Positions 1 to 64,000 of a stretch of DNA of 64,000 bases are shown one piece after another. The notes under the pieces were generated by a model that made no database searches, had not been told where the DNA came from, and saw nothing but the letters and a program-made list of their open reading frames with translations. The stretch lies in the IMG/VR virus record IMGVR_UViG_2061766007_000671. The stretch is one strand, 5' to 3'. Within the stretch, counting starts at the first letter, position 1; each line of letters starts with the position of its first letter. The translations under genes and the position numbers were made by a program. Source of the stretch: an uncultured virus (IMG/VR IMGVR_UViG_2061766007_000671) (lineage: Duplodnaviria > Heunggongvirae > Uroviricota > Caudoviricetes).

Positions 1-106
1 CATCAGCGTATTTATGAAGCTTACCTTCCGCGATTTCTTTTCGCAGGTCTTCACCGATTTCACAGTTGAAAATGCACGTCATTTCTGTATTCATCTCTAT
101 ACCTCC

Positions 107-523
107 TTATGACCAGAGCTTTCCATCAACGTACACCCAGTAGTCGCCGATGCTGTGCTGTCTCTCTGCGGCGTCCGCAGCCGCATCTACGTCGAACGCC
201 CACACCTCGTAGGTCGCGGTGAGCTGTACCTCATACTTCCTGGGCTTGGGGATGTCGGGCTTGAATCCGTGCTCGGTGGCGTACAGGTACAGGGTCTCGG
301 TCTCGTCGGCGGTGGACTCGTTGAAGAACCAGTCGTCGAAGTCCACGCTGTCGTCGAAGTGCTCGTTGTACCACTCCTCCACAATGGAGCGTGGGAAGTC
401 CACCTCCATCATGTTGTCCGGGGTGTCGAAGAACGGATCGTCCAAATCCATGCGGCTCGTGTACTCCGGCACACTGGTCTTGTAAATCGTTACGGTCAGC
501 ATCTCGTCTTTGCAGTTCTCCAT
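107..523 (-). CDS. acidic hypothetical early protein
   Basis: Start moved to ATG 523 behind a GGAGGTGG RBS; ATGA overlap with the upstream gene. Confidence 0.7.
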   Translation of the reverse strand: MENCKDEMLTVTIYKTSVPEYTSRMDLDDPFFDTPDNMMEVDFPRSIVEEWYNEHFDDSVDFDDWFFNESTADETETLYLYATEHGFKPDIPKPRKYEVQLTATYEVWAFDVDAAADAAERQHSIGDYWVYVDGKLWS

Positions 524-798
524 CAGCATTCCACCTCCACAATTTCTGCTGTGCTTTTCCAGTACTTTGTGTTCTCCGGGTTCTTGTACGACCAGTTGCG
601 CTTTGCGTCGCACAGACGGTCGTATCCGTGCAGACGGATTCCTCCCTCCCACAGAGGCATCTTGTTCCACACCGCGTGGTCTCCCTCAACGCCAAGCGTG
701 ATGCCTCCCTTGCCGTAGTAATATACACAGGTCTCTCCCGCAAAACTCTCGTTCTCCGGCGTTGCCACGCTCGTCAACTTCACAATATATTTTACCAA
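523..798 (-). CDS. hypothetical protein
   Basis: Probable TTG start after a GGAG-containing RBS; coupled to both neighbours. Confidence 0.55.
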   Translation of the reverse strand: MVKYIVKLTSVATPENESFAGETCVYYYGKGGITLGVEGDHAVWNKMPLWEGGIRLHGYDRLCDAKRNWSYKNPENTKYWKSTAEIVEVEC

Positions 799-1199
799 TC
801 GTCTCCCTCCTCCCAACGCTCCGGGGGCAGAAGCTCCTGCCCAAAAAGGTTGTACCACTGCCCGCATCCGGGGCACTCACATGCACCCATGTACTCGTTG
901 AACATGGGAAACTCTGCGCCGCATTCGCACAGACCGTAGGCGGGGTCTCTGTACGAATGTGTCTGCTTGATGACCTTGTTGAAGCGGACGTACTTCTCGG
1001 GGTGCGCCATAGCGGACTCCATGTTCCTTCGCCGTGCTTCGTCCACGGCATTGTGGTCAATGCTCGGGTGCTCCGGGGCGGGGAGAATGTTCCCGGCCTC
1101 GTCGCATGGGAAGCACAGCCCGTTGCCGCGCCCGTCATCAAAGACCAGTTCGTAGTAGGTTTCTTCCTTCCACTCGGACGGTGTGTAGCTCTTCAGCAT
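792..1199 (-). CDS. hypothetical protein with C-terminal Zn-ribbon-like CxC...CxxC
   Basis: GGAGG RBS; LCECG...CECPGCGQWYN motif. Confidence 0.7.
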   Translation of the reverse strand: MLKSYTPSEWKEETYYELVFDDGRGNGLCFPCDEAGNILPAPEHPSIDHNAVDEARRRNMESAMAHPEKYVRFNKVIKQTHSYRDPAYGLCECGAEFPMFNEYMGACECPGCGQWYNLFGQELLPPERWEEGDDW

Positions 1200-1217
1200 G
1201 TTTGTGCAGACCTCCTA

Positions 1218-1598
1218 TCAGATATCGAACACGGACAGATTCCATGAGTTTCCAAGCTCCGAATACACGCCGTGCTTATGGAGAAGCTCGTGGAATTCGT
1301 CCTCAACCTTGTACCCGTACCGCCCAAGGTAACCGTTCATTACATCGTAGAACGTACCCTCAAAGGTCATGGTCAAATACGGGCCGACATAGTCGCAGAC
1401 ACGATGTGGATCTACGTCGTGCAGTTCCACAAGGTGCTCCGGGTCGTTGTAGTAGTAATGTCCCTGTCCGTCCGAAGTGCTGTAGGCCATGCCGTTGAAG
1501 TAGATGGTCACGTCCACCCACATCTCATGGTCGAGCAGGAACTGTCGGATTTCCTTGGCAAGCTTACGAATCTGGGGCTTGGTCAGTTTCTTAGGCAT
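1218..1598 (-). CDS. hypothetical protein
   Basis: GAGGAGG RBS; overlaps stop of upstream gene. Confidence 0.7.
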   Translation of the reverse strand: MPKKLTKPQIRKLAKEIRQFLLDHEMWVDVTIYFNGMAYSTSDGQGHYYYNDPEHLVELHDVDPHRVCDYVGPYLTMTFEGTFYDVMNGYLGRYGYKVEDEFHELLHKHGVYSELGNSWNLSVFDI

Positions 1599-1971
1599 CT
1601 TCATCGTCCTCCTCATCGTCGAATTCCCATTCCTTTGGGTAGTAGCCGCTGAGACTCTCTGCATTCACAGCGTCGGAGTACCAAGACTGGAAGTCAGAGC
1701 ACATGATGGCGTCGGCCATCTCGTCGGCATCGTTGAACTCCTCGACGAGTCCGGGGTATTCTCCCAGGCAGTAAATAGCCCGCGCATGGACAGCGTCGAT
1801 ATAGATTTGAAGCTCGTACTCAAAGCCGGGGTCGCCGTACTCTTCCACCTCTTCAGCGCGGACGGTGGTATACAGGAGCGGAATTCTTTTGGGATTCTCA
1901 AAGTCGCCCATGACTCCGTACTCCTTCATGCAGAAGTGGTCGATAGCGTCGCGCAGTTTCGGGTTTACCAT
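1591..1971 (-). CDS. acidic hypothetical protein, first gene after promoter copy 1
   Basis: AAAGGAG RBS directly downstream of the conserved motif. Confidence 0.7.
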   Translation of the reverse strand: MVNPKLRDAIDHFCMKEYGVMGDFENPKRIPLLYTTVRAEEVEEYGDPGFEYELQIYIDAVHARAIYCLGEYPGLVEEFNDADEMADAIMCSDFQSWYSDAVNAESLSGYYPKEWEFDDEEDDEDA

Positions 1972-1990
1972 TTGCACATCTCCTTTCACT

Positions 1991-2021
1991 CCATAGGGAA
2001 CGGCGCGTCAAAAATCGGACA
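1991..2021 (-). promoter_or_regulatory. bipartite phage promoter motif copy 1 (TGTCCGA-N14-TTCCCTATGG)
   Basis: Identical boxes and identical 14-nt spacer in 5 intergenic sites. Confidence 0.8.
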
Positions 2022-2049
2022 GCGCAATGATTACATTTTGATTACAGTT

Positions 2050-2355
2050 TTACAGGTCGTCCCGTGTGACGTACTCGTATGCCCACTTGAGGCAGTCTCG
2101 CTCGTCATCCATGGTCACAATTTCGTCCAGATACTTGCGGTAGCGATGCGCCACACGGCTGCGCAAATCCTCATCATCGCGCAGGGCCTTGAGCATTCCC
2201 ATCGGCTCGTTGTCGTCGTCCCACATGTACTCAAGAAGCTCAAGCACATAGTTCATATCCCACTTGTGCTCCTGCTCCCAGTATGCCTCGGATGCCTCTT
2301 GCGAGGTCAGCTCAAACTCGCGGATGATGCCGTCCACTTCTCTGCGAATCTTCAT
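2050..2355 (-). CDS. acidic hypothetical protein
   Basis: GGAGG RBS; operon position. Confidence 0.65.
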   Translation of the reverse strand: MKIRREVDGIIREFELTSQEASEAYWEQEHKWDMNYVLELLEYMWDDDNEPMGMLKALRDDEDLRSRVAHRYRKYLDEIVTMDDERDCLKWAYEYVTRDDL

Positions 2356-2356
2356 A

Positions 2357-2536
2357 TCAGCACACCTCCAAAGTGTTTCCCGCGCCGTCACAGAGGCGCA
2401 TCATGCCACTCAGCTCTACGTCAATATTGAATTTTGCCATGAACCACTCCAGTTCCGAAACCGCCTTGTCAAGGCTTTCCTGCCTCGTCCGAAAGACTAG
2501 GCGCACTCCATCACAGCGCAGTTCATTCACGGGCAT
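2357..2536 (-). CDS. hypothetical protein
   Basis: AAGGAGG RBS before MPVNELR. Confidence 0.55.
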   Translation of the reverse strand: MPVNELRCDGVRLVFRTRQESLDKAVSELEWFMAKFNIDVELSGMMRLCDGAGNTLEVC

Positions 2537-2993
2537 CTGACAGACCTCCTTCCAGATCTCGGTTGCGGTAGCAGTAGCAATACAGGTCATAGCATCCCAC
2601 TCGGGGCATCATCCGCATGATGAGGCTGTAGACGTTGTGAGTCTTGGGGTAGCTGTCCGGGAACACATCCATGCGGAAGAAGTGGTTTTCTCCCTCACAG
2701 GCATCCGGGAATTCTGCGCAGTACTTTCGCATGGCGGAGCGGTTGTGCAGAGGATTGATTTCCCCGTCCTTGCGCCGCAGGATATTGATTGCCTCGTCGA
2801 AAGCGTCCTTGAATTCCTGGGTCTTCAGCTCCGGGTGATTGTGCTCCCACCACGTCGTCCAGAAATCGTTCCCGCCTCGACCGAAGTCTGCCCGGAGATG
2901 GCCGATGCATTTGCAGATTTCATCACCCTCATCGCAGGTGTAGGCGAACTTGCGCTGTTCCTTGGGAGCGGGGAAAAAAGCCCAACTGTACAT
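2523..2993 (-). CDS. hypothetical protein resembling a domain common in clostridial mobile elements
   Basis: CIGHLRADFG...FWTTW...LKTQEFK...YDLYCYCY pattern recognised from memory; RBS present. Confidence 0.6.
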   Translation of the reverse strand: MYSWAFFPAPKEQRKFAYTCDEGDEICKCIGHLRADFGRGGNDFWTTWWEHNHPELKTQEFKDAFDEAINILRRKDGEINPLHNRSAMRKYCAEFPDACEGENHFFRMDVFPDSYPKTHNVYSLIMRMMPRVGCYDLYCYCYRNRDLEGGLSDARE

Positions 2994-3005
2994 GTGCATT
3001 CCTCC

Positions 3006-3323
3006 TTAATCAAGATAGGGGAAGTAGTCCCACTCGCCAAACACGGCGACCTCCGGGTAGCTCCCGGCGGGAGACTCCTGCCACCGCTGTTTCTTCTCCG
3101 ACCAACGGAAAGTCTTGCGCTTCCCGGCAGGGTCATCCTCAATGTAGTCCGGGAGGGTATCGTAGTACCGCGCGCCAAGGAAGACCGGGCGCGCCGCGCG
3201 CACGGTCACGACGTTCCCCTTAACGGCCTCCACCGTGTAGGGGTTTCGGACAGCCTGCACATAGTACATATTGCAGGGCGTATATGTGTAGAGTTTCTCT
3301 CCAACCACAGGCAGATGTTTCAT
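3006..3323 (-). CDS. hypothetical protein
   Basis: AAGGAGG RBS. Confidence 0.7.
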   Translation of the reverse strand: MKHLPVVGEKLYTYTPCNMYYVQAVRNPYTVEAVKGNVVTVRAARPVFLGARYYDTLPDYIEDDPAGKRKTFRWSEKKQRWQESPAGSYPEVAVFGEWDYFPYLD

Positions 3324-3335
3324 GCAGATCCCTCC

Positions 3336-3707
3336 TTAATCTGTGTAGATTTCGATGTCGATGGTGTCGAACGCCTGTACCAGAGCCGCCACTATATCCT
3401 TGAGGTAGCGGCACTTTGTCTTACTCAGTCGGAACTTGGTGAGCCGCTGATAGGGTCTGTTGTGGATGTTCTCCGTGTATCCCTGCTTCTTGTTGAGGCC
3501 AAGGCAGTTCTTCATGTGGTCTTTTCCCGCCCAGAAGCTGAACATGTTCCACATGTCCTTGCCGTCCTCCTGCCATGTTGAGAGCATGATGAGGTAGGCG
3601 TTCCCCGTGTACAGGTCAAGCTTGTACTCCGCTTCCGTACCGTCCTCCTGCGTCTGTACGAGCGTGGCCTCGCCACATTTTTCAGACCATTCCCAGTGAA
3701 GTGCCAT
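3336..3707 (-). CDS. hypothetical protein
   Basis: AAGGAG RBS. Confidence 0.7.
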   Translation of the reverse strand: MALHWEWSEKCGEATLVQTQEDGTEAEYKLDLYTGNAYLIMLSTWQEDGKDMWNMFSFWAGKDHMKNCLGLNKKQGYTENIHNRPYQRLTKFRLSKTKCRYLKDIVAALVQAFDTIDIEIYTD

Positions 3708-3720
3708 GTGCATTCTCCTT

Positions 3721-3915
3721 TCACATCACGCCGCCAAGCGACGTGGTAATCCACACCAGTTTGTTGTCACTCTTCTGCACGAAGTACTCGTTTCCGACCT
3801 CGTCCGTGTACCACCGAAGCCCGAAGTCTTTTTCGTAGCTCCCCTCTGGCATCCGCTTCAGCTTTCCAACGACCTCCCAATCGAACACGGTCTTTGCCTG
3901 TTCGCGCACTGTCAT
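3721..3915 (-). CDS. hypothetical protein, first gene after promoter copy 2
   Basis: AAAGGAGG RBS; start MTVREQAK. Confidence 0.65.
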   Translation of the reverse strand: MTVREQAKTVFDWEVVGKLKRMPEGSYEKDFGLRWYTDEVGNEYFVQKSDNKLVWITTSLGGVM

Positions 3916-3934
3916 GAGTTTCCCTCCTTTCACC

Positions 3935-3965
3935 CCATAGGGAACGACGGCGGCGGATTCGGACA
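3935..3965 (-). promoter_or_regulatory. bipartite phage promoter motif copy 2
   Basis: CCATAGGGAA 3935-3944 and TCGGACA 3959-3965 on + strand. Confidence 0.8.
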
Positions 3966-4014
3966 CTTGACCGCCGATTTTTATATTTTTGTTGAATTTG
4001 CACAAAAACATGGG

Positions 4015-4044
4015 AAAAGACCGCGCGGGCGGTCGGTCTTTTTT
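4015..4044. terminator. hairpin flanked by A and T tracts, possible bidirectional terminator
   Basis: AAAAGACCG...CGGTCTTTT. Confidence 0.5.
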
Positions 4045-4395
4045 GTCTAATATGACATGCCGCGCGGAGGCCTCCGGGCGGCCATACCTATATAATATTG
4101 TACATATTGACGGAAAAACGACCGCCGCGCCGAAAACAGTCTATCTAATATCGCGTATTAGATGATTATTCATCGTTTATGCAAAAGCAAAAGCTAACTA
4201 TGAATATTTTATGCATATATGCGGCGGATTATGTGCAAATATGCGAGAAAATGAATAAAACAGAGTCCAATAAACGGGACTTTGTTTCCTTGTCAAGGTA
4301 GAAAAAAATTATGCAAAAACGCCGTATATTGTATGAATATCGGCGTATAAATGCATGATATATTGAATAAACAGCGTAAAATATTCAATAGCATG

Positions 4396-4424
4396 CTGTC
4401 AGAAAATGGGCGATATGATATCAT
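4396..4424 (+). promoter_or_regulatory. sigma-A-type promoter candidate (CTGTCA-17-TATCAT, extended TG)
   Basis: 17-nt spacing; precedes AGGAGG RBS and ATG 4463. Confidence 0.5.
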
Positions 4425-4462
4425 ACCCGTAGGAAATGAAAAAAAAACAGGAGGAATTAGCA

Positions 4463-4490
4463 ATGACTAACCGAATTGAGGCCACCCGCG
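4463..4490 (+). CDS. N-terminal fragment (MTNRIEATR) cut by an assembly gap; probable start of the 9790-11001 ORF
   Basis: AGGAGG RBS; ends in GAG GCC ACC CGC codons typical of the GC-rich ORF. Confidence 0.55.
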
Positions 4491-4500
4491 NNNNNNNNNN

Positions 4501-4572
4501 ACCAATTTCCTCAAGCTTGAACTCCATGCTGTCAAGCTGATAGGAAAGCTGTTCGCGCACTTCCTCCGCCAT
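4501..4572 (-). CDS. N-terminal fragment of a hypothetical protein truncated by the gap
   Basis: GGAGG RBS then MAEEVREQLSY... Confidence 0.5.
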
Positions 4573-4585
4573 GTTTTACACCTCC

Positions 4586-4849
4586 TCAGACCACACGGAT
4601 GTATATGGGATGCGTCTCCCAACTCTTCTTCGTGAGCACACAGCCCCGGGAGTACAGGATATATTCGATAGCATCCTGTAGCTCTCCAAAGTCAGATCCA
4701 TAGATGTTGGACGCGCTCTCCGGGTCTTCCTCTTTTTCCGGGTTCTCGATGGTTATGCCGCGCTTCTCAAGGAAGTCCTCAAAGGCCTCGATAATGGCGG
4801 TCTCGGTCTCCAGTAGCTGACGGTTGTCGTTCTCGGTGATGACTATCAT
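4586..4849 (-). CDS. acidic hypothetical protein
   Basis: AAGGAGG RBS. Confidence 0.7.
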   Translation of the reverse strand: MIVITENDNRQLLETETAIIEAFEDFLEKRGITIENPEKEEDPESASNIYGSDFGELQDAIEYILYSRGCVLTKKSWETHPIYIRVV

Positions 4850-4861
4850 GTGCGCACCTCC

Positions 4862-5233
4862 TTAAAATTCGCACCACGAGCGACCGTGGCGCACAGCATT
4901 CTCTGGGAGCAGGCGAGGATAATATAAAGGCGTCCGATTTTCAAGGTAGTAGCACCACTTTCCTGCTCCCTTGCAGTCGTGCTTACTTCCCGGCGGGATG
5001 TGCGTGATGTGTCTGATAGTGTCCAGATACTCTGCGGGCAGAAACATCTTGCCCATGATGAACGCATGCCCAACGATTGTGGGGTACTCCCCACGATGTG
5101 TGCGGATGATGGCGACGCGCTTATGCACACAGTTCTTGAGCATGTCCCTGCTTCTCGTCTCGATGAATTTGTTCCCATTCACGATAGCGTCAGCGTAATC
5201 CACCTCGTCGCAGTTCACGAAGATACCTATCAT
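4862..5233 (-). CDS. ASCH/PUA-like domain protein
   Basis: YADAIVNGNKFIETRS matches the ASCH GxKxxExR motif. Confidence 0.75.
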   Translation of the reverse strand: MIGIFVNCDEVDYADAIVNGNKFIETRSRDMLKNCVHKRVAIIRTHRGEYPTIVGHAFIMGKMFLPAEYLDTIRHITHIPPGSKHDCKGAGKWCYYLENRTPLYYPRLLPENAVRHGRSWCEF

Positions 5234-5245
5234 CGCCGCGCCTCC

Positions 5246-5569
5246 TCAAATGAAGTCGGAGACACTCATGCCCGGAGCGTCCCACGGATTTGCAGAGCTG
5301 TAGTCTCCCCCGGTGACAGAGCGGATGTAATCGCGCTCCCACGGGTCTACATACTCTTCCCAGTCATCCCCATACGGGTCTTCCTCTACTTCCTCGACCT
5401 CTCCCAAGCGATTGGAAAAGACGTTCTTGCACCCGCATTCGCGCAGGTCGCGAACACGATTGTTCAGTTCTTCAGACGTTCCGACGAACATCTCGTGGCA
5501 GTTCTCCTCATCCGGGAAGAACCCAAAGTTATCGTGCCAGTCGTAGATGATCTCAAACTCGAACCGCAT
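5246..5569 (-). CDS. acidic hypothetical protein
   Basis: GGAGG RBS; C-terminal NPWDAPGMSVSDFI. Confidence 0.7.
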   Translation of the reverse strand: MRFEFEIIYDWHDNFGFFPDEENCHEMFVGTSEELNNRVRDLRECGCKNVFSNRLGEVEEVEEDPYGDDWEEYVDPWERDYIRSVTGGDYSSANPWDAPGMSVSDFI

Positions 5570-5712
5570 CAGATAGCCGCCTCCCCTACTGTTTTTGTGC
5601 CGCTCTTCACGTCGTAGATGATGCGCAGGCCTGTGAACTTGTTTTCAAACTCGATGACTCCCGGCGCGACCTCGCGCAGGAATGCAAATCCAGACCGATA
5701 GAGTATATCCAT
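5569..5712 (-). CDS. 47-aa hypothetical protein (below ORF-track cutoff)
   Basis: GAGGAGG RBS; MDILYRSGFAFLREV...; TGATG coupling. Confidence 0.6.
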   Translation of the reverse strand: MDILYRSGFAFLREVAPGVIEFENKFTGLRIIYDVKSGTKTVGEAAI

Positions 5713-5716
5713 GCTG

Positions 5717-6007
5717 TCAAGCCTCCTCTTTGCTGACCACGCCGTCGCAGTACAGGCCGCCGCTCTTCTTTGCAGACTTCATGACGGAGAGGAACGTCTC
5801 CATCAGCTCGGCGAAGTTCTTGTCGTCATCGACGTACCATGCGGCCTCGTCGTCTTCCACATTCTCGGCGACAGACAGGTCGCCGTACTCGATATCGCCG
5901 TCGCCGACCCCCAGAATGAGCCAGTGCTCGAAGACCGACTCGTCATTGACCTGCCGCGCGATGTACTCCATCGCCTTGACCATCTTCACGCGCTCGATTT
6001 TGTTCAT
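5717..6007 (-). CDS. acidic hypothetical protein
   Basis: GGAGG RBS before MNKIERV. Confidence 0.7.
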   Translation of the reverse strand: MNKIERVKMVKAMEYIARQVNDESVFEHWLILGVGDGDIEYGDLSVAENVEDDEAAWYVDDDKNFAELMETFLSVMKSAKKSGGLYCDGVVSKEEA

Positions 6008-6009
6008 GT

Positions 6010-6369
6010 TCAGCCCTCCCCATTCCCGGACAGGCATTTGCAGACCTTGTCCATGTTGAAACGGTACTCCGGGTAGACACACCACCCGCTGAATCCGTGC
6101 ATCCCGGTCGGCTCGGCGAGGCCGTTGGCCTCAAGAAACTCGGGCAGGAACGGCGCATTATTCACGTCCACGAATGCGCAGTCCTCCCCGGACAGCGGCT
6201 CGTCGGGCAGGTTGACGGTGATGTCGCAGTAGGGCGACATGAATCCGAAATCCGGGTCGAGCGTCATCAGCCCCAGATACATGCGGTTCTGCCGCTTGAA
6301 GCAGTAGGTGTCTTTGGTCAGCTCGGCGCACTCAATCTCGCCAGTCCACGGGTTCACAAAGTTCAGCAT
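6010..6369 (-). CDS. DUF4313-like protein
   Basis: PYCDITVNL...AFVDVNN...FLEANGLAEPTG...SGWCVYPEYRF pattern. Confidence 0.7.
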   Translation of the reverse strand: MLNFVNPWTGEIECAELTKDTYCFKRQNRMYLGLMTLDPDFGFMSPYCDITVNLPDEPLSGEDCAFVDVNNAPFLPEFLEANGLAEPTGMHGFSGWCVYPEYRFNMDKVCKCLSGNGEG

Positions 6370-6371
6370 AT

Positions 6372-6659
6372 TCAAACCTCCTCAAAAGTTTTGTCCAGTT
6401 CTTCAGCGACGGCCTCACACCATGCCATCGCGTCACTCACTACGTCCTCGTAGGAATCCCGGAACGGATACCCTGCATTCAGCGCGTTGTCCATGCCCTC
6501 GTACAGCTTATCCTCGTAGTAGTGGTTCTGCACCTCGTCCCAGAGATACTCAAGGGCAAGCATGCTTTTGCAGATTTCGTCGAGCAATTCGTTTGCCCGT
6601 GTGGCAAGCTTGAGCACCTCTGCCCTGTGGTTTTTGCTGATGTCGATTTCTACCATCAT
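6372..6659 (-). CDS. acidic hypothetical protein, first gene after promoter copy 3
   Basis: GAGGAGG RBS. Confidence 0.7.
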   Translation of the reverse strand: MMVEIDISKNHRAEVLKLATRANELLDEICKSMLALEYLWDEVQNHYYEDKLYEGMDNALNAGYPFRDSYEDVVSDAMAWCEAVAEELDKTFEEV

Positions 6660-6676
6660 GTGAGCCTCCTCTCGCT

Positions 6677-6707
6677 CCATAGGGAACGGCAGGGCCAAAT
6701 TCGGACA
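6677..6707 (-). promoter_or_regulatory. bipartite phage promoter motif copy 3
   Basis: CCATAGGGAA 6677-6686 and TCGGACA 6701-6707. Confidence 0.8.
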
Positions 6708-6737
6708 CTCTGCCGTTCGTCATTTTGCACAAACTTT

Positions 6738-7358
6738 TCAGTCGTCCATCCAGTATGTCCACCGGGTCAGCTTGGACAGGCCGTACCGTTTCAGATACGC
6801 GCGGCATTTCTTCAGATGGGAGGCCGCGACACGTTCGTATGCATCTCGGAGCAAAGCCACGTCCTCATCGGTGCAGACGTATCCCTTACGCCACCCGTCA
6901 AAGAGAAGCTCCTGCCCCTTCAGAGCAGGGAGGAATGCCACGCCGCCGACAGCTTCCAGAACGTCGGTCACGCGCATGAAGTTAATGCCCCGGAGCTGTC
7001 GCGTGTTACCGCACAGCACCACCATGCGCGTCAGTCCGTGTTCGCTCAGATTCTGGAGCACGTTTGCGTACTCCTTCATGTTCTCGCGCAGGAAATGCGC
7101 CTCGTTCTTCCCGGCCTCGTAGCATTCCCGGCTTGCCTCCTCATACGTCGGGCCAAAGCCCAAGTCACTGTACCCGAAGCAGAAGCGGGTCTGCACCCTC
7201 TGCTTGTCGATTCCTACCAACAGCCCGTTGGACAGCTTCACCACCTCGGCGGCCTGCTTCACGCAGTAGTCCGCCAAGTCCTCACCATACCCGTCCTCGA
7301 TGTGGGCCGCGCGGTACTCTTCCATGAGCGCCGCATCTTTACAGTTCTTCTTAGGCAT
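6738..7358 (-). CDS. hypothetical protein
   Basis: AAAGGAG RBS; 206 aa ending YLKRYGLSKLTRWTYWMDD. Confidence 0.75.
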   Translation of the reverse strand: MPKKNCKDAALMEEYRAAHIEDGYGEDLADYCVKQAAEVVKLSNGLLVGIDKQRVQTRFCFGYSDLGFGPTYEEASRECYEAGKNEAHFLRENMKEYANVLQNLSEHGLTRMVVLCGNTRQLRGINFMRVTDVLEAVGGVAFLPALKGQELLFDGWRKGYVCTDEDVALLRDAYERVAASHLKKCRAYLKRYGLSKLTRWTYWMDD

Positions 7359-7373
7359 GTCTGTGCTCCTTTC

Positions 7374-7802
7374 TCAGCCCATCGTAAAGGCCAAATCCCG
7401 CAGGATGTCCTTACCGATGCTCATATCCTTGTTCTCGCTCGTGTACTTGGTGTCCGGGCGCAGGTAGATTCCCTCCTCCCCCTTTTCCGTGCAGATGTCG
7501 TCGATGTCGTAGGTGTACCACCTATTGAAGCTTTCGGTCTTCCAGTCGTTCTCCCGGTCGATGACGTGCTCGGTCACCTCCATCGTGAACGACGGCGCAT
7601 CAAAGGTCTTCTCGGCCTCGCGCTTGGCGTTGACCGCCTTTGCCCAGATTTTCCGCATGCCGTCGATGAAGTCGGCAAGATCTCCAATGCTCGCGCCCGC
7701 GCTCAGTTCTACCTCGGCAGTGTACTTGCTCGTGTGCTCCTCCCCCTTGACGCGCCGGGAGAGGGTCATCTCACAGCTGATTTTCTTGAAACGGTTTTCC
7801 AT
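7374..7802 (-). CDS. hypothetical protein
   Basis: AAGGAG RBS. Confidence 0.7.
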   Translation of the reverse strand: MENRFKKISCEMTLSRRVKGEEHTSKYTAEVELSAGASIGDLADFIDGMRKIWAKAVNAKREAEKTFDAPSFTMEVTEHVIDRENDWKTESFNRWYTYDIDDICTEKGEEGIYLRPDTKYTSENKDMSIGKDILRDLAFTMG

Positions 7803-7820
7803 AGTTGTGCAGGTCTCCTT

Positions 7821-8036
7821 TCACTTGCGAGGCACATCGGTCTCAGTGTTGTACGGCATGCTGACGAACGTGGGGCGAATCGTGTCCCACGCGCCTTGGT
7901 AGGAGCGGCCCGGAATCTTGTCCCAGATGGGTGTCGCCGTCTTGCAGTTCTTCAGAACCTGTCCGGCCTTTTCATGCCCGCGCATGAGCTTGGACATCTC
8001 GGCCTGTGCCAGTTTGCGGTAGCGTTTTGCTGTCAT
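7821..8036 (-). CDS. basic hypothetical protein
   Basis: GAGGAG RBS. Confidence 0.6.
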   Translation of the reverse strand: MTAKRYRKLAQAEMSKLMRGHEKAGQVLKNCKTATPIWDKIPGRSYQGAWDTIRPTFVSMPYNTETDVPRK

Positions 8037-8064
8037 GGTAGATGCTCCTCTGTTATATAGATTT

Positions 8065-8180
8065 CGCGGGCGGGCAGTTCCGTTGCGCGGGGGCTTGTCG
8101 TGCGGTAAACCATTCCCGCGCCTTTATCACATCCGCACCAGTGCGCACGGTTGACTCAAAGCCCCTGCCCGAAACCCGCG
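8065..8180 (-). ncRNA. compact structured RNA candidate with a pseudoknot, in the long leader after promoter copy 4
   Basis: Five nested Watson-Crick helices plus a 6-bp crossing helix (see findings); strand inferred from the promoter. Confidence 0.5.
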
Positions 8181-8351
8181 CACCAACGCCCGCGCAAATG
8201 TCGGGCGCTCGTGTGCAGATTTCCCGGCGGGATGTCGGCGTGTCCAGACCGNNNNNNNNNNNNNNNNNNNGTCCGTTGTCGTTCCTGTCTCCCCGTCCCA
8301 AGAGGAATCACATGCCGGGTTTTCCTCGCCTCCTTTGTGCAGGTCTTCACC

Positions 8352-8382
8352 CCATAGGGAACGGGAGCGTCAAATTCGGACA
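8352..8382 (-). promoter_or_regulatory. bipartite phage promoter motif copy 4
   Basis: CCATAGGGAA 8352-8361 and TCGGACA 8376-8382. Confidence 0.8.
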
Positions 8383-8412
8383 CCTCCCTCGGTTACAAAT
8401 GTTTACAGTTTT

Positions 8413-8571
8413 TCACGCCATCGCGACGATGCCCCACTCCTCTCCCGGATACAGGCGGCGGGCCTCGCTCAGATTGACTTGCGCCGTCAGCATGTCGCGC
8501 GTCGCGCGTCCGAACATATACGGCTTGCCAATGACGCGCACATAATAGGTCATGTTCTTGCAGAGCTTCAT
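8413..8571 (-). CDS. 52-aa hypothetical protein
   Basis: AAGGAG RBS; MKLCKNMTYYVRVIG... Confidence 0.55.
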   Translation of the reverse strand: MKLCKNMTYYVRVIGKPYMFGRATRDMLTAQVNLSEARRLYPGEEWGIVAMA

Positions 8572-8585
8572 ACAGTTCTCCTTCC

Positions 8586-8723
8586 TCAGAGTCGGTTGCG
8601 GTCAATCCAGTCGGCCCGCCGCAGGACGTTCCGCCATTCGATTGTGCCAATTTCCATCGTGCAGGACAGCGACTGCAAGTGATTTCTGTACCACCTCCAG
8701 TCCGTTTTGCTCCAGTTCTTCAT
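8586..8723 (-). CDS. 45-aa Trp-rich hypothetical protein
   Basis: GAGGAGG RBS right after promoter copy 5; MKNWSKTDWRWY... Confidence 0.6.
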   Translation of the reverse strand: MKNWSKTDWRWYRNHLQSLSCTMEIGTIEWRNVLRRADWIDRNRL

Positions 8724-8742
8724 GCTGTGGCCTCCTCTCACC

Positions 8743-8773
8743 CCATAGGGAATAAAATCGGAAAATTCGGACA
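8743..8773 (-). promoter_or_regulatory. bipartite phage promoter motif copy 5
   Basis: CCATAGGGAA 8743-8752 and TCGGACA 8767-8773. Confidence 0.8.
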
Positions 8774-8859
8774 GTAAATCTGTAACAAATGTTTACAGAT
8801 TTTGGGATGATACCCATCAAAGCCGCCCACGCGCACGTCGGCGGCTTTAGTTGATACCA

Positions 8860-8994
8860 TCACGCGAGGGACAGGATGTTGTCCCCGTAGATGCCGCGCA
8901 GGGTGCGCATGGCGGCCTTGCGGGTGCGTCCCCATTCTGTGCGCGGGAACACCTCCCCGTTTTTAAGATGAACCATGATTGTGTGGATTTTCAT
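8860..8994 (-). CDS. 44-aa basic hypothetical protein
   Basis: GAGGAGG RBS; MKIHTIMVHLKNGEVF... Confidence 0.55.
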   Translation of the reverse strand: MKIHTIMVHLKNGEVFPRTEWGRTRKAAMRTLRGIYGDNILSLA

Positions 8995-9053
8995 ATGATG
9001 ACCTCCTCATAAGATTGCAGGCGCGACGTTCCGCGCCGCGCCTGTGCAGATTT

Positions 9054-9734
9054 TCAGTGCTCTTTGCAATAGACGGTCTCGCCTGCTACGCAACCTCTGT
9101 GCAGATTTTTACACACGTCGCAGTTGCCCGGGCAGTAAAACCCGGCGGGCGGAGTCTCGTCTTTGAACACGACCCGGAACTCGGGCATGCCGTGCGGGTT
9201 TTCCATTGGCATGCCGCGCCACTCGGAAAACATCACGGTGAAGTTTTCCGGGAGCGCGCCGTGCTCGTCAATCCATGTGTTCACGATGCCGTACATTTTT
9301 GTGTACGTCCAGAACACAAAATCGGGATGCGCCCGCGCGATTTTTACCATGCGGTCGAAATAGTCGCCGTCGATGATGTCGCCCGCGACGTGCCAGCGGA
9401 AAAACTTGTTTTTCCGCCGCCGGGATATCGCGTCATCAATCCGGGCAAAAAACCCGTCGCGATCTTTTCGCAGGACGGTAAAGTTTCGCATGCGCGCGTC
9501 GATTACCGTGCCCGGATACTGGGCGCATGCTTTGATGTCGTAGCAAATTTTCATGCATTCTTTGCAATTGCCGCACGACATCACGGGCATATGCGAGACG
9601 TTCATCACGCGCCCGATTTTACGATTGCCTCCGCTGATGCAAAGCGGGATGTCTCGCGCGTCGAGCCTTTCAAGCTCCGCGCCGCGCTCGCGCGCTTTTT
9701 TCATCACGCGCCGCAGTGTTTCGATTGAGTACAT
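9054..9734 (-). CDS. GP88-family (radical-SAM-like, Cys-rich) protein
   Basis: GNRKIG, SCGNCKECMKICY, FRWHVAGDI, FWTYTK and CPGNCDVC motifs; start MYSIETL after GGAGG. Confidence 0.7.
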   Translation of the reverse strand: MYSIETLRRVMKKARERGAELERLDARDIPLCISGGNRKIGRVMNVSHMPVMSCGNCKECMKICYDIKACAQYPGTVIDARMRNFTVLRKDRDGFFARIDDAISRRRKNKFFRWHVAGDIIDGDYFDRMVKIARAHPDFVFWTYTKMYGIVNTWIDEHGALPENFTVMFSEWRGMPMENPHGMPEFRVVFKDETPPAGFYCPGNCDVCKNLHRGCVAGETVYCKEH

Positions 9735-9789
9735 TCGATTGCCTCCAATCAATCTGTTTTCCTCGCCCGGAGCAGGCCNNNNNNNNNNC

Positions 9790-11001
9790 TCCGCGCTCCG
9801 CGCGTCCGACCTCGATGGCCTCCGCGCCATCCGCCCGGAGGCCGTCGCCGACCTCGTCGCCGCCGCCGTCTCCCGCGCCATCGACCGCCGCGAGGCGGAG
9901 ACCGGGCGCGACGGTCGCGCCCTCCGCGCCCGGTACGCCTCGACCCGGGTCACGCTGTCCGAGACCATGAACGCCGACGCCATCGGCGAGGCCTGCGCCG
10001 TCCTGCTCGAGATGATGACCCCGGGCGGATGGATTGACGGCGAGGCCGTCGCGATGACCGACCGGGAGACGGGCGACCCCGTCGCCGTCGCCCGCCGAGA
10101 CCTCCCGCTTGCCTACGTCGCCGCCATCGCCGCCGGGCGCGGCCTCGACCGTGTGATGTACGCCGACGGCGGACACGCCGTCAAGATGACCGCCCGGGAG
10201 GCTCGGGAGAGCTACGACCGCGCCGCCCGGGAGGCCGTCAAGACCCGCGCCCGCCTCGAGGCCGCCGGGGAGGAAGTCCCGGAGCAGGTCGCCCGCCTCG
10301 CCGAGATGGCGGAGGCCGCCGAGGTCGCCGACCTCCTCGCCGCCGAGGCCGCCGCCCGCCCGGATGACCGGGAGGCCGCCCGCCTCGCTCGCGTCGCCCG
10401 CTCCGAGTATCTCGCCTCCTCCGCCGCCGTCGCCGCCCGGATGACTCCGAGCGAGACCCGCCGCACGGTTGACCCGGTCGCGCCCTCCCCGGAGGCCGCC
10501 GCCATCTCGGCGGAGACCGTCGCCGCCATCCTCTCGGAGGTCTCGCCCGCCTACGTCTCCGCCGCCGTCGCCATCGCCCGAGAGGTATACCGGGGAGCGA
10601 CGACCGCCGACGGCCTCGCGAATGTCGCCGAGGCCGCCCGCCTCGCGGGAATCCCGGAGCGGAAAGCTCGCCGGGCATGGGAGGCCGTCAAGGCCGCCGC
10701 CGCCATCGCCCGAGAGGAAGACCGCGCCGAGGCCGTCGAGATGGCGAGGAAGACCCGCGCCGACGGTCGCCGCGCCGCCGTCCGCCTCCACCGGGAGAGC
10801 GTCGCCGCCGCCGCCGAGGCCGCCCGCCTCGCCGGGATGGAGCTTGACCGGGAGGCCTCCCCGGAGGCCGTCGCGATGTGGGGAGAGGTCGCCCGGAGGA
10901 CTCGCCCGGAGCGCCTCGCCGCCGTCGCCCGGATGACTCCCGCCGACCTCGCCGCCCTCCGCGACCTCGCCCGCGCCGTCTTCCTCGCCGCCGCCGAGTA
11001 A
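9790..11001 (+). CDS. GC-rich Ala/Arg/Glu-rich protein, candidate divergent sigma-70/ECF-like factor (5' end lost in gap)
   Basis: 403 open codons with strong GCC/GAG/CGC/GTC/CTC bias; region-2-like DAIGEACAVLLEM, linker PSPEAAAISAETVAAILSEVSP, HTH-like VAEAARLAGIPERKARRAW. Confidence 0.55.
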   Translation, partial: SALRASDLDGLRAIRPEAVADLVAAAVSRAIDRREAETGRDGRALRARYASTRVTLSETMNADAIGEACAVLLEMMTPGGWIDGEAVAMTDRETGDPVAVARRDLPLAYVAAIAAGRGLDRVMYADGGHAVKMTAREARESYDRAAREAVKTRARLEAAGEEVPEQVARLAEMAEAAEVADLLAAEAAARPDDREAARLARVARSEYLASSAAVAARMTPSETRRTVDPVAPSPEAAAISAETVAAILSEVSPAYVSAAVAIAREVYRGATTADGLANVAEAARLAGIPERKARRAWEAVKAAAAIAREEDRAEAVEMARKTRADGRRAAVRLHRESVAAAAEAARLAGMELDREASPEAVAMWGEVARRTRPERLAAVARMTPADLAALRDLARAVFLAAAE

Positions 11002-11021
11002 ATCCCGCCGCTGTCCTATAA

Positions 11022-11045
11022 AAGGCCCTCCCGCCGGAGGGCCTT
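11022..11045 (+). terminator. GC-rich hairpin after the GC-rich ORF
   Basis: AAGGCCCTCC-CGCC-GGAGGGCCTT; weak U tract. Confidence 0.5.
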
Positions 11046-11475
11046 CCCCATGCCCTATATATGACTATATACTCATATGAGAATACCTATATATGAGTAT
11101 CTATTTATATGTATATATAATAATATGTCATTATATTCATATGACCATGTCCGCATATAATGGTATGAGAGCATGCTATTGATTGAGCGCGTCCTTTTTA
11201 GCACTCGCTCCCGGAGATTGCCAGTCTATACGATACCATGCTATTAATTGCATGCTATCAATAGCTTGCTTTCGGTATGCCCGCCGGGAGGCCCGCCGCC
11301 CGAGCCGTCATTACATGTATAAAGACGGCTCGAGGCGGTCACCTCCCCCCAGTTTCGGAATCGAATGTACATATGATCATGTGTTCTCCCCGGCGGCACT
11401 TCCCAAATCACAACTATTTCAAAAAATGATCTATAGGGTTGGTGGTGGCGGAATAGGGAAAAATTGGTGAAGTGC

Positions 11476-11505
11476 TTGACAAGTATAGGTGGTGCATGGT
11501 ATTAT
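11476..11505 (+). promoter_or_regulatory. sigma-A promoter for the ncRNA locus
   Basis: TTGACA-18-TATTAT with extended TG. Confidence 0.65.
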
Positions 11506-11668
11506 GCCCCGCCAATAAGGGATGTGCTGGGACGCATCATTGGTGGAATCTCCTTTCTGAACAGGGTATAGCCCCTGGTGGTTTATCGGCATGGGCTGCC
11601 GGGGGCGGTACTCATAACAGGTAGGGGTAAAAAAAATTTGCGCGGTCGCTTCGCGACATAGAGTATAA

Positions 11669-11740
11669 GCCGGAGTAGCATAGGGGGAAGTGCGCCGCTC
11701 TTTTAATGCGGATACGCGGGTTCGATTCCCGTCTCTGGTT
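11669..11740 (+). tRNA. tRNA-Lys(TTT), atypical, no encoded CCA
   Basis: Cloverleaf GCCGGAG/CTCTGGT, GCAT/GTGC, CCGCT-CTTTTAA-TGCGG, GCGGG-TTCGATT-CCCGT. Confidence 0.75.
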
Positions 11741-11771
11741 GATCCTGCGCAGGGATTATGTGGGCGAGTCG

Positions 11772-12354
11772 GCTGCCTTATTAACGTCGGCCTGCGGAGA
11801 TAGCGACCACTCCGCCGCAGCTCAGAAAGTTCAGGGTGAAATAAAAGGAGACGCCCTGGCAGATGGCAAGTTCGCAATAGTCTGCCGAAGCAAACTGCGG
11901 CGGGGNNNNNNNNNNNNNNNNNNNNNNNNNNNNNNNNNNNNNNNNNNNGCCCTTTATAGTTTATTTTCCGTGGACACGGCGCGCTATATGCGCTATGAAG
12001 TCGGATTGGGTAGGAAGTCCTGAACGATCCCGGTCAAGCCCCGATTGTCTAATTGCGGGTATGAGGATTATCCAAAAGCGGGGCATCTTCCTCCGTGGGA
12101 ACTACGTCAGTGCCAACAATATGGGGCAGAGCCACCCGGCATTACGGGAGGACACATCAGGCGACGGGGACATTTCCTCGAAGAGCCAAAGGGGTGCGAG
12201 ACCCCGCTGCCCCTATAGAAACGAAAGAGCATAGTAGGGGCTTCGGCCATGTGTTCTTGCATAGGGCGGGCGTCGGGGCTTGCCCTTAGTTCTCGCAATC
12301 GCCAATCTGCTGTGTGCGCTACCGACAGGCGGCACGAGCGGTGCGGCGACCGCT
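11772..12354 (+). ncRNA. large ornate structured RNA (ROOL/GOLLD-like candidate)
   Basis: Long-range 5'/3' closing helices and many internal helices with G-U pairs favouring the + strand; follows a tRNA; no credible ORF; followed by a terminator; family not verified. Confidence 0.7.
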
Positions 12355-12392
12355 TCTTCTGATTCCTTTCCTTTCTTCATTTGGTTGCCTCC

Positions 12393-12449
12393 ATCGGGGA
12401 ACGCTCATCGCTTCGGCGGTGGGCGTTCTTCGATTTACTCTTTACTTTT
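12393..12449 (+). terminator. intrinsic terminator
   Basis: 19-bp stem with C-TTCG-G loop then T-rich tail. Confidence 0.7.
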
Positions 12450-12873
12450 ACGCGCGTATGTGATATAAAATAAGAGCAGGGCAAGCGCGGGCGGCGCAAG
12501 CTCTGTTGGTTTGGTCTGCGGGTTCGTGGTGGTTCCCGCAGGTCTCAATTCGGTGCAGGAGTTTTATTTTTTTCTCCTGCGGCGGGGCGCTCGTCACTAC
12601 GGTGGCGGGCGTCTTTCGCATTCACCGTAGCTCACCGTCACCTACCGTGCGCCATCGCGTCGGCTATGGGTCGGCTACGCATCGGCATATTCTCTCCAGC
12701 AGTTACACTTTTCCTATAATTACTGGAGAAAATACGGCACTCCCCCCTGGGTTTCAAAATCTAAAGTGACAGTTTGGATCGGCATTTTCGGATGCCGATT
12801 TTTAATTTTCAAATAATTTTTCGGCTTCGCCGAATAAAGATAGCGCCGGTTCCCCTCATCCCCTTGACATGGG

Positions 12874-12882
12874 TGTTATAAT
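12874..12882 (+). promoter_or_regulatory. extended -10 promoter (TGnTATAAT)
   Basis: 30 nt upstream of ATG 12912. Confidence 0.5.
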
Positions 12883-12911
12883 GCTCCGTTTCATAGGGGG
12901 TGTAAGAATCG

Positions 12912-13211
12912 ATGGCGATCCGCAAGATTGATCTCATGCACAGGCAGTTTGGATTCAGCCCAGGTCACAAGTGCCAGTACTGCGATAACCTGATTGTGCA
13001 GCAGGCGAACCGCCGATACTACAAGTGCGAGGTGTACGGCGTGACAGACAGCGAAGCGAGCGACTGGCGTTTGTCCTACGATGCCTGCGGTATGTACAAC
13101 AGGGTATACAACGGCAACCCGGTCATCCGCATGGTACGTCCGTGGCCTGTGCCTGAATCACCGCTTCCCGGACAGGAATCATTATTTAGAGAGGAGATAA
13201 CCAATGAATGA
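12912..13211 (+). CDS. Cys-containing hypothetical protein
   Basis: CQYC...KCEVYG...DW...ACG motif. Confidence 0.7.
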   Translation: MAIRKIDLMHRQFGFSPGHKCQYCDNLIVQQANRRYYKCEVYGVTDSEASDWRLSYDACGMYNRVYNGNPVIRMVRPWPVPESPLPGQESLFREEITNE

Positions 13212-13527
13212 GGTAGTACCCGATTGGCTGCACCGCGAGGACACCACAAGGGCGTCAGGCACGGCGCTCCCAAACACAATCATCGGCGTAGATAACGCAG
13301 AGTTGAGTGCGCTGCGCCGCACTGTCGATCTCCTGCAAGAAGAGAATCGAACACTCAAAGCCGAAAACGCCACGCTGCGAGAGAAGAGCATGACCAATTT
13401 TGATCGCCTGCAAGCGGCCAACACCCCAGAGGATGCCGCAAACTTAATCAACTACAATCTGTTCACGAGAGTCGTGAACATAAACTATGCGTCCGTCCTC
13501 AAATGGCTCAAATCGAGGGACTCATAA
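13204..13527 (+). CDS. coiled-coil hypothetical protein
   Basis: GAGGAG RBS; overlap coupling. Confidence 0.65.
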   Translation: MNEVVPDWLHREDTTRASGTALPNTIIGVDNAELSALRRTVDLLQEENRTLKAENATLREKSMTNFDRLQAANTPEDAANLINYNLFTRVVNINYASVLKWLKSRDS

Positions 13528-13730
13528 TGACTGAGCAGGATAAAGAAATCCAAGAACTGCGCCAGAGGGTAAAAAAAATAGAGGGTCGGCTAAAAGCCGC
13601 CCTCTCTGATCTGGTGTATGTTCTCAATCAGCACAGCCTATGTGAGATTTGTGAGTATAGGGACGCAGACTGTGAGCCTGATGGTGGGAATTGCGTACCA
13701 AGGTATAGGGGGAACAATGTCGAAGACTAA
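13527..13730 (+). CDS. small Cys-rich hypothetical protein
   Basis: TAATG coupling; CEIC...C...C. Confidence 0.6.
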   Translation: MTEQDKEIQELRQRVKKIEGRLKAALSDLVYVLNQHSLCEICEYRDADCEPDGGNCVPRYRGNNVED

Positions 13731-13974
13731 CCCAAGGCGCATACCGCGATCCCAGGCGGATGTAGACAAGGCGTTCCGTGACGGCGCTGCCATGACGATG
13801 GAGCTGATGATCTTCACGCTCGGCACAGACATGGATATGCCGGACGAGTGGCTTGATAAGTACCACGAGCGCTTCATGGCGCACCTCAAGGCGCTGAACG
13901 CCGGATACATCACCATTGATGATCTGCATAACACAACATACCAAGAGAAAGGATGGGAGACAGTATTAGCATGA
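13717..13974 (+). CDS. hypothetical protein
   Basis: Start MSKTNPRRIP after GGGGGA. Confidence 0.65.
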   Translation: MSKTNPRRIPRSQADVDKAFRDGAAMTMELMIFTLGTDMDMPDEWLDKYHERFMAHLKALNAGYITIDDLHNTTYQEKGWETVLA

Positions 13975-14315
13975 CCGACAAAGAACCAGATACCATTGAA
14001 CTGTGGAACATGGCTGTGATAAACCCGAAGCGGTGGAAGCCTTGGTACACTGTGTTCTATGTGGACTGTCAGCAGTTCCTGTCGTTCAACGCTTTCGATA
14101 AATATGGCGTTAGGCCGTTCTGGATGCAGTTCTATGAAAGCGATAACGTAAAGTATGTCGGCATCATGTGCCGGGTCTGGAAGCGCCAGCTCGATGATTT
14201 TCTTGACTGCATGAACGATATGCAGCGCAATATGCTTATCTGCGGTTATACCGACTACGAGGAGTTCTGCCGGGAGCTGGAAAGCAAGATGGACGAGGAA
14301 GACGCCTATGAATGA
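13971..14315 (+). CDS. hypothetical protein
   Basis: ATGA coupling. Confidence 0.65.
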   Translation: MTDKEPDTIELWNMAVINPKRWKPWYTVFYVDCQQFLSFNAFDKYGVRPFWMQFYESDNVKYVGIMCRVWKRQLDDFLDCMNDMQRNMLICGYTDYEEFCRELESKMDEEDAYE

Positions 14316-14514
14316 CAGAGAACTGCAAGCCGCAGCCGTCGGCATTATCACCTACTGCTCCATTTTACAGACAGGTGAGCCACCGAAACTTGACGAGGAA
14401 AACCAGATCATTGAAACCGCAGCCATTCTCGAAAATGAAATCCTCGAAGCGACTTTAGAAATCCTTTCCGAAGCAGAACTGGATGGCTTGGAACTGTACG
14501 AGGCGCAAGAATAA
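14308..14514 (+). CDS. acidic hypothetical protein
   Basis: Overlap coupling. Confidence 0.55.
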   Translation: MNDRELQAAAVGIITYCSILQTGEPPKLDEENQIIETAAILENEILEATLEILSEAELDGLELYEAQE

Positions 14515-14718
14515 AATAAAAAGACCCGACCTCATGATTAGGCCGGGCCTTATTTTTTCCCCATATTTTTCCCCATATTGGGGTCTATTTGGAAAGTCGT
14601 TTGTGCAATATTTCAATTGTGCCAAATCTTTTCCCATATTTTCCCCATACGATAATTGACTATTTTTGACTATTTTTGACACTATCCATTGTATGTTTTG
14701 CCATATGCGAATAAATAG

Positions 14719-14755
14719 AAAAAACCCTGTAACCATTGAGATTACAGGGTTTTTT
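14719..14755. terminator. bidirectional terminator downstream of the tRNA fragment
   Basis: AAAAAACCCTGTAA...TTACAGGGTTTTTT. Confidence 0.75.
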
Positions 14756-14758
14756 AAG

Positions 14759-14803
14759 TGGAGCTGGATGCGAGACTCGAACTCGCGACCTCATGATTAC
14801 GAA
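14759..14803 (-). other. attP core = 3' half of tRNA-Thr(CGT)
   Basis: Minus strand TTCGTAATCATGAGGTCGCGAGTTCGAGTCTCGCATCCAGCTCCA (anticodon loop, T arm, CCA); no matching 5' half. Confidence 0.85.
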
Positions 14804-14838
14804 GCGTGAGGTGCGACCGCCATACCCATTGATATCAC

Positions 14839-16095
14839 TCACTTTTTCGGCACTTCTGAAATTTTCCCCATACCGTTCCCCATGCGATTTTCGTTGTTCA
14901 AAATGCCGACAGCCCGAATTGCGTCCGTTTTTCCGGTGTCCACATAGATGTTCGCAGTAGTGGTAATGTCTGCGTGACCCATCAAATACTTTGTCACTTC
15001 AATAGGAACTTCGGCCCGCTGCATATCTGTTCCAAAGGTATGGCGCAGGCAGTAGGTGACAATATCGGGAGACAGCTTATGCCCATTGCGCGGCTTCTTC
15101 GGATCATCAGGATCTGGGTATAACGGCGTACCGTCATACTTCAAATCGGACGGATCGTAGATATGTCCTCGCTTGTCGTGCTCCGCGCCCATCTCCAAAT
15201 CCCAGGTCCGGGAGAACGACGCCCAATAGGATTTGAACGCCTGCCGCGTGAGCATACCCCCATCTTTCTTTGCAAAGAGAAATGCTGACTTGTCTTTCAC
15301 TGAAACGTAATTCAGCAAGTCAGTCACTATAGCGTGGTCTTCCCTGTCGTTGATTACAGTATAGCGAATGCCGGACGCAGTTTTCGGCGTACTAATCTCC
15401 CTCGATCCTGTTTCCACTGCCTGCGTGATGTGGACGAGTTTCTGCTCAAGGTCAAGGTCTGCAACGCATACGGCTGCAAGTTCATTGGGTCTTATACCGG
15501 TGGCCATGAGAAATCGGAAAAGAAGACCGTGAGGATTTCTCTTTGCTGCCTTGAAGAATCCATCCTTTTCTTCTTCGGAAAGAGAACGCCTAGAGCCTTT
15601 CGCCGCCGCTGGAAGCGACAGACCCGCTGATGGATCATAAGTAATGATACGGTCTATACACGCCTGCCCGAACATCTTTTTGATTGTTATGTTCAACTTC
15701 GTCACCTGAGAAAAGGACATATCCTTATTTCCATTCAAAATCGCCTGAAGGTGAGTCGGAAGAACTTCCCTCATACGCAGCGTTCCGACCGCAGGAACAA
15801 TGTAATTACGGACGAGCTGCTCGTAGGATTTATAGGTAGCTTCATTCATCGTGCCGCGCAGCTTCGGCTCACCCGGCTTGCGTACCCTTGGTTTGTTGTA
15901 GGTTTCAAGCCATGTGTTCGCCCAGTTGCGTACCGTCATGTCTGCGCCGATGCCGATGTCGCCGCGCTTGGCGGCATCTACCTTCTCTACGAGTTTTCGT
16001 CGAGCCTCTGCCCTGGTCTTGCCCCAGCCCTCGTATTGCTTCCCGTTATATACTTCCGTCTCGCGGACGTATTGGTATTTCTTTTCCTTTTTCAT
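14839..16095 (-). CDS. int: tyrosine integrase
   Basis: TGIRPNE, PKT, YCLRHTF, LMGH, TANIY catalytic motifs. Confidence 0.95.
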   Translation of the reverse strand: MKKEKKYQYVRETEVYNGKQYEGWGKTRAEARRKLVEKVDAAKRGDIGIGADMTVRNWANTWLETYNKPRVRKPGEPKLRGTMNEATYKSYEQLVRNYIVPAVGTLRMREVLPTHLQAILNGNKDMSFSQVTKLNITIKKMFGQACIDRIITYDPSAGLSLPAAAKGSRRSLSEEEKDGFFKAAKRNPHGLLFRFLMATGIRPNELAAVCVADLDLEQKLVHITQAVETGSREISTPKTASGIRYTVINDREDHAIVTDLLNYVSVKDKSAFLFAKKDGGMLTRQAFKSYWASFSRTWDLEMGAEHDKRGHIYDPSDLKYDGTPLYPDPDDPKKPRNGHKLSPDIVTYCLRHTFGTDMQRAEVPIEVTKYLMGHADITTTANIYVDTGKTDAIRAVGILNNENRMGNGMGKISEVPKK

Positions 16096-16156
16096 TTTTG
16101 AATAATAGTATCGTTTGACGATATAATGTAAATCATAAAGTTGACTTTGGATTTAC

Positions 16157-16393
16157 CTAAATATCTTCAATGTCGGCAATAGGCTTATTGTTATAGAAGT
16201 CATCATCTTTAATGTGATTGACTTCATGGCAATAAGTCTTTTTTGCTTTCTGCATCTGACACATCAACCGTCTGTCCATAAGGATCGAGAATGTACCATC
16301 ATCGTTTGGCGTTACACACCCTCCGTCTGTTCCGCTGTCATCGGGGAACGGCACCCAGTATACGAAATAATCTGCGCCGGGAATGTAGGTCAA
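16157..16393 (-). CDS. short ImmA/IrrE-like metallopeptidase (antirepressor)
   Basis: HEVNH (HExxH) between repressor and integrase. Confidence 0.7.
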   Translation of the reverse strand: MTYIPGADYFVYWVPFPDDSGTDGGCVTPNDDGTFSILMDRRLMCQMQKAKKTYCHEVNHIKDDDFYNNKPIADIEDI

Positions 16394-16779
16394 TCCTTAT
16401 CGCCTCCAGTAATATCAGCCAGCCAGTCCGCAAATCGCAGAACCTGGGCTTCTGTCATGTTCTTCGTGGCAGACAGCAACGCCCTACGCCCAGGTTGGTT
16501 GCGCAACGCCTCAAGCGCTTCGGCTAATGCGTCTTCAGATGTCGTAACTTTAGAAACAACGTCTGGTTCGGTTTTGTTGCTTTCCGCCTTTTCGTACCCT
16601 AATAGTTCACCAATTGTCACACCAAAATGGTCTGCCAGCCTCGCCATTGTCGTTCCCCTTGGCATTGCACCTTTTGACCATCTGGTTACGGCTGATTTGT
16701 CCACCCCAATACTTCTCGCTACAGATGATGGCGTCTGCCCACTTGCATTGCAAAGTCTGATAAATTCGTCATAAAACAT
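16390..16779 (-). CDS. XRE-family HTH immunity repressor
   Basis: VARSIGVDKSAVTRW...LADHFGVTIGELLG. Confidence 0.9.
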   Translation of the reverse strand: MFYDEFIRLCNASGQTPSSVARSIGVDKSAVTRWSKGAMPRGTTMARLADHFGVTIGELLGYEKAESNKTEPDVVSKVTTSEDALAEALEALRNQPGRRALLSATKNMTEAQVLRFADWLADITGGDKD

Positions 16780-16839
16780 AAATAATCCCCCTTGGTTTTG
16801 TACACAACGCTGAAGTTGATTTTAACACACCTTAAAGGG

Positions 16840-16868
16840 TTGACTTTTTCGCACCGTTATGTTAGATT
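16840..16868 (+). promoter_or_regulatory. rightward lytic promoter candidate
   Basis: TTGACT-17-TAGATT in the divergent repressor/cro spacer. Confidence 0.55.
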
Positions 16869-17044
16869 AAGCTCGTAAGTTTTGAAAAGCGCAACAAAAA
16901 ACCAAGCCCCGGTAGATGCTACCCGTGCGATGTACAAATGATTTGTCTGGCGACATCATAATAACACACATAGGTAACAAATGCAACACCCAAAAGTGGG
17001 GAGTGGTGATTTTTGCGACACAAAATCAAGGAAGGAGGGAGGAT

Positions 17045-17248
17045 ATGCCGCCGGAAGAGTTGAAAAAGGCGGTCAAGCATCGGCTGATTGACCTGGGCAT
17101 GACGCAGAGACAGCTCTGCAAAGAGATCACGGCTCGGACTGGGAGATACTGCGACAATGCGTCCATCAAGAGAGTATTGGACGGAACGACTAAGCGGTCG
17201 CCAATCCGCAAAGCCATCTGCGAGATCCTCGGTCTACCCGAAGAATAA
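17045..17248 (+). CDS. Cro-like HTH regulator
   Basis: LIDLGMTQRQL...ICEILGL; divergent from the repressor; GGAGG RBS. Confidence 0.8.
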   Translation: MPPEELKKAVKHRLIDLGMTQRQLCKEITARTGRYCDNASIKRVLDGTTKRSPIRKAICEILGLPEE

Positions 17249-17256
17249 CACCACCA

Positions 17257-18222
17257 ATGTCCGTTAAGACGGACTACGAAGAAAGGAGAAGTCCGTTGGA
17301 CATTATCGTTGACCCGAGGTTCCGGGATAAGATTCCGAAACCGAGCGAAGAAGAGCGCCGCCGACTGGAAGAGAACATCCTCGCCGATGGTCTGGTTAGA
17401 GAACCGCTCGTACTCTGGAAAGGGACGAACATTCTGGTGGATGGCCACAACCGATGGGACATCATCCAGAAGCACCCGGAAATCCCCTACTCCACAATTG
17501 AGCGGGAGTTCGACAACGAGTGGGACGTGATTGCCTGGATATGCCGGAATCAACTCGGACGCCGGAACATCAGCAAGGTCGTGTACGACGAACTGATTGG
17601 CGCAGAACACGATGCCATCCAAATGTCAAACGGTGGTGATCGCAAGTCGGCTGACTTTCTTGCCCAAAAATCAGTTGGAGAAAACCTCCAACTGAAAAAA
17701 ACGGAAACGAGAAAGTTTGTTGCCGAGGAGCACGGCATCACGGAGGGGGCTGTCAAGTCCGCCGTTGAATTTCATCGCGGCCTGGATGCCGCCGATGAGG
17801 TAGTCCCCGGTTTCAAGGATGAAATCCTATCCGGCAACACTCCGGCAAAAAAATCAGAAATTGCCAAGATGCGAAAGATGGAGCCGGAGCAGATTGCGGA
17901 GAAGGTCGAAGAGATCCGAAATCCCAAAAAGGTAACATTCCCATCAAACCCAAGAGGAAGCCGTGCTAAGAAACCTACCGAAGAAGAACTCGCCATTGAG
18001 GAAGCGGACAAACGCACAACCAATAAGAGCGCCGTTGTCGAGTACAGCATCGACGATCTGCTGGAAGAACTGCGAAATATGCACGATGAGTTCTTTGACA
18101 AATATCTGTTCGCTCTCGACATTCACCGGGATGTCGCAACGGATCATAGAGGAAAGACTCTCGCCTGCCTCAAAGAATTTGAAACCAGATGGAAAAATGA
18201 AGTGAAGGAGATATTCAAATGA
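17257..18222 (+). CDS. ParB/Srx N-terminal domain protein with HTH
   Basis: LEENILADGLVREPL...LVDGHNR...NQLGRRN. Confidence 0.8.
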   Translation: MSVKTDYEERRSPLDIIVDPRFRDKIPKPSEEERRRLEENILADGLVREPLVLWKGTNILVDGHNRWDIIQKHPEIPYSTIEREFDNEWDVIAWICRNQLGRRNISKVVYDELIGAEHDAIQMSNGGDRKSADFLAQKSVGENLQLKKTETRKFVAEEHGITEGAVKSAVEFHRGLDAADEVVPGFKDEILSGNTPAKKSEIAKMRKMEPEQIAEKVEEIRNPKKVTFPSNPRGSRAKKPTEEELAIEEADKRTTNKSAVVEYSIDDLLEELRNMHDEFFDKYLFALDIHRDVATDHRGKTLACLKEFETRWKNEVKEIFK

Positions 18223-18995
18223 AAGACGCCCGCGCATTCAGAACTGAGAACAAGAAAATCAACACGAAGTTCCTGTTCGTTGACGAACTCTATCAGCGCA
18301 CCATCGACAGCCACCGGGTCAAGAAGATGGCCGAGGAGTATGACCCCAATCTGGTCAACCCCATCAAGGTCAGCTTCCGCGACGGAAAGTACTGGATTAT
18401 TGACGGCCACCACACCGAGCGGATGCTCATCCTGCGGAACGGCAATCAGGATTTGCCTGTTGACTGCAAGGTCTTCTACGGCATGACCTGGCTGGACGAG
18501 GTCAACCTCTTCCTCGCGCAGAACGGCACACTCGCCAGAGCGGTGAATATCAACGACAAGCTCCGCGCCAAGATGAACGCCGGTGACCCGGATGTCAGCA
18601 ACATGGTCAAGGGCGCTGCCAGAGTCGGTTTCGTGATTGACTTCAAGGGTAGCAAGGGTGACAACAAAATCGTTGCGCTGTCCACGCTGATGAAAGCCTA
18701 CGCCGCCCTCACGCCGGAAGAGTACTCCGAATACCTGACTCTCATCAAGAAAACCTGGGGTGGCGCTTCCGACAGCCTCTCCCGCGAAATCCTTCAGGGG
18801 ACGTTCATCTTCTACAAGACCTACAAGGGGCAGTTCAAGAATCAGAACTTCATCAACCGCCTCAAGAAGGTTTCCCCCTACGCCATCATCCGGGACGGCA
18901 GGGCATCCAATGCCCCCGGTGCTTCCAAGTATGCCCGCCAGATTCTCGGACACTACAACTACAACGCCAAAGACCGTCTGCCCGACCTTCTGTGA
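18219..18995 (+). CDS. ParB-like protein (DUF6551-type)
   Basis: YQR...NPIKVSFRDGKYWIIDGHHT. Confidence 0.75.
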   Translation: MKDARAFRTENKKINTKFLFVDELYQRTIDSHRVKKMAEEYDPNLVNPIKVSFRDGKYWIIDGHHTERMLILRNGNQDLPVDCKVFYGMTWLDEVNLFLAQNGTLARAVNINDKLRAKMNAGDPDVSNMVKGAARVGFVIDFKGSKGDNKIVALSTLMKAYAALTPEEYSEYLTLIKKTWGGASDSLSREILQGTFIFYKTYKGQFKNQNFINRLKKVSPYAIIRDGRASNAPGASKYARQILGHYNYNAKDRLPDLL

Positions 18996-19005
18996 GGTTG
19001 GGCAG

Positions 19006-19236
19006 ATGAAACCGAAGCCGCCCTGCTGGACAGACGGAGTTGATTGTCAAAACCGTCGAGTCGGCTGTCAGATAAGTTGCGAAAAGTATAAAGCGTTTCG
19101 CGCAGAAATAGACAGGATCAACGCCCAAAGGCTCAAAGAGTTAACTGGCTTTGAGTATGCAAATGAGGCAATCTGGAGAAAGCGCCAGATAAACAAACAT
19201 ACGGAATCTGGGAGACGGGCTTTGTCCCAAAAGTAA
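19006..19236 (+). CDS. small Cys-rich hypothetical protein
   Basis: PPC...DCQNRRVGCQISCEKY. Confidence 0.6.
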   Translation: MKPKPPCWTDGVDCQNRRVGCQISCEKYKAFRAEIDRINAQRLKELTGFEYANEAIWRKRQINKHTESGRRALSQK

Positions 19237-19240
19237 AACG

Positions 19241-19480
19241 ATGCCGAGAGTTTCACTTAATCAAACATCGGTCCGGGAACGGCAGAGAATCCTGTACGAA
19301 CGCTACGGCGGGTTTATGTCCGTAGCTAACCTTATGAAAGAACTGGGCGTGAGCCGCAACACCGCACTGAAGTTTGCGGCTACGCTTCCCTCCCACTCCC
19401 CGACCGGAGTCAAGCGCTACGATATTCTGGACGTAGCAAGAAAACTGGAAGAAACGCTGAAACCGCCGGAGGTGAAATGA
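19241..19480 (+). CDS. small HTH protein, excisionase-like
   Basis: LMKELGVSRNTA...RYDILDV. Confidence 0.55.
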   Translation: MPRVSLNQTSVRERQRILYERYGGFMSVANLMKELGVSRNTALKFAATLPSHSPTGVKRYDILDVARKLEETLKPPEVK

Positions 19481-19740
19481 TGTCATTCAGCAATCCCCAA
19501 ATGATTCTCAGTCATCTTGGCAACGCCGTAAAGCCATGGAATAGTTCAGAGGCCAGGGACGTGCAGCGCATAGGAACGTATGAGCGCGTAAAGACCGTTG
19601 ATCAGGCAGAGATAGACGCTTGTCTTGAATGCCCTTTTCCTTCCTGCGACGGCAACTTTAGAAAATGCCGGTCCTATCGTGCTCATGCGGAGGCGGAAGC
19701 CAGGAGGAAGAATGCTTCAGTACGAACATCACGACATTAG
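19477..19740 (+). CDS. hypothetical protein
   Basis: GGAGG RBS; CLECPFPSC. Confidence 0.55.
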   Translation: MMSFSNPQMILSHLGNAVKPWNSSEARDVQRIGTYERVKTVDQAEIDACLECPFPSCDGNFRKCRSYRAHAEAEARRKNASVRTSRH

Positions 19741-20350
19741 AGAAGACTGGCTTGCCAACCGGAACGGTCATATCGGAGCGTCCGAAGCGGGAGCGATCCT
19801 CGGCGTGGGATTCCAGAGCAAGATAGACCTCTGGAAAATCAAGACCGGGCGGATGACTCCCAAGGATCTGTCTGACAACGCCGCCGTAGCCTACGGCAAC
19901 CGGGCAGAAGATGCCCTGCGGCAGCTTTTCATGGCAAAGCACCCGGAACTGTCGCTCACCTACCGCCCATTCGACTTTGTATATCAATCGGAGCGTCCGT
20001 GGCTTTGCGCCACGTTGGACGGCGAACTTACGGATATCCAATCAGATGTGAAGGGAATCTTGGAAATCAAGACGACAACGTGTCTGAGCCGAGCCGACTG
20101 GGAAAAGTGGAACGGACGAGTCCCCGACGGATATCTGGCACAGCTCTCGCACCAGTTCCTTGCTACCGGGTTCGACTTCGCCTATCTGTTCGCCGAACTC
20201 AACGGAGCAAACGGCAACTCGGAAATCCGAAGCTACTACTTCGACGCCGAGAATATGCGGGAGAACATGGAATACCTTCTCAATGAAGAAGAACGGTTTT
20301 GGGAGTGCGTCGTTGCGGATCGAATGCCGCCTGTCCCTCTCAGGATATAG
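19712..20350 (+). CDS. YqaJ-like viral recombinase exonuclease
   Basis: WLANR..IGASE, ATLDG, LEIKT, YLAQ. Confidence 0.9.
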   Translation: MLQYEHHDIREDWLANRNGHIGASEAGAILGVGFQSKIDLWKIKTGRMTPKDLSDNAAVAYGNRAEDALRQLFMAKHPELSLTYRPFDFVYQSERPWLCATLDGELTDIQSDVKGILEIKTTTCLSRADWEKWNGRVPDGYLAQLSHQFLATGFDFAYLFAELNGANGNSEIRSYYFDAENMRENMEYLLNEEERFWECVVADRMPPVPLRI

Positions 20351-20359
20351 GAGAAAAGA

Positions 20360-20593
20360 ATGGAAGAATACTATGGTGGGAAGCTGTATTACGCCACGGA
20401 CGATGATATTGCGAAACTTCTCAATGGATTTAATCTGGATGAGGTTTGCAAATTTCATAAAGAAAAGGGTGGCGTAGTCTGCGACCAGAAACGCCGCACA
20501 GATGCAGACTGCGAACGCTGTGGATGGAATCCACGGGTCGCCCGCAGGCGGCTGAGAAAAATAAAAGAGCAGAGGGGGCAGAACATTGAGTGA
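20360..20593 (+). CDS. small Cys-rich hypothetical protein
   Basis: CERCGWNP; AGGAG RBS. Confidence 0.6.
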   Translation: MEEYYGGKLYYATDDDIAKLLNGFNLDEVCKFHKEKGGVVCDQKRRTDADCERCGWNPRVARRRLRKIKEQRGQNIE

Positions 20594-21470
20594 GATGCAG
20601 TTTGAGGTAATCACTGACCTCACCCCGGTAGTCAGCACAGAGATCCAGACCAACTTCGAGGCGGTCAAGGCGTGGCTCACGGAAGAGCTTGCCCCCTACG
20701 CCACGATGGTGGTCACGACGGACACCGTGGCAGACGCCAAAAAGACCAGAGCGAACATCCGAAAAGTCGGTGACAGTATCGACTCCCAGCGCAAGGCCAT
20801 CAAAAAGGAGTGGATGAAACCCTACGAGGAATACGAGGCCAAGTGCAAGGAACTGACCGGCATCGTTTCCGAGGCTGTCACGAACATCGACAAGCAAATC
20901 AAGGAGATGGAGAACGCAGAGAAACAAGCCAAGCGACAGCGGCTTGAGTCGTTCTTCAACATCAACAGCGACGACATCCGCGACTACCTTTCCTTCAACG
21001 ATGTCTTCGACTCCAAGTGGCTCAACGCTACCTATGTCGAAACCGACGCCGCCAACATCATCACGGCCAAGATTGAGGAAACCAGGGAGAGCCTTGCGGC
21101 CATCCGCTCCATGAACAGCCCTTACGAAGCAGCCATGCTCCGGGAGTACAGCAAGAGCCACAACCTTGCCTACGCACTCGGAGAGGGCAAGCATCTGGAG
21201 AATCTCCAGAAAGCCGAGGAAGAGCGCAGGAAGCGTGAAGAGGAAGCCAAGGCAGTTACTCCCGCCGAGCCGGAAACGCCGACAGAGAGCGCTGTGGAAT
21301 CGCCCATGCCCATTCAGCCGTCGGTTCGTCCCATTGGTGCAGACCCTGTTCCAACGGAGAAAACTTTCTCCTACGACTTCATCTGCACGAACATGACACG
21401 GGCGCAGTGCTATGCGCTCAAAGAGTGTCTGGAAGCCAACGGCATCACCTACAAAGTCAAAAAAATCTGA
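20586..21470 (+). CDS. DUF1351-like coiled-coil protein
   Basis: AKKTRA...RKAIKKEWMKPY...KWLN; position between exonuclease and annealase. Confidence 0.75.
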   Translation: MSEMQFEVITDLTPVVSTEIQTNFEAVKAWLTEELAPYATMVVTTDTVADAKKTRANIRKVGDSIDSQRKAIKKEWMKPYEEYEAKCKELTGIVSEAVTNIDKQIKEMENAEKQAKRQRLESFFNINSDDIRDYLSFNDVFDSKWLNATYVETDAANIITAKIEETRESLAAIRSMNSPYEAAMLREYSKSHNLAYALGEGKHLENLQKAEEERRKREEEAKAVTPAEPETPTESAVESPMPIQPSVRPIGADPVPTEKTFSYDFICTNMTRAQCYALKECLEANGITYKVKKI

Positions 21471-21483
21471 CAGGAGGATTCAA

Positions 21484-22251
21484 ATGAAAGCAGCATCTAC
21501 TGCGGCGCGTCCCGCCGCTACCAAGCAGACCCTTGCCCCCGTGCAGAAGAATCAGATGGTGGACAAGCCCATCAAGTACCAGGCGGGCGGCAAGGACGTG
21601 GAACTCAGCATCGCCCTCACCCAGGCGTACTTCTGCCCGCAGGCATCCCCCGCCGAGGCGTTCGTCTTCAACTCGTGGTGCGCCCACAACGGACTCGATC
21701 CGTGGAAGCGGGAAGCCTACCTCGTCAAGTACGGCAACAACCCGGCGCAGATGCTCACCGCAAAGGACGCTTTCACGAAGAGAGCGGAGTCCAACCCCAG
21801 GTATCAGGGTCAGCGGGCTGGCGTCGTGGTTATCAACCGTGAGGGGCAGATCGAGAACCGCCTTGGCGAACTCGTCCTTGAGGGCGAGGAGCTGGTCGGC
21901 GGATGGGCAGATGTGTTCGTCAAAGACTATGTCCACCCTATCAGCGCCGTCGTGGGATTCCGGGAGCGGTGCCAGTACCGTGACGGAAAGCCGCAGGCCA
22001 AGTGGGCGACCAGTCCCGGTCTGATGATTCGCAAGTGCGCCCTTGTCGCCGCCCTGCGCGAGGCGTTCCCCAGTGATGTCGGCGGGATGTATGTCCCCGA
22101 CGAGATGGGATACGAGGAAGATGATTCCGCAAAAGCGCCCATCGAACCCACGCAGTATCAGGACGTGGCCTACACCGACATGAACACCGGCGAGGTCATT
22201 GAGCCTGACGATGCGGGAGACGAGCCGAGTATCTTCGATACGGAGGGCTGA
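21484..22251 (+). CDS. RecT/Bet-family single-strand annealing protein
   Basis: GLDPWKREAYLVKY...LVGGWA...KW...MIRKCALVAALREAFP. Confidence 0.9.
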   Translation: MKAASTAARPAATKQTLAPVQKNQMVDKPIKYQAGGKDVELSIALTQAYFCPQASPAEAFVFNSWCAHNGLDPWKREAYLVKYGNNPAQMLTAKDAFTKRAESNPRYQGQRAGVVVINREGQIENRLGELVLEGEELVGGWADVFVKDYVHPISAVVGFRERCQYRDGKPQAKWATSPGLMIRKCALVAALREAFPSDVGGMYVPDEMGYEEDDSAKAPIEPTQYQDVAYTDMNTGEVIEPDDAGDEPSIFDTEG

Positions 22252-22253
22252 CG

Positions 22254-22769
22254 ATGACTTTCCAAGACGGAAACAAAATCATCGCCGTTGGCCGAGTGAC
22301 CAGAGAGGCAAAGATCCGTAATACGAGAACAGGCAAACCAGTTGCTACGTTCGCCATGCATGTAGGATACCACCACAACGAGGACGGAAAGGCTGTCGCC
22401 GACTACATGGATGTTTCTATGTGGGAGGAGGACGCCAAGTATGCCGGAGATGAGAACGTCGGCATCGCCAAGGATGATATCGTTCTCGTGGTGGGATACC
22501 TTGTCCGTGACAAGTACAAAGAGGAGAAATCCAACGACGGCGAAAAATACTACAAGATCAACGCCGACATTTTGTACGACATGACATCAAGCTTTCAGGT
22601 GGCACAGATGGTAGTTGAAGCCGGGTTTTCTCCCGACGTTCCCGCCGAAGCGGAAGATACTCCGAGAACCCCAAAGAAGCAGAGCGTCTTTGCGGATGTT
22701 GACGATTCGGATGATGACAATCCGTTTATGCCAAAGGAAGTCGAGGAAGAAAACGACCTCCCATACTGA
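22254..22769 (+). CDS. ssb: single-stranded DNA-binding protein
   Basis: GRVTRE OB-fold start; acidic tail ending DLPY. Confidence 0.85.
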   Translation: MTFQDGNKIIAVGRVTREAKIRNTRTGKPVATFAMHVGYHHNEDGKAVADYMDVSMWEEDAKYAGDENVGIAKDDIVLVVGYLVRDKYKEEKSNDGEKYYKINADILYDMTSSFQVAQMVVEAGFSPDVPAEAEDTPRTPKKQSVFADVDDSDDDNPFMPKEVEEENDLPY

Positions 22770-22834
22770 ATCTTAATGGGGGAGATGACCTCTCCCCCAC
22801 TCACCTTGAAAACAGAATACGAGGTCTCTTATAG

Positions 22835-23617
22835 ATGCCAAACAGAGTAATCAAAGAAAGCATTCGGACGAGCAAAAAGGTGAACGCATTGTCCGACTTT
22901 GAGTTCAGGCTTTGGTTGTATTTGATTACCTATGTGGATGATTACGGCAGAGGAAGTGCTGACCCGGAACTCATAAACAATCTTGTGTTTCCGAGGAGAA
23001 AAGGGATTACTGAGCAGCAGATTCAAAAGGCGCTTGACAGTTTAGCGAATACTGGCATGGTTGTTCTCTATACATACGACGAAGAACCGTTCCTTTATTT
23101 TCCGAACTGGGATCAACACCAGAGAATCCAGAGTAAGAAATCCAAATTCCCAGACCCACGAGATGGATTTATTCAACCGTCAGTCACGGTGAGTCACGGT
23201 GAAGAACCGCCTACGCGCACACGCGCGGAATCCAATCCAAGTACAATCCAAATACAATCCGAAGATAGCACGGAGCCGCAAGCGCCGTCCGTGCTCACGC
23301 TCACGCTCAACGATGGAAGCGAGTATCCGATATCCCAGTCTGACATAGACGAATGGCAAGCGGCGTTTCCAAACGTGAATGTCATGCAACAGCTAAAGGC
23401 AATGAAGCTGTGGTGCAAGGACAATGCCAAGAAGCGCAAGACAAAGAACGGAATCCGCCGCTTCGTTACGAACTGGTTGGATAGGGAACAAAACCGGGGC
23501 GGCTACAAGCCGAATGTTCCCCAACAGCCGACGCAGACATTGCGACCAAAGGAATGGAAACCCAGTGAGCCGACGCCGGAAGAGATGGAGAGAATCCGTC
23601 AGAACTGGGCTGAGTAG
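22835..23617 (+). CDS. phage replication initiator (replisome organizer type)
   Basis: MPNRVIKESI...DDYGR...NWDQHQ...FVTNWLDREQ; upstream of DnaB. Confidence 0.8.
   Translation: MPNRVIKESIRTSKKVNALSDFEFRLWLYLITYVDDYGRGSADPELINNLVFPRRKGITEQQIQKALDSLANTGMVVLYTYDEEPFLYFPNWDQHQRIQSKKSKFPDPRDGFIQPSVTVSHGEEPPTRTRAESNPSTIQIQSEDSTEPQAPSVLTLTLNDGSEYPISQSDIDEWQAAFPNVNVMQQLKAMKLWCKDNAKKRKTKNGIRRFVTNWLDREQNRGGYKPNVPQQPTQTLRPKEWKPSEPTPEEMERIRQNWAE
23182..23260. repeat. iteron-like repeats inside the initiator gene (probable origin)
   Basis: AGTCACGGTG x2 and AATCC x4. Confidence 0.5.
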
Positions 23618-23625
23618 GTGGACTT

Positions 23626-24975
23626 ATGAACGAAACAGATATCAGCCCCTTTGAGTGGTACGGCGCAGAGGAATCGGTAGCGTCATGCATCCTCTGCGCC
23701 CCCACAGAAACGCTTCCGCTGATCCGCCAGATCGTTCAGGCGGAAGACTTCGCCACCGAGCAGGCAAAGAATGTGTTCATGGCGGCCTGTCTTCTTGCGG
23801 ACAACAACAAGCCGATAGACCCTGTTACCATACTCGACCAGGCGAAAGAGTCCAATCTGGAACTCTCCGGCGACTGGGTGAGGGAAACCATGAAAGCCTA
23901 CCTGACGACGGCCAACGTGGAATACAACGCCGGGATCGTCAAAGAGAGCGCCATTACGCGCAAGGCGAGAGAAATCGGCTTTGCCCTTGAACACGATGAC
24001 ATAAAGCCGCAGGAAGCCATAGAGCAGCTACAGGACGCCGTATCTCACCGCGCTTCCATGCTCTCCACCCCGGTAGAGGACGCACACGCTTTCTTCGATT
24101 ACGTCAATGACGTTTCGTCCGGGAAGATAAAACCGTTCCTCTCCACCGGGCTTCCAAACCTTGACGATATCCTCGGCGGCGGACTTATCTCCGAAGGGCT
24201 TATCACCCTCGCCGGAAGACCGGGGCAGGGCAAGACGGTAGCCGGACTCGTCATTGCGGAGAATGTGGCCGCTACCGGGAAGCGGGTACTCTACGAGAGT
24301 CTGGAAATGTCCAAAGAACAGCTTTGGGCGCGTCGCGTTTCCAGACGGGCAAATGTCCCCTACAAGAAAATCATGGCGGGGACATTCGACCAGGACACAG
24401 ACCGGGACTGGAAAGCAATCATGTCGGCGATGGGCGAACTGTCCAGAAGAAATCTGATTATCAACTCAACCAACGCCAAGATGTCCGACATTGAGCGCCA
24501 TGTCCGTCAGGCGGGCAAGCTTGACCTGATCGTGATCGACCACCTTGGTCTTATCATCCCGGACAAGGTGACGGACAGCCTGTACCTGCCAACCACGATG
24601 GCAAGCCATGCGCTCAAGCGTCTGGCGAAATCCACGGGAACGCCGATCCTCATGCTCTGCCAGCTCAACCGAGCCAACACCCAACGGCAGGACAAGCGCG
24701 GGACACTCGCAGACCTGCGGAACTCCGGCGCTATCGAAGAAGACAGCGATGCCGTTATCTTCATCCACAGGGAAGCCTACTATCTTCCCCCGGAACAGCA
24801 GCCGAAATCGTGGGAGCCGCAGGTGATGGAGATGAACGTGGCGAAAAACAGGCACGGCGAAACGGGCGCTGTACTCATGGACTTCATGGGGATGTTCGCA
24901 AGCATCAGACCGCAGGACGGATACAGAGATTCGTTCTCAGAAATATCGGAAAATACGCCTTTTGAAAGGAGATAA
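23626..24975 (+). CDS. dnaB: replicative DnaB-like helicase
   Basis: AGRPGQGKT, SLEMS, VIDHL, QLNR, DLRNSGAIEEDSD, KNRHG. Confidence 0.95.
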   Translation: MNETDISPFEWYGAEESVASCILCAPTETLPLIRQIVQAEDFATEQAKNVFMAACLLADNNKPIDPVTILDQAKESNLELSGDWVRETMKAYLTTANVEYNAGIVKESAITRKAREIGFALEHDDIKPQEAIEQLQDAVSHRASMLSTPVEDAHAFFDYVNDVSSGKIKPFLSTGLPNLDDILGGGLISEGLITLAGRPGQGKTVAGLVIAENVAATGKRVLYESLEMSKEQLWARRVSRRANVPYKKIMAGTFDQDTDRDWKAIMSAMGELSRRNLIINSTNAKMSDIERHVRQAGKLDLIVIDHLGLIIPDKVTDSLYLPTTMASHALKRLAKSTGTPILMLCQLNRANTQRQDKRGTLADLRNSGAIEEDSDAVIFIHREAYYLPPEQQPKSWEPQVMEMNVAKNRHGETGAVLMDFMGMFASIRPQDGYRDSFSEISENTPFERR

Positions 24976-24977
24976 AT

Positions 24978-25061
24978 ATGAACGAGTGGGTTGCTTTCTG
25001 GGGAACAATGATTGTTCTCTCCGCATTAGTGTTCTGGCACGAATGGAGTAAAGATCATTGA
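24978..25061 (+). CDS. 27-aa membrane peptide
   Basis: AGGAG RBS; MNEWVAFWGTMIVLSALVFWHEWSKDH. Confidence 0.45.
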   Translation: MNEWVAFWGTMIVLSALVFWHEWSKDH

Positions 25062-25552
25062 ACTTCAGAGACATAAGCGATATGCCGCCCGGAATGCGCA
25101 GGCTGTATGAGCAGCAGATTGCGCAGAAGGAACAGGCTACGGAAGCAAAGAAGCGGCTTGCGGAGCTGACGCAGGCCGCAGAAGGGCGAAAGCCAAAGGA
25201 TAACAAGTACCACGCGAAACCGACAGACAGGACGTTGCCGGACGGAACAGTCATCAAATTCGATTCCAAGCGTGAAGCCGCCTACTATGACCAACTCAAA
25301 GCCCTTGAGATGGCCGGTGTGGTCAAAGACATCCGCTTGCAGGTGCAGTTCCTTTTGAAGCCTGCGTACACAGACGGGCGCACGGGAGAGAGATTCCGCG
25401 CCATCAACTATCTGGCGGACTTCACCTACTGGCAGATGGAGGACGGAGAGTGGAAATTCCACATAGCAGACTCCAAGGGGCATATCACGAAAGAGTATGC
25501 CCTGAAGAAAAAAATCATGGCCGACATGGGTCATTACATTGAGGAAGTGTGA
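25058..25552 (+). CDS. DUF1064-family endonuclease
   Basis: NKYHAK...FDSKREA...YLADF...DSKG. Confidence 0.85.
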   Translation: MNFRDISDMPPGMRRLYEQQIAQKEQATEAKKRLAELTQAAEGRKPKDNKYHAKPTDRTLPDGTVIKFDSKREAAYYDQLKALEMAGVVKDIRLQVQFLLKPAYTDGRTGERFRAINYLADFTYWQMEDGEWKFHIADSKGHITKEYALKKKIMADMGHYIEEV

Positions 25553-25965
25553 GAATGTATTTTGCCATAGACGAGAACGCATTTCCGCCGGAGAGGGCGC
25601 ACGAGGATGATGCAGGGATGGACTTGAAAAGCCCTATTGAGACCTGCGTACCGGCAAGGGGAAGCGCCGTCATCGACACCGGCATCCACGTTGAGATACC
25701 GCACGGCTATGCCGGGTTCCTGAAAAGCAAGTCGGGGCTGAACGTGAAACACGACATCACGTCTGAGGGCGTTATCGACGCAGGTTATACGGGATCAATC
25801 GTATGCAAGCTGTATAACCATGGAGAGGACGATTATCTCGTTCATCGGGGAGACAAGATCACGCAGCTTGTCGTTCTTCCCGTCATGCTTGGCGGTTATA
25901 CGATAGTTGAGAAGATCGAAGGATCAGAGCGCGGAGACGCCGGATTCGGCTCTACCGGGAAATAA
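25549..25965 (+). CDS. dut: trimeric dUTPase
   Basis: DAGMDL, KSGL, GVIDAGYTG, RGDAGFGSTG. Confidence 0.95.
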   Translation: MRMYFAIDENAFPPERAHEDDAGMDLKSPIETCVPARGSAVIDTGIHVEIPHGYAGFLKSKSGLNVKHDITSEGVIDAGYTGSIVCKLYNHGEDDYLVHRGDKITQLVVLPVMLGGYTIVEKIEGSERGDAGFGSTGK

Positions 25966-25983
25966 AGAAAAGGAGAAAAATCA

Positions 25984-26340
25984 ATGAAGCATCCCAATCT
26001 CATCGGACTGTTCATTGCGTTCATGGCCGGACAAGCCATCCAGCTCCTGACCTGCGCAATGGCTCATAACCTTTATGTCAGCGATCCCGTTTTGATGTGC
26101 GTGACGGTTGGGGTCGTCGCCACCGTCGTTGTGATCCTCGCTTCCATTTTCACCTCCATGGAAAATGAAAGCAAGGAGACACATTCATTCCATGAAAAAA
26201 AAGAAAAGCAGGACGATACCTATGCCGATATCATTCCCGCTGTCTTTAGGGACTGGAGAAAACGCCCTGCTCTGGACACCGATCCCGTCAATATCACCGA
26301 GGAAGATGATAACGTCAGGAAAGAAAACGTCAATGCATAA
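25984..26340 (+). CDS. membrane protein with 2 TM segments
   Basis: Two hydrophobic N-terminal stretches. Confidence 0.65.
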   Translation: MKHPNLIGLFIAFMAGQAIQLLTCAMAHNLYVSDPVLMCVTVGVVATVVVILASIFTSMENESKETHSFHEKKEKQDDTYADIIPAVFRDWRKRPALDTDPVNITEEDDNVRKENVNA

Positions 26341-26380
26341 AAGCGGTCGGGCTGTCTATGGCTTGAACTGCGCCGATAAA

Positions 26381-26418
26381 CGAGAGCGCCGGGAGAATCC
26401 GGCGCTTTTCGTCATTTT
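26381..26418 (+). terminator. terminator between the replication and late modules
   Basis: GAGAGCGCCGG-GAGAAT-CCGGCGCTTTTC. Confidence 0.65.
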
Positions 26419-26429
26419 ATACAAAGAAC

Positions 26430-26458
26430 TTGACAAACACAATATTTTGTGGTATATG
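26430..26458 (+). promoter_or_regulatory. sigma-A promoter for the packaging/late operon
   Basis: TTGACA-17-TATATG with extended TG. Confidence 0.65.
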
Positions 26459-26499
26459 GTAGAGTGAAATACAAGATATTGTGTCCGAAGGGATTTTAG

Positions 26500-27549
26500 A
26501 TGGACGAGAAAACGGTCGAAACTCGATATTGCTGGCACTGCCGGAGAGAACTGACAGAAAAAAACAGTTGGCAGCCCTCCGACGGGTTCGACCACGGAGC
26601 ACCTACCTGCTACTGCACAAGCTGCCAGAATACCTACTACGTTGCACTTGCGAAGCTTGTCGGTTCCGATCTCGCCTATTTTTATTGCTGTGTCAAATTT
26701 GATGTTCCGTATGTACCCGGGGCATTAAAGTATGCCTACAAGTACATTAAAGAATACGGCCCATGGGGTGCCTATATAACATCGCTTCGTTTTCAGAAAT
26801 TTCATCAGCGTAACGGAAAGTGGTGTGGGTTTGAGGACGGAAGCTACGAAATAAAAAAAGCATTCCGTGAATTATCAGACCTTGGAGCGGAAAGCCCCGA
26901 AGAATACCTGGCCCATAAGGAGCGTGACAAAGCTGAGAACCGCGCGTTCTGGGGTGACGGATATGGGGCAGACGGCGAAAAGTACACCCCAAAAGATTAC
27001 GAAGTTCTCAACCGCGTATTCGATGCCATGACCGAGGGGCGCAGCGGAATCAGCCAACAGTCTGAGATGGCGATAAAGGACATCGCCAGGTGGACTCTTG
27101 AACGAGACAAGCTAATGGCTGCCAAAGAGTTCGATGATGCCAAAAAGGTTGACGGCATGATCGAGAAACTCAAAGAGTCGGAACAGCTTCGGAAAAAAGA
27201 TGAACTGCCGCAGGACAGAGCAAGACTCGACGATATCGTAAAAGCTGTCGAACGTGCCGGTCTGAACCTGATGAACTATGAAGAGCTGAAGAAGCAGCTT
27301 GCCACATACCTGTTCCATTCCCCCTACGGATATACCCGCGATGCCGCAGATCAGATGCTTCTGCTCATCCGAAACGCAACCGCATTCAATGAAAACGTGC
27401 CGGAAGTTGACAGGCTGCCGGACGAAATGGGGATCGTTGACACGCTCGGAGAGTTTGCCAAGGAACAGGACGATAAAGAAAAGAAAATCTACAAAGACCT
27501 TGGGCTTGTGCCTCTGCACATGAAGCCGCCAGCGGAAGAAAAGAGTTGA
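26500..27549 (+). CDS. probable terminase small subunit (N-terminal Zn finger)
   Basis: CWHC...CTSC; immediately upstream of TerL. Confidence 0.55.
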   Translation: MDEKTVETRYCWHCRRELTEKNSWQPSDGFDHGAPTCYCTSCQNTYYVALAKLVGSDLAYFYCCVKFDVPYVPGALKYAYKYIKEYGPWGAYITSLRFQKFHQRNGKWCGFEDGSYEIKKAFRELSDLGAESPEEYLAHKERDKAENRAFWGDGYGADGEKYTPKDYEVLNRVFDAMTEGRSGISQQSEMAIKDIARWTLERDKLMAAKEFDDAKKVDGMIEKLKESEQLRKKDELPQDRARLDDIVKAVERAGLNLMNYEELKKQLATYLFHSPYGYTRDAADQMLLLIRNATAFNENVPEVDRLPDEMGIVDTLGEFAKEQDDKEKKIYKDLGLVPLHMKPPAEEKS

Positions 27550-27555
27550 TGCCAT

Positions 27556-29367
27556 ATGGCGGAATCGTCCTACAGATACGCCAATGGACATTATGTGAGA
27601 AAGTCCGGGCGGCAGGGCGTAAACTACGATGAGTTTGCGACCGAATGCTGGAGCCTTATCATTAGTTTTTTTCGCTATTATCCCGATCTGCTTGAAGATA
27701 TATGCGAGAGCGAAAACAAAGAGTTTTCAAACAGCCTGATATCCAGAGTCCTCAAAAGGGCTATGGCGCGTGATGAAGAAGTGTTTATCACCGGGGCGAG
27801 AGGACTTGGGAAAACTACCGTAGTCGTTTCAGATAAATGCAATAAAGGCATCCTCTGGCCGGGAGAAATCACAGGCTACTACGCCCCGGTCGCGGTGCAG
27901 GCAGCGCCGCTGGCATCGAAAGCTTTTGCCACATACAAGCGAAACACTCCCATCCTCGCCGATCACTACACAAAGAACAACGATGGTAAAGCCACATTCA
28001 AGGTGTCAACTCCGCTCGGCTCACAGTTCATCATGGACATCGACCGTGGTATCGACACTTCCGGCGTCGTGGCGGAGGAGTGCGCACAGGAAGACCGCAA
28101 CCCATTTAACTGGGCAGACTTCAACCAGATTGTTCTGGGAACGAACCGGCTTTCCTATAAGGTAAACGGACACGAAGATCCAAACCATATAGACAGCCAA
28201 ATCCATTATATCACGTCAGCCACGCGCAGAGAGAACGAAGCGTATGGCGTTTACATGAACGTGAGAAAGGCAATGCAAAGCGGGGAAAACACTTTTGCCC
28301 TGAGTGTTCCGTGGCAGGTGCCTGTCCTTGCGAGAATGAAGTCCTTCTCCTATTACCAGATGCTGAAAAAGCGTCTGACATCCGAGCAGTTCATGCGCGA
28401 GTGCGAAAGCAAATGGACAGGATCGATAGAAAATCCCATTATTAGGGACGATATCCTTGCATCAAGCCGTAAGCTTAAAGTGATGGAGGATAAGCACTGC
28501 GGAGATCCTGAGTGCTTTTACATCATCGGATACGACGTTTCTTCCCGCGATGTATCCGGCAACGCCATGACGGCGATGGCTGTGGTGAAATGCGAACGCC
28601 AGCACCACAGTACGGTAATGGATTCATACCGCAAATCTCTTGTATATGTGGAAGATCGTCGCCCACCGAAAAACGCGAGAGAACACGCTGTGCTCATAAA
28701 GCGGAGATGGAAAGATTACTGCATCGAAAACGGAAGACCGGCGTTCATTGTTGTTGACGCACGAAGCTATGGCTTGAGCGTCATGGAGCATCTGCACGAG
28801 GATCTCGGAGACGGACTTCCGCCCATGCGCACGATGAATAACGATCCCACGTTCGCTGTGCTTGCGCAGGATAATGCCATTCCCTGTTTGTACGCTATGC
28901 AGGCAACCGGTGCATCTGGTTCCGATCCGAACACGGTGATGCTTGATTACATCGAACGTGAGTTCGAGAATGGAAATCTTCGGCTGCTGACGCAGAACCT
29001 CTACGAAGGACTCCAGGCTTACAAGCTGAAGCATGACATAAAAGATGACCTGAGAGACCAGGAAATCCAGCTTCCGTACAGCGCAACCAACCGTCTTGCC
29101 AGACAAATCTCAAATCTTCAAAAGAAGTACGGAGCGATTGGATGGACGGAACAGCAGATCAATAAGTACATCCAAAAGGATATGTGGTCTGCTCTGCTGT
29201 ATGCCTGCCGGATCGCGCAGCGTTTGGAGAAAGCGGAACTCTACTACCAGAACCGAAGGAAAAACGAGTGGGAAGAACTCGCAAAACAGTATTCCGGGAT
29301 AACGGGAGAGTACGCGATCAATCCGAACGGCAAGAAGCGTCGAAGCGGACGCCTTGGAGTCAGATGA
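27556..29367 (+). CDS. terminase large subunit
   Basis: GARGLGKT Walker A, VVAEE Walker B variant, IGYDVS and KDMWSAL nuclease motifs. Confidence 0.9.
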   Translation: MAESSYRYANGHYVRKSGRQGVNYDEFATECWSLIISFFRYYPDLLEDICESENKEFSNSLISRVLKRAMARDEEVFITGARGLGKTTVVVSDKCNKGILWPGEITGYYAPVAVQAAPLASKAFATYKRNTPILADHYTKNNDGKATFKVSTPLGSQFIMDIDRGIDTSGVVAEECAQEDRNPFNWADFNQIVLGTNRLSYKVNGHEDPNHIDSQIHYITSATRRENEAYGVYMNVRKAMQSGENTFALSVPWQVPVLARMKSFSYYQMLKKRLTSEQFMRECESKWTGSIENPIIRDDILASSRKLKVMEDKHCGDPECFYIIGYDVSSRDVSGNAMTAMAVVKCERQHHSTVMDSYRKSLVYVEDRRPPKNAREHAVLIKRRWKDYCIENGRPAFIVVDARSYGLSVMEHLHEDLGDGLPPMRTMNNDPTFAVLAQDNAIPCLYAMQATGASGSDPNTVMLDYIEREFENGNLRLLTQNLYEGLQAYKLKHDIKDDLRDQEIQLPYSATNRLARQISNLQKKYGAIGWTEQQINKYIQKDMWSALLYACRIAQRLEKAELYYQNRRKNEWEELAKQYSGITGEYAINPNGKKRRSGRLGVR

Positions 29368-29690
29368 TGAACAAGCTTTGGGTTTGCCGCTCGACGGCGG
29401 AGAACATAAAACGAGCCGAGAAGTACGAATACTTCAAGGCCAATGAAAAATACTGCCTTGTCATCACGGACGAAACGCCGGACAAAATGGCGGAAGTCCA
29501 GGGTGACGCCGTTAAGTCTCTGACTGTTCAGGACTGGACATGGATAAAGGCGGTCGGCGAAAAAATCAAGGCAGAAACGGAGTACACTGCGTTTCAGCAA
29601 CAGCAGAAAGAGTTTCTGGAACGCTTTGAAGCGGAACTGAAAGGGAGAATGACGGATGCCGGAAACCCCGATGGTGGAAGAAAAGAATAA
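29364..29690 (+). CDS. hypothetical protein
   Basis: ATGA coupling to TerL. Confidence 0.6.
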   Translation: MMNKLWVCRSTAENIKRAEKYEYFKANEKYCLVITDETPDKMAEVQGDAVKSLTVQDWTWIKAVGEKIKAETEYTAFQQQQKEFLERFEAELKGRMTDAGNPDGGRKE

Positions 29691-31479
29691 CGACACCTGG
29701 GCAGAACTGGCCAATAGCATCAAGCGGCTGAATGGGCAGTACGGTTCACTCGGCATGGGTTCCATCTTCTCCGCATGGACAGCCGCCGGTGGAATGAATT
29801 TCCTTACGCAGTGGCCGCAGATCCAGAACGCCAGAATCAAAGGCGTAAACACCAGGGCGGCGGATTTCAGCAAGGACGAAATCGCCGAGATGGTGCAGAC
29901 ACCCGGTTCCAACGAACGTGAACTCCGTTCCGTTTCTGCTTCGCTGGACTCCAGCGCCATGACATACTCGGTCATCCTGAACACCATGCAGAACATGATG
30001 ACCTACGACTGGTATGTCTACCCGTCCGAGGATCTGAAGGAAGTGTCCTACGAGCAGATGCGCAGAGATTACATCCTGACGCAGAAGCTGGCGGACAAAA
30101 TCAATCCCCGCGCAGAGGCGCGGAAAATCAACGGGCAGTGCGCCAAGTACGGCAAGGTTTTCTACACGGCCAGATACGATGTGGACAAGAGCCACAACGC
30201 CGTGAAATATGCGTTTCTTCAGCAGCTCCCCACCGACTGGTGCATGATCGTAGGGCGGAACAACGGCCCCGGCACCTACACGGTGGCTTTCAACATGATG
30301 TATTTCTGTACGCCGGGAACAGACCCGCGCCAGTACGGAGACCTCTTCCTCCCCTACCTTGACGCCTTTGGCGATGTTCTGGAAGAGCGCGAACAGTACG
30401 CCTATATGTCGAAGGACAAGCGGTACGGCATCAATGCCGAGAGATTTCGCGCCAACGACACGGCAAACACCGCCGGAAGCCCGCAGTGGTATCAGGTAGG
30501 GACGGTCAACTACTACTGGGTCAACCTTCCCGCCGATAAGGTCATCGTATTCGAGCGCAATGACCGAACGGTCGATGTCGTGCCGGAAACCACGGGCATG
30601 ATGGTAAGCATGGTTCAGGTGCCTGCCTACGAGGCGGCACAGTTGGAAATCATCCTCAACCCTCTAACCTCCATCATGACCGGAGAACTCCCCACCTACG
30701 ACACGAGCGGCGTACCGGGCGCTGACCCGGTGGCCATCTCCCCCGCCACGAGGGAACTGTTTGAAACCTTCTGGTATCAGATGCTGTCGGCGAACAACAC
30801 GTCTGGCATTGGCCTTTATCTGGCACCGGCGAAGAACCTCAAGCTTCAGACCATCACGGACACGGTGAGTTCCACCTCCATTGCGGAACACGCCTACAGC
30901 GACCAGGTGCAGAAAGCCGGACTGAGCGCAGTCATCCCCACGTCCGACGATCCGAAGGTCGGCGTTGCGGAACTGAGCGCCAAAATCAATGCGCGGTCGG
31001 CGATGCCGATTTACTGGCAGTTTGAGAAGATGATGAACCACATCTTCGAGAGCCTGAATCTGAAGACCACGATGCGCTTCCATATGTTTGGAGATGTCTT
31101 CAGCCGTGCGGCTGAGATGGAGGATGCCCGCAAGGACATGACGCTTGGCCTCATGCCAGCCACGCTGAAGTATAACGCCATGATCGGCCACTCGATCCTT
31201 GATGACCTCGCCATCTCCGAGTTCGTCACGAAGTCCGGCATCATGGACAGACGGCTTCCGCTGGTTTCGACCTACAGCGCACGGCAGCGTGACGGTACGC
31301 TTCCGCCGCAGGCGGCGCAGGAACTCAACCCCGGCGGAAGACCGCCGGAGGACGGCAGCCAGTCCGGGCAGAAGAACCGGGACTTCCTTAAAAATCCGGG
31401 AAGCGGCGGTTCGCTTGATCCGACCGGTCACAGGGTAATTCCCAAAGACCGCGATGAAGATAACTGGGATGACTTCTAA
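29656..31479 (+). CDS. portal protein
   Basis: 607 aa; position after TerL; C-terminal GGRP motif. Confidence 0.75.
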   Translation: MPETPMVEEKNNDTWAELANSIKRLNGQYGSLGMGSIFSAWTAAGGMNFLTQWPQIQNARIKGVNTRAADFSKDEIAEMVQTPGSNERELRSVSASLDSSAMTYSVILNTMQNMMTYDWYVYPSEDLKEVSYEQMRRDYILTQKLADKINPRAEARKINGQCAKYGKVFYTARYDVDKSHNAVKYAFLQQLPTDWCMIVGRNNGPGTYTVAFNMMYFCTPGTDPRQYGDLFLPYLDAFGDVLEEREQYAYMSKDKRYGINAERFRANDTANTAGSPQWYQVGTVNYYWVNLPADKVIVFERNDRTVDVVPETTGMMVSMVQVPAYEAAQLEIILNPLTSIMTGELPTYDTSGVPGADPVAISPATRELFETFWYQMLSANNTSGIGLYLAPAKNLKLQTITDTVSSTSIAEHAYSDQVQKAGLSAVIPTSDDPKVGVAELSAKINARSAMPIYWQFEKMMNHIFESLNLKTTMRFHMFGDVFSRAAEMEDARKDMTLGLMPATLKYNAMIGHSILDDLAISEFVTKSGIMDRRLPLVSTYSARQRDGTLPPQAAQELNPGGRPPEDGSQSGQKNRDFLKNPGSGGSLDPTGHRVIPKDRDEDNWDDF

Positions 31480-31645
31480 ACCAAGCCTGAAAGAGATCCG
31501 ATGCCCCATCTGCCATAAGCTCCTGCTGTATGCGGACGGTCGAGGGGAAATCGCTTGTCTGAAATGCCGTGGCGGTACGCTCGTGATGTACGACACCGAC
31601 CACGACATCGTGAAAATCCAATATCGCCACACAGAGCGCCATTAA
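31469..31645 (+). CDS. Com-like zinc-ribbon regulator
   Basis: KEIRCPICHKLL...EIACLKC. Confidence 0.65.
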   Translation: MTSKPSLKEIRCPICHKLLLYADGRGEIACLKCRGGTLVMYDTDHDIVKIQYRHTERH

Positions 31646-31704
31646 GAGCGCCGCACAGTACGAACACGGAGATTACTCCCAACGTGCTATAAGCGGTGCT
31701 CTTA
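31633..31704 (+). promoter_or_regulatory. tandem AGAGCGCC and long hairpin upstream of the scaffold RBS
   Basis: TAAGAGCGCCGC 31643-31654 pairs with GCGGTGCTCTTA 31693-31704. Confidence 0.55.
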
Positions 31705-31725
31705 TTTCATTTTGGAGGCAGAAAC

Positions 31726-33165
31726 ATGGGAAAGAACAGAGCTGTGCCGGGGCAGCTCAAGGTGATGGAGACTGCCAACCCGAAGCTGTACGCGGTGGAA
31801 ATCATGGCGCTCAACTCAGAGGTCAACCGCAACAACTGGCAGTACATAAACCTTGAGAAGCATCTGAGCGAATTTCTGGATATCCCGATCCTGACCGCCT
31901 ATGTCATGGGCGGGAATGTGATTGGGGACGGCCACAACTACAACATGAAGCGCGACCCAAAGACCGGCGAGGATTACCCGTCCTTCACGGCATCGGATGC
32001 GGAGCGCATCGTCGGATGGATTCCCAAAGACGAATCCAATGTCCGTCTTGAAGTCATTGACGGTACGGAATGGGTCATCGTCAAGGGCAACCTGTGGTCG
32101 TGGTACGCCAAAGAGCTTGTAGACCAAATTGCTCGACAGGGGAGCATGGAGGTTTCTATAGAGACACTGGTGACTGAGGAACACCAGAGAGAGGACGGCG
32201 TGGACGTTGAGGAGAAATATATTATCCTCGGCATCACGATCCTTGGCAACGGCGTTGAGCCTGCCGTAGCCGGGGCAAACATCAAAACCCTCTCTGAACT
32301 TTCGGAGTTGCGGAGCAACATGGCTGAAAACATTTTGAAAGCCGCAAGCTACGCAAAGCCGGACGAGAACTCACTGGAAGACGAGCCGTCTGCGGACGAG
32401 TCTTCCGACAACATTCCAAAGGACAATGAAAACAAAGGAGTGAAAAAGCGCATGACCTACTTTAGCCGCAAAGAGCTTGCGGAGCTGGGCAAGAAGTTCC
32501 CGGATTTCAAGGTTCTGGCCGCTGTGCAGGACGAGAACGGCGCTATCCGGGTCTGCCTTATGGCGAAGGACGCCAGCACTTCCGTTTACAAGATGGACAG
32601 TATTGACGACACCATCGTGCCTGAGAAGTTCCGTCGCGCCGTCGCCAAGGTCAACTTCATTCTGGGCGAGGACTGCGACAACGCCGAGATCGATGCCTGC
32701 GAGATGACCGAAGAGATGGCCGCCGAGGTAGCCGAGGCCTGCGACAACGCCGCCAAGCTTCAGGCGCAGCTCAACGCCGCCAACGAGCGCATCAAGGCGA
32801 TGGAAACTGCGGAGCGCACCCGCCGTGTGCAGGCCGCCAAGGATAAGGCCAAGGCCGTCCTGAACGGGCTGAACGCCAACCGCGCCGCCAAAGCGCAGTT
32901 CGAGGACTCCATCCTCGACACCGTCATTGCCGACATCGACGCCGGTAAGTACACCGAGAAAGTGAACGCCGACGGCCTGTGGATCGGCGATGCCGAAGTC
33001 GAGCGCGACGTTTCCTTCCTGTGCATGAACGCGCAGAAAGAGATGGATAAGAAAGCCGCCGATGCCGCCAAGTCCATCAGCATCTACGAGAAGTTCAACC
33101 ACGCCAAAGGCGAAGAGCCTGACGGCATCGACAGCCTGCTGTCCGGGCTGGACAAGATCATCTGA
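31726..33165 (+). CDS. prohead protease/scaffold protein
   Basis: NRN...GH...G.LW...SIE...GITILG..VEPA domain followed by coiled coil. Confidence 0.75.
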   Translation: MGKNRAVPGQLKVMETANPKLYAVEIMALNSEVNRNNWQYINLEKHLSEFLDIPILTAYVMGGNVIGDGHNYNMKRDPKTGEDYPSFTASDAERIVGWIPKDESNVRLEVIDGTEWVIVKGNLWSWYAKELVDQIARQGSMEVSIETLVTEEHQREDGVDVEEKYIILGITILGNGVEPAVAGANIKTLSELSELRSNMAENILKAASYAKPDENSLEDEPSADESSDNIPKDNENKGVKKRMTYFSRKELAELGKKFPDFKVLAAVQDENGAIRVCLMAKDASTSVYKMDSIDDTIVPEKFRRAVAKVNFILGEDCDNAEIDACEMTEEMAAEVAEACDNAAKLQAQLNAANERIKAMETAERTRRVQAAKDKAKAVLNGLNANRAAKAQFEDSILDTVIADIDAGKYTEKVNADGLWIGDAEVERDVSFLCMNAQKEMDKKAADAAKSISIYEKFNHAKGEEPDGIDSLLSGLDKII

Positions 33166-33184
33166 ATAGGAGAGTGAGAGAATA

Positions 33185-33760
33185 ATGGCTTTTACTGCTA
33201 ACACCGCCTTTGAGGCGCGTATCGTCAACGACCGCTTTGACGATCTGGCTAACATCGCCGGTAAGTTCTACGTCTCCACGACCGCTACTGACTGCGATGC
33301 CGGTCAGCTCTGCATCCGCGACAGTCTGCTCAACTGCGAGGGCTTTGCGAACGTGAAGAACGAGAACGCCTGGAAGATGGTTACTGCGGAGGACGATACC
33401 CCCGCGACCACTCCCATCTACGCCTGCGACCCCCACGACTGGCCCCTGATCGGGAACAGCCGCAACCTGTGGGCTGTCGGCACAGAGACCCTCGGCCTTG
33501 GCATTCCCGCCGGTCGTTACGGCTCTTTCCGCCGCATCCATTTCGACAATGAGTCTGTCTACCGCTTCGGCGTAGGCAACCTGAGTACCACTCTGAGCAC
33601 CAACCAGTACCTGACCATCAACGACAGCGGCAAGCTGGTTCCCGCCGCTTCCGCTCCCAACGCCGGTCTGCCTTACTTCAAGGTGATGGGTACAGGCAAC
33701 TTCACCGAGGGTGCTTCCGCCAGCTTCGGCTATGTCGATGCTATGGCCTGTGTGGACTGA
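33185..33760 (+). CDS. capsid decoration/stabilising protein
   Basis: Position between scaffold and MCP; highly biased codons. Confidence 0.6.
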   Translation: MAFTANTAFEARIVNDRFDDLANIAGKFYVSTTATDCDAGQLCIRDSLLNCEGFANVKNENAWKMVTAEDDTPATTPIYACDPHDWPLIGNSRNLWAVGTETLGLGIPAGRYGSFRRIHFDNESVYRFGVGNLSTTLSTNQYLTINDSGKLVPAASAPNAGLPYFKVMGTGNFTEGASASFGYVDAMACVD

Positions 33761-33779
33761 GGAAAGGAGGTAACGTGCA

Positions 33780-35015
33780 ATGAAGCTTTCGATGAACAGC
33801 ATCAACCCCAGCGTGTTTAAGGTCTCCGCCAACGAGACTGCCGACAACACAAAGGCCCGCGCCGATATCGTCGGCACCGGCCGTATGCTGGCTTACGAAT
33901 ACGCCCGCAAGGGCGCTTCCGCTGTCCGCTCCGCGATGGGCCAGAAGGACAACGAGATCGCTTCCGTCCTGTCCGCTGACAAGTACAAGGAAGCCAACGA
34001 CAAGTTCCAGCGGGCTCACCTGCTGTACGCCGCCCGTCAGGCCGATGCCGTTCTCGGCAAGGTCGGCCCCAAGGACTTTGACGAGTTCAAGCGCCGTGGC
34101 GCTGAGTACGTCAACAACAGCGTCTTCATGAAGGTGCTCATGGGCATCTATCAGGAGATCCTGACCCCCATCCTGCCCCTGGTCTACTCCGAGGCTGTCA
34201 GCGTGTTCGCGGATGTGGTCGAGGTCGGCTTCGGCGAGACCTACGAACTGACCATTTCCAGCAACGACATCCCCGTGTTCCAGGACAGCGCCTGGGGTGC
34301 CAGCCGGAGCGTTCCCCGTAACCGCTTCTACGAGAAGCAGTTCACCCTGAATCCGTCTCCGCGCACCTGCCAGATCAATGCCAAGTGGACGCAGCTCGTC
34401 GGCAACAACGTGGACTTCGGCAAGTACTTTGCCAACCTGTCCGCCGGTATGTATGCCAAGACGATGGGTATGTGGAACGCCGTGATGTCCGCCGCCATCG
34501 TGGACACCTCTCTGGTTCCCTCCAATCTGAGCGTCACTTTCGACACCCAGAACTGGGTCAAACTGGCCAACCGTCTGTCCGCCGTGAACAGCACTCCGAT
34601 CAGCAACATCTTCGCTTTCGGCTCCTACCCCGCTCTGGCGCAGGTTCTGCCCCAGGACGTGACCGGCAGCACGAACGTGAACATGGATGCCGCCATCGCG
34701 ACTCTGCTCGGCGCTGACTACACCCGCGCCGGTTATCTGGGCGAGTACATGGGCATCATGCTTCGGCCTCTGGTCGATGTCATCATCCCCGGCACCCAGA
34801 ACACCACCGTGGACACCATGCTGTCCGACTCCACCATCTACATGATGAGTGGCAACGGTCGCAAGCCCCTGACCATCGGCTACAACCGTGATACACCCAT
34901 CACGCTGGAAGTCGATCCTTCCAAGGCGGGCGACATGGAGATCGCTGTGAACATGACCATCGCCCTCGACGCGATTGCCGTGTTCTCCGACCACATCGGC
35001 GTCGTCAGCATCTGA
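33780..35015 (+). CDS. major capsid protein
   Basis: 411 aa; position; strong codon bias; followed by a hairpin. Confidence 0.8.
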   Translation: MKLSMNSINPSVFKVSANETADNTKARADIVGTGRMLAYEYARKGASAVRSAMGQKDNEIASVLSADKYKEANDKFQRAHLLYAARQADAVLGKVGPKDFDEFKRRGAEYVNNSVFMKVLMGIYQEILTPILPLVYSEAVSVFADVVEVGFGETYELTISSNDIPVFQDSAWGASRSVPRNRFYEKQFTLNPSPRTCQINAKWTQLVGNNVDFGKYFANLSAGMYAKTMGMWNAVMSAAIVDTSLVPSNLSVTFDTQNWVKLANRLSAVNSTPISNIFAFGSYPALAQVLPQDVTGSTNVNMDAAIATLLGADYTRAGYLGEYMGIMLRPLVDVIIPGTQNTTVDTMLSDSTIYMMSGNGRKPLTIGYNRDTPITLEVDPSKAGDMEIAVNMTIALDAIAVFSDHIGVVSI

Positions 35016-35023
35016 TGACACAT

Positions 35024-35055
35024 AACGAGGGGCGGCAACCCCGTCCCTCGTTTCC
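35024..35055 (+). terminator. hairpin/terminator after MCP
   Basis: AACGAGGGGCGG/CCGTCCCTCGTT. Confidence 0.6.
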
Positions 35056-35057
35056 AT

Positions 35058-35132
35058 GCTGTCGTAGCACAATGGCAGTGCAGCCGCCTTGTAAGCGGCA
35101 GGTTGGGGGTTCGACTCCCTCTGACAGCTCCA
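35058..35132 (+). tRNA. tRNA-Thr(TGT)
   Basis: Full cloverleaf, loop CTTGTAA, CCA end. Confidence 0.9.
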
Positions 35133-35167
35133 CAACAGAATAAAACGCCATGAAGGGAGATTTAGAT

Positions 35168-35941
35168 ATGGCGAATTACGCGACGATGAAGAAAGACGAA
35201 CTGGTCAAGCTGGCGGCAGAGAAAGGTCTGGAGGCCGACGGCAAGACCAAGGCAGAAATCATTGCCATGATTGAGGAATCGGAAAACGTGGCTGAACCAG
35301 CCGAAACTGCCCCGGAAAAAGTGGAAGACCCCATGCTGAAAGCCCTGCGTGAGCAGAACGAGATGCTCCAGAAGCAGATGGAACAGCTTCAGGCGCAGAT
35401 GCTTGCCATGCAGAGACCGCAGGTCATCCAGATGGCTGCGGACACCGAGCGCGTGTACTTTCTGTGGCAGGCAGACGTGGCCGACTACAACCTCGTGACC
35501 TTCGGCCCCGGCGGTATGTACGGCAGCATCACCGGCAAGACGGGAACCTTCAGCGTCCCGAAGAACGAACTGAGCCGCATCCTGAACACCCGCACAAGGG
35601 GCTATCTGGAGAAGCGGTGGCTCATTGTTCTGGACGGCCTGTCCGACGATGAGCGCGAGAGCCTGGGAGTAGCCTACAAAGAGGGAGAGATCCTTGACCG
35701 CAAGGTCTTCTCCATGATGGTGGAAATGGACAAGGACGACATCTGCGATGTCTACAAAAAGCTTTGCCCAAGCCACAAGGAAATGGTAGGAAGACGCTTC
35801 TATGAGGCGTGGCAGGCGCACAACGAAAACGTGACCCGCGAGAAGGTCATTGCCCTGCGCAACATCACCAGAGAAAAGGGACTGGAAATCAAGGCGTTCC
35901 AGACGATCCTTCAGGAAATGAACGCCGAGGAGGAAGAATAA
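35168..35941 (+). CDS. protein with N-terminal HeH/Rho-N-like domain
   Basis: MKKDELVKLAAEKGL...TKAEIIAMI. Confidence 0.7.
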   Translation: MANYATMKKDELVKLAAEKGLEADGKTKAEIIAMIEESENVAEPAETAPEKVEDPMLKALREQNEMLQKQMEQLQAQMLAMQRPQVIQMAADTERVYFLWQADVADYNLVTFGPGGMYGSITGKTGTFSVPKNELSRILNTRTRGYLEKRWLIVLDGLSDDERESLGVAYKEGEILDRKVFSMMVEMDKDDICDVYKKLCPSHKEMVGRRFYEAWQAHNENVTREKVIALRNITREKGLEIKAFQTILQEMNAEEEE

Positions 35942-36132
35942 TGGTAAGCAACACCAACATGATTATGCACTACCGGGGGCTGTCTACCGACATGAACACG
36001 AGTGCAATGCCGAGTTCCCCGCCCAACGGCAGTGACTTTCTGGAAATCGACACCGGCAAGGTATGGTATTTCGATGCCGACAGCGGTGACTGGATCGATC
36101 CCACCGCCACAGACGATGCCAATAACGGCTGA
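35941..36132 (+). CDS. small virion-associated hypothetical protein
   Basis: YRGLSTD...PNGS.FLEIDTGKVWYFD...W. Confidence 0.65.
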   Translation: MVSNTNMIMHYRGLSTDMNTSAMPSSPPNGSDFLEIDTGKVWYFDADSGDWIDPTATDDANNG

Positions 36133-36146
36133 TAAGGAGAAAAACA

Positions 36147-36575
36147 ATGAGAGAAGTCATCATTGAGGTGATCGTTCAGGTCATCGGCGCTTTGCTCATG
36201 GGCGTCATCGGCGTGGCGTTCGCCTACCTGACCAAGCTGGTTGGGAAAACCAAAGAACTTGAGCACGTTGCGTCCGCTATGGACGAGCTGGAAAGCGTCG
36301 TCACGACCGTTGTGGGCGACCTACAGCAGACGATAGTGGAAAACCTTAAAGCCGCCAGCGCGGACGGCAAGCTTTCGCAGGAAGATATTTATGACCTCGG
36401 CAAACTGCTTGTGATGAAAGTCAAGGAACAGCTCAGTAACCCCGCATCTACTACTATCCAGGCGGCGGGCATTGACATGACCGAAGCGATCCACAGCATT
36501 GCGGAAGCCTACATTGCGAGAATCAAACGGGAAACCAACTTTATCAACATTGGGGAAGCGGTTGAGGCTGAATAA
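36147..36575 (+). CDS. holin-like protein (LL-H type)
   Basis: N-terminal TM then VV..LQQT.VE.LK...DGKL. Confidence 0.6.
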   Translation: MREVIIEVIVQVIGALLMGVIGVAFAYLTKLVGKTKELEHVASAMDELESVVTTVVGDLQQTIVENLKAASADGKLSQEDIYDLGKLLVMKVKEQLSNPASTTIQAAGIDMTEAIHSIAEAYIARIKRETNFINIGEAVEAE

Positions 36576-36616
36576 GCCTCCCCTTCCCGCCATTACATAA
36601 ATTGGAGGACGCAGAC

Positions 36617-36919
36617 ATGGCGCTGTCACTTGAAGAACAGGCGATCACACTCAAAGAGGTGGAGGAGCGCAGTAAAGGCAACGCCCGCCGCATCGAAAGC
36701 CTTGAAAAAAAGGTGGACGATCTGGCCGATGTTGTCGGCGTCCTCCAAGCTATGAAGAAGGATTTGGAGTATCTGACCAAATCCGTAAACGAAACGAGCG
36801 CCGACGTAAAGGAACTCAAGGAGAAGCCAGCGAAGCGGTGGGAAGCCCTTGTGGAGAAGATACTCTGGGGCGTGGTCGGCGCGGTGCTCACATTCATTCT
36901 CGCTAAAGGCGGACTTTAA
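36617..36919 (+). CDS. XhlA-like coiled-coil membrane protein
   Basis: RSKGNARRIESLE coiled coil with C-terminal TM. Confidence 0.6.
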   Translation: MALSLEEQAITLKEVEERSKGNARRIESLEKKVDDLADVVGVLQAMKKDLEYLTKSVNETSADVKELKEKPAKRWEALVEKILWGVVGAVLTFILAKGGL

Positions 36920-36970
36920 GTTTTACTAAGTTTCACCGAATCGGTGAAACGCCTATCATCAATGAAACGT

Positions 36971-37044
36971 ACCGATCTGGTGTAATGGCAGCACACGGGA
37001 CTTTGACTCTTGCGGTGGTGGTTCGAGTCCAGCGGTCGGTGCCA
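36971..37044 (+). tRNA. tRNA-Gln(TTG)
   Basis: Cloverleaf ACCGATC/GGTCGGT, loop CTTTGAC, CCA; G-G mismatch in T stem. Confidence 0.85.
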
Positions 37045-37064
37045 AATAAAAAGAAGGTGACACA

Positions 37065-37400
37065 ATGACAATTGAGAGAGGAACGACTCAGGAAGTTACC
37101 ATCACGATCAAAGGGTGGAATCTGACCGGGTGTGATATATATGTCACTTTCAAGCAAGGCGCGAGAAAAGTAACAAGGAATACGATGGACAGCGTGACCT
37201 ACGCCAACAACGCCACGAAAATCGTGCTGACGCTGACGCAGCAGGAGACGCTGACCTTTGAAGATAAAAAGTCGGGACTTGTTCAGGTGCGCTGGGTTGA
37301 CGCTTCCGGCGATGCCCACAAGACGCAGACGGCAAGGTTCGATGTCGATGAACTACTGTACGAGGCAGTGCTCACGAAGGAAGCGGATGACAATGGCTAA
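37065..37400 (+). CDS. BppU-like structural protein
   Basis: RGTT...YVTFKQ...LTQQETL...QVRW. Confidence 0.6.
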   Translation: MTIERGTTQEVTITIKGWNLTGCDIYVTFKQGARKVTRNTMDSVTYANNATKIVLTLTQQETLTFEDKKSGLVQVRWVDASGDAHKTQTARFDVDELLYEAVLTKEADDNG

Positions 37401-37653
37401 CCATATCGACATCAGAACAGGAGAGCCTGCGGAAATCACGCTGACAACGCCGCGAAAGCAAAGCATAACGATGGAAGTCAGCGGCGGCGTGAGCGGAGAC
37501 CCTTACGAGGGGCCGTATGAGGTTACTCCCAATGAAGAAACACAGGTACTTCGGACGGCTCAGAAAGTTACACAGAGAAACGTCGTTGTAAACCCGATCC
37601 CGTCCAACTACGGACGAATTGCCCGAGTGGGCGCAAGACTGAGAGTGTTTTAA
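37393..37653 (+). CDS. fibre-associated structural protein
   Basis: YEGPYEVTP...Q.L.T...NVVVNPIP. Confidence 0.6.
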   Translation: MANHIDIRTGEPAEITLTTPRKQSITMEVSGGVSGDPYEGPYEVTPNEETQVLRTAQKVTQRNVVVNPIPSNYGRIARVGARLRVF

Positions 37654-37667
37654 GGAGAGATAAGAAC

Positions 37668-38330
37668 ATGGCGAAAAATGTAGTTATCCGCGACGTGGTG
37701 TACCAGGACGTACCTTCCGTCGTGATTCCCCTGTCCGGCTCGTCCGGGGAAGCGGAGTTTGTTGATACGTCCGATGCCACGCTTAATAATGCTGCGCATC
37801 TCCCCTCTGGCGAGAGCGCCTACGCCAACGGCGTAAAGTATGAGGGTACGGCGGCTGAGAATGATTCTTCCGACCTTACCGTAAGCGGAGCAACCGTGAC
37901 CGCCCCCGCAGGCTATTATTCCTCTTCTGCGTCGAAGAGCGTTGCCAGCGGCTCCGCAACGGCACCGGCTACGATTTCCGGCACGTCGGCGACAGTCAGC
38001 ACGGGGACGAACACCCTGACGCTGTCAAAGAGCGTGTCCGTTACGCCCGAGGTTTCCGCCGGTTACGTTTCTTCCGGCACGGCGGGAACAAGCTCCGTGT
38101 CCCTGACCGCCAGCGTGACCACAAAAGCGGCTGCCACCATCACTCCCGGCACGAGTGCGCAGGAAATTGCTGCGGGGACGTATCTGACCGGGAAGCAGAC
38201 GATTGCTGGTGATGCCAACCTCGTCGCCGCCAACATCGTATCGGGAAAGAGCATCTTCAATGTGGCCGGAACCGCCAAGATCCCGGTCATCTCTCAGGAC
38301 AGCACGACTAAGGTCTTGTCCATCTCGTAA
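37668..38330 (+). CDS. Ser/Thr-rich fibre protein 1
   Basis: DTSDAT, APAGYY, AAGTYLTG.QTI.GDANL...NI fibre repeats. Confidence 0.7.
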   Translation: MAKNVVIRDVVYQDVPSVVIPLSGSSGEAEFVDTSDATLNNAAHLPSGESAYANGVKYEGTAAENDSSDLTVSGATVTAPAGYYSSSASKSVASGSATAPATISGTSATVSTGTNTLTLSKSVSVTPEVSAGYVSSGTAGTSSVSLTASVTTKAAATITPGTSAQEIAAGTYLTGKQTIAGDANLVAANIVSGKSIFNVAGTAKIPVISQDSTTKVLSIS

Positions 38331-38342
38331 GGAGGTGGGCGT

Positions 38343-39245
38343 ATGGCTAACCCCAGCATTTCCCTTTGGGGTGCGACATATTCCGCTGTCCCCGGAGTAA
38401 CTCTGCCGACCAGCGGTGGGGGCGAGGCGACTTTCCAATGGGTAGAAGGAAGCCAGACGATATCCGAAAACGGCACCTACGATGTCACGGCGTTGGAAGA
38501 GGTCGTGGTGAGCGTCAGCGGGGGCGGCACACCCGCCATCTCCGTGGTGGACACCACGGACTCCCACGGCGGTACGATCCGAACCATCACCGCGCTGAAC
38601 ATCTCCGACTCCACGCTCACAACAGCCGACCAGCTTGCGCAGGGCGTGACCGCCTACAATAAAAACGGCGTAAAGCTGACAGGCACCGGCAGTGGCGGTG
38701 GCGGCGCAACCGAGCACACGATTCATCTTGAATTTACGGACAGCACCGACACGGACATCGAGGTAGACTATGACGATTCTCTGATAGGCACAATGCTTAC
38801 AGCCTATAGCCCCGGCACATGGATGTACAACAATAAGCAAGTATCAGAGGCTCAGTTGGACGGCGTGACATGGTATACGGCTACGATAATCCCGCTCAAT
38901 ACTCAGCTTGTTAACTATACAACTTGTTCCTCTGGTTATGCTATCGGCGAAGAGGCTGAAGTGTTCGAGCAGGAATGGTCGTATGTAACCGATTATATCC
39001 CTGTTGACCCAAGCATGACGTTTAGTTACAAGGCTTATTTATGGTTCTATATCGGGTTTTATGATGAATCGCATAATCCTCTGAGTGCGCTCTACGTTTA
39101 CTCTGACGGTACACCAGACCCTACCTATAACAATACTGGTTACGGTACTTTGAGTGGCGTCAAAATTCCATCGACCGCACGGTTTGTGCGGTTGTGTGGT
39201 GAAGGTGTAGGAAGCGACTGGATCTCGCTGATTCGGACGGCATGA
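38343..39245 (+). CDS. fibre protein 2
   Basis: ENGTYDVT; poly-Gly hinge; distinct C-terminal domain. Confidence 0.7.
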   Translation: MANPSISLWGATYSAVPGVTLPTSGGGEATFQWVEGSQTISENGTYDVTALEEVVVSVSGGGTPAISVVDTTDSHGGTIRTITALNISDSTLTTADQLAQGVTAYNKNGVKLTGTGSGGGGATEHTIHLEFTDSTDTDIEVDYDDSLIGTMLTAYSPGTWMYNNKQVSEAQLDGVTWYTATIIPLNTQLVNYTTCSSGYAIGEEAEVFEQEWSYVTDYIPVDPSMTFSYKAYLWFYIGFYDESHNPLSALYVYSDGTPDPTYNNTGYGTLSGVKIPSTARFVRLCGEGVGSDWISLIRTA

Positions 39246-39258
39246 GGAGGGGGACAAT

Positions 39259-40221
39259 ATGGCGATAAGCAAAATCATTTACAAGTCATCCTCTTCGGCG
39301 CAGGGTGAGACGTGGATGGACTTGACCCAGGACACCGTTTCCGACGCAAGCCATATCCGCAACAGCTATGTTGGACACCTGAACGACGGGACATCCGCCA
39401 CCGGCACATACAGCGGCGGAAGCCCAAGCCTGCAAGCGAAAACGAACGTCGCCCCCACCACGTCGAGCCAGACGATAACCGCTGATACGGGGTACGACGG
39501 TCTGAGTTCCGTGCAGATAAACGCCATGCCGTCCGGGACGGCGGGTACTCCGACCGCAACAAAAGGAACGGTAAGCAACCACTCCGTTTCGGTCACACCG
39601 TCCGTAACGAACACCACGGGCTATATCACCGGGGGAACCAAAAGCGGCACGGCAGTCACGGTGTCCGCTTCGGAACTGGTAAGCGGTTCTGAAACCAAAA
39701 CCGCAAATGGGACATACGACGTGACCAACCTGGCAAGCCTTGTGGTCAACGTCAGCGGTAGTGGTGGGCTTACGTTGATACAGACAACGAGCCTTGGCTC
39801 TCTGTCAACATCGTCCACATCTGCCACGGACACGGGGAAGACAGTTTCCCTCGCATCCTCAACAAACTGGGATGACTATGACCTACTGTTAGTGGATATC
39901 AGCGTGGACACCAAGACCAATGGCAGACACACATCTACCGTATCGTTCGTCATCCTTACAGGCACAAGCAACGTCACTACGAAGAACACCTATACAGTCG
40001 GTGGCAACAAGTGGAACAGCAAACTGGGATCAACTGGGACGGCATCCACACGGCAAAGCACCTCAGCATATGGTGTGTATATCAACGCCGCGAGTGCATC
40101 AAGCAATACGCTGACTCTGACGGTGTATTACCGATACAACAACAACAGTACAGGCACTCTCAATGGCACATACACTGCACGGGTGTACGGAGTCAAGCTG
40201 ATCGACATGATAGGCGGTTAA
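39259..40221 (+). CDS. Ser/Thr-rich fibre protein 3
   Basis: ADTGYDGLSSV, ANGTYDVT repeats. Confidence 0.7.
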   Translation: MAISKIIYKSSSSAQGETWMDLTQDTVSDASHIRNSYVGHLNDGTSATGTYSGGSPSLQAKTNVAPTTSSQTITADTGYDGLSSVQINAMPSGTAGTPTATKGTVSNHSVSVTPSVTNTTGYITGGTKSGTAVTVSASELVSGSETKTANGTYDVTNLASLVVNVSGSGGLTLIQTTSLGSLSTSSTSATDTGKTVSLASSTNWDDYDLLLVDISVDTKTNGRHTSTVSFVILTGTSNVTTKNTYTVGGNKWNSKLGSTGTASTRQSTSAYGVYINAASASSNTLTLTVYYRYNNNSTGTLNGTYTARVYGVKLIDMIGG

Positions 40222-40238
40222 GAAAGGAATGATTCCCT

Positions 40239-40937
40239 ATGGGGACAACATTTGAACAGATTGAGTGCGCCGCAATGACGTACATCAAGAACGATTTGTC
40301 CCTCGACTGGGACTTGCAGAACCGTCTGCCGGTATTCTACCGGCGGATGTGGAACTATATGCAGGCGGCCATCCCCCTGTTCAACAAGCCGCCGACGATG
40401 ATGACGAGGCTTCATAGAATAACAGCGCCGGAATACTCCGACGTTCTGTTCACCGTATCGGAACTGAGTGCAGACACCACAGTCACCGTGGAAACTGAGA
40501 TTACGGAGATGGATCTATGTTCCGCCGGTATCGTTACAGAGGACGAGTTTGGCAATCCGCAGTATCTGCCTTTGACCGTGGACAGCTACGACGCAGAGAC
40601 AGGCACCGTGATTATCTCCGGCGCTGTCACTATCGGGGACGAAATAGATATTGATTTCTACAAGTCCGGCTCTTTCGACGCCGAACTGAACGCGACTGAA
40701 TGCGACATCCTTGCGTTTTGCATCTACGACGTGTGGGAGCATAGGTTTGACAACAACGCATTGGAGAGGGCTTCCAAGATTCGTGACGCGAACTTCACGA
40801 CCATCTCTGAGGCAAGCCAGACGAACGCGGGAACTGACAGGCAGACAGCGGTTGACCGACAGCTTTTCGACAAGCTGCGGATGTACGAGCAAAATGCGGC
40901 GTACATGAAAACCGTTGCAAATGCTCCCCTCTTTTGA
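40239..40937 (+). CDS. probable head-tail adaptor
   Basis: Position; MGTTF..I start. Confidence 0.55.
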   Translation: MGTTFEQIECAAMTYIKNDLSLDWDLQNRLPVFYRRMWNYMQAAIPLFNKPPTMMTRLHRITAPEYSDVLFTVSELSADTTVTVETEITEMDLCSAGIVTEDEFGNPQYLPLTVDSYDAETGTVIISGAVTIGDEIDIDFYKSGSFDAELNATECDILAFCIYDVWEHRFDNNALERASKIRDANFTTISEASQTNAGTDRQTAVDRQLFDKLRMYEQNAAYMKTVANAPLF

Positions 40938-40949
40938 CAACGAAAGGAC

Positions 40950-42275
40950 GTGAGTGCTACGGCTGATATTGCGAAAATGGCGAGAACCGCCGGAACACTC
41001 TGCGGCGGAATGCCGAGGGGGAAATCCAACCGGGCCTATAACGACGGAAGCCTGCAAACTCAGTATTTCCAGAACGAGACGCAGGCGTACACGCAGCAGA
41101 TGGGACCGTATGCGTCCAACGTATACACCGCCGAATGTCAGGGATTGAACCCGGATAAATTCTACGACTGGCAGACAGTACAGATCCGCTCCATCCGGGC
41201 GGCGCAGGCACAGACAGGCGAAACAATGCCGGATGACTGGCAGCGCATCTACCTTATCAATCCCGCAAGGTATACCTACATTCCGCAGGGTGCCATGCTC
41301 AAGTACGCGGACAACACTTGGATCGTGTACAAAGGGAAAAACATGGAAGCCATCCTCGGTGCGGCCATTGTTCGCCGGTGCAATGCCGTCATCAATGTTC
41401 TGGACTGGTATGGCAACATCGTCCATGTGCCGATGTCCTACTCCAAAATGGGAACGCTCGGAAACGCGACACACGCCACCGAGAACACCATTACGTCCAA
41501 GAACTATATCGCCTGCATCTGCCAGCTCAATGAATACAGCAGACAATTCTATGAGAACACGCGGATCATTTTGGGGAACACGGCCTACGCCATGAGAGGT
41601 CTGGATGATTTCACCCGCGAGTTCACCGACGATCCCGACAGCGTTCATCTGATGACGTTCACCATCGAGCGAGTGGAAGTCCAACCGTTCGACAACGTGG
41701 AACTGGGAGTTGCGGACTACGAAGGGTTCTCCTGGAATCTGATGGTAGATTACAACAATTCCATGCGGCAGGGCATGACGCAGCAACTGAGCGTCAAGAG
41801 CAAGCGAAATAATATGGATGTGGAAAGCAGCGAGTCCCATCCGGTGTCGTACTCTTTTGAGTCCAGCGAAGAATCTGTGCTGACGGTAGATGAAACGGGG
41901 CTTTTGACGGCGGTGGGCGAAGGTGACGCAGAGATCACGGTTACTCTCGACCAGAACCCCAACGTCACGCAGACGGTACTCATTCATGTTCCGGCTGCTG
42001 AGAACGCTTATGTGGCGTTTACGAGCACAATCCCCGCAAAACTTCACGAATCTGAGGTGATTACTCTTTCCGCCGCATGGTTCGAGAACGGACAAGCCAC
42101 GCAGAATACGGTGAACATCACGTTTACTGGGCCGGAAGACGGCGTGTTTTCCGCCGAACAAACCGGAACAAATACATACACGCTGACGACGTATCACGCC
42201 TCGCCGATCCCTCTTGTCATTACGGCGAGCTACGGAGATTACACGGCAACGGCGCGTGTTTTCATCACAACATAA
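40950..42275 (+). CDS. probable head closure protein with Ig-like (Big_2) domain
   Basis: FESSEESVLTVDETGLLTAVGEGDAEITV. Confidence 0.6.
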   Translation: MSATADIAKMARTAGTLCGGMPRGKSNRAYNDGSLQTQYFQNETQAYTQQMGPYASNVYTAECQGLNPDKFYDWQTVQIRSIRAAQAQTGETMPDDWQRIYLINPARYTYIPQGAMLKYADNTWIVYKGKNMEAILGAAIVRRCNAVINVLDWYGNIVHVPMSYSKMGTLGNATHATENTITSKNYIACICQLNEYSRQFYENTRIILGNTAYAMRGLDDFTREFTDDPDSVHLMTFTIERVEVQPFDNVELGVADYEGFSWNLMVDYNNSMRQGMTQQLSVKSKRNNMDVESSESHPVSYSFESSEESVLTVDETGLLTAVGEGDAEITVTLDQNPNVTQTVLIHVPAAENAYVAFTSTIPAKLHESEVITLSAAWFENGQATQNTVNITFTGPEDGVFSAEQTGTNTYTLTTYHASPIPLVITASYGDYTATARVFITT

Positions 42276-42360
42276 CAAAAAAACGGAATCATTTGTGGGT
42301 ACAGCTTCGCGTTATATGGCCGGGGTGGGAGCCAGCGTCGCAGAGAGGAACATATTGCCT

Positions 42361-43422
42361 ATGACGATAAGTCTGGAAGTCAAACGCAAGTGTGTTGAAA
42401 TGAAGCGCGAGGGAAAGACATCGACCGAGATTTATCGGGATTATTTCTCCACCGTGCATGAGGGAATGTCTTATCCGACATTCAAAGCAAAGCTAAAACA
42501 TTGGGCAAAACAGGCTTTTGCCGACCCCGAAACGCTGAAAAGCGGCACATATCCAGGATTTGTCGCCCACGGAGCGACGGTCCAGGTCAACGGAAAAGGG
42601 GAAATCGTTCAGGTGTGGGTCAAGGAGCACACCGATGACAACCAAATGGCGCAGCTCCTTGAAACTATCGGCAAAAACACAACGCCAATTCTGATTGAGC
42701 GCACAGAAGTTGCCGATACAGAACCGGAGATGCTGGAAATCCCCCTGTTTGACCAGCATTTCCCGCAAAACGACCACATCAACACGTTTATTGAACTGTC
42801 AAAAATCGTGGAAGCGCGGTCGTGGGACGAGATCGACGTGATTATCGGGCAAGATATGCTGCACAACGATGACATGAGGGGGCGCACCGCGTCCGGCACT
42901 CCCATCGAAAAAGTGGACATCGTGAAAGGTTGGGAGCTGGCGCGGATCTTCTACACTTCCCTGCTGAAATGCTGTCTGGAGCACACAAATAGGCTGAAAA
43001 TCACCTATTCCAAAGGGAATCACGACGAGAGCCTGACATGGGCGTTCATCCAAATGCTCAAATCCATGTTTCCACAGGCGGAATTTGACGATTCTCTGCG
43101 GCAGCGCAAGTGCATTTTCTGGAACGGATGCTTCATTGGCATCACCCACGGCGCTTATAAAAAATCCTCTATGGAGGATATGCGCGGGCAGTTTACAATC
43201 CAGTTCCCGGTGGAATTTGCCTCCGCAAAGGTCCGGGAAATCCATGCGGGGCACCTTCACCGCGAGGAAGAGCGGGACATTTACGGCGTTATGCTCCGAA
43301 GATTGAGCAGAAAAGGCGTCGAGGACGAGTGGACGGACGACGAAGGATTCGTCGGAGCCAACAAGCGGTTCATGGTTTTTCGGTGGAAACCCGGAAGACT
43401 GGCCGCAATCGAATACGTTTGA
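42361..43422 (+). CDS. calcineurin-like metallophosphoesterase with N-terminal extension
   Basis: DQH, GQD, GNHD, THG and GHLH motifs. Confidence 0.8.
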   Translation: MTISLEVKRKCVEMKREGKTSTEIYRDYFSTVHEGMSYPTFKAKLKHWAKQAFADPETLKSGTYPGFVAHGATVQVNGKGEIVQVWVKEHTDDNQMAQLLETIGKNTTPILIERTEVADTEPEMLEIPLFDQHFPQNDHINTFIELSKIVEARSWDEIDVIIGQDMLHNDDMRGRTASGTPIEKVDIVKGWELARIFYTSLLKCCLEHTNRLKITYSKGNHDESLTWAFIQMLKSMFPQAEFDDSLRQRKCIFWNGCFIGITHGAYKKSSMEDMRGQFTIQFPVEFASAKVREIHAGHLHREEERDIYGVMLRRLSRKGVEDEWTDDEGFVGANKRFMVFRWKPGRLAAIEYV

Positions 43423-43433
43423 GGATACGAAAA

Positions 43434-43727
43434 ATGGAATGTCGCTATGCCTACATGAAGCAGCACATTGACTATGTGCTGTGCAAAAAAGAACCTGAAC
43501 CCACAAGATACGACCGAGAGAAGCTGTTTCACGCCGTCTGCGCCCATCAGGTGCATTGCCCGCGTGAAAACTGCCACAAGCTTTCTTCCGGGTGGGAGAA
43601 ATGCACGAAGCTGAGAGAAGCCCCCAAAACGGCCTATGAGGATATTTTCCCCGACATGATCCAAGACCCGGACGAGGCATTCAAACCCACCAGAAAGAGC
43701 CGCAGGAAAGCCAAAACGGAAGAATAA
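43434..43727 (+). CDS. Cys/His-rich hypothetical protein
   Basis: GAGG RBS; CAHQVHC...C...C. Confidence 0.6.
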   Translation: MECRYAYMKQHIDYVLCKKEPEPTRYDREKLFHAVCAHQVHCPRENCHKLSSGWEKCTKLREAPKTAYEDIFPDMIQDPDEAFKPTRKSRRKAKTEE

Positions 43728-43767
43728 TCCGTTATCATATATTATACAGCCGAAGGGAGAAAGTTAG

Positions 43768-44334
43768 ATGGCTGACTATGCCGTTGAGATCACAGAGCAG
43801 GACGTTCTGAACGCCGCCGCGTATGTCAATATTTCGATCAAGGAAAGGTACGCGAGAGCCGTGGCGTTCTGCTGCCTGGAACCGGTAGAGGTAAAGTACG
43901 AAGAGGACACGTTCCCTACCATGTTCCGGGAAAACAAGAAAATCAAGGCGCAATACCTCATGGGAATGCTTGCCACGCTTCTGCGCAAGGAGTTTTCCTC
44001 TCAAAAGCTGGCGTCCGGCGAGGAACTTTCTGGGTGCATGGACGAGCCGGAATACGACGCATGGGCCGCAAGCCATGTCATGAACCAGATGGAGCGCCTG
44101 AAAAAGTGCGGCAAGCCGGAGGTCGTGAACAAGCTGTTCGACCTGCTCTACGACTACAAGGCATTCGAGATGATGCTGACCGGAGCGATCAAGGACGAAC
44201 TGGAAGTGAGAAACGACCCCTTCAACCGCACTATGCAGTGGTTTTCCATGTCGGCAGCAGACGCTGCCGTAAAGGAACTCGTCAGCGAAGAGATCATAAA
44301 GGCCATTACGAATACAAAGGGTGACGCAAAGTGA
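43768..44334 (+). CDS. hypothetical tail-module protein
   Basis: RBS; operon position. Confidence 0.65.
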   Translation: MADYAVEITEQDVLNAAAYVNISIKERYARAVAFCCLEPVEVKYEEDTFPTMFRENKKIKAQYLMGMLATLLRKEFSSQKLASGEELSGCMDEPEYDAWAASHVMNQMERLKKCGKPEVVNKLFDLLYDYKAFEMMLTGAIKDELEVRNDPFNRTMQWFSMSAADAAVKELVSEEIIKAITNTKGDAK

Positions 44335-45011
44335 GCGATTTCTGGACAGGGATGGAGCCATCCCACTCCTCCCCTTACTGGCCTTACCGCAAGGTGGTCG
44401 ATGCCGACACACTGGCCGGAATGGAGCAGATGCCGTACATCATCTGCCGGTATCTGATGGATCTGCCCGACGGCACCGGCTATGTACCGCCCACGGACAA
44501 CAGTTTCCCGCGTGTTCGGCTGAAAAAGCTCCTGTACTATGATGGGCCACTGCCGTTGAACGAGCCTTGCCCAACGCCGGAACAGATGCGAAGACTGTTT
44601 TTCGACCCGGAGAACCCGGACAATCCGCCGGACCAGGACAGAGGCTATCGGCTCTTTCCGCAAAACATGGTCGAGCAAAGCTTCGCCAAAAGCAAGTCCA
44701 TCGTGCGTGTATACATGGGTGACGCGAACACTCTGGAGATGAGCGGAGCTTTCATCACAAGGCAGTATGTGATGTTTGACATCCTGTGCAATGCCTCCAT
44801 AGAGAGCAACACGGGCATGACCGCATCCAGCCGAAGCTACGACATCCTTCAGGCGATTAAGGAAGCAACGGCGGGTATAAGCTTTGGAGGTGTGGGGCCA
44901 ATGATGGCCGGACGCATTACCCACATCGATGACGAGCGATTTAACCTCGGATTCAAGCTCTACACCTACATCGACTGGAACGCCGACGCTCCGAATCCCA
45001 ACTTCTCCTAA
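44331..45011 (+). CDS. probable tail terminator/completion protein
   Basis: Position; LKKLLYY...FDIL...R...I pattern. Confidence 0.5.
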   Translation: MSDFWTGMEPSHSSPYWPYRKVVDADTLAGMEQMPYIICRYLMDLPDGTGYVPPTDNSFPRVRLKKLLYYDGPLPLNEPCPTPEQMRRLFFDPENPDNPPDQDRGYRLFPQNMVEQSFAKSKSIVRVYMGDANTLEMSGAFITRQYVMFDILCNASIESNTGMTASSRSYDILQAIKEATAGISFGGVGPMMAGRITHIDDERFNLGFKLYTYIDWNADAPNPNFS

Positions 45012-45093
45012 CACTTTTCATACAAATATACTTCTATAAAAACGCACTTTTCGTATCATCATGTTTTCGTCAAACAAGCCGAAGGAGATTTAG

Positions 45094-45891
45094 ATGGCTG
45101 TTGATAAATACCAGGTTTTGTCCCCGGATGCCCCTGTCATCTATGAGGGACTGTCGTTCTACCCGTTGCTGGTGCGGGACTACAACCATTACGCAAGGGC
45201 AAAGCAGGCAATGGAACTGATGCTCGGCTCTCTGCCACCGAAGCTGGCTCGGCTTCCGTGGTGTCAATGTTTGTGGGAACTGGACAAACAATGCGAATCG
45301 CAGACGGGAAAGATAGGAGATTTTCTTGTTTCCCTGATGATCGTGCTTTCGAGGGCTTTGCGGCTCGAAGCCCCGGAGGGCATGGTAGTAATCCCGATGC
45401 GCCCTGTATTTTCGCAGGAAGGACAGCTCACCGCAATCATGGTCGGAGAGAACACCGGAGACTATGTACTGCTCAATATGCAGCAGATGGACACTGTTCG
45501 GAAAATTCTTGCCGAACAGAACGGTTACGACGTGCCGGATGAAAACTGGAACCCGGAACTTGTCCGCGCTGCACAGTTGAACGCAAAGGGAACAGCGGGA
45601 ATTGATTATGATTTTGAAACCCTGCTGTACTCTGTCGCAGTCAACGCCCATTGCCGGGTAAAAGACATCTGCGACTGGACGATCCGGGAGTTCCACGGGA
45701 TGCAGGATGCCATAGACCGAACACTCGGCTATCAGATCTACACGCTGGCAGAGCAGAGCGGCTATGTGACATTCCCCAAGGGAAACCCGTATCCGACATG
45801 GAAATTCGACCGTAAGAGCGATCTTCCCACCGGGTTCAAGTCCATCAGTGAACTTGATGCCGGAGCAAAGGGATTGGTCGCAGGAACATGA
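45094..45891 (+). CDS. probable tail assembly chaperone
   Basis: Position; ILAEQN and WTIREF patterns. Confidence 0.45.
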   Translation: MAVDKYQVLSPDAPVIYEGLSFYPLLVRDYNHYARAKQAMELMLGSLPPKLARLPWCQCLWELDKQCESQTGKIGDFLVSLMIVLSRALRLEAPEGMVVIPMRPVFSQEGQLTAIMVGENTGDYVLLNMQQMDTVRKILAEQNGYDVPDENWNPELVRAAQLNAKGTAGIDYDFETLLYSVAVNAHCRVKDICDWTIREFHGMQDAIDRTLGYQIYTLAEQSGYVTFPKGNPYPTWKFDRKSDLPTGFKSISELDAGAKGLVAGT

Positions 45892-45948
45892 TTTTGGGCG
45901 ATTTGTGAATCGCCCCACAACAATCCAAATAAGGAGTGAACAACAACT

Positions 45949-47088
45949 ATGGCTTTCACTTTTAAGCCCGAAGAACTTTTCAGCAAAGGCATTGTCTACG
46001 CCGAGTTCTTTGATCCCGCGACGGACGACCTTCTGGGCTACAGCCGCTATGTGGCTGACTTCTCTCTGGCCGGTGCGATGAACAACGGCGAAGTCGAGGC
46101 CGGTCCGGGCAACGGTCTGGTTATGATGATCCCTGACTCCGCCCGACTGAACATCACTGCCACGACAGCCGATTCCGCGCTGAATAATATGGCAATCGCC
46201 GTGGGCGGAACTCTGTCCGGGTACGGCGTCGTCGAGACGACCACCGCCATTACCGCGAACAGCGCAACGCTTCTGCTGGCGAATGCCGTCGCTCCGCTTG
46301 GCGGAGATAACGGCGCTGTGTGCTACATCCTCACATCCACCGGCTCCGACCGCGCCACTGTGGAGGCGCAGAGCGGCATTGCTCATGCCGTTTCCGGTGG
46401 TGCGATCCAGAACTTCGAGGCCGTCAACGGCAACACCTACTGCGTGAAGTATTTCTACTCGAACAGCTCCGCGCAGCAGCTCACCGTTCCCGCCATGTTC
46501 AACGCGAAAGTTGTCCGCGCCCACTTTGCGGTCAACTGCTACGCCAAGAAAACCGGCGGCGACGTGCTGAGTTCCAGCCTGTTCAAGATCCGCCACTACG
46601 TTTTCCCCTACTACTTTTTCACCAACCCGATGGAGGACACCCTGTCCCAGACCGCGACCGGTACTGTCAACCTCTCCGGCACCTGCCTGTCCTATCAGGA
46701 AGCCGCCGCCGAGGGCGTGTGCAATGTCGATTCCGCCGGTGTGTACGGCTACGTTGTCGATGAGTACGTCGGCGGCGAGAGCACGTCTACCGCTGCGGTG
46801 GACGGGATCTACTTCATCGGCCTCGGCGCTGGCGCTTCCGTCTACATCGACGACACGCTGACGCTGCCCATCAAGTACAGCGTGAACGGCGTCCTGACCA
46901 CAATCTCCGACATGAGCGCCGTGACCTTTGAGTCCAGTGACGAGGCTGTGGCAACCGTTGAGGGTAACGTCGTTTCCGGCGCGTCCGCCGGGTCTTCCGT
47001 TATCACCGCAAGCGTGACCAACAGCCGCACCAATCAGACTTACACCGACGCCGTGACGGTGACGGTGAGCGCTGCCCCCGGCCCCTGA
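45949..47088 (+). CDS. major tail protein with C-terminal Ig-like domain
   Basis: Strong codon bias; FESSDEAVATVEG...GSSVITAS; followed by a terminator. Confidence 0.8.
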   Translation: MAFTFKPEELFSKGIVYAEFFDPATDDLLGYSRYVADFSLAGAMNNGEVEAGPGNGLVMMIPDSARLNITATTADSALNNMAIAVGGTLSGYGVVETTTAITANSATLLLANAVAPLGGDNGAVCYILTSTGSDRATVEAQSGIAHAVSGGAIQNFEAVNGNTYCVKYFYSNSSAQQLTVPAMFNAKVVRAHFAVNCYAKKTGGDVLSSSLFKIRHYVFPYYFFTNPMEDTLSQTATGTVNLSGTCLSYQEAAAEGVCNVDSAGVYGYVVDEYVGGESTSTAAVDGIYFIGLGAGASVYIDDTLTLPIKYSVNGVLTTISDMSAVTFESSDEAVATVEGNVVSGASAGSSVITASVTNSRTNQTYTDAVTVTVSAAPGP

Positions 47089-47099
47089 TTGAAACCATA

Positions 47100-47140
47100 A
47101 GCCCCGGCCCATTTACCGGGTCGGGGCTGTTCCCTATTTA
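47100..47140 (+). terminator. terminator after the major tail gene
   Basis: AGCCCCGGCCC/GGGTCGGGGCT. Confidence 0.6.
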
Positions 47141-47201
47141 TTCCCCAGGACACAGTATTCATGCGTTTTGGGGAATGCGTAGGAAAAGAGGTGCATAACT
47201 C

Positions 47202-47627
47202 GTGAGCATTATCAGCGACTATGACAATATTAGAGCAAAAATAGACGCGGCTTGTATGGCCGCCGTAGAGGGCGGTCTGCGGGACGGGCTTCTTGCGAAA
47301 ATTAAGGAAAAAGCAAAAGAAAATGTTTACTCCTACGGCGCTGGCGGGTGGGCTATGAGCACACGAAGAGGCACCATCGGCGACAAAAGCGTCATGGATA
47401 TCGAAGCCGGAGGAGGTGGAGAACATTTCTACCTCAGTATTACAAACATTGCATGGCTCCAACATCCAGGAGGAGCAGATGAGTCAGACGTTGTAGAGGG
47501 CGGATGGGGAAATTACCATCAGCCAGGGGCAAGAAAATTCATGATGCCTGCCCTTGAAGAATTTGTCGGAAGCGGAGAAGCAGATTCCATTCTTCAGGCG
47601 TATCTCTCCATGTACGGAGTAACCTAA
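47202..47627 (+). CDS. HK97-gp10-like tail component
   Basis: VEGG...PGARKFMMPA. Confidence 0.5.
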   Translation: MSIISDYDNIRAKIDAACMAAVEGGLRDGLLAKIKEKAKENVYSYGAGGWAMSTRRGTIGDKSVMDIEAGGGGEHFYLSITNIAWLQHPGGADESDVVEGGWGNYHQPGARKFMMPALEEFVGSGEADSILQAYLSMYGVT

Positions 47628-47648
47628 TTACTTATAGGCGGTGGATAA

Positions 47649-50600
47649 ATGGCTACTACTATTCAGCTTGATGTATCTGTAAATAAAGCAAAAGCTACCG
47701 CTGACATTGGCGCTATTGAGTCCGAAGTAAAAAAGCTTTCCGCTACTCCGGCAACAATAAACATCAATGTGCAAGGTGCGGCTGGCGNNNNNNNNNNNNN
47801 NNNNNNNNNNNNNNNNNAAAGCAGGCAACTCTCAATGCGGCGGCTCAGATGCAGGCGGCTTACCATATGAGCCAAGCTTCGCAGGCGAACTCTGCGTCTC
47901 AGCTTGCTCAGACTCAGATTGCGGCGCAAGCACAGGTTCAAACTGCCGTTCAGCAGACGGCACAGATGCAGTCTGCTGCCCAAGCATCTATGGTAGCCGC
48001 CGTACAGAACACCGCACAGGTTCAGATTCAGGCCGAAGCTGATGTACAACGCGCCATAGAACAGACAGAGCAAACAAAACAAAGATACCTCACACAACAG
48101 GAGCGGTCTGCTTCACAGCGCTACGCAGCCGATGCAAGAGTCCGTGTTCAGGAACTGAAAAACGAGGGATTGGCGGCGAGAGAAGCCGCAGGAGGATATA
48201 GCGCTCTTCAGGTAGCTCTCGGGAGTCTCGCTTCTCGTGCTTTTTCAATGGTTCTGCGTAAGGTCACGCAGAGTATCCGTGAAGCCGTACAGGAGATGAA
48301 AAACGTCGATACCCAATTGACGAACATCTCCAAGGTCAGTGGCAAGACGGGACAGGAACTGGCAGCAATCGGTGACAAAGCATATGATACTGCCTCCAAA
48401 TACGGCGTAGCCGCAAGCACCTACCTTGAGTCCGTCTACAATATGCAAAAGGCCGGTATGGGCGACCAGGCGGAAGCTATGGGCGAACTGGCCATCAAGA
48501 CCATGCTCGTCGGCGACACTACCGAGGAAGTTGCGTCCAAGTTCCTTATCGCATCCAATGCCGCATGGAAACTGGACGGCAACATGGAAAAGCTTTCGGA
48601 GATCGTAGACCAGGCCGACTATATCAACAACAACTATGCGACAACTTTAGATAAGCTTGCCGCCGGTATGCCTGTTGTCGCATCCATCGCATCTCAGACG
48701 GGGATGACGGCGCAGGACACACTTGCCGCCCTCGGTACAATCACCGCCGCGACACAGGAATCCGGCACCAAAGCGGCTACTGCTCTCCGCGCCCTTATTC
48801 TGAATATTTCCGGGCAGGTCGGAAAGTACCTCACAGAAGAGGGCGAAGAATTTGAGGTCACGGCAAAGAGCGTAAAGACACTTCAAGGTCTGCTCGAAAA
48901 ATATGCCAAGACCGAAATGGACGCCGCCCGCGCCGCAGGGGAAATGATTAACCCTCTGACAGCTATCGACGCCCTGTTCAAAGGCATGGCAAACGAGGAT
49001 CTGAACGACGTTGAGCTGTTCAATCTTCTGTCAGGTATGGGCGGCAAGCTCCGCACAAACCAACTGACAGCGCTTGTTCAAAACTGGGGTACGCTGTTCG
49101 CCGACATGAAGGAGGGTATGGCCGGAGCCGCTGGCACGGCAGACAGCGAAATATCACGCATGATGGAGAGCTGGGAGCGCAGAACCCAGAAGCTCAAAGA
49201 CGCATGGACTGAGTTTATCTCAGATATTATAGACACCAACGCAGTCAAAGCAGTAATTGATGATCTAACCAAGGCCATTGATGTATTTGACAAATATGTA
49301 CAGAATAATCCTTTTGCGGAAAGCGATACCGGAAAGCAAACCTACGCCGATCTTCTGTCGGAGTATGACGCACTTCTGAAAAAAGGGAAAGACCTCAATC
49401 AATTTGAGAAAGACCGGCTAAACTACCTCAAAGAAGAACTTGAACTTACTAAACAGCGGTACGAGTACGAGGAAAAGAAAGAGGCAGAAAAGCTTCAGCA
49501 GAAGCTTACGGCAAAGAATGCGGCTGCTTATGAACCTGGCGTTGATGACTGGACACGGGAACACTACGGAACATATGACGCAGGCGCATGGACAGATCTG
49601 CAAGGCGCAGTTTCCGGGCTGACTTATACCGGCGACATTGCGTCTCTGTCTGCCGGAATCAAGCAGATTGTTTCGGACGGGGCTGAATACTACAACCAGC
49701 TTGTCCATATTAGAGATCTCGGCGTAAGCCTGACTGAAAATCAGCAGAACTGGATTACCGAGTATGAAAGCCTGAAAGCGGCAACCGACGCCCAGATCGG
49801 TTCTGTGGAGCTGCTCGGCAACGGGTACGCCGATCTTTACGACACCGAAGGGAACTGGCTCGGAAGAGTAGTTGACGGCGCAAAAGCTGCGGAAGATGCC
49901 AGAAAAGCCGAAGCCGAGGCCCGCGAGGAAGATCAAAAAGCGACTGAGCAGTGGGCGGCTGACTTAGAAGAAGCAAGATACGCATGGCAGCAATTTGACG
50001 AATCGCAAGGGCAAACCGCATCAGAAACATTTACAACAATCGGAGAAGCATTCTCCGCCCTTTCTGATGCCATCAACACCGGGAACGAGGAATATCTGGC
50101 CGGGGCGCAGGAGGGCGGTGACGCGCTGACTTCCGGCTTGAGCGACGCAACGAGCGAAGCCGGAGATGCCGCCAGTGCTACAGCCACAATTCCATCGGGC
50201 ATTGATTCTGCGGTCGGGTCTGCCAATGCGCTGACAGCGGCGTTGGAGGCGGCTGCCNNNNNNNNNNNNNNNNNNNNNNNNNNNNNNNNNCAAGCTGCCG
50301 AAGGTACAAAGAACGCTCCCGGCGGCCCCACTCTCGTCAACGAGCTTGGCCCGGAGCTTATCAGTGAAAACGGAAAGGCGTACATTGCCAACGGCGGCAG
50401 ACCCGGAATCGTAAATCTTTCCAGAGGCGCTATCGTTCTCACGGCGGAAGAAACCAAAACTGCCTTGAGAAGCGGCATCATGCCTCGAAGCGCGGCGGCA
50501 TTCGGAAATTATCCAGGAACTGGCCCAAGCAATTCGGGTATCGCGGCAGACCTTTCTGCCGCTGCCGCAAGAGCGGAAATGGCCATGCTCCGCGAACGGA

Positions 50601-51787
50601 ACAGACGATCTTCTGAAACTTCGACACTTACGCCGTCTGTCACTTCCACTTACAGTGGCGGAAAAAAACGCAAAGGTGGAGGCGGAGGCGGATTCGCCGG
50701 AGACGCGGGGCCGACCGCCGAAGAACTGCTCGAAGAGGCTGCCAAAAATCTCAAGGACACACTGTCCAATATTGAGAAGCAGGCAAAGCTTGCGGACAAC
50801 CGGGAGCAGTATGACAAGGAAGCCAGTCTCTACGGCAAAGGTCAGCAGGAGATCGACAAGATGGTGGCCGCCTATAAAAAGGCGGGCTACAAGGAAACCG
50901 ATGACGAGATCCTGGACCTTCTGAACAAGCGGTACGATTACGAAAAGAAGAAAGACGCGGCCAGTAAAAAGACCATTGAGAACGCCGCCAAAGACCTCAA
51001 GGATAAACTCGGAGTTCTGGACAAGCAGGCCAAGCTTGCCAACACCGAGGGCGACTATGTTAAGGAAGTCAAGTTCTACGAGCAGGCGCAGGAAGCCATC
51101 AAAAAGATGGTGGATATGTACCGCAAGGCCGGGTACAAAGACGATTCCAAGGAAATCCTGGAACTGCTCCAGAAAAACTACGACTACGCGGACAAGCAGG
51201 TAAAGGTCTACAAAGACCAGTGGAACAACCTGATCGACGCTCTGGAATCCGACACCGAAGCGCAGGAAGTCGCCACCAAGCTGGCTGAAAAAGAGCAGGC
51301 ATTGGAAGATGCCAGACTCGCGCTGGAAAATGCCAACAAACAGAGGACAATCCGCACCTTCAACGCCTCCACCGGTCAGTGGGAGTGGGTAGCCGACCAG
51401 AGCAAAATCAAATCCGCGCAGGAGTCTTTGACCAAAGCGGAGAAAGATTACGCCGAGGAAGTAAAGGATCAGGCCATCAAGGAACTGGAACGCCTGCGCG
51501 ACACGATGGCAGACCTGAACAATGTCGTTCTCGGACCGGCGCTCTCCGCGATCATGCTCAAAGCCGAAAGCTCCGACGAGTTCCAGAACTTTGCCAGATC
51601 TCTCAACGCCGTATACGGCATCGGATCTTATCTCGGTTCCACCCAAGGAAGTTCCAAGGTTCTGTCCACCAAAGACAGCCACGACACGATTTATACATTC
51701 GGAAATGTGACGCTGACCGAGGAACAGGCAAGCTCCATGAGCGTCGCTGAACTGGCAAAGAAGCTTCGGGTGCTGAAGATTTCCTGA
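47649..51787 (+). CDS. tape measure protein (two N gaps; frame broken across 47788-47817)
   Basis: VDTQLTNISKVS...NNNYAT TP901-like core; GPTLVNELGPEL; long helical repeats. Confidence 0.9.
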
Positions 51788-51804
51788 GTATTGGAGGAAG
51801 CAAA

Positions 51805-52545
51805 ATGCTGAGTGAAGCCCAACGCTTCTGGGAAACCCTGGAAGGAAAGGTAAAGAGCGTAGTAGACCGGCTCACAAAAAACACGTTCCGCTGCGAGAGA
51901 TACACCGTTACTACCGCGCCGAACGGAACGAAAATCGGCGTGACTCTTCCCATGGGGACAAAGGAGATTTTCCTTCCCTATTCGCAGGAAGTTTCAAATG
52001 CAACCGCCGGAACTCAGGTACTCGTTGTCTGGTGGGGCAGCATGAGCAACGCAAAGGTATACTACTACGCCAACGGATATGACGGCCCACAACCGTTCGA
52101 TCCATTGTCCAAAGTTTACCCAGTCGGGTCAATTTATATGTCTTCAGTAAATGTTTCCCCGGCTTCGTTCCTCGGCGGAGACTGGCAGCCCATTAAAGAC
52201 ACTTTCCTACTGGCCGCAGGCAATACCTATACGGCGGGCAATACGGGCGGCGCGGCAACACATAAGCTAACAAATGCGCAACTTCCCAACATCACCGGCG
52301 TGCTCTATGCAGGAACCGGTAACACAGGCGCGTCTGCCGGAGGCTATGGCATATTCAGAAGCGCCAGCGGAGCATTTTCCACTCGAAGTGCCGATGCGAG
52401 GCAATACGGATACCCATCGTCTTTATCCGCTTTCCCGTCTTCCAATCGAGGATATGCGTATGTGGACTTTAGCATCGGCTCCGGCAAATCACACAACAAT
52501 ATGCCGCCATATCTTGTGGTGTACATCTGGAAGAGGATAGCCTGA
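51805..52545 (+). CDS. baseplate protein with Gp10-like C-terminal domain
   Basis: YPVGSIYMS...GG.W...HNNMPPYLVVYIWKR. Confidence 0.75.
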   Translation: MLSEAQRFWETLEGKVKSVVDRLTKNTFRCERYTVTTAPNGTKIGVTLPMGTKEIFLPYSQEVSNATAGTQVLVVWWGSMSNAKVYYYANGYDGPQPFDPLSKVYPVGSIYMSSVNVSPASFLGGDWQPIKDTFLLAAGNTYTAGNTGGAATHKLTNAQLPNITGVLYAGTGNTGASAGGYGIFRSASGAFSTRSADARQYGYPSSLSAFPSSNRGYAYVDFSIGSGKSHNNMPPYLVVYIWKRIA

Positions 52546-52977
52546 ATGAGAATTATTGATGAAAATGGGAACGAAATACTGAATCCCAATTATGACAAAG
52601 GGTATACCGACGAAGAAGAAATCTTCATTGCCCATCACGACGCCATACCAGGAGTTGAAGAGGTGGGCCACTACGAAACAGTTCATGAGTACCCAAACGG
52701 AGGCCGCGATGTTGAGTGGGTCATCGACATCCCCGGCGTGGAAGCGCATGACGCATGGGATGAATATGAAACTATCCTCCGTTGGCACTGGTATCCAGAG
52801 CCGGAGCCTGAACGGGCTTCAGACAACTATAATGCAGGCTCGTTTTTTGAAGAAAACGGGAAAATGTACGAAGCAACGAGCACCATATCAAGAGGCGAGC
52901 GCATCACCCCGGGAGTAAACTGCAACGCCGTTACACTTGCACAGGTGCTCAATATCATCAATTCACAGGGAGGATAA
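52546..52977 (+). CDS. hypothetical tail-associated protein
   Basis: Operon position. Confidence 0.6.
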   Translation: MRIIDENGNEILNPNYDKGYTDEEEIFIAHHDAIPGVEEVGHYETVHEYPNGGRDVEWVIDIPGVEAHDAWDEYETILRWHWYPEPEPERASDNYNAGSFFEENGKMYEATSTISRGERITPGVNCNAVTLAQVLNIINSQGG

Positions 52978-52979
52978 CC

Positions 52980-53228
52980 ATGTATCAGAACTATGTTGTC
53001 GAAATCAAAAAGACAAAAAGCGGCGAATTTGAGCACAATGTATTCTGGGTCTATGACGAGGATGCAGATAAGGCAATGCTGAAAGCCGAGAGCAAGTACC
53101 ATGATATCCTTTCCAAAGCGGCAATCAGCACCATGGCAGAGCACAGTGCGATCCTGTTCACGTCTGAAGGATTCCCCAAAGACCATAAGTGCTACAAACA
53201 CGGGACAGATAATCAGACGGAAGAATAA
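52980..53228 (+). CDS. hypothetical protein
   Basis: GGAGG RBS. Confidence 0.6.
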   Translation: MYQNYVVEIKKTKSGEFEHNVFWVYDEDADKAMLKAESKYHDILSKAAISTMAEHSAILFTSEGFPKDHKCYKHGTDNQTEE

Positions 53229-53246
53229 CCTTGAGGGGGCAATCCC

Positions 53247-54887
53247 ATGCTTTTTCAACCGAGCAATATCACCCCAGATGAAATCAACGGAACCGGGACG
53301 GTCGATGTTACGCAGGACGTGACGATCACATGGGAAGTCAACGGCAACTCGGCGATGACTGCGTATCAGATTTCGTTTTATCAGAATGACGCGGCGTCCA
53401 CTCCCGTATGGAATACCGGGGAAGTCACACTTGGCACCCCGTTTTGGGGCGTAAGCTATGACGGAACAGAAGAACCGTTCTCCGTGACTCTTTCGGGTCT
53501 GTCCACGCACGGGCTGTCCAATGGGAACGAGTACAAAATGCTCATAACCCAGTGGTGGAGCGCAAACGATTCCGTCACGCAGTTTACGGCATCGCTGATC
53601 CTTGCCAGACAGAACCCAACGCTGACGATGACGGCTATCCCCTCCCCCCTTACAGACAAGGAAGCGTCCTTCACGGCAACCTATTCTCAGGCGCAGGGCG
53701 ACGCAATCAAATGGGTACAGTGGGAGATCGCCTACGCCGATGACGAGAGCAATCCGTTTGTGGATACCGGGAGAATCTACGGAACGGGACAGCTTCAGGT
53801 GGACTATGACGGTTTCCTGACCGATACCACCTACGCGGTGAGATGCACCATAGAAACCCAGAACGGCGTACAGGCAACAACTGGCTGGGTCGAGTTCAAC
53901 GTATCTTACTCTCTCAGCACCACGACAAGCGGAGCGACGGCCTGTCAGCTTGCAGACAGTTCAAGCGTGTGGGTAAGTTGGGATCGGATCGAGAGCGCAG
54001 ACGGATACTCCATCATGCGTCAGACTGTAGGGGAAAACCGGCTTATCAAGATCTCCGACGTGGAGGCCACCGCCGGACAAATCCGTGACTACAGCGCAAG
54101 GTCCGGGCAGTCGTACATCTATTACGTTTTCCCGGAAGGAAATCTGGCCTATCTGACCGAGCCGATGCAGACAGACCCTGTGAGTGTCCAGTATTGGTAC
54201 TGGGCTATCGTTGAGGCAGAGCCGGTCCCGGAACTGAAGAACACTTACTCCGCCATTGCCGCCTACTACTTCAAGTATGGGTCCGGCGGCGTTGCGGAAG
54301 GGCAAATCAGCAACAACAACAACCCGCAGATTTCCCAGAACTTTACCAAATATCCGACTCGTCAGGGCATCACATCAAACTATAAGACGGGAACTCTGAG
54401 CGGCTATATCGGCACCATCGACCGCGCCAAAATGGAATACAAGGACACAATTGCGCAGAGCGAGGCACTTTTTGCGCTTTCCAACACAGAAAACGCCCTG
54501 TTCCTGATTGATCCCAAAGGCCACTTCCTGCGCATCCATACGGCGGCGGCGACCACTCTGCAAATCAATCACAAAACGAACGTAATGCCGCAGACTGTAA
54601 CGGTATCGTGGGTTGAGATCGCAGATACGTCGGCGATTCACCTCATCATGTACGCTGGCGGAGACTTCTATCCCGTTGACCGCGTGATCCTGACCCAAGC
54701 GTATGTCAATCTCAGCACCGGCGCTCTGATGTGGACGACGCCAGACGATTACAACGGCACCGGATCGGTTCTCTCGCTAAATTCCAACGGTTCGCTTATA
54801 CAGTCGGTGTCCGGCTCGTTCAACGAGGCTACAATGACATTCACACAGAACTCCGGCATCCTGAGTGCGACACTCACAGATTCATGA
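53247..54887 (+). CDS. tail/baseplate protein with FN3-like domains
   Basis: Beta-rich; VSWD...GYSIMRQ...DYSARSGQSYIYYV. Confidence 0.65.
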   Translation: MLFQPSNITPDEINGTGTVDVTQDVTITWEVNGNSAMTAYQISFYQNDAASTPVWNTGEVTLGTPFWGVSYDGTEEPFSVTLSGLSTHGLSNGNEYKMLITQWWSANDSVTQFTASLILARQNPTLTMTAIPSPLTDKEASFTATYSQAQGDAIKWVQWEIAYADDESNPFVDTGRIYGTGQLQVDYDGFLTDTTYAVRCTIETQNGVQATTGWVEFNVSYSLSTTTSGATACQLADSSSVWVSWDRIESADGYSIMRQTVGENRLIKISDVEATAGQIRDYSARSGQSYIYYVFPEGNLAYLTEPMQTDPVSVQYWYWAIVEAEPVPELKNTYSAIAAYYFKYGSGGVAEGQISNNNNPQISQNFTKYPTRQGITSNYKTGTLSGYIGTIDRAKMEYKDTIAQSEALFALSNTENALFLIDPKGHFLRIHTAAATTLQINHKTNVMPQTVTVSWVEIADTSAIHLIMYAGGDFYPVDRVILTQAYVNLSTGALMWTTPDDYNGTGSVLSLNSNGSLIQSVSGSFNEATMTFTQNSGILSATLTDS

Positions 54888-54896
54888 GGTGGGTAA

Positions 54897-56150
54897 ATGG
54901 CTATCTATCAGAACTATTTGAGCCAACTACGCGCCGACTTCACAAAAATCGCAAAGCTTGAATTTCTCAACCCGGACGGCTCCGTGGCTTACGTTCTGGA
55001 CAACAACGCCTTAAACAAGCGAAGCGGAGCTTTTCTTCAATCGGGAACTATCTCATGCAACAAGAACAACGGGAAGCGCCGTCAGGCTACGGTGACGCTT
55101 ACCAATCTGGATAATGAGTACGAGTTCGCTGTGAATCACATCTGGTTCGGACAGCAGCTTCGGCTGTCTGAGGGGCTGATTCTTTCCGACGGCACAGAAT
55201 ACTACATTCCGCAGGGAGTATTTGAGATAGAAAACCCGCAGGAAACGCTGAAGCCGGGGCAAAAAACAGTCACATACAACCTTGTGGACAAGTGGGCGAA
55301 TCTGGACGGAACGCTGTTTGGAAATCTGGAAGACGTTTACGAAGTCAAGGTAAACACCAATATTTTCAATGCGATTGCGTCCATTCTCAAGCTGGATCGG
55401 TTCTCCATGGAGAATAACGGGGCAAACCCGGTAGACCCGCTTGCCCCCATCTTCACAGACTGGTACAACAATAAGACGCAGACTCTGACGGACGGCACGA
55501 CGGTATCACTGATCCTCGCCCCGCACGATTTCCTTTCCAACAGCACGGGAACCATAGCCGATGTCATTCTCGGCCTCAATGATATGATCGCCGGAGACAT
55601 CGGATACAACCAGGTCGGTCGGCTTGTCATCAACCCGTCGCAGGATGACATCCTTGATACGGACAAGCCGGTTTTGTGGGAGTTTACGGAGCAGGACAAG
55701 ACATTCCTCGGCGCGGACTATTCCCCCAAACCCACCGAAGTATACAACGACGTGATTGTTGTCGGGGCGACATCCGATACAAACGCCACGCCCAAGGGCA
55801 GGGCGCAGAATCAAGACCCGTCTTCCGATACCTGTATCAGCCGGGTCGGGCAGAAGACAATCCGCATCGAAATGAACGACTATTACAGCGACCAGATGTG
55901 TCAGGACTATGCGGAATGGCAGCTCAAAAGATACTCCGTCCTGTCCAAGAGCGTTACCGTCACCTGCACCCAAATGTTTCACATCGTTGAAAACGAACTG
56001 ATTACGGTACAGAGGAGCGACAAACCAGGAAGCCCGGTGGAAAGGCATCTTGTCACTGGTTTTTCACGCCCCATCGGTCAGGCCGGAACAATGACGATAA
56101 ACTGTGTCAGCGTCAACGACTTCCCCATCGCAACACTTATCACTGAATAA
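54897..56150 (+). CDS. baseplate hub/tail protein
   Basis: YNDVIVVG; position. Confidence 0.6.
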   Translation: MAIYQNYLSQLRADFTKIAKLEFLNPDGSVAYVLDNNALNKRSGAFLQSGTISCNKNNGKRRQATVTLTNLDNEYEFAVNHIWFGQQLRLSEGLILSDGTEYYIPQGVFEIENPQETLKPGQKTVTYNLVDKWANLDGTLFGNLEDVYEVKVNTNIFNAIASILKLDRFSMENNGANPVDPLAPIFTDWYNNKTQTLTDGTTVSLILAPHDFLSNSTGTIADVILGLNDMIAGDIGYNQVGRLVINPSQDDILDTDKPVLWEFTEQDKTFLGADYSPKPTEVYNDVIVVGATSDTNATPKGRAQNQDPSSDTCISRVGQKTIRIEMNDYYSDQMCQDYAEWQLKRYSVLSKSVTVTCTQMFHIVENELITVQRSDKPGSPVERHLVTGFSRPIGQAGTMTINCVSVNDFPIATLITE

Positions 56151-56162
56151 AGGAGCAAGAAT

Positions 56163-56681
56163 ATGGCCACCTATAATCTCGGACAAGTCGCCATCGTCAA
56201 CAAAGGCGCATGGAGTTCTGCCACGAACTACGCCGTGCTGAACACCGTAACGCACAACGGCGGATCGTTCATGGCGATTGCCGCCAACTCGAACGTGGAG
56301 CCTGGGGTTTCCTCCGGCTGGGCTACCTCATGGGTCGCCATGGCAAAGGGCATCAAGACTATTGACATCGTGGGGGATACAACTTCCACGGCCCACGCCG
56401 TCATCACGCTTTCGGACGGATCGACCGTCACCGGGAGCACGTTCAATACCAACGGCGTCGCTGCGGGAAGCATCACCGATACGGAGATCACGTCCAGCGG
56501 CATCTCCCGCATCGCCAATAATGCGGTGACAGACGCCAAGATCCTGAAGACCGGCGCAAACGCCGTAATGCCGAAGTCCGTAGGAATCAAATACGGAACG
56601 GGCAATGCCTCGGCAGTATCAACCCCGGACAGCAGCGCATCCGGGATCGCACCCGGTCAGATCTACCTCAAATATGTATAA
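56163..56681 (+). CDS. minor tail protein with carbohydrate-binding-like N-terminus
   Basis: KGAWSSATNY...VTHNGGSF...PG...W. Confidence 0.6.
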   Translation: MATYNLGQVAIVNKGAWSSATNYAVLNTVTHNGGSFMAIAANSNVEPGVSSGWATSWVAMAKGIKTIDIVGDTTSTAHAVITLSDGSTVTGSTFNTNGVAAGSITDTEITSSGISRIANNAVTDAKILKTGANAVMPKSVGIKYGTGNASAVSTPDSSASGIAPGQIYLKYV

Positions 56682-56694
56682 GGGGGCATGACCT

Positions 56695-57684
56695 ATGGGC
56701 TGGAGTACAAGCGCACCCAGCGGGTATACATGGGGAAGCTGGTCGGAAATGAAGGTTTGCGTAAACGTCAACAACTACGCAAACTACGGCATGGATGCCA
56801 GAGTTGGGCGCGGCAGCGGAAACAATCTCGCTGTTGCTATCCGCCTGTATGTCTACGCCAGAAACTTTGGTGATACCGCGTATATCGACCTTGCGGGTAA
56901 CGTAAAAGTCGGAAGCGGATCGTGGAACAGCTCAACAGCCGTAACGTGCTCTGGCGGATTCGGAGCATATAACTATTCCCGCACGATTTATTATACAACC
57001 ACAGCCAATACGGGGCTTACGATCTACGTTAACTGCGACTGGAACGGAAACAACACCGCCAATGTTTCTTTTGCTTCTCCGGCCTATACGACAACGTATA
57101 CCATCAGCTACAACGCCAACGGCGGCAGCGGTGCTCCAAGTGCGCAGACAAAGAAATACAACACCACGCTCACGCTGAGTACCACCAAGCCCACAAAAAC
57201 AGGGTATACGTTCAAGGGATGGGCCACATCTTCCAGCGCCACCACAGCACAGTACCAGCCTGGTGGAAGCTACACCGCCAACGCATCGGCGACTCTGTAT
57301 GCCGTGTGGCAGATCATAACCTATACGATAACGTATAAGTCGAACTATTCAGGTGGGCCGTCGGATGTAACTCAAAGCAAGAACTACGGCTCGGCTGTCA
57401 CGCTCAAAGGATCTTCCACATTCACCAGAACGAACTATACTTTCCTGTACTGGTATACAAATTCCAGCGGCACCGGCGGAACACAGTACAATGCCGGGGC
57501 ATCGTACAACACCAACGCCAATCTGACGCTGTATGCCATATGGAAGAAGAACAATATTCCCGTCTTTATCAATGTGGGTGGAGAGATCAAACAGGTGGAA
57601 AAAGCCTACATCAATATCGGTGGGACGATCAAGGAAGCAACCGTTTATCTGAACGTAAGCGGAACCATCAAGACCATTGTATAG
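56695..57684 (+). CDS. tail protein with two InlB-B/Listeria-Bacteroides repeats
   Basis: YNANGG...PTKTGYTFKGW...TLYAVW and a second copy ending TLYAIW. Confidence 0.8.
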   Translation: MGWSTSAPSGYTWGSWSEMKVCVNVNNYANYGMDARVGRGSGNNLAVAIRLYVYARNFGDTAYIDLAGNVKVGSGSWNSSTAVTCSGGFGAYNYSRTIYYTTTANTGLTIYVNCDWNGNNTANVSFASPAYTTTYTISYNANGGSGAPSAQTKKYNTTLTLSTTKPTKTGYTFKGWATSSSATTAQYQPGGSYTANASATLYAVWQIITYTITYKSNYSGGPSDVTQSKNYGSAVTLKGSSTFTRTNYTFLYWYTNSSGTGGTQYNAGASYNTNANLTLYAIWKKNNIPVFINVGGEIKQVEKAYINIGGTIKEATVYLNVSGTIKTIV

Positions 57685-57695
57685 GGGGCTGACGA

Positions 57696-58583
57696 ATGAA
57701 TTTTATCGACATCGCCTCATGGCAAAAAGGCATCGACCTCAAAACCGTCTTCACCCACAACAACATAGACGGCGTTATCGCCAAGGCGACGGAGGGTACC
57801 GGCTATGTCAACCCCGAGTTCGCCCCCTGGATGAAGTGGCTCACGGACAACAACAAACCCTTCGGTATGTACCACTATCTCAGCGGTGGGGACGCCGAAG
57901 CGGAAGCCATGCATTTCTACAATGTCGTAAAGCCGTATATCGGACGCGGAATCCCCGTCGCAGACTATGAAGGGACGGCGTTGGACAAGGGAACGGTATG
58001 GCTCGGAAAGTTTCTGGAGAAATTCCGCTCCCTGTCCGGGGTCAGGTGCATGATTTACTGCTCGGTGTCCGTCGTTTCGGAGCAGAATTTCCGTGCGCTG
58101 ACGGACTATCCGCTGTGGATAGCACAGTATGCCGACATGAACACGGTGTACGGATTTCTGGATAAGCCGTGGCAGCGTGGTTCAGTTTCTCCGTTCAGCA
58201 AATATTGGATGCACCAGTATACGAGCTGCGGACGGCTCAACGGTTGGGGCGGCAACCTCGACTTTGATAAGTTCTACGGCACAAAAGAGGATTGGATTTC
58301 ATTGGCGAAGGGAGAAGCGCCGAAGGAAGAGCCGAAGCCGGAACCCAAGCCGATCCCGGTCAAGCCGCTGAAATCCGCCGACCCGCAGATCGTACTTGCC
58401 GTTCTCAAAGGCTCGTATGGCATCGGCACGGAGCGAGTCGTAAAACTCCGTGAAGCCGGATACGACCCGGATTCCGTACAGAAAAAAATCAACCAGCTTT
58501 ACCTGATCGCCGGGAAAGTAAAGAAAGACATCGGGAACGACATGAGTTATCTCAATTCGATCCTGTGGATTGCGAGGTCGTAA
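57696..58583 (+). CDS. GH25 endolysin with CW_7-like C-terminal domain
   Basis: IDIASWQ, KATEG, DYE, LWIAQY, HQYTS, LDFD; VLKGSYG.G.ER..KL..AGYD. Confidence 0.9.
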   Translation: MNFIDIASWQKGIDLKTVFTHNNIDGVIAKATEGTGYVNPEFAPWMKWLTDNNKPFGMYHYLSGGDAEAEAMHFYNVVKPYIGRGIPVADYEGTALDKGTVWLGKFLEKFRSLSGVRCMIYCSVSVVSEQNFRALTDYPLWIAQYADMNTVYGFLDKPWQRGSVSPFSKYWMHQYTSCGRLNGWGGNLDFDKFYGTKEDWISLAKGEAPKEEPKPEPKPIPVKPLKSADPQIVLAVLKGSYGIGTERVVKLREAGYDPDSVQKKINQLYLIAGKVKKDIGNDMSYLNSILWIARS

Positions 58584-58765
58584 TGGGCAGAGCCAGAGAG
58601 AACCAGGACTACTATGTAGTCAAAGAGGGCGACACGCTGGAGTCCATCGCCGACCGATTCCTCGGCGTAGGACTCGCCCCCCTGCTCACGCAGCTCAACG
58701 GCGTGGATGAAAACACAATCAAACCGGGCATGAGGCTGTGGCTTCACCCGGAATATGATGATTAA
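58583..58765 (+). CDS. single LysM-domain protein
   Basis: YVVKEGDTLESIA...LNG...IKPGMRL. Confidence 0.8.
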   Translation: MGRARENQDYYVVKEGDTLESIADRFLGVGLAPLLTQLNGVDENTIKPGMRLWLHPEYDD

Positions 58766-58782
58766 AAAGGAGAAATGAAAAA

Positions 58783-59064
58783 ATGGCTTATGAGATCAAA
58801 TCCATCGCGTACCCCGCCGTGAAGCCCATTATGGAGATTGAGGCGGACAGCCTTTCCGACATCGCTTCTCTGGAGGGCATGGCCGAGGGCAGCACCTGCA
58901 AGGTCAGTTCCACAACCTACGTTTACGACGAGGTCAACGGATGGGCCGAGGCCGGTACGCAGGGTCAGGAACTGCCTGCGTTCCCCACGGAGAACGGCAA
59001 CTACCACTTGAAGTGTGCTGTTTCTGCCGACGGCGCAGTTCTGAGTTGGGTGGCGCTCACCTAA
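58783..59064 (+). CDS. hypothetical virion protein
   Basis: AAGGAG RBS; PTENGNYHLKC.V. Confidence 0.6.
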   Translation: MAYEIKSIAYPAVKPIMEIEADSLSDIASLEGMAEGSTCKVSSTTYVYDEVNGWAEAGTQGQELPAFPTENGNYHLKCAVSADGAVLSWVALT

Positions 59065-59094
59065 CGGAGATTAGCTGCCGCTAACCAATAGGCA

Positions 59095-59150
59095 AAAAGA
59101 AAGAACGCCCCCACAAAGCTTTGTACGGCTCTGTGAGGGCGTTTTGTTTG
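59095..59150. terminator. bidirectional terminator between convergent arms
   Basis: AGAACGCCC...GGGCGTTTT with A and T flanks. Confidence 0.65.
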
Positions 59151-59160
59151 TTGTGTGTGT

Positions 59161-60177
59161 TTACTCGGTAAGTTTCCTAAGTTGCGACACGGAGCGCCTG
59201 AGTGCGTCAGCGACAAAAGAAAACTCATCTGCGGTTGTTTCCGGGCAGAAGGACAGACGGATGGTGGACAGCGCCTGCTCCTCAGTCAGCCCGGAGGCAA
59301 GAAGAACACGGGACGGCTCGTCTGAATCGGCAGTGCAGGCGGAACCGGCGGAAGCGTACACGCCGTTGACATCGAGCATGGTCAGCAGCTCCCTTGCGTT
59401 CACTCCATCAAAGCGGACGGAGAGGATGTTGGGGAGACGGTCTTTATCCTGACAGTTGATGTGTGCGTCTGGGATGAATGATTCAATCCGCGCTTCCAAA
59501 ACTCCGACGCGGTGAGAGAGATACGACGTTGCCATCGGCATATTCGTCGTGCGGTACTGGAGTGCCTCGGCCATCGCCACGGCGAGAGCCACGGGCGGAG
59601 TGCCTGGGAAAACATCCTCGTCCTTGACTCCGCCCTTGATATACAGAAAGCCGATGCCTGGGAACGCGCCGAACTTGTGGCCACCTGCGGCGAGAGCGTG
59701 AACGCCAAGGTCTTTGACATCGACCGGGATCTGTCCCACGGCGGCGGTGGCATCGGTGAATACGCTGTATTTCTGCGAAAGTTCTTTCACCTTGCCCACA
59801 TATATTTCGCCGGTTTCGTTATTGGCAAGCATATGGGCGTAGGCATTCGTGTCGGTAAGCCCCCATATGTTGATGAATCTGGCGTGTTCCCACACAGCTT
59901 TGTGCTCATAATCGGAGCAGACTCCGATGTTCATGACATTGAGAGCGAACTGACAGGCGGCGGTGGCGGATGGAGTGAACGCAATCTCGGACGGCTCGGC
60001 GTTGATGCACTCGGCTATGGTAGAGCGGGCTTGTTCCAGCGCCATCCTGCTTTCCCGGCCCGGAGTGTGGACGCTGTTTGGGTTGGCATAGTTCCAGTAT
60101 GTAAGAACATCGTGGGCGCATGGCAGGATTGGAGCGGATGCGGCGCAGTCGGCGTAAACTTCCTTAATATCCGGCAC
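59161..60177 (-). CDS. cysteine desulfurase (IscS/NifS group I), compact
   Basis: YADCAASAP, NPNSVH, EHKAV, NNETG, DATAAVG, GHKFG (PLP Lys), SAGSAC (catalytic Cys), IRLSF; GTG start after GGAGG. Confidence 0.9.
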   Translation of the reverse strand: MPDIKEVYADCAASAPILPCAHDVLTYWNYANPNSVHTPGRESRMALEQARSTIAECINAEPSEIAFTPSATAACQFALNVMNIGVCSDYEHKAVWEHARFINIWGLTDTNAYAHMLANNETGEIYVGKVKELSQKYSVFTDATAAVGQIPVDVKDLGVHALAAGGHKFGAFPGIGFLYIKGGVKDEDVFPGTPPVALAVAMAEALQYRTTNMPMATSYLSHRVGVLEARIESFIPDAHINCQDKDRLPNILSVRFDGVNARELLTMLDVNGVYASAGSACTADSDEPSRVLLASGLTEEQALSTIRLSFCPETTADEFSFVADALRRSVSQLRKLTE

Positions 60178-60448
60178 GTTCTTCCGCCTCCTGCTCGTCA
60201 CGCCAGTCAAGCCAGTCAGCCAGTTCCAAGCCTTTCTCGTTAAGGTAGAACCTATCATCCTCGTCGATATAGCCGTCTTCCGCTTTCTGGATGGCTGTCT
60301 GTATCTCCTTCATGCTGAGAGTCCGCTGGACTACCTGAAGTTTTCCGTCCAGATATACAGTGCAACTCATGGTCAGTTCCACGCAGTTTTCCGGCACCTC
60401 GATCATGGCGCGGGCGGACTGAATTTCGATAGATTCCAAATTGTTCAT
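60164..60448 (-). CDS. acidic hypothetical protein
   Basis: AAGGA RBS. Confidence 0.6.
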   Translation of the reverse strand: MNNLESIEIQSARAMIEVPENCVELTMSCTVYLDGKLQVVQRTLSMKEIQTAIQKAEDGYIDEDDRFYLNEKGLELADWLDWRDEQEAEERAGY

Positions 60449-60705
60449 ATGCAAAATCCTTTCCTGATTCTATGCGCTTCCCGAAAACCGGCGAGGCGTT
60501 TTTCCTCACGGCATTTGACGCAGCCGGTGGATTTCCCCTGCCTGAGATTGTTTCCGATCACAACGGAGATTTCACCGCAGTCACATCGGCACAGCCATTG
60601 AGGGGCTGTATGGTAGCCATCATCGGTATAGTTTTCGTCGTATCGACTGAGGACAGTCCACGATCCGAAACGACGACCGGTTAGGTCAATCAGTTGTCGG
60701 GACAT
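60445..60705 (-). CDS. stand-alone DNA-binding module of the type found in HNH/AP2 endonucleases
   Basis: DLTGRRFGSWTVL...WLCRCDCG...NLRQGKSTGC. Confidence 0.7.
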   Translation of the reverse strand: MSRQLIDLTGRRFGSWTVLSRYDENYTDDGYHTAPQWLCRCDCGEISVVIGNNLRQGKSTGCVKCREEKRLAGFREAHRIRKGFCI

Positions 60706-60829
60706 TGTCTACCTCCGGGCTTTTGAGCCAGTTAAGTACCATCTCTTTTGACCATTCGACATCATAAAAAGCGGCAAATACATTTAATAATTCTTCTGCC
60801 AGTTCTTTGTTCTCAAATTCCGTTATGCT

Positions 60830-60973
60830 TCACCGTCCATCTTTGCCCCGGCATCTGTTGTCATACTTCCAAAGTATGCCTGCGGCACTGCACATCTCCA
60901 GAAGCGCATTCACGACCAACCCAACTGCAAGTACCGCGTCTATGCCAAAAAGCACATAGTACAGGACAATCAT
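60830..60973 (-). CDS. small membrane protein
   Basis: GGAGG RBS; hydrophobic stretch. Confidence 0.5.
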   Translation of the reverse strand: MIVLYYVLFGIDAVLAVGLVVNALLEMCSAAGILWKYDNRCRGKDGR

Positions 60974-61125
60974 TCGTCTACCTCCACCTCCACAGGCTCC
61001 GCTGTCCACATCCACGAGCCGCCGGACATAGCGGCATCGGATGCGATCTGGAACGCTTCATCTTCGCTGTCAGCCTCAATGTCATCGTATTCACATTCAA
61101 GGCAGACCCATACTTTGTATGTCAT
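60970..61125 (-). CDS. 51-aa acidic protein, DpnD/PcfM-like
   Basis: MTYKVWV...DIEADSEDEAFQIA; AAGGAGG RBS. Confidence 0.55.
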   Translation of the reverse strand: MTYKVWVCLECEYDDIEADSEDEAFQIASDAAMSGGSWMWTAEPVEVEVDE

Positions 61126-61427
61126 TCTGTTTCCTCCTTATCTGCCGTGCTTGCCGGGATGATGGTGGGAGCGTCAACTATATCCCAAGCCGTAACAATG
61201 TCATGCGTTCCTTTGTACTGTGCGTTTTCCATCAGTGCATCCGCATCAATCAATCTCCCATGCGGCGGGACGGGGATAATCGGAAGTTTTTGTTTCTCGT
61301 CTCCGTACTTTTCGTGATAGCGAAGAGACGGTATTATTTCCACTGTGCCGTCTTCCGGGTTAACATGAAAAAGTATTGTTGTCAATTCTTTCGGCATCTT
61401 CATGCCGGGGATGTATATTCCGCTCAT
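61122..61427 (-). CDS. hypothetical phage protein
   Basis: GMKMPK...VPPHGRLIDADAL...APTIIPA. Confidence 0.7.
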   Translation of the reverse strand: MSGIYIPGMKMPKELTTILFHVNPEDGTVEIIPSLRYHEKYGDEKQKLPIIPVPPHGRLIDADALMENAQYKGTHDIVTAWDIVDAPTIIPASTADKEETE

Positions 61428-61627
61428 TCTGTTTCCTCCTTCCGCCTGAACACGACGATCAACTCTTTATGGTTGTATCCGACCTTGTAATCCGTGAAGA
61501 TTCGGTCAATCTCCCAGTCGGAATCCGGGTTAACGCTCATTACCTCATCGCCGCCTATGATAACTCCGGTGACGGGATCGTCGCAGGTTATCTCTTTCAA
61601 AATGTTGTCGATTTGGTTTATGCTCAT
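61424..61627 (-). CDS. hypothetical protein
   Basis: Coupled small ORF. Confidence 0.6.
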   Translation of the reverse strand: MSINQIDNILKEITCDDPVTGVIIGGDEVMSVNPDSDWEIDRIFTDYKVGYNHKELIVVFRRKEETE

Positions 61628-61845
61628 TAAAAGCCGTCCCCTCTCTCATGTCTCATATTCTCTGTTTCCATCTCGTCAATCGTTCGCGTGAGCTTCAAGC
61701 ACATCGCACTCAACTCATTTCTGGCATTGGCCAACTCCTCGATAGCGTCTGCGGCCTGCTCCATATAAATCACCGCCATGCCGTACCGCGTCCCATGTTT
61801 AGAACATTCACGCAGCGTACTTACCAGTTCCGTATAATCAGCCAT
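61627..61845 (-). CDS. hypothetical protein
   Basis: LREC...QAADAIEEL. Confidence 0.6.
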   Translation of the reverse strand: MADYTELVSTLRECSKHGTRYGMAVIYMEQAADAIEELANARNELSAMCLKLTRTIDEMETENMRHERGDGF

Positions 61846-61847
61846 AG

Positions 61848-62252
61848 TTACTCCACCTTCTCAATCTTCACGGCGGGTTCTTTGCCCCAGATGTATACGG
61901 ACGCATCCGTTGTCCAGTGGTCTTTCGGCTCCGGCCTCTCCAGATACTGCTGATGCCGAATCACAGACCAGATGTCCTCGGCGTTAATCATGCTCTCGGT
62001 TTTGTCGCACTGCCACGGCTGCGCAATGCGGAAGCCGGTCTCGAAGACCATCTTTGCGGCATCGCGCCGGTGGAGGAAGTCATCGAATTTCTGGTCGTTC
62101 TTCGGATCATCCTTGTCGTACTCCCAACCGGCCAACGCCACCTCATCGGTGAAGTCCCAGAACTGTCCCATTCTGGTGCGGAAATAATCTTCCAACGCCA
62201 CCTTGATGACATTGAGCTGGACTTCATTAAGTTCAAGTTTATATGTACTCAT
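61848..62252 (-). CDS. hypothetical protein
   Basis: GGAGG RBS. Confidence 0.7.
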   Translation of the reverse strand: MSTYKLELNEVQLNVIKVALEDYFRTRMGQFWDFTDEVALAGWEYDKDDPKNDQKFDDFLHRRDAAKMVFETGFRIAQPWQCDKTESMINAEDIWSVIRHQQYLERPEPKDHWTTDASVYIWGKEPAVKIEKVE

Positions 62253-62452
62253 TTATCCCCACCTCCATAATTTTTCTCCCACCACGCCTTTGCTTCTTCC
62301 GGCGTGTCGAAACTCATGTCGCCCATGAGGAGCGCCTGCTCCACCCACGGCTTTCCGTAGGCGTAGCCGATGGGGCGGATCGTACCGTCCTTCTCCTGCA
62401 CATAGTTGGTGTATAGCATCAGATTCGTGCTGTTATCACCGTAGGTAGTCAT
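62249..62452 (-). CDS. hypothetical protein
   Basis: Start MTTYGDN; FDTPEEAKAWW. Confidence 0.6.
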   Translation of the reverse strand: MTTYGDNSTNLMLYTNYVQEKDGTIRPIGYAYGKPWVEQALLMGDMSFDTPEEAKAWWEKNYGGGDK

Positions 62453-62949
62453 CCATCCACCTCTTCCACATATGTCCATGATTGCGGCGCTCTTTTCAGA
62501 TTGCATTCCGTACAAGATTCGCATGGGGAGTACAGCGCATAAACATGAGCGCATGGCGCTGTCTGCTCTGTGCGATTCCACCGCTTGAACTCAGAAATCT
62601 CTTTCGGCTCTGCGTACAGCTTCAAGTCCGTGATATGCCAACCATAGAGCGTCTTGCCCTTGGCATACTCATACAGTTCTCTCGGTGGAACGAGACTGCC
62701 AAGGGAGAGTTCCGCAAAGTCTGCACGGCGTGGCTGAAACGGGTCGCACCAGTCGCAGATGAACTCGCCGATGACATACCCAGTCCATCCGTGGTATTTG
62801 ATAGGGTCATCCATTTTGGTGCAGTAGATGTAGCACTTGAACGGCGGCAGAAGTTTCGGCTTAGTTTTGCGCACCTCAATGGTTTTCTTGCCGGAAGCAA
62901 TCAGTTCGCACCACTTCGGATTGATACTGATAAGCACCGCCTGTTTCAC
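62449..62949 (-). CDS. ASCH-domain protein
   Basis: LISINPKWCELIASGKKTIEVRK...APQSWTYV. Confidence 0.85.
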   Translation of the reverse strand: MKQAVLISINPKWCELIASGKKTIEVRKTKPKLLPPFKCYIYCTKMDDPIKYHGWTGYVIGEFICDWCDPFQPRRADFAELSLGSLVPPRELYEYAKGKTLYGWHITDLKLYAEPKEISEFKRWNRTEQTAPCAHVYALYSPCESCTECNLKRAPQSWTYVEEVDG

Positions 62950-62977
62950 TCTTCATCCTCCCTGTCGATGTAGGTTG

Positions 62978-63445
62978 TCATTCATCATCGTCCTCGGAGA
63001 AAAGCGCGTTGAGCAGTTTCTTGTACCGATCAGCCGCTTCGTGGGAAGCATCGAACACTTCCCAACCATCTCCCAGTTCTTCCGCAATTCCCTGCGCCAT
63101 ACTCTCGTAGTCGAACACCATACCTTCACCGAGTGAACCGAAAATAGGATCGCCGTGATTCCACCCAACGAACGCTGCGTAGGTCTTGTCACCGTTGGAA
63201 CTGATTACCATGAAGTCACCGGGCATCTCATGGATGGCGCGAATCTCATCGGGCGTCTTGGCGTTTTTCAGTTCTTCCTGATACAGAAACCGTACAATGT
63301 CGTTGTAGGCGAGATGCACCATGGCACGATGGTCTTTGTCAAAACGGCTGTAGTTCGTGTCAACATTCTTGCGCAGATAACGAATATGCTCACGCAGTTC
63401 CCTCTCGCGGATATACCTCTGTCCGCCAATTACGATCTTCTTCAT
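62978..63445 (-). CDS. hypothetical protein
   Basis: GGAGG RBS. Confidence 0.7.
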   Translation of the reverse strand: MKKIVIGGQRYIRERELREHIRYLRKNVDTNYSRFDKDHRAMVHLAYNDIVRFLYQEELKNAKTPDEIRAIHEMPGDFMVISSNGDKTYAAFVGWNHGDPIFGSLGEGMVFDYESMAQGIAEELGDGWEVFDASHEAADRYKKLLNALFSEDDDE

Positions 63446-63527
63446 TTAATCTTCCTCCCTATCAATATGTATGTGTATTGCCGTGACGATGCACAGCGCG
63501 GTGAACATTATCAGGTAGATGCCGAGG

Positions 63528-63830
63528 TCAATCATCGGCGCTGTCCTTTTTGGCTATTCCGTTTGCCCGGTTCTTGTACCGCTGCGGAAGATCGAGCACC
63601 GTGATGAGCGTGAAGTCGTGGAATATCCAGACCTTCTCACCCCAGACCCGGATATTGTTGGCGCTCTCATTATAGTAATAAAGAGCGTCCAGATATCGGC
63701 GCAGACTGCCGGAGAAATCCTGGCGCGTGTATCCGTCGGTCAGTGCTTTCCGCGCCATCTTCGTTACAGCGCTGCGCTTGACGCCCGTGCGCTTGCGCAG
63801 TCTTTTGTCGGCGTGTCGCGTGATTTTCAT
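63528..63830 (-). CDS. basic hypothetical protein, possibly RelE/DUF4258-like fold
   Basis: ITRHADKRLRKR...WIF...LITV. Confidence 0.6.
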   Translation of the reverse strand: MKITRHADKRLRKRTGVKRSAVTKMARKALTDGYTRQDFSGSLRRYLDALYYYNESANNIRVWGEKVWIFHDFTLITVLDLPQRYKNRANGIAKKDSADD

Positions 63831-64000
63831 ACGGCGTTCACCGCCTTTTCGATGGCCTCGATCTTGCGATTGATTTTGTCGCGCTGGGTACGAAGGTCAA
63901 CGTACTCATAGTTGCCCGCATCCCACGCAATGAGATCGCCGTCATGGTATTCCTCCGGCATCTCAAAGCAGCTCTCCCAGTTGTGGATAGCCCGGAAAAG
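63827..64000 (-). CDS. 3' part of a hypothetical gene running off the window
   Basis: Open frame whose stop overlaps the 63830 start. Confidence 0.45.
   Translation of the reverse strand, partial: LFRAIHNWESCFEMPEEYHDGDLIAWDAGNYEYVDLRTQRDKINRKIEAIEKAVNAV

Follow-up and report, generated by a model that had tools for sequence, protein, structure and literature searches.

A GC-rich gene of an uncultured temperate phage encodes a candidate cryptic sigma-family protein

The window analysed here, a 64 000-nucleotide stretch of DNA from an uncultured virus, comes from a temperate Firmicutes-type tailed siphophage of ~53% GC, whose large packaging protein has matches only in phages of Bacillus, Lactococcus, Clostridium and similar genera (best match a faecal 'Bacteriophage sp.' record, 40% identity). 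Near-identical DNA occurs in bovine gut metagenome runs. Between a leftward arm of small minus-strand genes (1 to 9734) and an AT-rich stretch followed by a tRNA-Lys gene and the integrase lies a plus-strand gene with a GC content of 77.4%, against 53.4% in the rest of the window; the GP88-family gene that diverges from it begins ~45 nt from its start (table 1). A sequence-only reading had proposed that this gene encodes a sigma factor concealed by its composition, which switches on the operons behind a repeated promoter-like motif in the divergent arm. The locus poses two questions: whether the protein belongs to the sigma family, and whether it and the motif form a pair.

Table 1. Positions of the features of the window discussed in the text.
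Feature	Position	Strand	Basis or remark
Motif copy 5	1991..2021	-	PWM 56.0
Motif copy 4	3935..3965	-	PWM 59.9
Motif copy 3	6677..6707	-	PWM 60.3
Motif copy 2	8352..8382	-	PWM 56.9
Motif copy 1	8743..8773	-	PWM 56.8; then GGTGAGAGGAGG and ATG
GP88-family gene (PF17338), divergent neighbour	9057..9734	-	E 1.2e-25
Sigma-like gene	9779..11001	+	open frame, N run, GC3 0.93, homologues
Sigma-2-like helical domain, residues 1-131	9790..10182	+	model
Long helical hairpin between the two sigma-like domains, residues 135-217	10192..10440	+	alignment, model
Sigma-4-like domain, residues 234-310	10489..10719	+	
Family-specific C-terminal extension, residues 311-403	10720..10998	+	alignment, model
GC-rich hairpin GGCCCTCC-CGCC-GGAGGGCC, 23 nt past the stop	11024..11043	+	read from sequence
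tRNA-Lys	11668-11741		
Integrase	14839-16095	-	
RecE/RecT/SSB/DnaB replication block		+	within the plus-strand block
Portal	29656-31479		
1312-aa ORF	47849-51787		tape-measure-like by size and position only
GH25 endolysin	57696-58583		

The gene, its family and its composition

The plus-strand frame is open through to its stop, as had been reported, and its translation contains the quoted peptides in the order given, within an Ala/Arg/Glu-biased product (27.5% Ala, 13% Arg and 10% Glu). The readable codons span 9790-10998 (403 aa), followed by the stop at 10999-11001. Position 9790, previously taken as the start, merely opens the first readable codon beyond a stretch masked as N (9779-9788); a GGAG lies at about 9770, ~10 nt ahead of this stretch, and the true start codon therefore probably falls within it. 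The same frame is open already from 9553 (482 aa). We rejected this longer ORF as the gene: its additional part is antisense to the GP88 gene and resembles no homologue. The promoter scan found no sigma-70-like promoter on the plus strand just upstream of the gene. The hairpin beyond the stop is possibly a terminator; it has no T run, and was missed by a terminator scan that requires one.

Codon usage is extreme, with a GC content of 0.81, 0.59 and 0.93 at codon positions 1, 2 and 3 and with GCC making up 86% of Ala codons, GTC 91% of Val codons, CTC 86% of Leu codons and GAG 95% of Glu codons. Third positions are 64% C, with A and T at 3-4% each. The bias is not one of repetition, since a repeat search returned only 60-85% self-similar GC-rich stretches in the gene. 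Each of the six frames is unusually open here and gene callers might pick the wrong one, so that the ORF could be non-functional, either held open by high GC or shadowing a true gene on the opposite strand (ORF 9670-10791, 373 aa). We regard this as extremely improbable. The plus frame has the GC3 of 0.93, AlphaFold2 (AF2) models its product with pLDDT 89-93, and homologues keep the same frame down to 14-20% alignment identity, those of ordinary composition included. These ordinary members contain 9-16% Ala (e.g. P0024, P0029, P0032-P0036), and given their existence the frame is no artefact of GC content. The family alignment shows in-frame indels and invariant residues, while a long antisense ORF such as 9670-10791 is the usual by-product of so GC-rich a composition. 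We conclude that the plus-strand ORF is a real gene and not a chance frame.

The family to which it belongs is small and metagenome-only. A profile search of 1.84 billion representative proteins yielded 26 members at E≤1e-3, 12 of them at E≤1e-30, and 14 homologues at E≤1e-3 (348-554 aa, 38-76% identical) were found among 8000 scored candidates. Most close relatives have an extra N-terminal part of 75-150 residues, which is absent from the window copy and from P0014, P0019 and P0022. No relatives were detected in 50 697 GenBank phage records, searched with window DNA 8900-13000 and with proteins P0001, P0035 and P0024, and no family loci among 185 579 prokaryote species, each represented by one genome. 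Profile A1 located two related loci in IMG/VR, both cut at the gene, and two short metagenome loci. The nearest record to the window (G001), a 15 kb fragment, lacks the sigma-like gene, and two others (G002 and G003) lack the divergent arm. Literature searches on phage-encoded, divergent and rumen-prophage/ECF sigma factors returned no description of this family.

Composition varies widely within the family, with Ala content climbing from the 9-16% of the ordinary members to ~28-31% and third codon positions reaching 64-66% C, with A and T down to 3-5% each. GC enrichment of the gene relative to the rest of its locus follows a gradient across the four related loci: 77.2% versus 52.0% in L001, 71.9% versus 51.4% in L002, 69.5% versus 52.6% in L003 and 58.5% versus 52.1% in L004. 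In the window the shift is sharp, starting and ending at the ORF boundaries; in L001 high GC continues for ~300 nt beyond the gene. Third positions favour C over G, a pattern that is not simply that of high-GC bacterial codon usage. As a tentative suggestion, and one we would not favour, the gene might, besides encoding a hidden sigma factor, be under a gene-confined, strand-asymmetric GC drive. The enrichment may stem from import from a high-GC donor, from biased repair or gene conversion, or from selection acting at the level of DNA or mRNA. If it is not simple high-GC import, it would point to a targeted process acting on a master regulator; selection, if that were true, could for example throttle or time the translation of a sigma factor. 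Such extreme, gene-limited enrichment in GC and Ala shows that composition can hide a regulator.

Similarity to sigma factors

The protein's composition had been expected to conceal it from standard annotation, and this was borne out: no library model matches the window protein, which gave no match in Pfam or PHROGs at E≤1 or in NCBIfam at E≤0.1. Profile A1 likewise matched no PDB sequence at E≤10, and a search of the ESM Atlas with the window protein returned no usable match. Relatives of lower GC content are more informative. Five of 35 family members match the sigma70-ECF model TIGR02937 at E≤0.1, the best being P0035 (E 1.5e-10), whose residues 57-229 align with profile positions 6-159 of 165; the matches of P0033 (2.8e-4) and P0032 (6e-4) also span sigma2 to sigma4. 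PHROG 1740, 'RNA polymerase sigma factor', is matched by five of 20 members, with E-values from 6.4e-8 (P0035) to 5.2e-4. Every family member falls short of the curated sigma cut-offs (TIGR02937; Pfam Sigma70_r2 PF04542 and Sigma70_r4/r4_2 PF04545/PF08281): P0035 scores 40.9 bits with TIGR02937, 2 bits under the cut-off of 42.9, and the highest score with Sigma70_r4_2 is 21.9 bits, where 25.7 would be needed.

For the window protein itself, profile methods detect sigma homology transitively, through a chain of alignments compared with hhalign. The window subgroup (A5, 21 sequences) aligns with an intermediate subgroup (A7, seven sequences) at 99.8% (E 1.5e-28) over 278 columns that cover window residues 1-399. 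A7 in turn aligns with the low-GC subgroup (A6, six sequences) at 99.65% (E 3.7e-25) over 204 columns that include the N-terminal domain, and A5 aligns directly with A6 at 98.1% over the sigma4-like part together with the extension that follows. Finally, A6 aligns with the E. coli RpoE alignment (A4) at 83.8% (E 7.8e-6) over 116 columns, placing 'EDAAQEALL' on 'PDVVQEAFI' of RpoE region 2.2 and 'GPGPE...HTH' on RpoE 115-178. Compared directly with RpoE, the whole family (A2) and A7 reach only 3.6% and 1.9%, in the expected register. The RpoE profile, built from E. coli K-12, is a narrow one (86-100% identity), because the homologue search gave only close relatives.

The segments singled out earlier from the peptide sequence fall within the sigma2-like and sigma4-like parts delimited by these profile comparisons and by comparison of predicted structures. 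The N-terminal, sigma-2-like domain consists of helices 5-14, 16-38, 42-49, 63-76 and 107-131 with an inserted β-hairpin (87-100). It holds a D-A-x-(Q/G)-E-A motif, in which the window protein has Gly in place of the conserved Q of D-A-x-Q-E, and the 'LPLAYVAAIAAGRGLDRVMY' helix. The long helical hairpin that follows is a lineage-specific insertion missing from the short family members P0020-P0036, and it is accompanied by a flexible linker. C-terminal to the sigma-2-like domain, and separated from it by a linker as sigma-4 is, lies the sigma-4-like domain, with the motif 'P-x-PEAAAI...' followed by a helix-turn-helix (VAEAARLAGIPERKARRAWEAVKAAA). The C-terminal extension prolongs the recognition helix (helix 290-349), and its E-D-G-E...L-E-R-x-I-x-S-D-x-R-T block is conserved in most family members.

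The full-length AF2 model, made from a 35-sequence alignment, has a pLDDT of 89.3 and a pTM of 0.51, and the model of the N-terminal domain alone (residues 1-137) a pLDDT of 92.8 and a pTM of 0.84. Foldseek returned no PDB match for the full model at E≤1e-3, although roughly half of the matches listed were sigma chains (sigmaS, sigmaA, sigma32, SigL and sigma28; E 0.77-4). Against BFVD it again gave none at E≤1e-3, the top match being SigF of phage Eldridge (E 0.22). With the N-terminal domain (1-137) as query, there was no sigma factor among the best 50 Foldseek matches (best E 0.38). A Foldseek-independent structure search of 48 161 chains with the same domain listed 50 rows of which ~24 came from sigma entries, counting four to five whose title leaves open which chain is the sigma factor. 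Taking the sequence comparisons and predicted structures together, we consider it very probable that the protein is sigma-derived. The description 'cryptic sigma-family protein' is supported by these alignments, as is the view that the gene product is a phage-encoded, highly diverged sigma-70 superfamily protein with a two-domain, ECF-like layout.

Descent from sigma factors would also be compatible with a protein that kept sigma-like folds and lost any role in RNA polymerase specificity, acting instead as a helix-turn-helix (HTH) regulator that activates or represses the arm or the lysis-lysogeny region. Conservation and support are both strongest in the HTH and the extension after it, and generic HTH models account for the only above-cut-off Pfam matches in the family (P0036 with HTH_23, 25.6 bits; P0033 with Terminase_5, 25.8 bits). 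The similarity to sigma-2 is weak, the motif glutamine is Gly in the window protein, and the protein carries large insertions and a long C-terminal extension. The gene, moreover, lies near the integrase, a tRNA and a repressor-like gene. Set against this, the N-terminal domain is conserved across the family and is collinear with sigma region 2 in both profile and structure comparisons. We judge such a regulator to be unlikely, though it deserves to be taken seriously; the spacing of the motif, described below, also counts against it.

The repeated motif and a possible role for the protein

The motif on which the original proposal turned is real and lies where it had been placed, on the arm divergent from the gene. 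Five copies of TGTCCGA-N14-TTCCCTATGG are present in the window, all on the minus strand, and in all five the 7-mer and the 10-mer are exact and the spacing is exactly 14 nt, while the spacer letters vary. With a weight matrix the copies score 56-60, and no other site in the window exceeds 3.8. TGTCCGA by itself is not enriched (15 matches in the window versus 10 expected). Each copy precedes a Shine-Dalgarno (SD) sequence and an ATG; in four of the five, GGAGG follows 7 nt after the 10-mer and is itself followed by ATG, and in the copy ending at 8382 the SD is further off. In run X6, which comes from another study, a related contig has both blocks of copy 4 at the same 14-nt spacing, with different spacer letters. 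The centres of the two blocks are ~22.5 bp apart, the distance of -35 and -10 promoter elements. Two blocks so spaced on a single strand and at a constant distance from the SD suit a promoter better than the operator of an HTH regulator. The blocks are unlike TTGACA/TATAAT. We considered a promoter for a T7-like single-subunit RNA polymerase and rejected it: the conserved positions form two blocks around a variable 14-nt spacer, and the ORFs scanned include no such polymerase.

A second informative locus, L004, encodes a family member that is 39% identical to the window protein (best tblastn segment) and 78% identical to P0022, and it shares small arm genes with the window. Its divergent intergenic region, adjoining the sigma-like homologue, contains two copies of CCGTTCCC(T/C)AT(G/T)G, with an upstream block ACAATGCGG(C/T)TTTTG (ATGCGG) in place of TGTCCGA. 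Between the window and L004 proteins the sigma2-like helix is conserved and the recognition helix of the HTH differs (RKARRAWEAV versus RRTQQIFTAI). A conserved sigma2-like helix with a differing recognition helix is what a sigma factor would predict for these sequences, and we take it as a hint from two loci; with n = 2, the difference in the upstream block is as compatible with covariation as with the absence of any relation.

The reading we lean towards, at somewhat better than even confidence, is that the protein is a phage sigma factor that steers the host core RNA polymerase to the five promoters of the arm. The sigma-2-like domain would bind the host core enzyme, and the holoenzyme would be directed to the five sites on the divergent leftward arm, where the upstream 7-mer would be recognised by sigma-4 and the downstream block by sigma-2. 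Initiation would then take place immediately before the conserved GGTGAAAGGAGG ribosome-binding leader. That the protein drives these promoters is plausible; polymerase binding, the match of protein to motif and the timing of expression are all inferred. A weak point is that transcripts so started would carry just a few nucleotides of leader before the SD, and another is that the promoter scan gave none for the gene itself. The absence of a competing factor, which had been asserted, was upheld for the 76 other ORFs picked from the window, none of which has a Pfam sigma domain at E≤1e-3; no anti-sigma gene was recognised near the sigma-like gene. The proposal that host sigma-A expresses the gene from a promoter at 4396-4424 is not supported, as this site is 5.3 kb away with a block of minus-strand genes between. 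The site itself is a genuine sigma-70-like match, and lies directly upstream of a small plus-strand ORF at 4464.

Alternatively, the protein might be a working phage sigma factor with other targets, the TGTCCGA/TTCCCTATGG sites being read by a host sigma or another phage factor, or serving as an RNA leader or processing element. The conserved block runs directly into the ribosome-binding leader, and part of its conservation could therefore be translational or RNA-level. The link between protein and motif is one of adjacency, in two loci only (the window and L004), and when IMG/VR was scanned with a 15-mer of the motif, none of the 16 loci recovered encoded a family member. Those 16 matches look like chance, however, because their contexts are unrelated; the motif does not resemble the TTGACA/TATAAT type, and in both informative loci its copies lie in the arm diverging from the gene. 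We consider this explanation improbable, and retain a sigma factor acting on the arm promoters as our working model.

Comparison with known systems

The closest parallel to the proposed protein is with the ECF (group 4) sigma factors such as E. coli RpoE, which have the same order of sigma2, linker and sigma4. The D-x-x-Q-E-A helix of the family and the helix after it align with RpoE region 2, and the 'PE...' helix and HTH align with RpoE 115-178; the candidate bipartite promoter, with its -35/-10-like spacing, is a further point of likeness to ECF systems. The window protein differs from RpoE in being twice as large and in having the sigma2 β-hairpin, an 80-residue helical hairpin within its linker and, at the C terminus, a conserved extension of ~90 residues. 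It scores nothing with TIGR02937, whose curated cut-off lies beyond the whole family. ECF-type promoters have a GGAAC/CGTC consensus, and the motif blocks of the window are unlike it. The HTH proteins modelled by HTH_23 and Terminase_5 share the central HTH of the family, but these models cover only 25-40 residues and leave unexplained both the conserved N-terminal domain and the collinear full-length match to sigma profiles.

Among phage proteins, the textbook sigma factors are gp28 and gp34 of SPO1 and gp55 of T4, both of which are lytic phages, whereas the window phage is temperate and has an integrase. What the locus shares with PHROG 1740 and phage sigma factors is a sigma-family phage gene beside genes that carry a phage-specific, repeated promoter-like motif; PHROG 1740 is matched by the low-GC family members and not by the window protein or its 21-member subgroup. 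The account of phage sigmas in PMC9429907 describes phage-only sigma clades and treats gp28, gp34 and gp55 as essential. Phage-encoded sigma factors are a known route of host transcription takeover. No curated model captures the present family and GenBank phages lack it, so that standard annotation leaves the sigma-like gene and its ~9 kb arm of small unknown genes unexplained. If the protein is a working sigma factor, uncultured cattle-gut phages would offer a directly testable sigma/promoter pair and a new orthogonal part for transcription, marked by its unusual insertions and conserved C-terminal extension, in two natural variants whose differing upstream promoter blocks could be used for specificity mapping.

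Base composition of the sigma-like gene and its orthologues

The diverged candidate sigma-70-family gene (the sigma-like gene) and its orthologues at four related loci (L001-L004) have GC contents of 58.5 to 77.4%, against 51-53% for the phages that carry them. At third codon positions C reaches up to 66% and A or T accounts for only 3-5%. In the window, the boundaries of the ORF are both edges of the GC shift; in L001 approximately 300 nt beyond the gene are still of high GC. Six masked runs of N interrupt the window (4491-4500, 8252-8270, 9779-9788, 11906-11948, 47788-47817 and 50258-50290); the sigma-like gene has its start hidden in one of them, and another breaks the gene that follows the copy of the bipartite promoter-like motif at 8382.

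Positions of the sigma-like genes, arm elements, tRNAs and cargo gene
Feature	Locus	Position	Strand	Remark
Sigma-like gene	window	9790-10998	+	
Sigma-like orthologue	L001	118-1197		
Sigma-like orthologue	L002	1-771		
Sigma-like orthologue	L003	169-1230		
Sigma-like orthologue	L004	3497-4390		
Small paralogous arm protein genes	window	8860-8994; ~8415-8570	-	
Small paralogous arm protein genes	L004	~1990-2125; ~1817-1975	-	
Near-palindrome	window	8779-8803	- (reading)	upstream of motif copy
Near-palindrome	window	8389-8413	- (reading)	upstream of motif copy
Near-palindrome, weaker	window	~2030-2055	- (reading)	
Word AAAATCTGCA(A/C)A	window	9040-9060 and other arm sites	-	
Word AAAATCTGCA(A/C)A	L004	1720-2430	-	
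tRNA-Lys(UUU)	window	11668-11741		after AT-rich stretch
tRNA-Thr(UGU)	window	35058-35132		within late gene block
tRNA-Gln(UUG)	window	36971-37044		within late gene block
Class-V aminotransferase-like gene	window	59161-60258	-	PF00266, E 5e-35; PHROG 12787

Synteny and upstream elements of the leftward arm

Two small paralogous proteins (44-52 aa), both with a conserved G-R-x-T-R segment, are encoded in the leftward arm of small genes and conserved between the window and L004, the one informative comparison locus; the arm is therefore syntenic with the sigma-like gene. In the window and L004 alike, several small arm genes carry a recurrent short word, AAAATCTGCA(A/C)A, ahead of their ribosome-binding sites. 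Immediately 5' of two or three motif copies we observed a near-palindrome, AAAA(A/T)CTGTAAACATTTGT(T/A)AC, which resembles an operator, overlapping the promoter-like sites, for a dimeric regulator. The arm also holds an AT-rich intergenic island (4040-4470) with several sigma-70-like matches on both strands. At this island, which may be a second regulatory region, a small + strand ORF starts at 4464 and is interrupted by the masked run 4491-4500.

Region 3' of the sigma-like gene, tRNAs and cargo

Immediately 3' of the sigma-like gene is an AT-rich stretch (11045-11170) with repeated TATATGAGTAT/CATATGA words, a possible attachment site or origin-like region in the vicinity of the integrase gene (14839-16095). 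tRNA-Lys(UUU), tRNA-Thr(UGU) and tRNA-Gln(UUG) all read A-ending codons, which may point to a host that makes less use of these codons than the phage. Placed after the lysis genes, the class-V aminotransferase-like gene is unusual as phage cargo.

Follow-up and report, generated by a model that had tools for sequence, protein, structure and literature searches.

Two purges of short DNA words are superimposed in the 64,000-nucleotide window that we analyzed, the whole stretch of an uncultured caudovirus genome catalogued as IMG/VR record IMGVR_UViG_2061766007_000671. About 30 hexamer palindromes plus CTAG are purged across the phage and its relatives, and a further set of short words is depleted in a left arm only, up to a step near position 11,100. 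We have hardly any doubt that both purges and the arm boundary are real, and we are surer still that the exceptionally GC-rich gene at this boundary (here called the island) is a real gene, resident in the phage. To the account as a whole, in which the island closes an arm of at least 11 kb under extra selection against short restriction-type words, we give about an even chance.

A GC-extreme gene at the edge of a left arm

The arm, the island, and the border behind it are laid out as follows.

1..9778, minus strand: left arm of about 20 small ORFs of unknown function, running off the start of the window
6010-6375, minus strand: DUF4313 gene (Pfam)
9054-9740, minus strand: GP88-family gene (Pfam)
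9779..9788: run of 10 N, a true scaffold gap
9790..11001, plus strand: island ORF, 403 codons plus stop, the 3′ part of a putative sigma-70/ECF-like gene
11022..11045, plus strand: perfect hairpin (10 bp), 21 nt past the stop codon and not followed by a T run
11054..11264: AT-rich, repeat-rich non-coding border (23 to 44% GC) in which the arm purge ends
11054-11165: five overlapping copies of a 32-nt repeat, at spacings of 32, 16, 16, and 16 nt
11172-11264: three CATGCTATTGATTG-type copies; several inverted repeats also lie in the border

The island has a GC content of 0.772 (0.80, 0.59, and 0.92 at codon positions 1, 2, and 3). Its residues (A111 R54 E41 V33 L28 D23 G19 T18 S17 P15 M12 I10 Y7 K5 W3 N2 H2 C1 Q1 F1) and its most frequent codons (GCC 95, GAG 39, CGC 33, GTC 30, CTC 24, GAC 21, CGG 15, ACC 11) gave on recounting the same values as the initial annotation, which had also reported correctly that the ORF holds no GATC; AAC and GTT occur once each, CAG once, and CTG three times. 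GC content rises from ∼0.55 to 0.8 at the N run and falls to 0.23 directly past the island stop. The gap conceals the 5′ part of the gene (∼90 codons) together with a divergent promoter region, and homologues carry ∼90 extra N-terminal residues relative to the window protein. Logan contigs from two runs end at 9778 and resume at 9789, and one of them extends 31 letters further upstream and then runs into a copy-like match to 10808-10834.

Fourteen homologues of the island protein share 38 to 76% identity with it, and 26 cluster representatives match it at an E value of ≤1e-3, 12 of them at ≤1e-30. Orthologues stand in the same synteny on five contigs besides the window, namely, loci L001 to L004 and G004:C2. 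L004 shares left-arm genes with the window, and the right side of L001 is collinear with it (∼47 to 84% amino acid identity), the L001 orthologue itself being 47% identical to the window's gene.

Hexamer palindromes are purged genome-wide

The loss of about 30 hexamer palindromes is the strongest purge that we found; it is genome-wide, and the island is no more purged than the rest. Across 62.8 kb, 24 of the 64 hexamer palindromes are absent, and all 64 together occur 341 times versus 982 expected. CTAG is found in the window 2 times versus 242 expected and GGWCC 13 times versus 148; AAGCTT (31), TGCGCA (29), and GATATC (22) are abundant. The island contains 2 sites of the 30 avoided hexamers (both CTCGAG) versus 16.6 ± 3.1 expected (minimum, 7 in 2,000 permutations), and the allowed palindromes in it are at expectation (11 versus 12.0). 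The same 30-word set is avoided in relatives, both in the flanks (observed/expected: L001, 5/76; L002, 8/75.5; L003, 2/17.7; L004, 3/32.8) and in the orthologous genes (L001, 2/11.7; L002, 1/8.4; L003, 5/16.8; L004, 1/8.4). GGNCC is avoided throughout the window but in only some of the orthologous genes.

Restriction-site avoidance by phages is described as widespread in PMC6286503. Here too, particular palindromes have been lost and others are common; the present case differs in the large extent of the loss, in the sharing of one set across diverged relatives, and in the presence of a second, region-limited layer on top.

A second purge stops at the end of the island gene

The arm is about ninefold depleted in GATC, GCAGC, CCAGC, CCTGA, AGCCA, CTGGC, and CCAGG, several of which look to us like Type II sites. 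Held-out test words were chosen only from a comparison of positions 1-9778 with positions 12001-64000, with the island excluded; this gave AGCCA, CCAGC, CCTGA, CGATC, GATCA, GATCC, and GCAGC, each with 0 to 4 sites in the arm versus 17 to 24 expected and with about 1.0 of expectation on the right. In the island, these held-out words number 0 versus 9.4 ± 2.8 under synonymous permutation (minimum, 2 in 1,000). With the boundary placed at 11,100, observed/expected counts on the left and right are 0/23.2 and 113/107 for CCTGA, 2/31 and 105/123.5 for GCAGC, 1/30.9 and 92/123.4 for CCAGC, and 8/40.7 and 192/201.4 for GATC; binomial P values range from 2e-8 to 2e-10, with 1,331 words tested. In 1-kb bins, arm words total 22 versus ∼205 expected up to 11,000, and farther right the ratio of observed to expected is about 1.0. 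Depletion ceases somewhere between 11001 and 11220, at most ∼220 bp past the island stop codon, and the step falls within a single contig of two runs and was therefore not made by scaffolding. The window thus has restriction-type words missing from one arm and present elsewhere, a feature expected of a T5-type first-step-transfer or leading region. The initial annotation had proposed selection on the DNA of 9790-11350 itself; the regional depletion bears out the selection, but the purged unit extends from 1 to ∼11,100.

Searches of the left-arm ORFs against Pfam and PHROGs returned nothing beyond DUF4313, GP88, and three PHROGs without a known function, and no arm ORF matched a known anti-restriction family. 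Among the relatives, the L001 orthologue holds 1 arm word versus 7.9 expected (P = 0.005), and the right side of L001 holds 129 versus 141.7. An arm-limited purge was not found in the complete 72-kb relative G004:C2, in the genes of L002, L003, and L004, or in the L004 arm, and the purge is therefore lineage-specific. The GP88-bearing loci L028 to L040 do not have the sigma-like gene and hence supplied no second left arm.

Word scarcity in the island exceeds what composition predicts

It had been suggested from the letters that GC content alone may not explain the scarce words of the island, and our nulls, which preserve protein or codon use, agree. GATC (0 versus 3.2 expected), CAG (1 versus 5.0), and CTG (3 versus 7.0) are low under both codon shuffling and synonymous permutation (P = 0.002 to 0.03). 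The scarcity originally listed for CAG/CTG therefore stands, but that listed for AAC/GTT and AA/TT (P = 0.23 to 0.84 under the same two nulls) needs no more than codon and residue use. The island contains 484 distinct hexamers versus 591.5 ± 10 under synonymous permutation and 630 ± 11 under codon shuffling; three ordinary genes of the same length contain 903 to 964. We also considered whether the scarcity of GATC and CAG/CTG is a by-product of the genome-wide palindrome purge, and this was ruled out by 40 synonymous permutations forced to the observed avoided-site load, which gave GATC at 3.0 (none with 0), CAG at 5.0 (none with ≤1), CTG at 6.9, and 573 ± 12 distinct hexamers.

Other candidates were rejected. 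Selection on mRNA folding left no consistent signal, the two halves of the island having z scores of −2.3 and +1.6 versus shuffles. The in-frame antisense reading of the island has 0 stops because its codon set is self-complementary, and a conserved antisense gene is excluded by L002, which has four codons that would be antisense stops.

The border is repeat rich and joined differently in some contigs

Downstream of the repeats listed above, two further features lead into the right part of the genome.

11476..11505, plus strand: sigma-70-type promoter-like site (TTGACA, 18-nt spacer, TATTAT, with TG; 11 of 12 positions), a consensus match only
11668..11741, plus strand: tRNA-Lys(UUU), first gene past the end of the purged region

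The promoter-like site stands upstream of this tRNA gene. The island's scarcity of AA/TT and AAC/GTT had been extended in part to the AT-rich flank as far as ∼11350. In 11002-11350 these words are indeed scarce (AA, 11 versus 21.0 expected; TT, 18 versus 28.4; AAC, 0 versus 5.6; GTT, 0 versus 5.7), with AT (50 versus 24.7) and TA (42 versus 24.6) in excess, but the cause is a different one, a TATATG-type repeat with 16-nt spacing. Two other stretches had been called atypical: 4050-4490 is merely AT-rich (38% GC) and adjoins another N run, and 9000-9778, which holds the minus-strand GP88-family gene, is ordinary at 56.5% GC.

Contigs of runs X3 and X4, both smaller runs, join positions 11172 and 11217 to other sequence, which resembles the 3′ end of ORF 13618-13974 of the window. 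By these joins, recombination in the population also takes place at the border, in keeping with the mosaic history weighed below. The island contig has a depth of 21.9 to 24.3, ∼2.4 times that of its left neighbor (9.2 to 9.75 for 8800-9778).

The island protein resembles sigma factors in its predicted fold

Two domains were mapped onto the island from a structural model of the compact L004 orthologue (pLDDT, 83.8).

9808..10185, plus strand: candidate sigma-2-like helical domain (mapped from model residues 15-115)
10486..10725, plus strand: sigma-4-like helix-turn-helix domain
∼10621-10713, plus strand: helix-turn-helix core within the sigma-4-like domain

Of the 50 Foldseek rows listed for the L004 model, 48 are sigma factors by entry title and the other two are integrative-model entries under other names; the best match has an E value of 1.2e-3 and a probability of 0.98. 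In VIA-align, model residues 146-219 superpose on residues 132-200 of a sigma-H chain (Z, 8.7; rmsd, 2.4; 69 aligned), and the same sigma-4 part matches SigD4 (Z, 7.7), CnrH (7.3), and sigma-E region 4 on DNA (7.1). The model thus has the fold of sigma-4, which in sigma factors recognizes the −35 element, at Z values that are middling for helical proteins. For the putative sigma-2 part, the matches are to an N-terminal domain of SigE (Z, 5.8), the Pribnow-box region of SigC (5.7), and region 2 of sigma-E (5.5), and full-length ECF chains align over 125 to 146 residues (Z, 5.7 to 7.3). The full-length homologue carries large Ala/Arg/Glu-rich helical insertions, including an ∼80-residue N-terminal hairpin, and VIA-align on the full-length model was dominated by this hairpin (ROP and F-BAR matches) and uninformative.

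Profile matches are fainter. The window protein has no hit in Pfam, PHROGs, or NCBIfam, its close homologues have no Pfam or NCBIfam sigma hit, and no family member scores above the cutoff of a Pfam or NCBIfam sigma model. TIGR02937 (NCBIfam) matches 7 of 31 members, the best being P0034 (E = 1.5e-10; 40.9 bits versus a cutoff of 42.9; profile positions 6-159 of 165), and Sigma70_r4_2 matches 6 of 37, at best with an E value of 1.4e-4, under the gathering score. Helix-turn-helix sequence matches in the sigma-4-like domain are weak. Of 30 Atlas neighbors, 21 fall in clusters without a common family, and several neighbor clusters are mostly viral, with part of their members carrying Sigma70_r4, r4_2, or r2.

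Judged by the predicted fold of the L004 orthologue and by the profile matches, the protein is likely a divergent two-domain sigma-70/ECF-like factor, which probably redirects host RNA polymerase. Among phage sigma factors, SPO1 gp28 is an early one. Like known phage sigma-70-family factors, the island protein would have a sigma-2-like domain followed by a sigma-4-like one, which is the correct order, and its gene occupies an early-looking position beside a putative region of divergent promoters; it differs from them in scoring below the family cutoffs, in its large insertions, and in its extreme GC content. The gene would thereby widen the known range of phage sigma-like factors.

Staged exposure of the arm, or a mosaic of two histories

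In the account that we favor, three layers would be at work: a gene-specific drive toward GC-rich codons and residues; the purge, throughout the phage and its clade, of about 30 hexamer palindromes and CTAG, with GGNCC added window-wide; and the purge of GATC, GCAGC, CCAGC, CCTGA, AGCCA, CTGGC, and CCAGG in the arm and the island gene only, ending at the border. Purges acting on a gene of 77% GC would leave it the very small codon and k-mer vocabulary that is seen. The arm may represent DNA that is exposed to host restriction enzymes before phage countermeasures take effect, entering or being expressed first like the first-step-transfer DNA of T5 or a T7-like leading region, and the remaining genome would then be protected by some arm-encoded factor. 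By analogy with those phages, we rate early entry or expression of the arm as quite possible, at somewhat less than an even chance.

Passages of PMC10644984 describe the T5/BF23 first-step DNA as two inversely oriented pre-early units with a repeat-rich non-coding border, place tRNAs among the early genes, and report that nucleases do not affect these phages unless their sites are located within the first-step region. The terminal arm described there is ∼8 to 10 kb long and carries small genes of unknown function; the window arm is at least 11 kb. The window likewise has divergent units, a repeat-rich border at 11054-11264, a tRNA-Lys gene next to it, and arm-limited avoidance. In T5 the border is the injection-stop site, and the repeat border of the window resembles it in layout only. 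T5 is a lytic phage with its arm inside a terminal direct repeat of ∼9.7 to 10 kb, but the window phage carries an integrase and is thus unlike the lytic T5 and T7. Under a T5-type terminal repeat, every part of the arm should have twice the depth; the extra depth is confined to the island contig, and the arm is not uniformly doubled, so the depth does not readily suit a repeat spanning it. For T7-like phages, parts of PMC12455610 report that a motif determines Type I sensitivity when it lies in the first-injected region and does no harm in other places, and that this region is variable and rich in anti-defense genes. The window shares the step-like, region-limited loss of short words; that work concerned podoviruses, a single Type I motif, and experiments, and ours concerns a siphovirus-like temperate phage and at least seven words, read from sequence alone.

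A wider reading, which we think unlikely, is that a clade of temperate siphovirus-like phages of ruminant-gut Clostridia may deliver or expose its DNA in two stages. An arm of at least 11 kb, purged of the host's restriction words and with small counter-defense genes and an early sigma-like factor, would come first, the stop or border would be formed jointly by the GC-extreme gene and the AT-rich repeats, and the GC content of the border gene (59% to 77%) would be selected at the DNA level, either as part of the border or so as to present no targets.

Phage genomes are mosaics of exchanged modules, and the step in word use could be a record of ancestry rather than of present-day entry order: the arm and the sigma-like gene would be a module from phages of a host background with extra restriction enzymes, recombined at the repeat-rich border onto a right part of other history. 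We take this seriously as a minority possibility. In its favor are the other arrangement of the X3 and X4 contigs at exactly this border, the greater depth of the island contig relative to its left neighbor, and the lack of an arm-specific purge in L002, L003, L004, and G004:C2. Against it, L001 likewise combines a purged gene with an unpurged right side at 47% gene identity, which means that the contrast has outlasted a long divergence or arose twice; the arm and the right side share the same ∼30 avoided hexamers, which places both sides long under one host pressure; and no fully purged donor genome was seen among those compared.

To our knowledge, region-limited restriction-site avoidance has been shown experimentally only in a few lytic models, T5 and its relatives and T7-like phages. 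If staged exposure is the right reading, finding such a step in an uncultured gut phage that has an integrase would suggest that staged DNA exposure and arm-encoded protection are more widespread. The word-step test would then give a purely computational route to leading arms and counter-defense genes in metagenomes, and arm-only versus genome-wide word lists would sort host restriction systems into those that the phage can neutralize and those that it cannot.

High GC content is specific to the island gene

The initial annotation had advised looking for the same island in related genomes, and it is there, as an orthologous gene in the same synteny with raised GC content. In six of six contexts the orthologue lies above its flanks (77, 77, 72, 69.5, ∼59, and ∼61 to 63% versus ∼50 to 55%). 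At the 103 positions where the window and L004 proteins have the same residue, GC3 is 0.93 in the window and 0.63 in L004. A GC gain from Ala-rich insertions only was rejected, core codons and insert codons each being 77% GC, as was a regional GC process beyond the ORF: in the window, L002, and L003, GC content drops as soon as the gene stops, and GC-rich DNA continues past the gene in L001 alone, for a further 360 bp. Site avoidance, to which the extreme GC and residue composition had been attributed, does not explain them; the remaining genes of the arm are purged too, and their GC content is ordinary. The drive toward GC-rich codons and residues is gene-specific, a clean case of directional sequence evolution in a single gene, and literal-term searches of open-access text found no GC-extreme phage gene of this kind.

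The island and positions 5000-9770 had no blastn match among phage records, and none of 134 candidate stretches in 185,579 species genomes was related to the island gene. The nearest virus record compared, G001 (15 kb), has neither the island gene nor its two flanks, and searches for further viral loci with A5, P0025, and P0009 gave nothing new, P0009 returning the contig of L001 again.

These data bear on several readings other than gene-specific evolution under word purges. For a piece of a high-GC organism mis-scaffolded into the phage speak the N run exactly at the island's 5′ edge and the contig breaks there, but two runs each have a single contig in which the 3′ edge is continuous with phage DNA, independent assemblies show the gene with the same neighbors, and the island shares the phage's own avoided words, so that the chimera named in the initial annotation as fatal to its proposal is refuted, with a practically nil chance remaining. 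The other such threat, that composition explains everything, would have a 77% GC gene for an Ala/Arg/Glu-rich helical protein shaped without selection on DNA words. The protein is indeed predicted to be nearly all helix, and AAC, GTT, AA, and TT are accounted for, but the 2 avoided hexamers, the 0 held-out arm words, and the 484 distinct hexamers all fall far below nulls that keep both protein and codon counts; composition alone is insufficient, and this reading is refuted as well, with a very slight chance left.

Import from phages or bacteria of high-GC hosts, once or repeatedly, with a composition that has not yet drifted back, is improbable but deserves more weight. A GC content of 77% versus 53% and the richness in G, A, R, and P (0.49) are as in high-GC organisms. 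The orthologues, however, are all GC-raised and form a graded series from 59% to 77%; GC3 is high even at residues held in common with an orthologue of much lower GC3; the island follows both site purges of the resident genome; and the species genomes hold no relative. A horizontally acquired high-GC island would be absent from relatives or built of foreign words, and the island is neither. Capsid relatives lie in Clostridia-binned contigs at 12 of 15 loci, which are not typical of hosts with high GC content, although phage contigs are not reliably binned. The proposal that Lys and Gln codons are avoided so that the gene stays translatable when anticodon nucleases cut those tRNAs has the counts of 5 K and 1 Q on its side, and the phage encodes tRNA-Lys(UUU), tRNA-Gln(UUG), and tRNA-Thr(UGU), the Lys gene just downstream of the island. 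Yet N, F, I, Y, H, and C are equally depleted, though the phage has no tRNAs for them, and the K/Q depletion is therefore part of a general loss of AT-rich codons; K/(K+R) declines smoothly with G+A+R+P across the family; and the tRNA sets of relatives differ (L003, Trp, Ser, Asn, and Arg; L001, Thr(CGU) and an odd one). Nothing specific thus speaks for this alternative, which we judge highly improbable.

The preferred codons of the island are the phage's own commonest ones taken to an extreme (GCC, 0.86 versus 0.42 in the phage; GTC, 0.91 versus 0.33), and the likely capsid gene comes next after the island on the same codon axis. Passages of PMC4324244 report that in mycobacteriophage Patience (∼50% GC) the most expressed genes favor GC-rich codons, with 15 of 16 C-ending codons preferred and 1 not. 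The island likewise pushes preferred codons toward the GC-rich; it differs in that the host of the window phage is probably not a high-GC bacterium, in that residue composition has shifted too, and in its use of CTC for Leu. The capsid gene uses CTG for Leu, and CTC in the island fits avoidance of CAG/CTG-containing words rather than translation. When the island protein was recoded with third positions balanced between C and G, avoided hexamers and GGNCC/CCWGG/CTAG sites numbered 22.8 and 25.8, respectively; an all-C recoding had 15 and 6, and the actual island gene has 2 and 0.

Vocabulary of the island gene

The extreme codon and k-mer stretch reported at 9790-11350 was confirmed, and a recount matched exactly the residue and codon counts claimed for its open frame at 9790-11001 (+; 403 codons plus stop), here called the island. 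Its GC content is 0.772 (0.80/0.59/0.92 at codon positions 1/2/3, the pattern of a coding frame), compared with about 53% across the window; GC steps up at a 10-N run (9779-9788) and drops to 0.23 within 100 nt past the stop. The in-frame antisense is also open, solely because the codon set is self-complementary. Codon preferences are the phage's own commonest codons taken to an extreme, except for Leu, where CTC stands in place of the CTG favored by the likely capsid gene, a choice consistent with avoiding CAG- and CTG-bearing words.

Word counts were compared with two nulls, both preserving the protein and its codon counts. Part of the scarcity claimed by the initial annotation (AAC, GTT, AA, TT) is composition, but GATC (0 vs 3.2 expected), CAG (1 vs 5.0), and CTG (3 vs 7.0) are scarce beyond it, and constrained simulation ruled out these three as by-products of a palindrome purge. 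Distinct hexamers number 484, against 592 ± 10 under synonymous permutation and 903 to 964 in ordinary genes of equal length. Scarcity of AA, TT, AAC, and GTT in the AT-rich flank is real and due to a TATATG-type repeat with 16-nt spacing.

Purging of palindromes across the genome

The first of two layers of word avoidance is genome-wide. In window positions 1-64000 outside 9779-11001, 24 of the 64 hexamer palindromes are missing, 30 are present no more than once, and all together occur 341 times vs 982 expected; some remain common (AAGCTT, 31; TGCGCA, 29; GATATC). Shorter sites follow suit: CTAG (2 vs 242 expected), GGWCC (13 vs 148), CTWAG (10 vs 113), and GGSCC (41 vs 170). Within the island, the 30 avoided hexamers occur twice vs 16.6 ± 3.1 under synonymous permutation (minimum 7 of 2000) and GGNCC 0 times vs 12.3, while allowed palindromes are at expectation (11 vs 12.0). 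The site purging proposed for the island is thus present, but it is no stronger there than elsewhere in the genome. Were the same protein encoded with C and G balanced at third positions, avoided hexamers would number about 23 and GGNCC/CCWGG/CTAG sites about 26; with C at every third position the counts would be 15 and 6, and in the actual gene they are 2 and 0. Four contigs of related phages carrying an orthologue (L001 to L004) avoid the same 30 words in flanks and orthologous genes, and this shared set, with purging of the island to genome level, argues for long residence of the gene in the lineage.

A second purge limited to the left arm

GATC shows a 4- to 5-fold depletion over 1-12,000 and occurs as often as expected further right. 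When 1331 words were scanned without bias for a left-vs-right contrast about position 11,100, further words emerged as depleted in the left arm (window 1 to about 11,100), each in both orientations.

Words depleted in the left arm (observed/expected)
CCTGA: left 0/23.2; right 113/107
GCAGC: left 2/31; right 105/123.5
CCAGC: left 1/30.9; right 92/123.4
GATC: left 8/40.7; right 192/201.4
AGCCA: left 2/23.3
CTGGC: left 6/31
ACCGGC: left 0/8.8; right 62/32.8
CCAGG: left 3/31

Counted in 1-kb bins, sites of these words through 11,000 number 22, where about 205 would be expected, and run at about 1.0 of expectation after; none falls between the sites at 9461 and 11220. Single contigs of two sequencing runs span the boundary, so it is not a scaffolding artifact. 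In a held-out test, words picked solely from 1-9778 vs 12001-64000 occur 0 times in the island vs 9.4 ± 2.8 expected (minimum 2 of 1000). The monotonous vocabulary of the island is that of a GC-rich gene filtered by two word-purge sieves.

Among relatives, the held-out words are depleted in the L001 orthologue (1 vs 7.9; P 0.005) and near expectation on the right side of L001 (129 vs 141.7). They show no depletion in the L002, L003, and L004 genes or in the L004 arm, and there is no left/right contrast in G004:C2, a 72-kb contig with the orthologue. This second purge is lineage-specific, and one left arm of the purged lineage was examined. The original proposal of DNA-level selection on 9790-11350 is partly supported: regional selection stands, but not the island as its unit, since the unit under extra selection is an arm of 11 kb or more with the island as last gene.

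Origin of the arm-limited purge

The arm consists of minus-strand small genes and a divergent sigma-like gene; a repeat-rich border, a strong promoter-like site, and a tRNA gene follow.

107-9740 (-): about 20 small ORFs, several acidic; known families DUF4313 and GP88 only
9790-11001 (+): island
11054-11264: AT-rich array, directly 3' of the island gene
11668-11741: tRNA-Lys (UUU), just downstream of the sigma-like gene

The array comprises five overlapping 32-nt repeat copies (spacings 32, 16, 16, and 16 nt), each with ATATG, then three CATGCTATTGATTG-type copies, and a number of inverted repeats; possible roles are those of an origin, a binding array, or an injection/packaging signal. A 36% GC stretch likewise lies 3' of the L003 orthologue.

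Passages on T5/BF23 in PMC10644984 describe first-step-transfer DNA with two inversely oriented pre-early units and a repeat-rich border, tRNAs among the early genes, and insensitivity to nucleases unless sites lie in first-step-transfer DNA. For T7-like phages, text in PMC12455610 has sensitivity set only by motifs in the first-injected region. These systems would predict an arm-limited purge ending sharply at a repeat-rich noncoding border, and the window resembles T5/BF23 in its divergent units, border, and tRNA beyond, as read from sequence. Because both purge pattern and layout match, we favor the arm being DNA exposed to restriction before arm-encoded protection would act, with the predicted sigma-like factor as a putative early regulator. 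Should the arm be a leading region, the small ORFs in 107-9740 are candidate counter-defense genes.

Several observations weigh against early exposure: the phage is temperate, no arm ORF belongs to a known counter-defense family, the purge is lineage-specific, and contig depth in the likely source sample lacks the uniform doubling that a T5-type terminal repeat across the whole arm would predict (island contig over 9789-11900, 21.9 to 24.3; 8800-9778, 9.2 to 9.75). The leading alternative is that the arm module has a mosaic history. Coverage in two smaller runs from this sample is good only over 11172/11217-11772 (depth 10 to 17.6), and their contigs join 11172 and 11217, leftward, to sequence reading like the 3' end of the ORF at 13618-13974; this is either another arrangement or a back-joint, and such joins favor mosaicism. 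Against it, L001 keeps the same contrast at 47% gene identity, with right-side identity of about 47 to 84%. Regional restriction-site avoidance and phage sigma-like factors are already known, and the window is a variant of both; beyond these, it adds a GC drive specific to one gene.

A sigma-like family with gene-wide GC enrichment

The initial annotation had called for a search in related genomes, and the gene is present, with raised GC throughout, in L001 and L002 (IMG/VR), L003 and L004 (metagenome), and G004:C2. L004 shares left-arm genes with the window, and L001 and L002 are collinear with its right side. Gene GC exceeds that of the surroundings (about 50 to 55%) in 6/6 contexts and is graded: about 59% in L004, about 61 to 63% in G004:C2, 69.5% in L003, 72% in L002, and 77% in L001 and the window. 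A chimera was dismissed given these orthologues and shared neighbors, as was recent import given the consistent, graded GC excess. At 103 residues identical between window and L004, GC3 is 0.93 and 0.63, respectively, and window codons aligned to L004 and insertion codons are each 77% GC, so the shift affects the whole gene and acts on nucleotides. It ends at the ORF end in 3/4 loci having downstream sequence. The G+A+R+P share ranges from 0.18 to 0.51 over 35 family proteins. Past the L001 orthologue stop lies a stretch of about 360 bp (1200-1560), rich in GC and in purines (GGAGGGAGG-type), with an open frame enriched in Gly, Glu, and Arg; it has no counterpart in the window.

Scoring 8000 candidates gave 14 homologues of the island protein (38 to 76% identity), and a profile search gave 26 cluster representatives at E ≤ 1e-3. 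None of the members falls in a Pfam or PHROG family, and no relatives were found in 185,579 species (one genome each). Sub-threshold Pfam matches in remote members were Sigma70_r4_2 (6/37) and Sigma70_ECF (5/37). NCBIfam TIGR02937 matches 7/31 members, remote ones, at best 1.5e-10 over both domains; that score (40.9 bits) is just below the cut-off (42.9), and no curated model formally places the protein in the sigma-70 family. Of 30 Atlas neighbors, 21 are in clusters without a common family; a number of the neighbors are predominantly viral clusters in which some members carry sigma-70 r4 or r2. The model of a full-length homologue, P0002 (pLDDT 89.4), is helical almost throughout and has a helical hairpin at its N terminus, and its Foldseek matches are mostly sigma factors, though weak (E ≥ 0.17). 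The compact L004 orthologue (pLDDT 83.8) gave clearer matches: 48/50 Foldseek rows are sigma factors by title (the other two are integrative-model rows otherwise named), the best at E 1.2e-3 and probability 0.98. In an independent VIA-align search of this model, sigma region 4 matched the C-terminal domain (Z 8.7 to 7.1), region 2 matched the N-terminal domain (Z 5.5 to 5.8), and whole ECF chains aligned over 125 to 146 residues. On these models and profiles, our reading is that the island encodes a divergent sigma-70/ECF-like factor of two domains, with a fair probability that it works as a sigma factor.

Gene extent and phage context

Full-length homologues have about 90 more N-terminal residues than the window ORF. 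In a comparison limited to Logan contigs over 8800-11900, contigs of two runs end at 9778 and resume at 9789; one reaches 31 letters further upstream before entering a copy-like match of 10808-10834, and visual reading of the 31 letters in frame with the gene agrees with the conserved family motif that precedes the window's first residues. The missing N terminus, contig breaks, and extension together mark the N run at 9779-9788 as a genuine gap, with GCC-rich internal repeats as its probable cause. L001 and L002 likewise start within the orthologue. There are five more N runs of 10 to 43 bases (4491-4500, 8252-8270, 11906-11948, 47788-47817, and 50258-50290), an assembly gap being demonstrated for 9779-9788 only; one contig from run X1 apparently continues beyond 11900, through 11906-11948.

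Window genes include an integrase; YqaJ exonuclease, RecT, SSB, DnaB helicase, and dUTPase; a tape-measure protein; a GH25 endolysin with CW_7 repeat; and the following.

33780-35015 (+): likely major capsid gene, next strongest bias to C-ending codons after the island
35058-35132: tRNA-Thr (UGU)
36971-37044: tRNA-Gln (UUG)

Four-fold sites of the capsid gene are 0.58 C and 0.01 A. It has 933 homologues at E ≤ 1e-20, on contigs mostly of 66 to 89 kb, making the sigma-like family, at 26 representatives, far the smaller. In species genomes, 12/15 capsid relatives are in metagenome bins with Clostridia-class names, though binning of phage contigs is unreliable. With tRNA-Lys, the window has three tRNA genes. 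Those beside the sigma-like gene vary: downstream of the orthologue, L001 (2033-2376) has Thr-CGU and a tRNA with an odd anticodon loop, and L003 (2006-2781) has Trp, Ser, Asn, and Arg. In a minus-strand block past the lysis genes, a class-V aminotransferase (cysteine-desulfurase-like; 59161-60258, -) may be an auxiliary metabolic gene.

Follow-up and report, generated by a model that had tools for sequence, protein, structure and literature searches.

The DNA considered here is a window of 64,000 nt, meaning the whole stretch that was analysed, and coordinates without a locus name refer to it. The window is a virus record, and the non-coding DNA behind its tRNA-Lys gene belongs to a temperate rumen phage. 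The phage is called temperate because a tyrosine integrase gene is found at 14839-16095 on the - strand, together with YqaJ, RecT and DUF1351 genes on the right side of the window. The sequence is contained in 22 public runs, none of them listed as RNA, and their labels are bovine gut or gut metagenomes. What lies around the tRNA gene? A predicted sigma-70-type promoter stands at 11476-11505 on the + strand (TTGACA, 18 nt, TATTAT, TG-extended) and matches the consensus at 11 of 12 positions. It is followed by a leader (11520-11667, + strand) that is predicted to fold into a long hairpin, with a second, short and GC-paired hairpin immediately before the tRNA. The folding energy of these 148 nt is -57.1 kcal/mol (z -3.08), and 1 of 200 shuffles was equally good. 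The tRNA-Lys with anticodon UUU occupies 11668-11741 on the + strand; it is called by ARAGORN and scores 58.4 bits with the Rfam tRNA model. Behind it come, all read on the + strand, a linker, a module D, a run of N, and modules A, B and E. The order is closed by a CU-rich trailer (12356-12392), whose 3' end is CAU-N-CCUCC and which is conserved in the window and in the related loci L008, L012, L014 and L015, and by a predicted intrinsic terminator (12393-12445, + strand) with a 19-pair hairpin, a UUCG loop and a T-rich tail.

The original prediction took the DNA from 11772 on, that is, from 31 nt downstream of the end of tRNA-Lys, as the gene of one ornate RNA of about 565 nt with a promoter and a terminator. 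Several parts of this picture hold. The stretch does adjoin a tRNA gene, tRNA-Lys(UUU), in a phage; there is an N gap inside it; and it is followed by terminator hairpins, one with a weak tail at 12336-12355 and the main one at 12393-12434. It is also non-coding. Of the short ORFs of the window, 7 were compared with Pfam and none matched, no ORF of at least 100 aa lies wholly inside the element, and the indels seen among relatives are not multiples of three. Structured RNA is genuinely present on the + strand, in modules B and D. The claim of an upstream promoter stands for half: the promoter exists, but it lies upstream of the tRNA. Note that it is the only promoter-like + strand site in 11000-13300, so the element has none of its own. 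In L008, L012 and L015, a TTGACA promoter was read by eye at the equivalent place.

Is the stretch a single closed RNA? The seven helices from which the prediction was built are all present at the positions given for them, four of them as perfect Watson-Crick helices and three with one G.U pair each (11772-78/12327-33, 11794-98/12306-10 and 12035-45/12272-82). The domain 11812-20/11895-903, said to enclose two hairpins, is recovered with a pair probability of 0.83-1.00 and closes the well-folded module D. The helix 12035-45/12272-82 can be found as letters, but its pair probability is only 0.11-0.18. For 12077-83/12202-08 the pair probability is 0.08-0.09, and this helix competes with the covariation-supported cloverleaf of module B. 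The four helices that were thought to close the whole element are not favoured thermodynamically. Their ensemble pair probability is 0.00, and the flanks that carry them are lacking in the five related loci. A fold made to include the first two is worse by 1.9 kcal/mol, and one with all four by 11.1 kcal/mol. As a joint duplex they have -32.2 kcal/mol, a value that 0.46% of 9081 other 41-nt windows in the phage attain; given hundreds of candidate partners within 600 nt, this is notable but not clearly beyond chance. Taken as a whole, 11949-12360 does little better than its shuffles, with a z of -1.53 on the + strand, where 7 of 100 shuffles fold equally well, and of +1.02 on the - strand.

The proposed identity with ROOL or GOLLD was not supported by a search of Rfam. 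All 4227 families of Rfam 15 were scanned over the window with cmscan, and at the gathering score only the three tRNAs of the window were found. In 11400-12700, where the scan was run at E<=10 with permissive filters, nothing relevant in Rfam 15 appeared. The ROOL model RF03087 (574 positions, gathering score 99.1 bits), for which there was no positive-control match, gave no match even at E<=10, and none in record G002; the control genomes gave none either. The N run could reduce a ROOL score, but it would not abolish it.

To see which parts of the stretch are conserved, relatives are needed. They were recovered through the integrase, through patterns for the terminator and leader, and through a pattern for the conserved core, which together gave five distinct related loci: L008 (a piece of record G002), L012, L013, L014 and L015. 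L013 is the same contig as L010, L011 and L019, and it is identical to L012 over the part compared. Among the relatives found through the integrase, only L003/G002 extended to the operon; L001, though identical, stops at window position 12408, and L002 does not reach far enough in this direction. The comparison also took in contigs from four of the public runs (X3, X5, X9 and X20). A blastn search (word 11) with 11742-11905, 11950-12440 and 12210-12395 found no match in 50,697 GenBank phage records, and the nearest virus record, G001, gave no match. Exact and degenerate patterns run against a viral contig collection returned no relatives beyond those already known, and pattern searches of a genome contig collection found nothing. 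Two extra pattern matches in viral contigs, L017 and L018, were judged to be chance matches since they score at most 5 bits with the covariance model of module B. Window-wide counts of the motifs ACAATATG and TTCTCCGTGGAC are uninformative; the meaning of these motifs depends on their positions in the relatives.

What do the relatives keep, and what do they exchange? The terminator is kept in all five related loci. Over 12393-12445, L008 and L012 match it with 89-92% identity, and in L014 and L015 its stem is, by eye, preserved via two double changes. The promoter and leader are kept in L008, L012 and L015, the loci that reach them; for example, 11511-11740 is 76% identical to L015 431-664. 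The interior shows a different picture in each locus, with up to five tRNA genes per locus. From leader to terminator, L015 has tRNA-Lys, tRNA-Met, module A, tRNA-Ser(UGA), tRNA-Ser(GCU), tRNA-Thr, another cloverleaf-like module, and module B. The interior of L014 consists of tRNA-Ile, module A, three tRNAs (two called by ARAGORN, the third by the Rfam tRNA model only) and module B. In L012 there are two tRNAs, an ORF for a 237-aa HNH_3/AP2 endonuclease, the last 30 nt of module A, and module B. L008 carries three tRNAs and other modules, without module B. By sequence comparison, 11742-11998 and 12214-12353, the two parts that carry the closing helices of the original prediction, have no counterpart in any related locus. 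The near-identical variants X3 and X5, contigs of public runs, carry both of these window-specific flanks. The X9 contig retains tRNA-Lys and modules A and B, while 11741-11998 is replaced by 1000 other letters. Diverged copies of 12253-12341 stand alone elsewhere, in X5 records 12-14 and in X20 record 1. A single RNA of about 565 nt closed by long-range helices is thus not what the relatives show: they split its conserved parts by tRNA or HNH genes, and they do without its flanks.

The modules differ in how well they fold. The linker (11742-11807, + strand) bears the 5' strands of the four closing helices; with a z of +0.44, a fold of its own is unsupported, and no homolog of it was found in L008, L012, L014 or L015. 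Module D (11808-11905, + strand) is a three-way junction in which a closing stem of 11 bp leads to two hairpins, and it abuts the N run. Its 98 nt fold with -39.4 kcal/mol (z -3.79), none of 200 shuffles being as good. It occurs only in near-identical variants. In X3 there are two one-sided changes, 11863 A>G and 11864 T>C, with which, on our reading, the second hairpin of D still pairs. As far as predicted folding goes, D is solidly a second well-folded module beside B. The run of 43 N (11906-11948) may hide more than 43 bases, since in the near-identical X3 contig the interval from 11904 to 11989 is filled by 188 letters, as against 84 in the window. Module A (11999-12122, + strand) consists of four tandem local hairpins, and its 3' end is the leader motif ACAATAT. 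It is 93.6% identical to L014 236-360 and L015 977-1101. RNAalifold on these three sequences gives 38 pairs with 1 double change and several one-sided, wobble-compatible changes. Thermodynamically the module is unremarkable (z +0.08). Module E (12214-12355, + strand; z -0.49) is a window-specific insert between B and the trailer that bears the 3' strands of the closing helices, and it is missing from L012-L015. It folds locally, and the weak-tailed hairpin mentioned above stands at its end. In the X20 contig (a 30-nt loose end of depth 2.4), the pair C12319-G12329 is changed to A-U and U12320.G12328 to U-A. These changes give weak support to a local hairpin in E, whose conserved 7-nt loop holds 12322-26, against closing helices 1 and 2.

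Module B (12123-12213, + strand) is a predicted 91-nt cloverleaf with a 7-bp closing stem and three arms. It has a single dominant fold, with an energy of -44.5 kcal/mol, an MFE frequency of 0.41 and a z of -4.70, and 0 of 200 shuffles were as good; on the - strand the z is -1.13. The layout runs from the 7-bp closing stem over a 2-nt link to arm 1, over an 8-nt link to a long arm 2 with a 4-nt loop, and over a 3-nt link to arm 3 of 5 bp. The acceptor-like 7-bp stem stacks on a T-arm-like hairpin. The module occurs in L012/L013, L014 and L015 at 88-94% identity, at loci where the neighbouring sequence is unalignable; for example, 12120-12214 is 91.6% identical to the L015 segment. When the four distinct sequences of B are folded together by RNAalifold, the result is the same cloverleaf as the MFE. 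In the alignment, 97.6% of 84 cells are paired, compared with 54-70% in controls with slid partners. The two mismatched cells are an A.C in the closing stem of L015 and an A.A in arm 2 of L012. There are two double-sided changes, from G-C to U-A in the closing stem and from G-C to C-G in arm 1, and at two further pairs G-C is changed to G.U. Note that the covariation statistics are thin, since the alignment holds just 4 distinct sequences, and the observed covariation is matched by 31 out of 500 shuffles of its columns. The variants X5 and X9 show this same change in arm 1 (12138 G>C), and X5 lists compensating changes at 12143-45. The unpaired linkers and junction strands are invariant in all four sequences. 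The loops carry indels of 1-2 nt among relatives, which rules out that B is coding. That B is an RNA structured on the + strand is, for a predicted structure, a solid conclusion.

Is module B a tRNA? The likeness is in the outline: a 7-bp closing stem, on which MFE and RNAalifold agree and in which, as in arm 1, covariation is seen, then a 2-nt link and three arms in tRNA order. The position agrees too. In L015, the junction ACAATAT|G precedes tRNA-Ser 1101, tRNA-Ser 1426 and tRNA-Thr 1614, and it also precedes module B in the window and in L014. The first G of B directly follows ACAATAT as does the first G of the three L015 tRNAs, so B occupies a tRNA slot. Unlike a tRNA, B has no anticodon, has linkers of 8 nt and 3 nt, and has no encoded CCA. 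The loop of its middle arm is 4 nt long (CAUU or CAUA; 6 nt in L012), and there is no 7-nt anticodon loop on a 5-bp stem. In this region ARAGORN calls only 11668-11741, and the Rfam tRNA model has no second match at E<=10. We therefore take B not to be a tRNA. Readings of B as an HDV-like, hammerhead or tmRNA-like RNA were considered by eye and with Rfam, and they are unsupported. When the window and 7 loci were searched with a covariance model of B, no paralog came up; in 105,121 bases the model returned its own four training sequences only. On the strength of sequence comparison, B is a new small tRNA-shaped RNA family, with members in the window, in four metagenome contigs and in three run variants.

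How do these parts go together? The reading that we prefer, with a probability of about 0.6, is that the stretch makes up the last two thirds of an operon of phage tRNAs and separate folded cassettes, and is not one RNA gene. The feature pointed out by the original prediction is real; instead of a ROOL-like giant RNA, it is probably the end part of a phage tRNA operon of the cassette type. In this operon, the single strong promoter at 11476-11505 would transcribe the leader hairpin, tRNA-Lys(UUU), the cassettes D, the N stretch, A, B and E, the trailer and the terminator. We infer transcription, processing sites and RNA stability from the sequence. Host RNase P on the 5' side, and RNase Z or exonucleases on the 3' side, may cleave the precursor both at the tRNA and at B. 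Module B, and perhaps D, would in this way become free as stable small RNAs, like RNAC and RNAD of the T4 tRNA cluster. Recognition of B by RNase P is a guess, because the T-arm-like loop of B is non-canonical. Related phages keep a frame of promoter, leader, B, trailer and terminator, and swap the cassettes in the interior, among which are tRNA genes, structured spacers and a gene for an HNH homing endonuclease. Recombination at short common junction motifs, such as ACAATAT|G, is the probable way in which they are shuffled. What might B do once released? A guess of low confidence is that its partner is a protein with a preference for the shape of a tRNA, and that it might, for instance, be a decoy for a host defence that targets tRNAs. 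The decoy idea would fit the phage's own tRNA-Lys(UUU).

Could the non-tRNA segments be of no use at all? They might be decaying tRNA relics and recombination scars in a fast-shuffling array, transcribed, degraded and functionless. Modules A and E, which fold no better than shuffles, would agree with this, and so would an operon interior that is different in every relative. In L008 there is a tRNA-like stretch with an encoded CCA that is not called by ARAGORN and reaches only 23 bits with the tRNA-Sec model, so that tRNA decay is indeed seen here; and the cloverleaf outline of B could have been inherited from a tRNA. Module B itself, however, does not look like a relic. It keeps its 88-94% identity amid unalignable neighbours and is extremely well folded, and its invariant junction strands and compensated stem changes argue for selection on B as an RNA, not for decay. 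We consider decay an unlikely account of the stretch.

A lower standing is left for the idea closest to the original prediction, that D, the gap, A, B and E form one ornate RNA of at least 650 nt, clamped by 11772-11806/12293-12333. Such an RNA would stand for a new class, similar in lifestyle to ROOL or GOLLD and grown through the accretion of cassettes. The helices do exist, their duplex energy is among the best 0.46% of the 9081 background windows, and with helices 1 and 2 the fold stays within 1.9 kcal/mol of the MFE. Both window-specific flanks co-occur in X3 and X5. The indels of X3 spare the helices and are compatible with a long-range model, for they are located in the loop between helices 1 and 2. 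The context is also that given for ROOL in PMC5737381, namely cow rumen, near tRNAs, prophages and about 581 nt. Against all this, no Rfam match appeared at E<=10, the four helices have a pair probability of 0.00 and together cost 11.1 kcal/mol, and the whole-region fold reaches a z of only -1.53. The flanks are missing in five of five related loci and in the X9 contig, where A and B persist, and in the relatives the supposed RNA would have to contain three tRNAs or an HNH gene. E-like copies are found alone elsewhere, and one of them (a single contig, depth 2.4) weakly backs the local hairpin that buries 12322-26. The indels of X5 touch the 5' strand of helix 2, with no partner change listed. 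One RNA of this size is thus improbable, and we rate no higher its narrower form, in which a clamp of 11772-11790/12322-12333 would hold one RNA of at least 650 nt, of a new class like ROOL and GOLLD that grew as tRNA-array cassettes were added around a tRNA-shaped core. If it were true, giant unexplained phage RNAs would be linked to tRNA operons by descent.

It is very improbable that part of the stretch is a self-cleaving ribozyme or a tRNA-associated intron, either HDV-like as theta ribozymes are, or group I with or without a homing-endonuclease gene. In gut phages, theta ribozymes lie within about 5 nt of tRNA ends (PMC10879173); in L012, an HNH endonuclease ORF lies directly upstream of B; and B has long invariant unpaired strands. 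However, Rfam 15 gave no ribozyme or intron match, either for the window (E<=10) or for the relatives (E<=0.5-1). Downstream of tRNA-Lys, the first 70 nt fold into simple hairpins only (z +0.44), the supported fold of B is a nested cloverleaf and not a double pseudoknot, and the HNH ORF stands by itself between cassettes instead of lying in the loop of a conserved RNA. Least credible of all is a small - strand protein of 55 aa started from a GGAGG-N7-ATG at 12380: the Shine-Dalgarno-like box and ATG (12380-12392) are conserved as DNA in five of five loci, but the ORFs behind the ATG measure 55, 16, 28, 74 and 7 aa and share no sequence past the first residues, which makes a gene unlikely, and there is no Pfam or PHROG match and the G.U pairs of B work on the + strand only.

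The proposed tRNA operon of separate cassettes can be compared with several known systems. Phage tRNA clusters are now viewed mainly as codon-supply or counter-defence devices. To our knowledge, no role has become known for the non-tRNA RNAs in such clusters since RNAC and RNAD of T4 were described. The present locus offers a small and well-defined example, a conserved 91-nt cloverleaf without anticodon in a shuffled cassette operon of rumen phages. Should B be set free by tRNA-processing enzymes and bind a protein that recognises tRNAs, a phage would here be using a natural mimic of tRNA. The case also calls for caution, since a long, ORF-free and GC-rich stretch beside a phage tRNA need not be a giant RNA of the ROOL or GOLLD type.

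With ROOL there are both likenesses and differences. According to PMC5737381, this RNA was found first in cow rumen, near tRNAs and possibly cotranscribed with them, often in prophages. The cow-rumen origin, the phage context, the tRNA neighbour and a similar nominal length are found here too. Whereas ROOL has six junctions and three pseudoknots, only two multistem junctions, those of D and B, are supported here; furthermore, the stretch is interrupted by tRNA genes in the relatives, and its long-range closure is unsupported. GOLLD is a large phage-associated RNA that is often near tRNAs (PMC5737381). Unlike it, the present stretch has no Rfam match, and a single large fold is unsupported. Theta ribozymes, which are minimal HDV-like ribozymes, appear in PMC10879173 as small structured RNAs beside the tRNA genes of gut Caudoviricetes, with a nested double-pseudoknot, a catalytic C and cleavage near the tRNA end. 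Here, too, small structured RNAs lie directly beside phage tRNA genes, but there is no HDV-like fold and no Rfam ribozyme match, and the supported fold of B is nested and not a double pseudoknot.

The T4 tRNA cluster also contains a homing-endonuclease gene, and in this respect it resembles L012. The nearer likeness is to two of its small RNAs, namely RNAC and RNAD (species 1 and 2 RNAs), described in PMC3014915 as small non-tRNA RNAs that are encoded in the phage tRNA cluster and cotranscribed with it, their roles being unknown. Module B would likewise be a non-tRNA RNA inside a predicted phage tRNA transcription unit. There are differences, in that the phage of the window is temperate and from the rumen and B is a four-arm cloverleaf; blastn against the 50,697 GenBank phage records, which may or may not include T4, gave no match and so no sequence homology to RNAC or RNAD. 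In the relatives, B stands behind up to five tRNAs in the same operon frame.

The interior of the tRNA operon differs among the related loci, and one of its cassettes carries a protein gene. In L012, a related locus with the same operon frame, an ORF of 237 aa with HNH_3 and AP2 domains (L012 1220-1933) lies between a tRNA gene and the cloverleaf RNA of module B. This ORF is a free-standing homing endonuclease within the tRNA array. Where do the cassettes begin? In L012, L014 and L015 the stretch TTCTCCGTGGAC comes directly behind a tRNA 3' end, upstream of either module A, the set of tandem hairpins, or the HNH ORF. It is matched in the window by TTTTCCGTGGAC (11964-11975), shortly 3' of the run of N. 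This match hints that a boundary of a tRNA or of a cassette lies in the N run or its vicinity.

Other tRNA-like modules are found in the relatives. A second non-canonical cloverleaf-like module occupies about 930-1012 of L008 (minus strand) and about 1793-1885 of L015; it is preceded by ATAATGTG in L008 and by ACAATATG in L015, and in both loci the CCA at its 3' end is encoded. The module was called by neither ARAGORN nor Rfam in the two loci, and a cloverleaf fold is predicted for the L008 copy with a z of -1.92. Also on the minus strand of L008, the stretch 839-922 resembles a tRNA with a long extra arm, and it too encodes its CCA. ARAGORN gave no call for it, and its score against the tRNA-Sec model is 23 bits; possibly it is a tRNA-Ser that is decayed or unusual. 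Behind the first tRNA, L015 (665-838) and L012 (921-1094) share a spacer of about 170 nt, in which by-eye comparison of the two loci shows compensatory changes in two hairpins. Because the spacer is conserved with such changes, structured spacers seem to be a general trait of these tRNA arrays.

The two ends of the operon also carry conserved motifs. In the leader, the nonamer CUCCUUUCU (window 11551-11559) is located at the base of a long hairpin; L012 and L015 have it in their leaders as well, and the L008 leader has the near variant UUCCUUUCU. We take the nonamer to resemble the 16S rRNA 3' end. Immediately 5' of the terminator hairpin, CAU-N-CCUCC (window 12378-12392) is kept in all five loci (the window, L008, L012, L014 and L015). 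On the minus strand it reads GGAGG-N-ATG, and the ORFs behind it, of 55, 16, 28, 74 and 7 aa, are mutually unrelated.

Outside the operon, an Ala/Arg/Glu-rich ORF of 482 aa (window 9553-11001), for which no Pfam or PHROG match was found, lies within a block of 76-78% GC, compared with about 50-55% for the phage, and a comparable GC-rich ORF lies directly upstream of the L008 operon. Downstream of the terminator, a conserved stretch (window 12683-12734) matches L008 and L014, in each orientation, and is thus palindromic. Lying between the operon and the integrase module, it may serve as an operator or as an attachment-site element. Besides the operon, the phage has two tRNA genes distant from it, tRNA-Thr(UGU) at 35058-35132 and tRNA-Gln(UUG) at 36971-37044 of the window.
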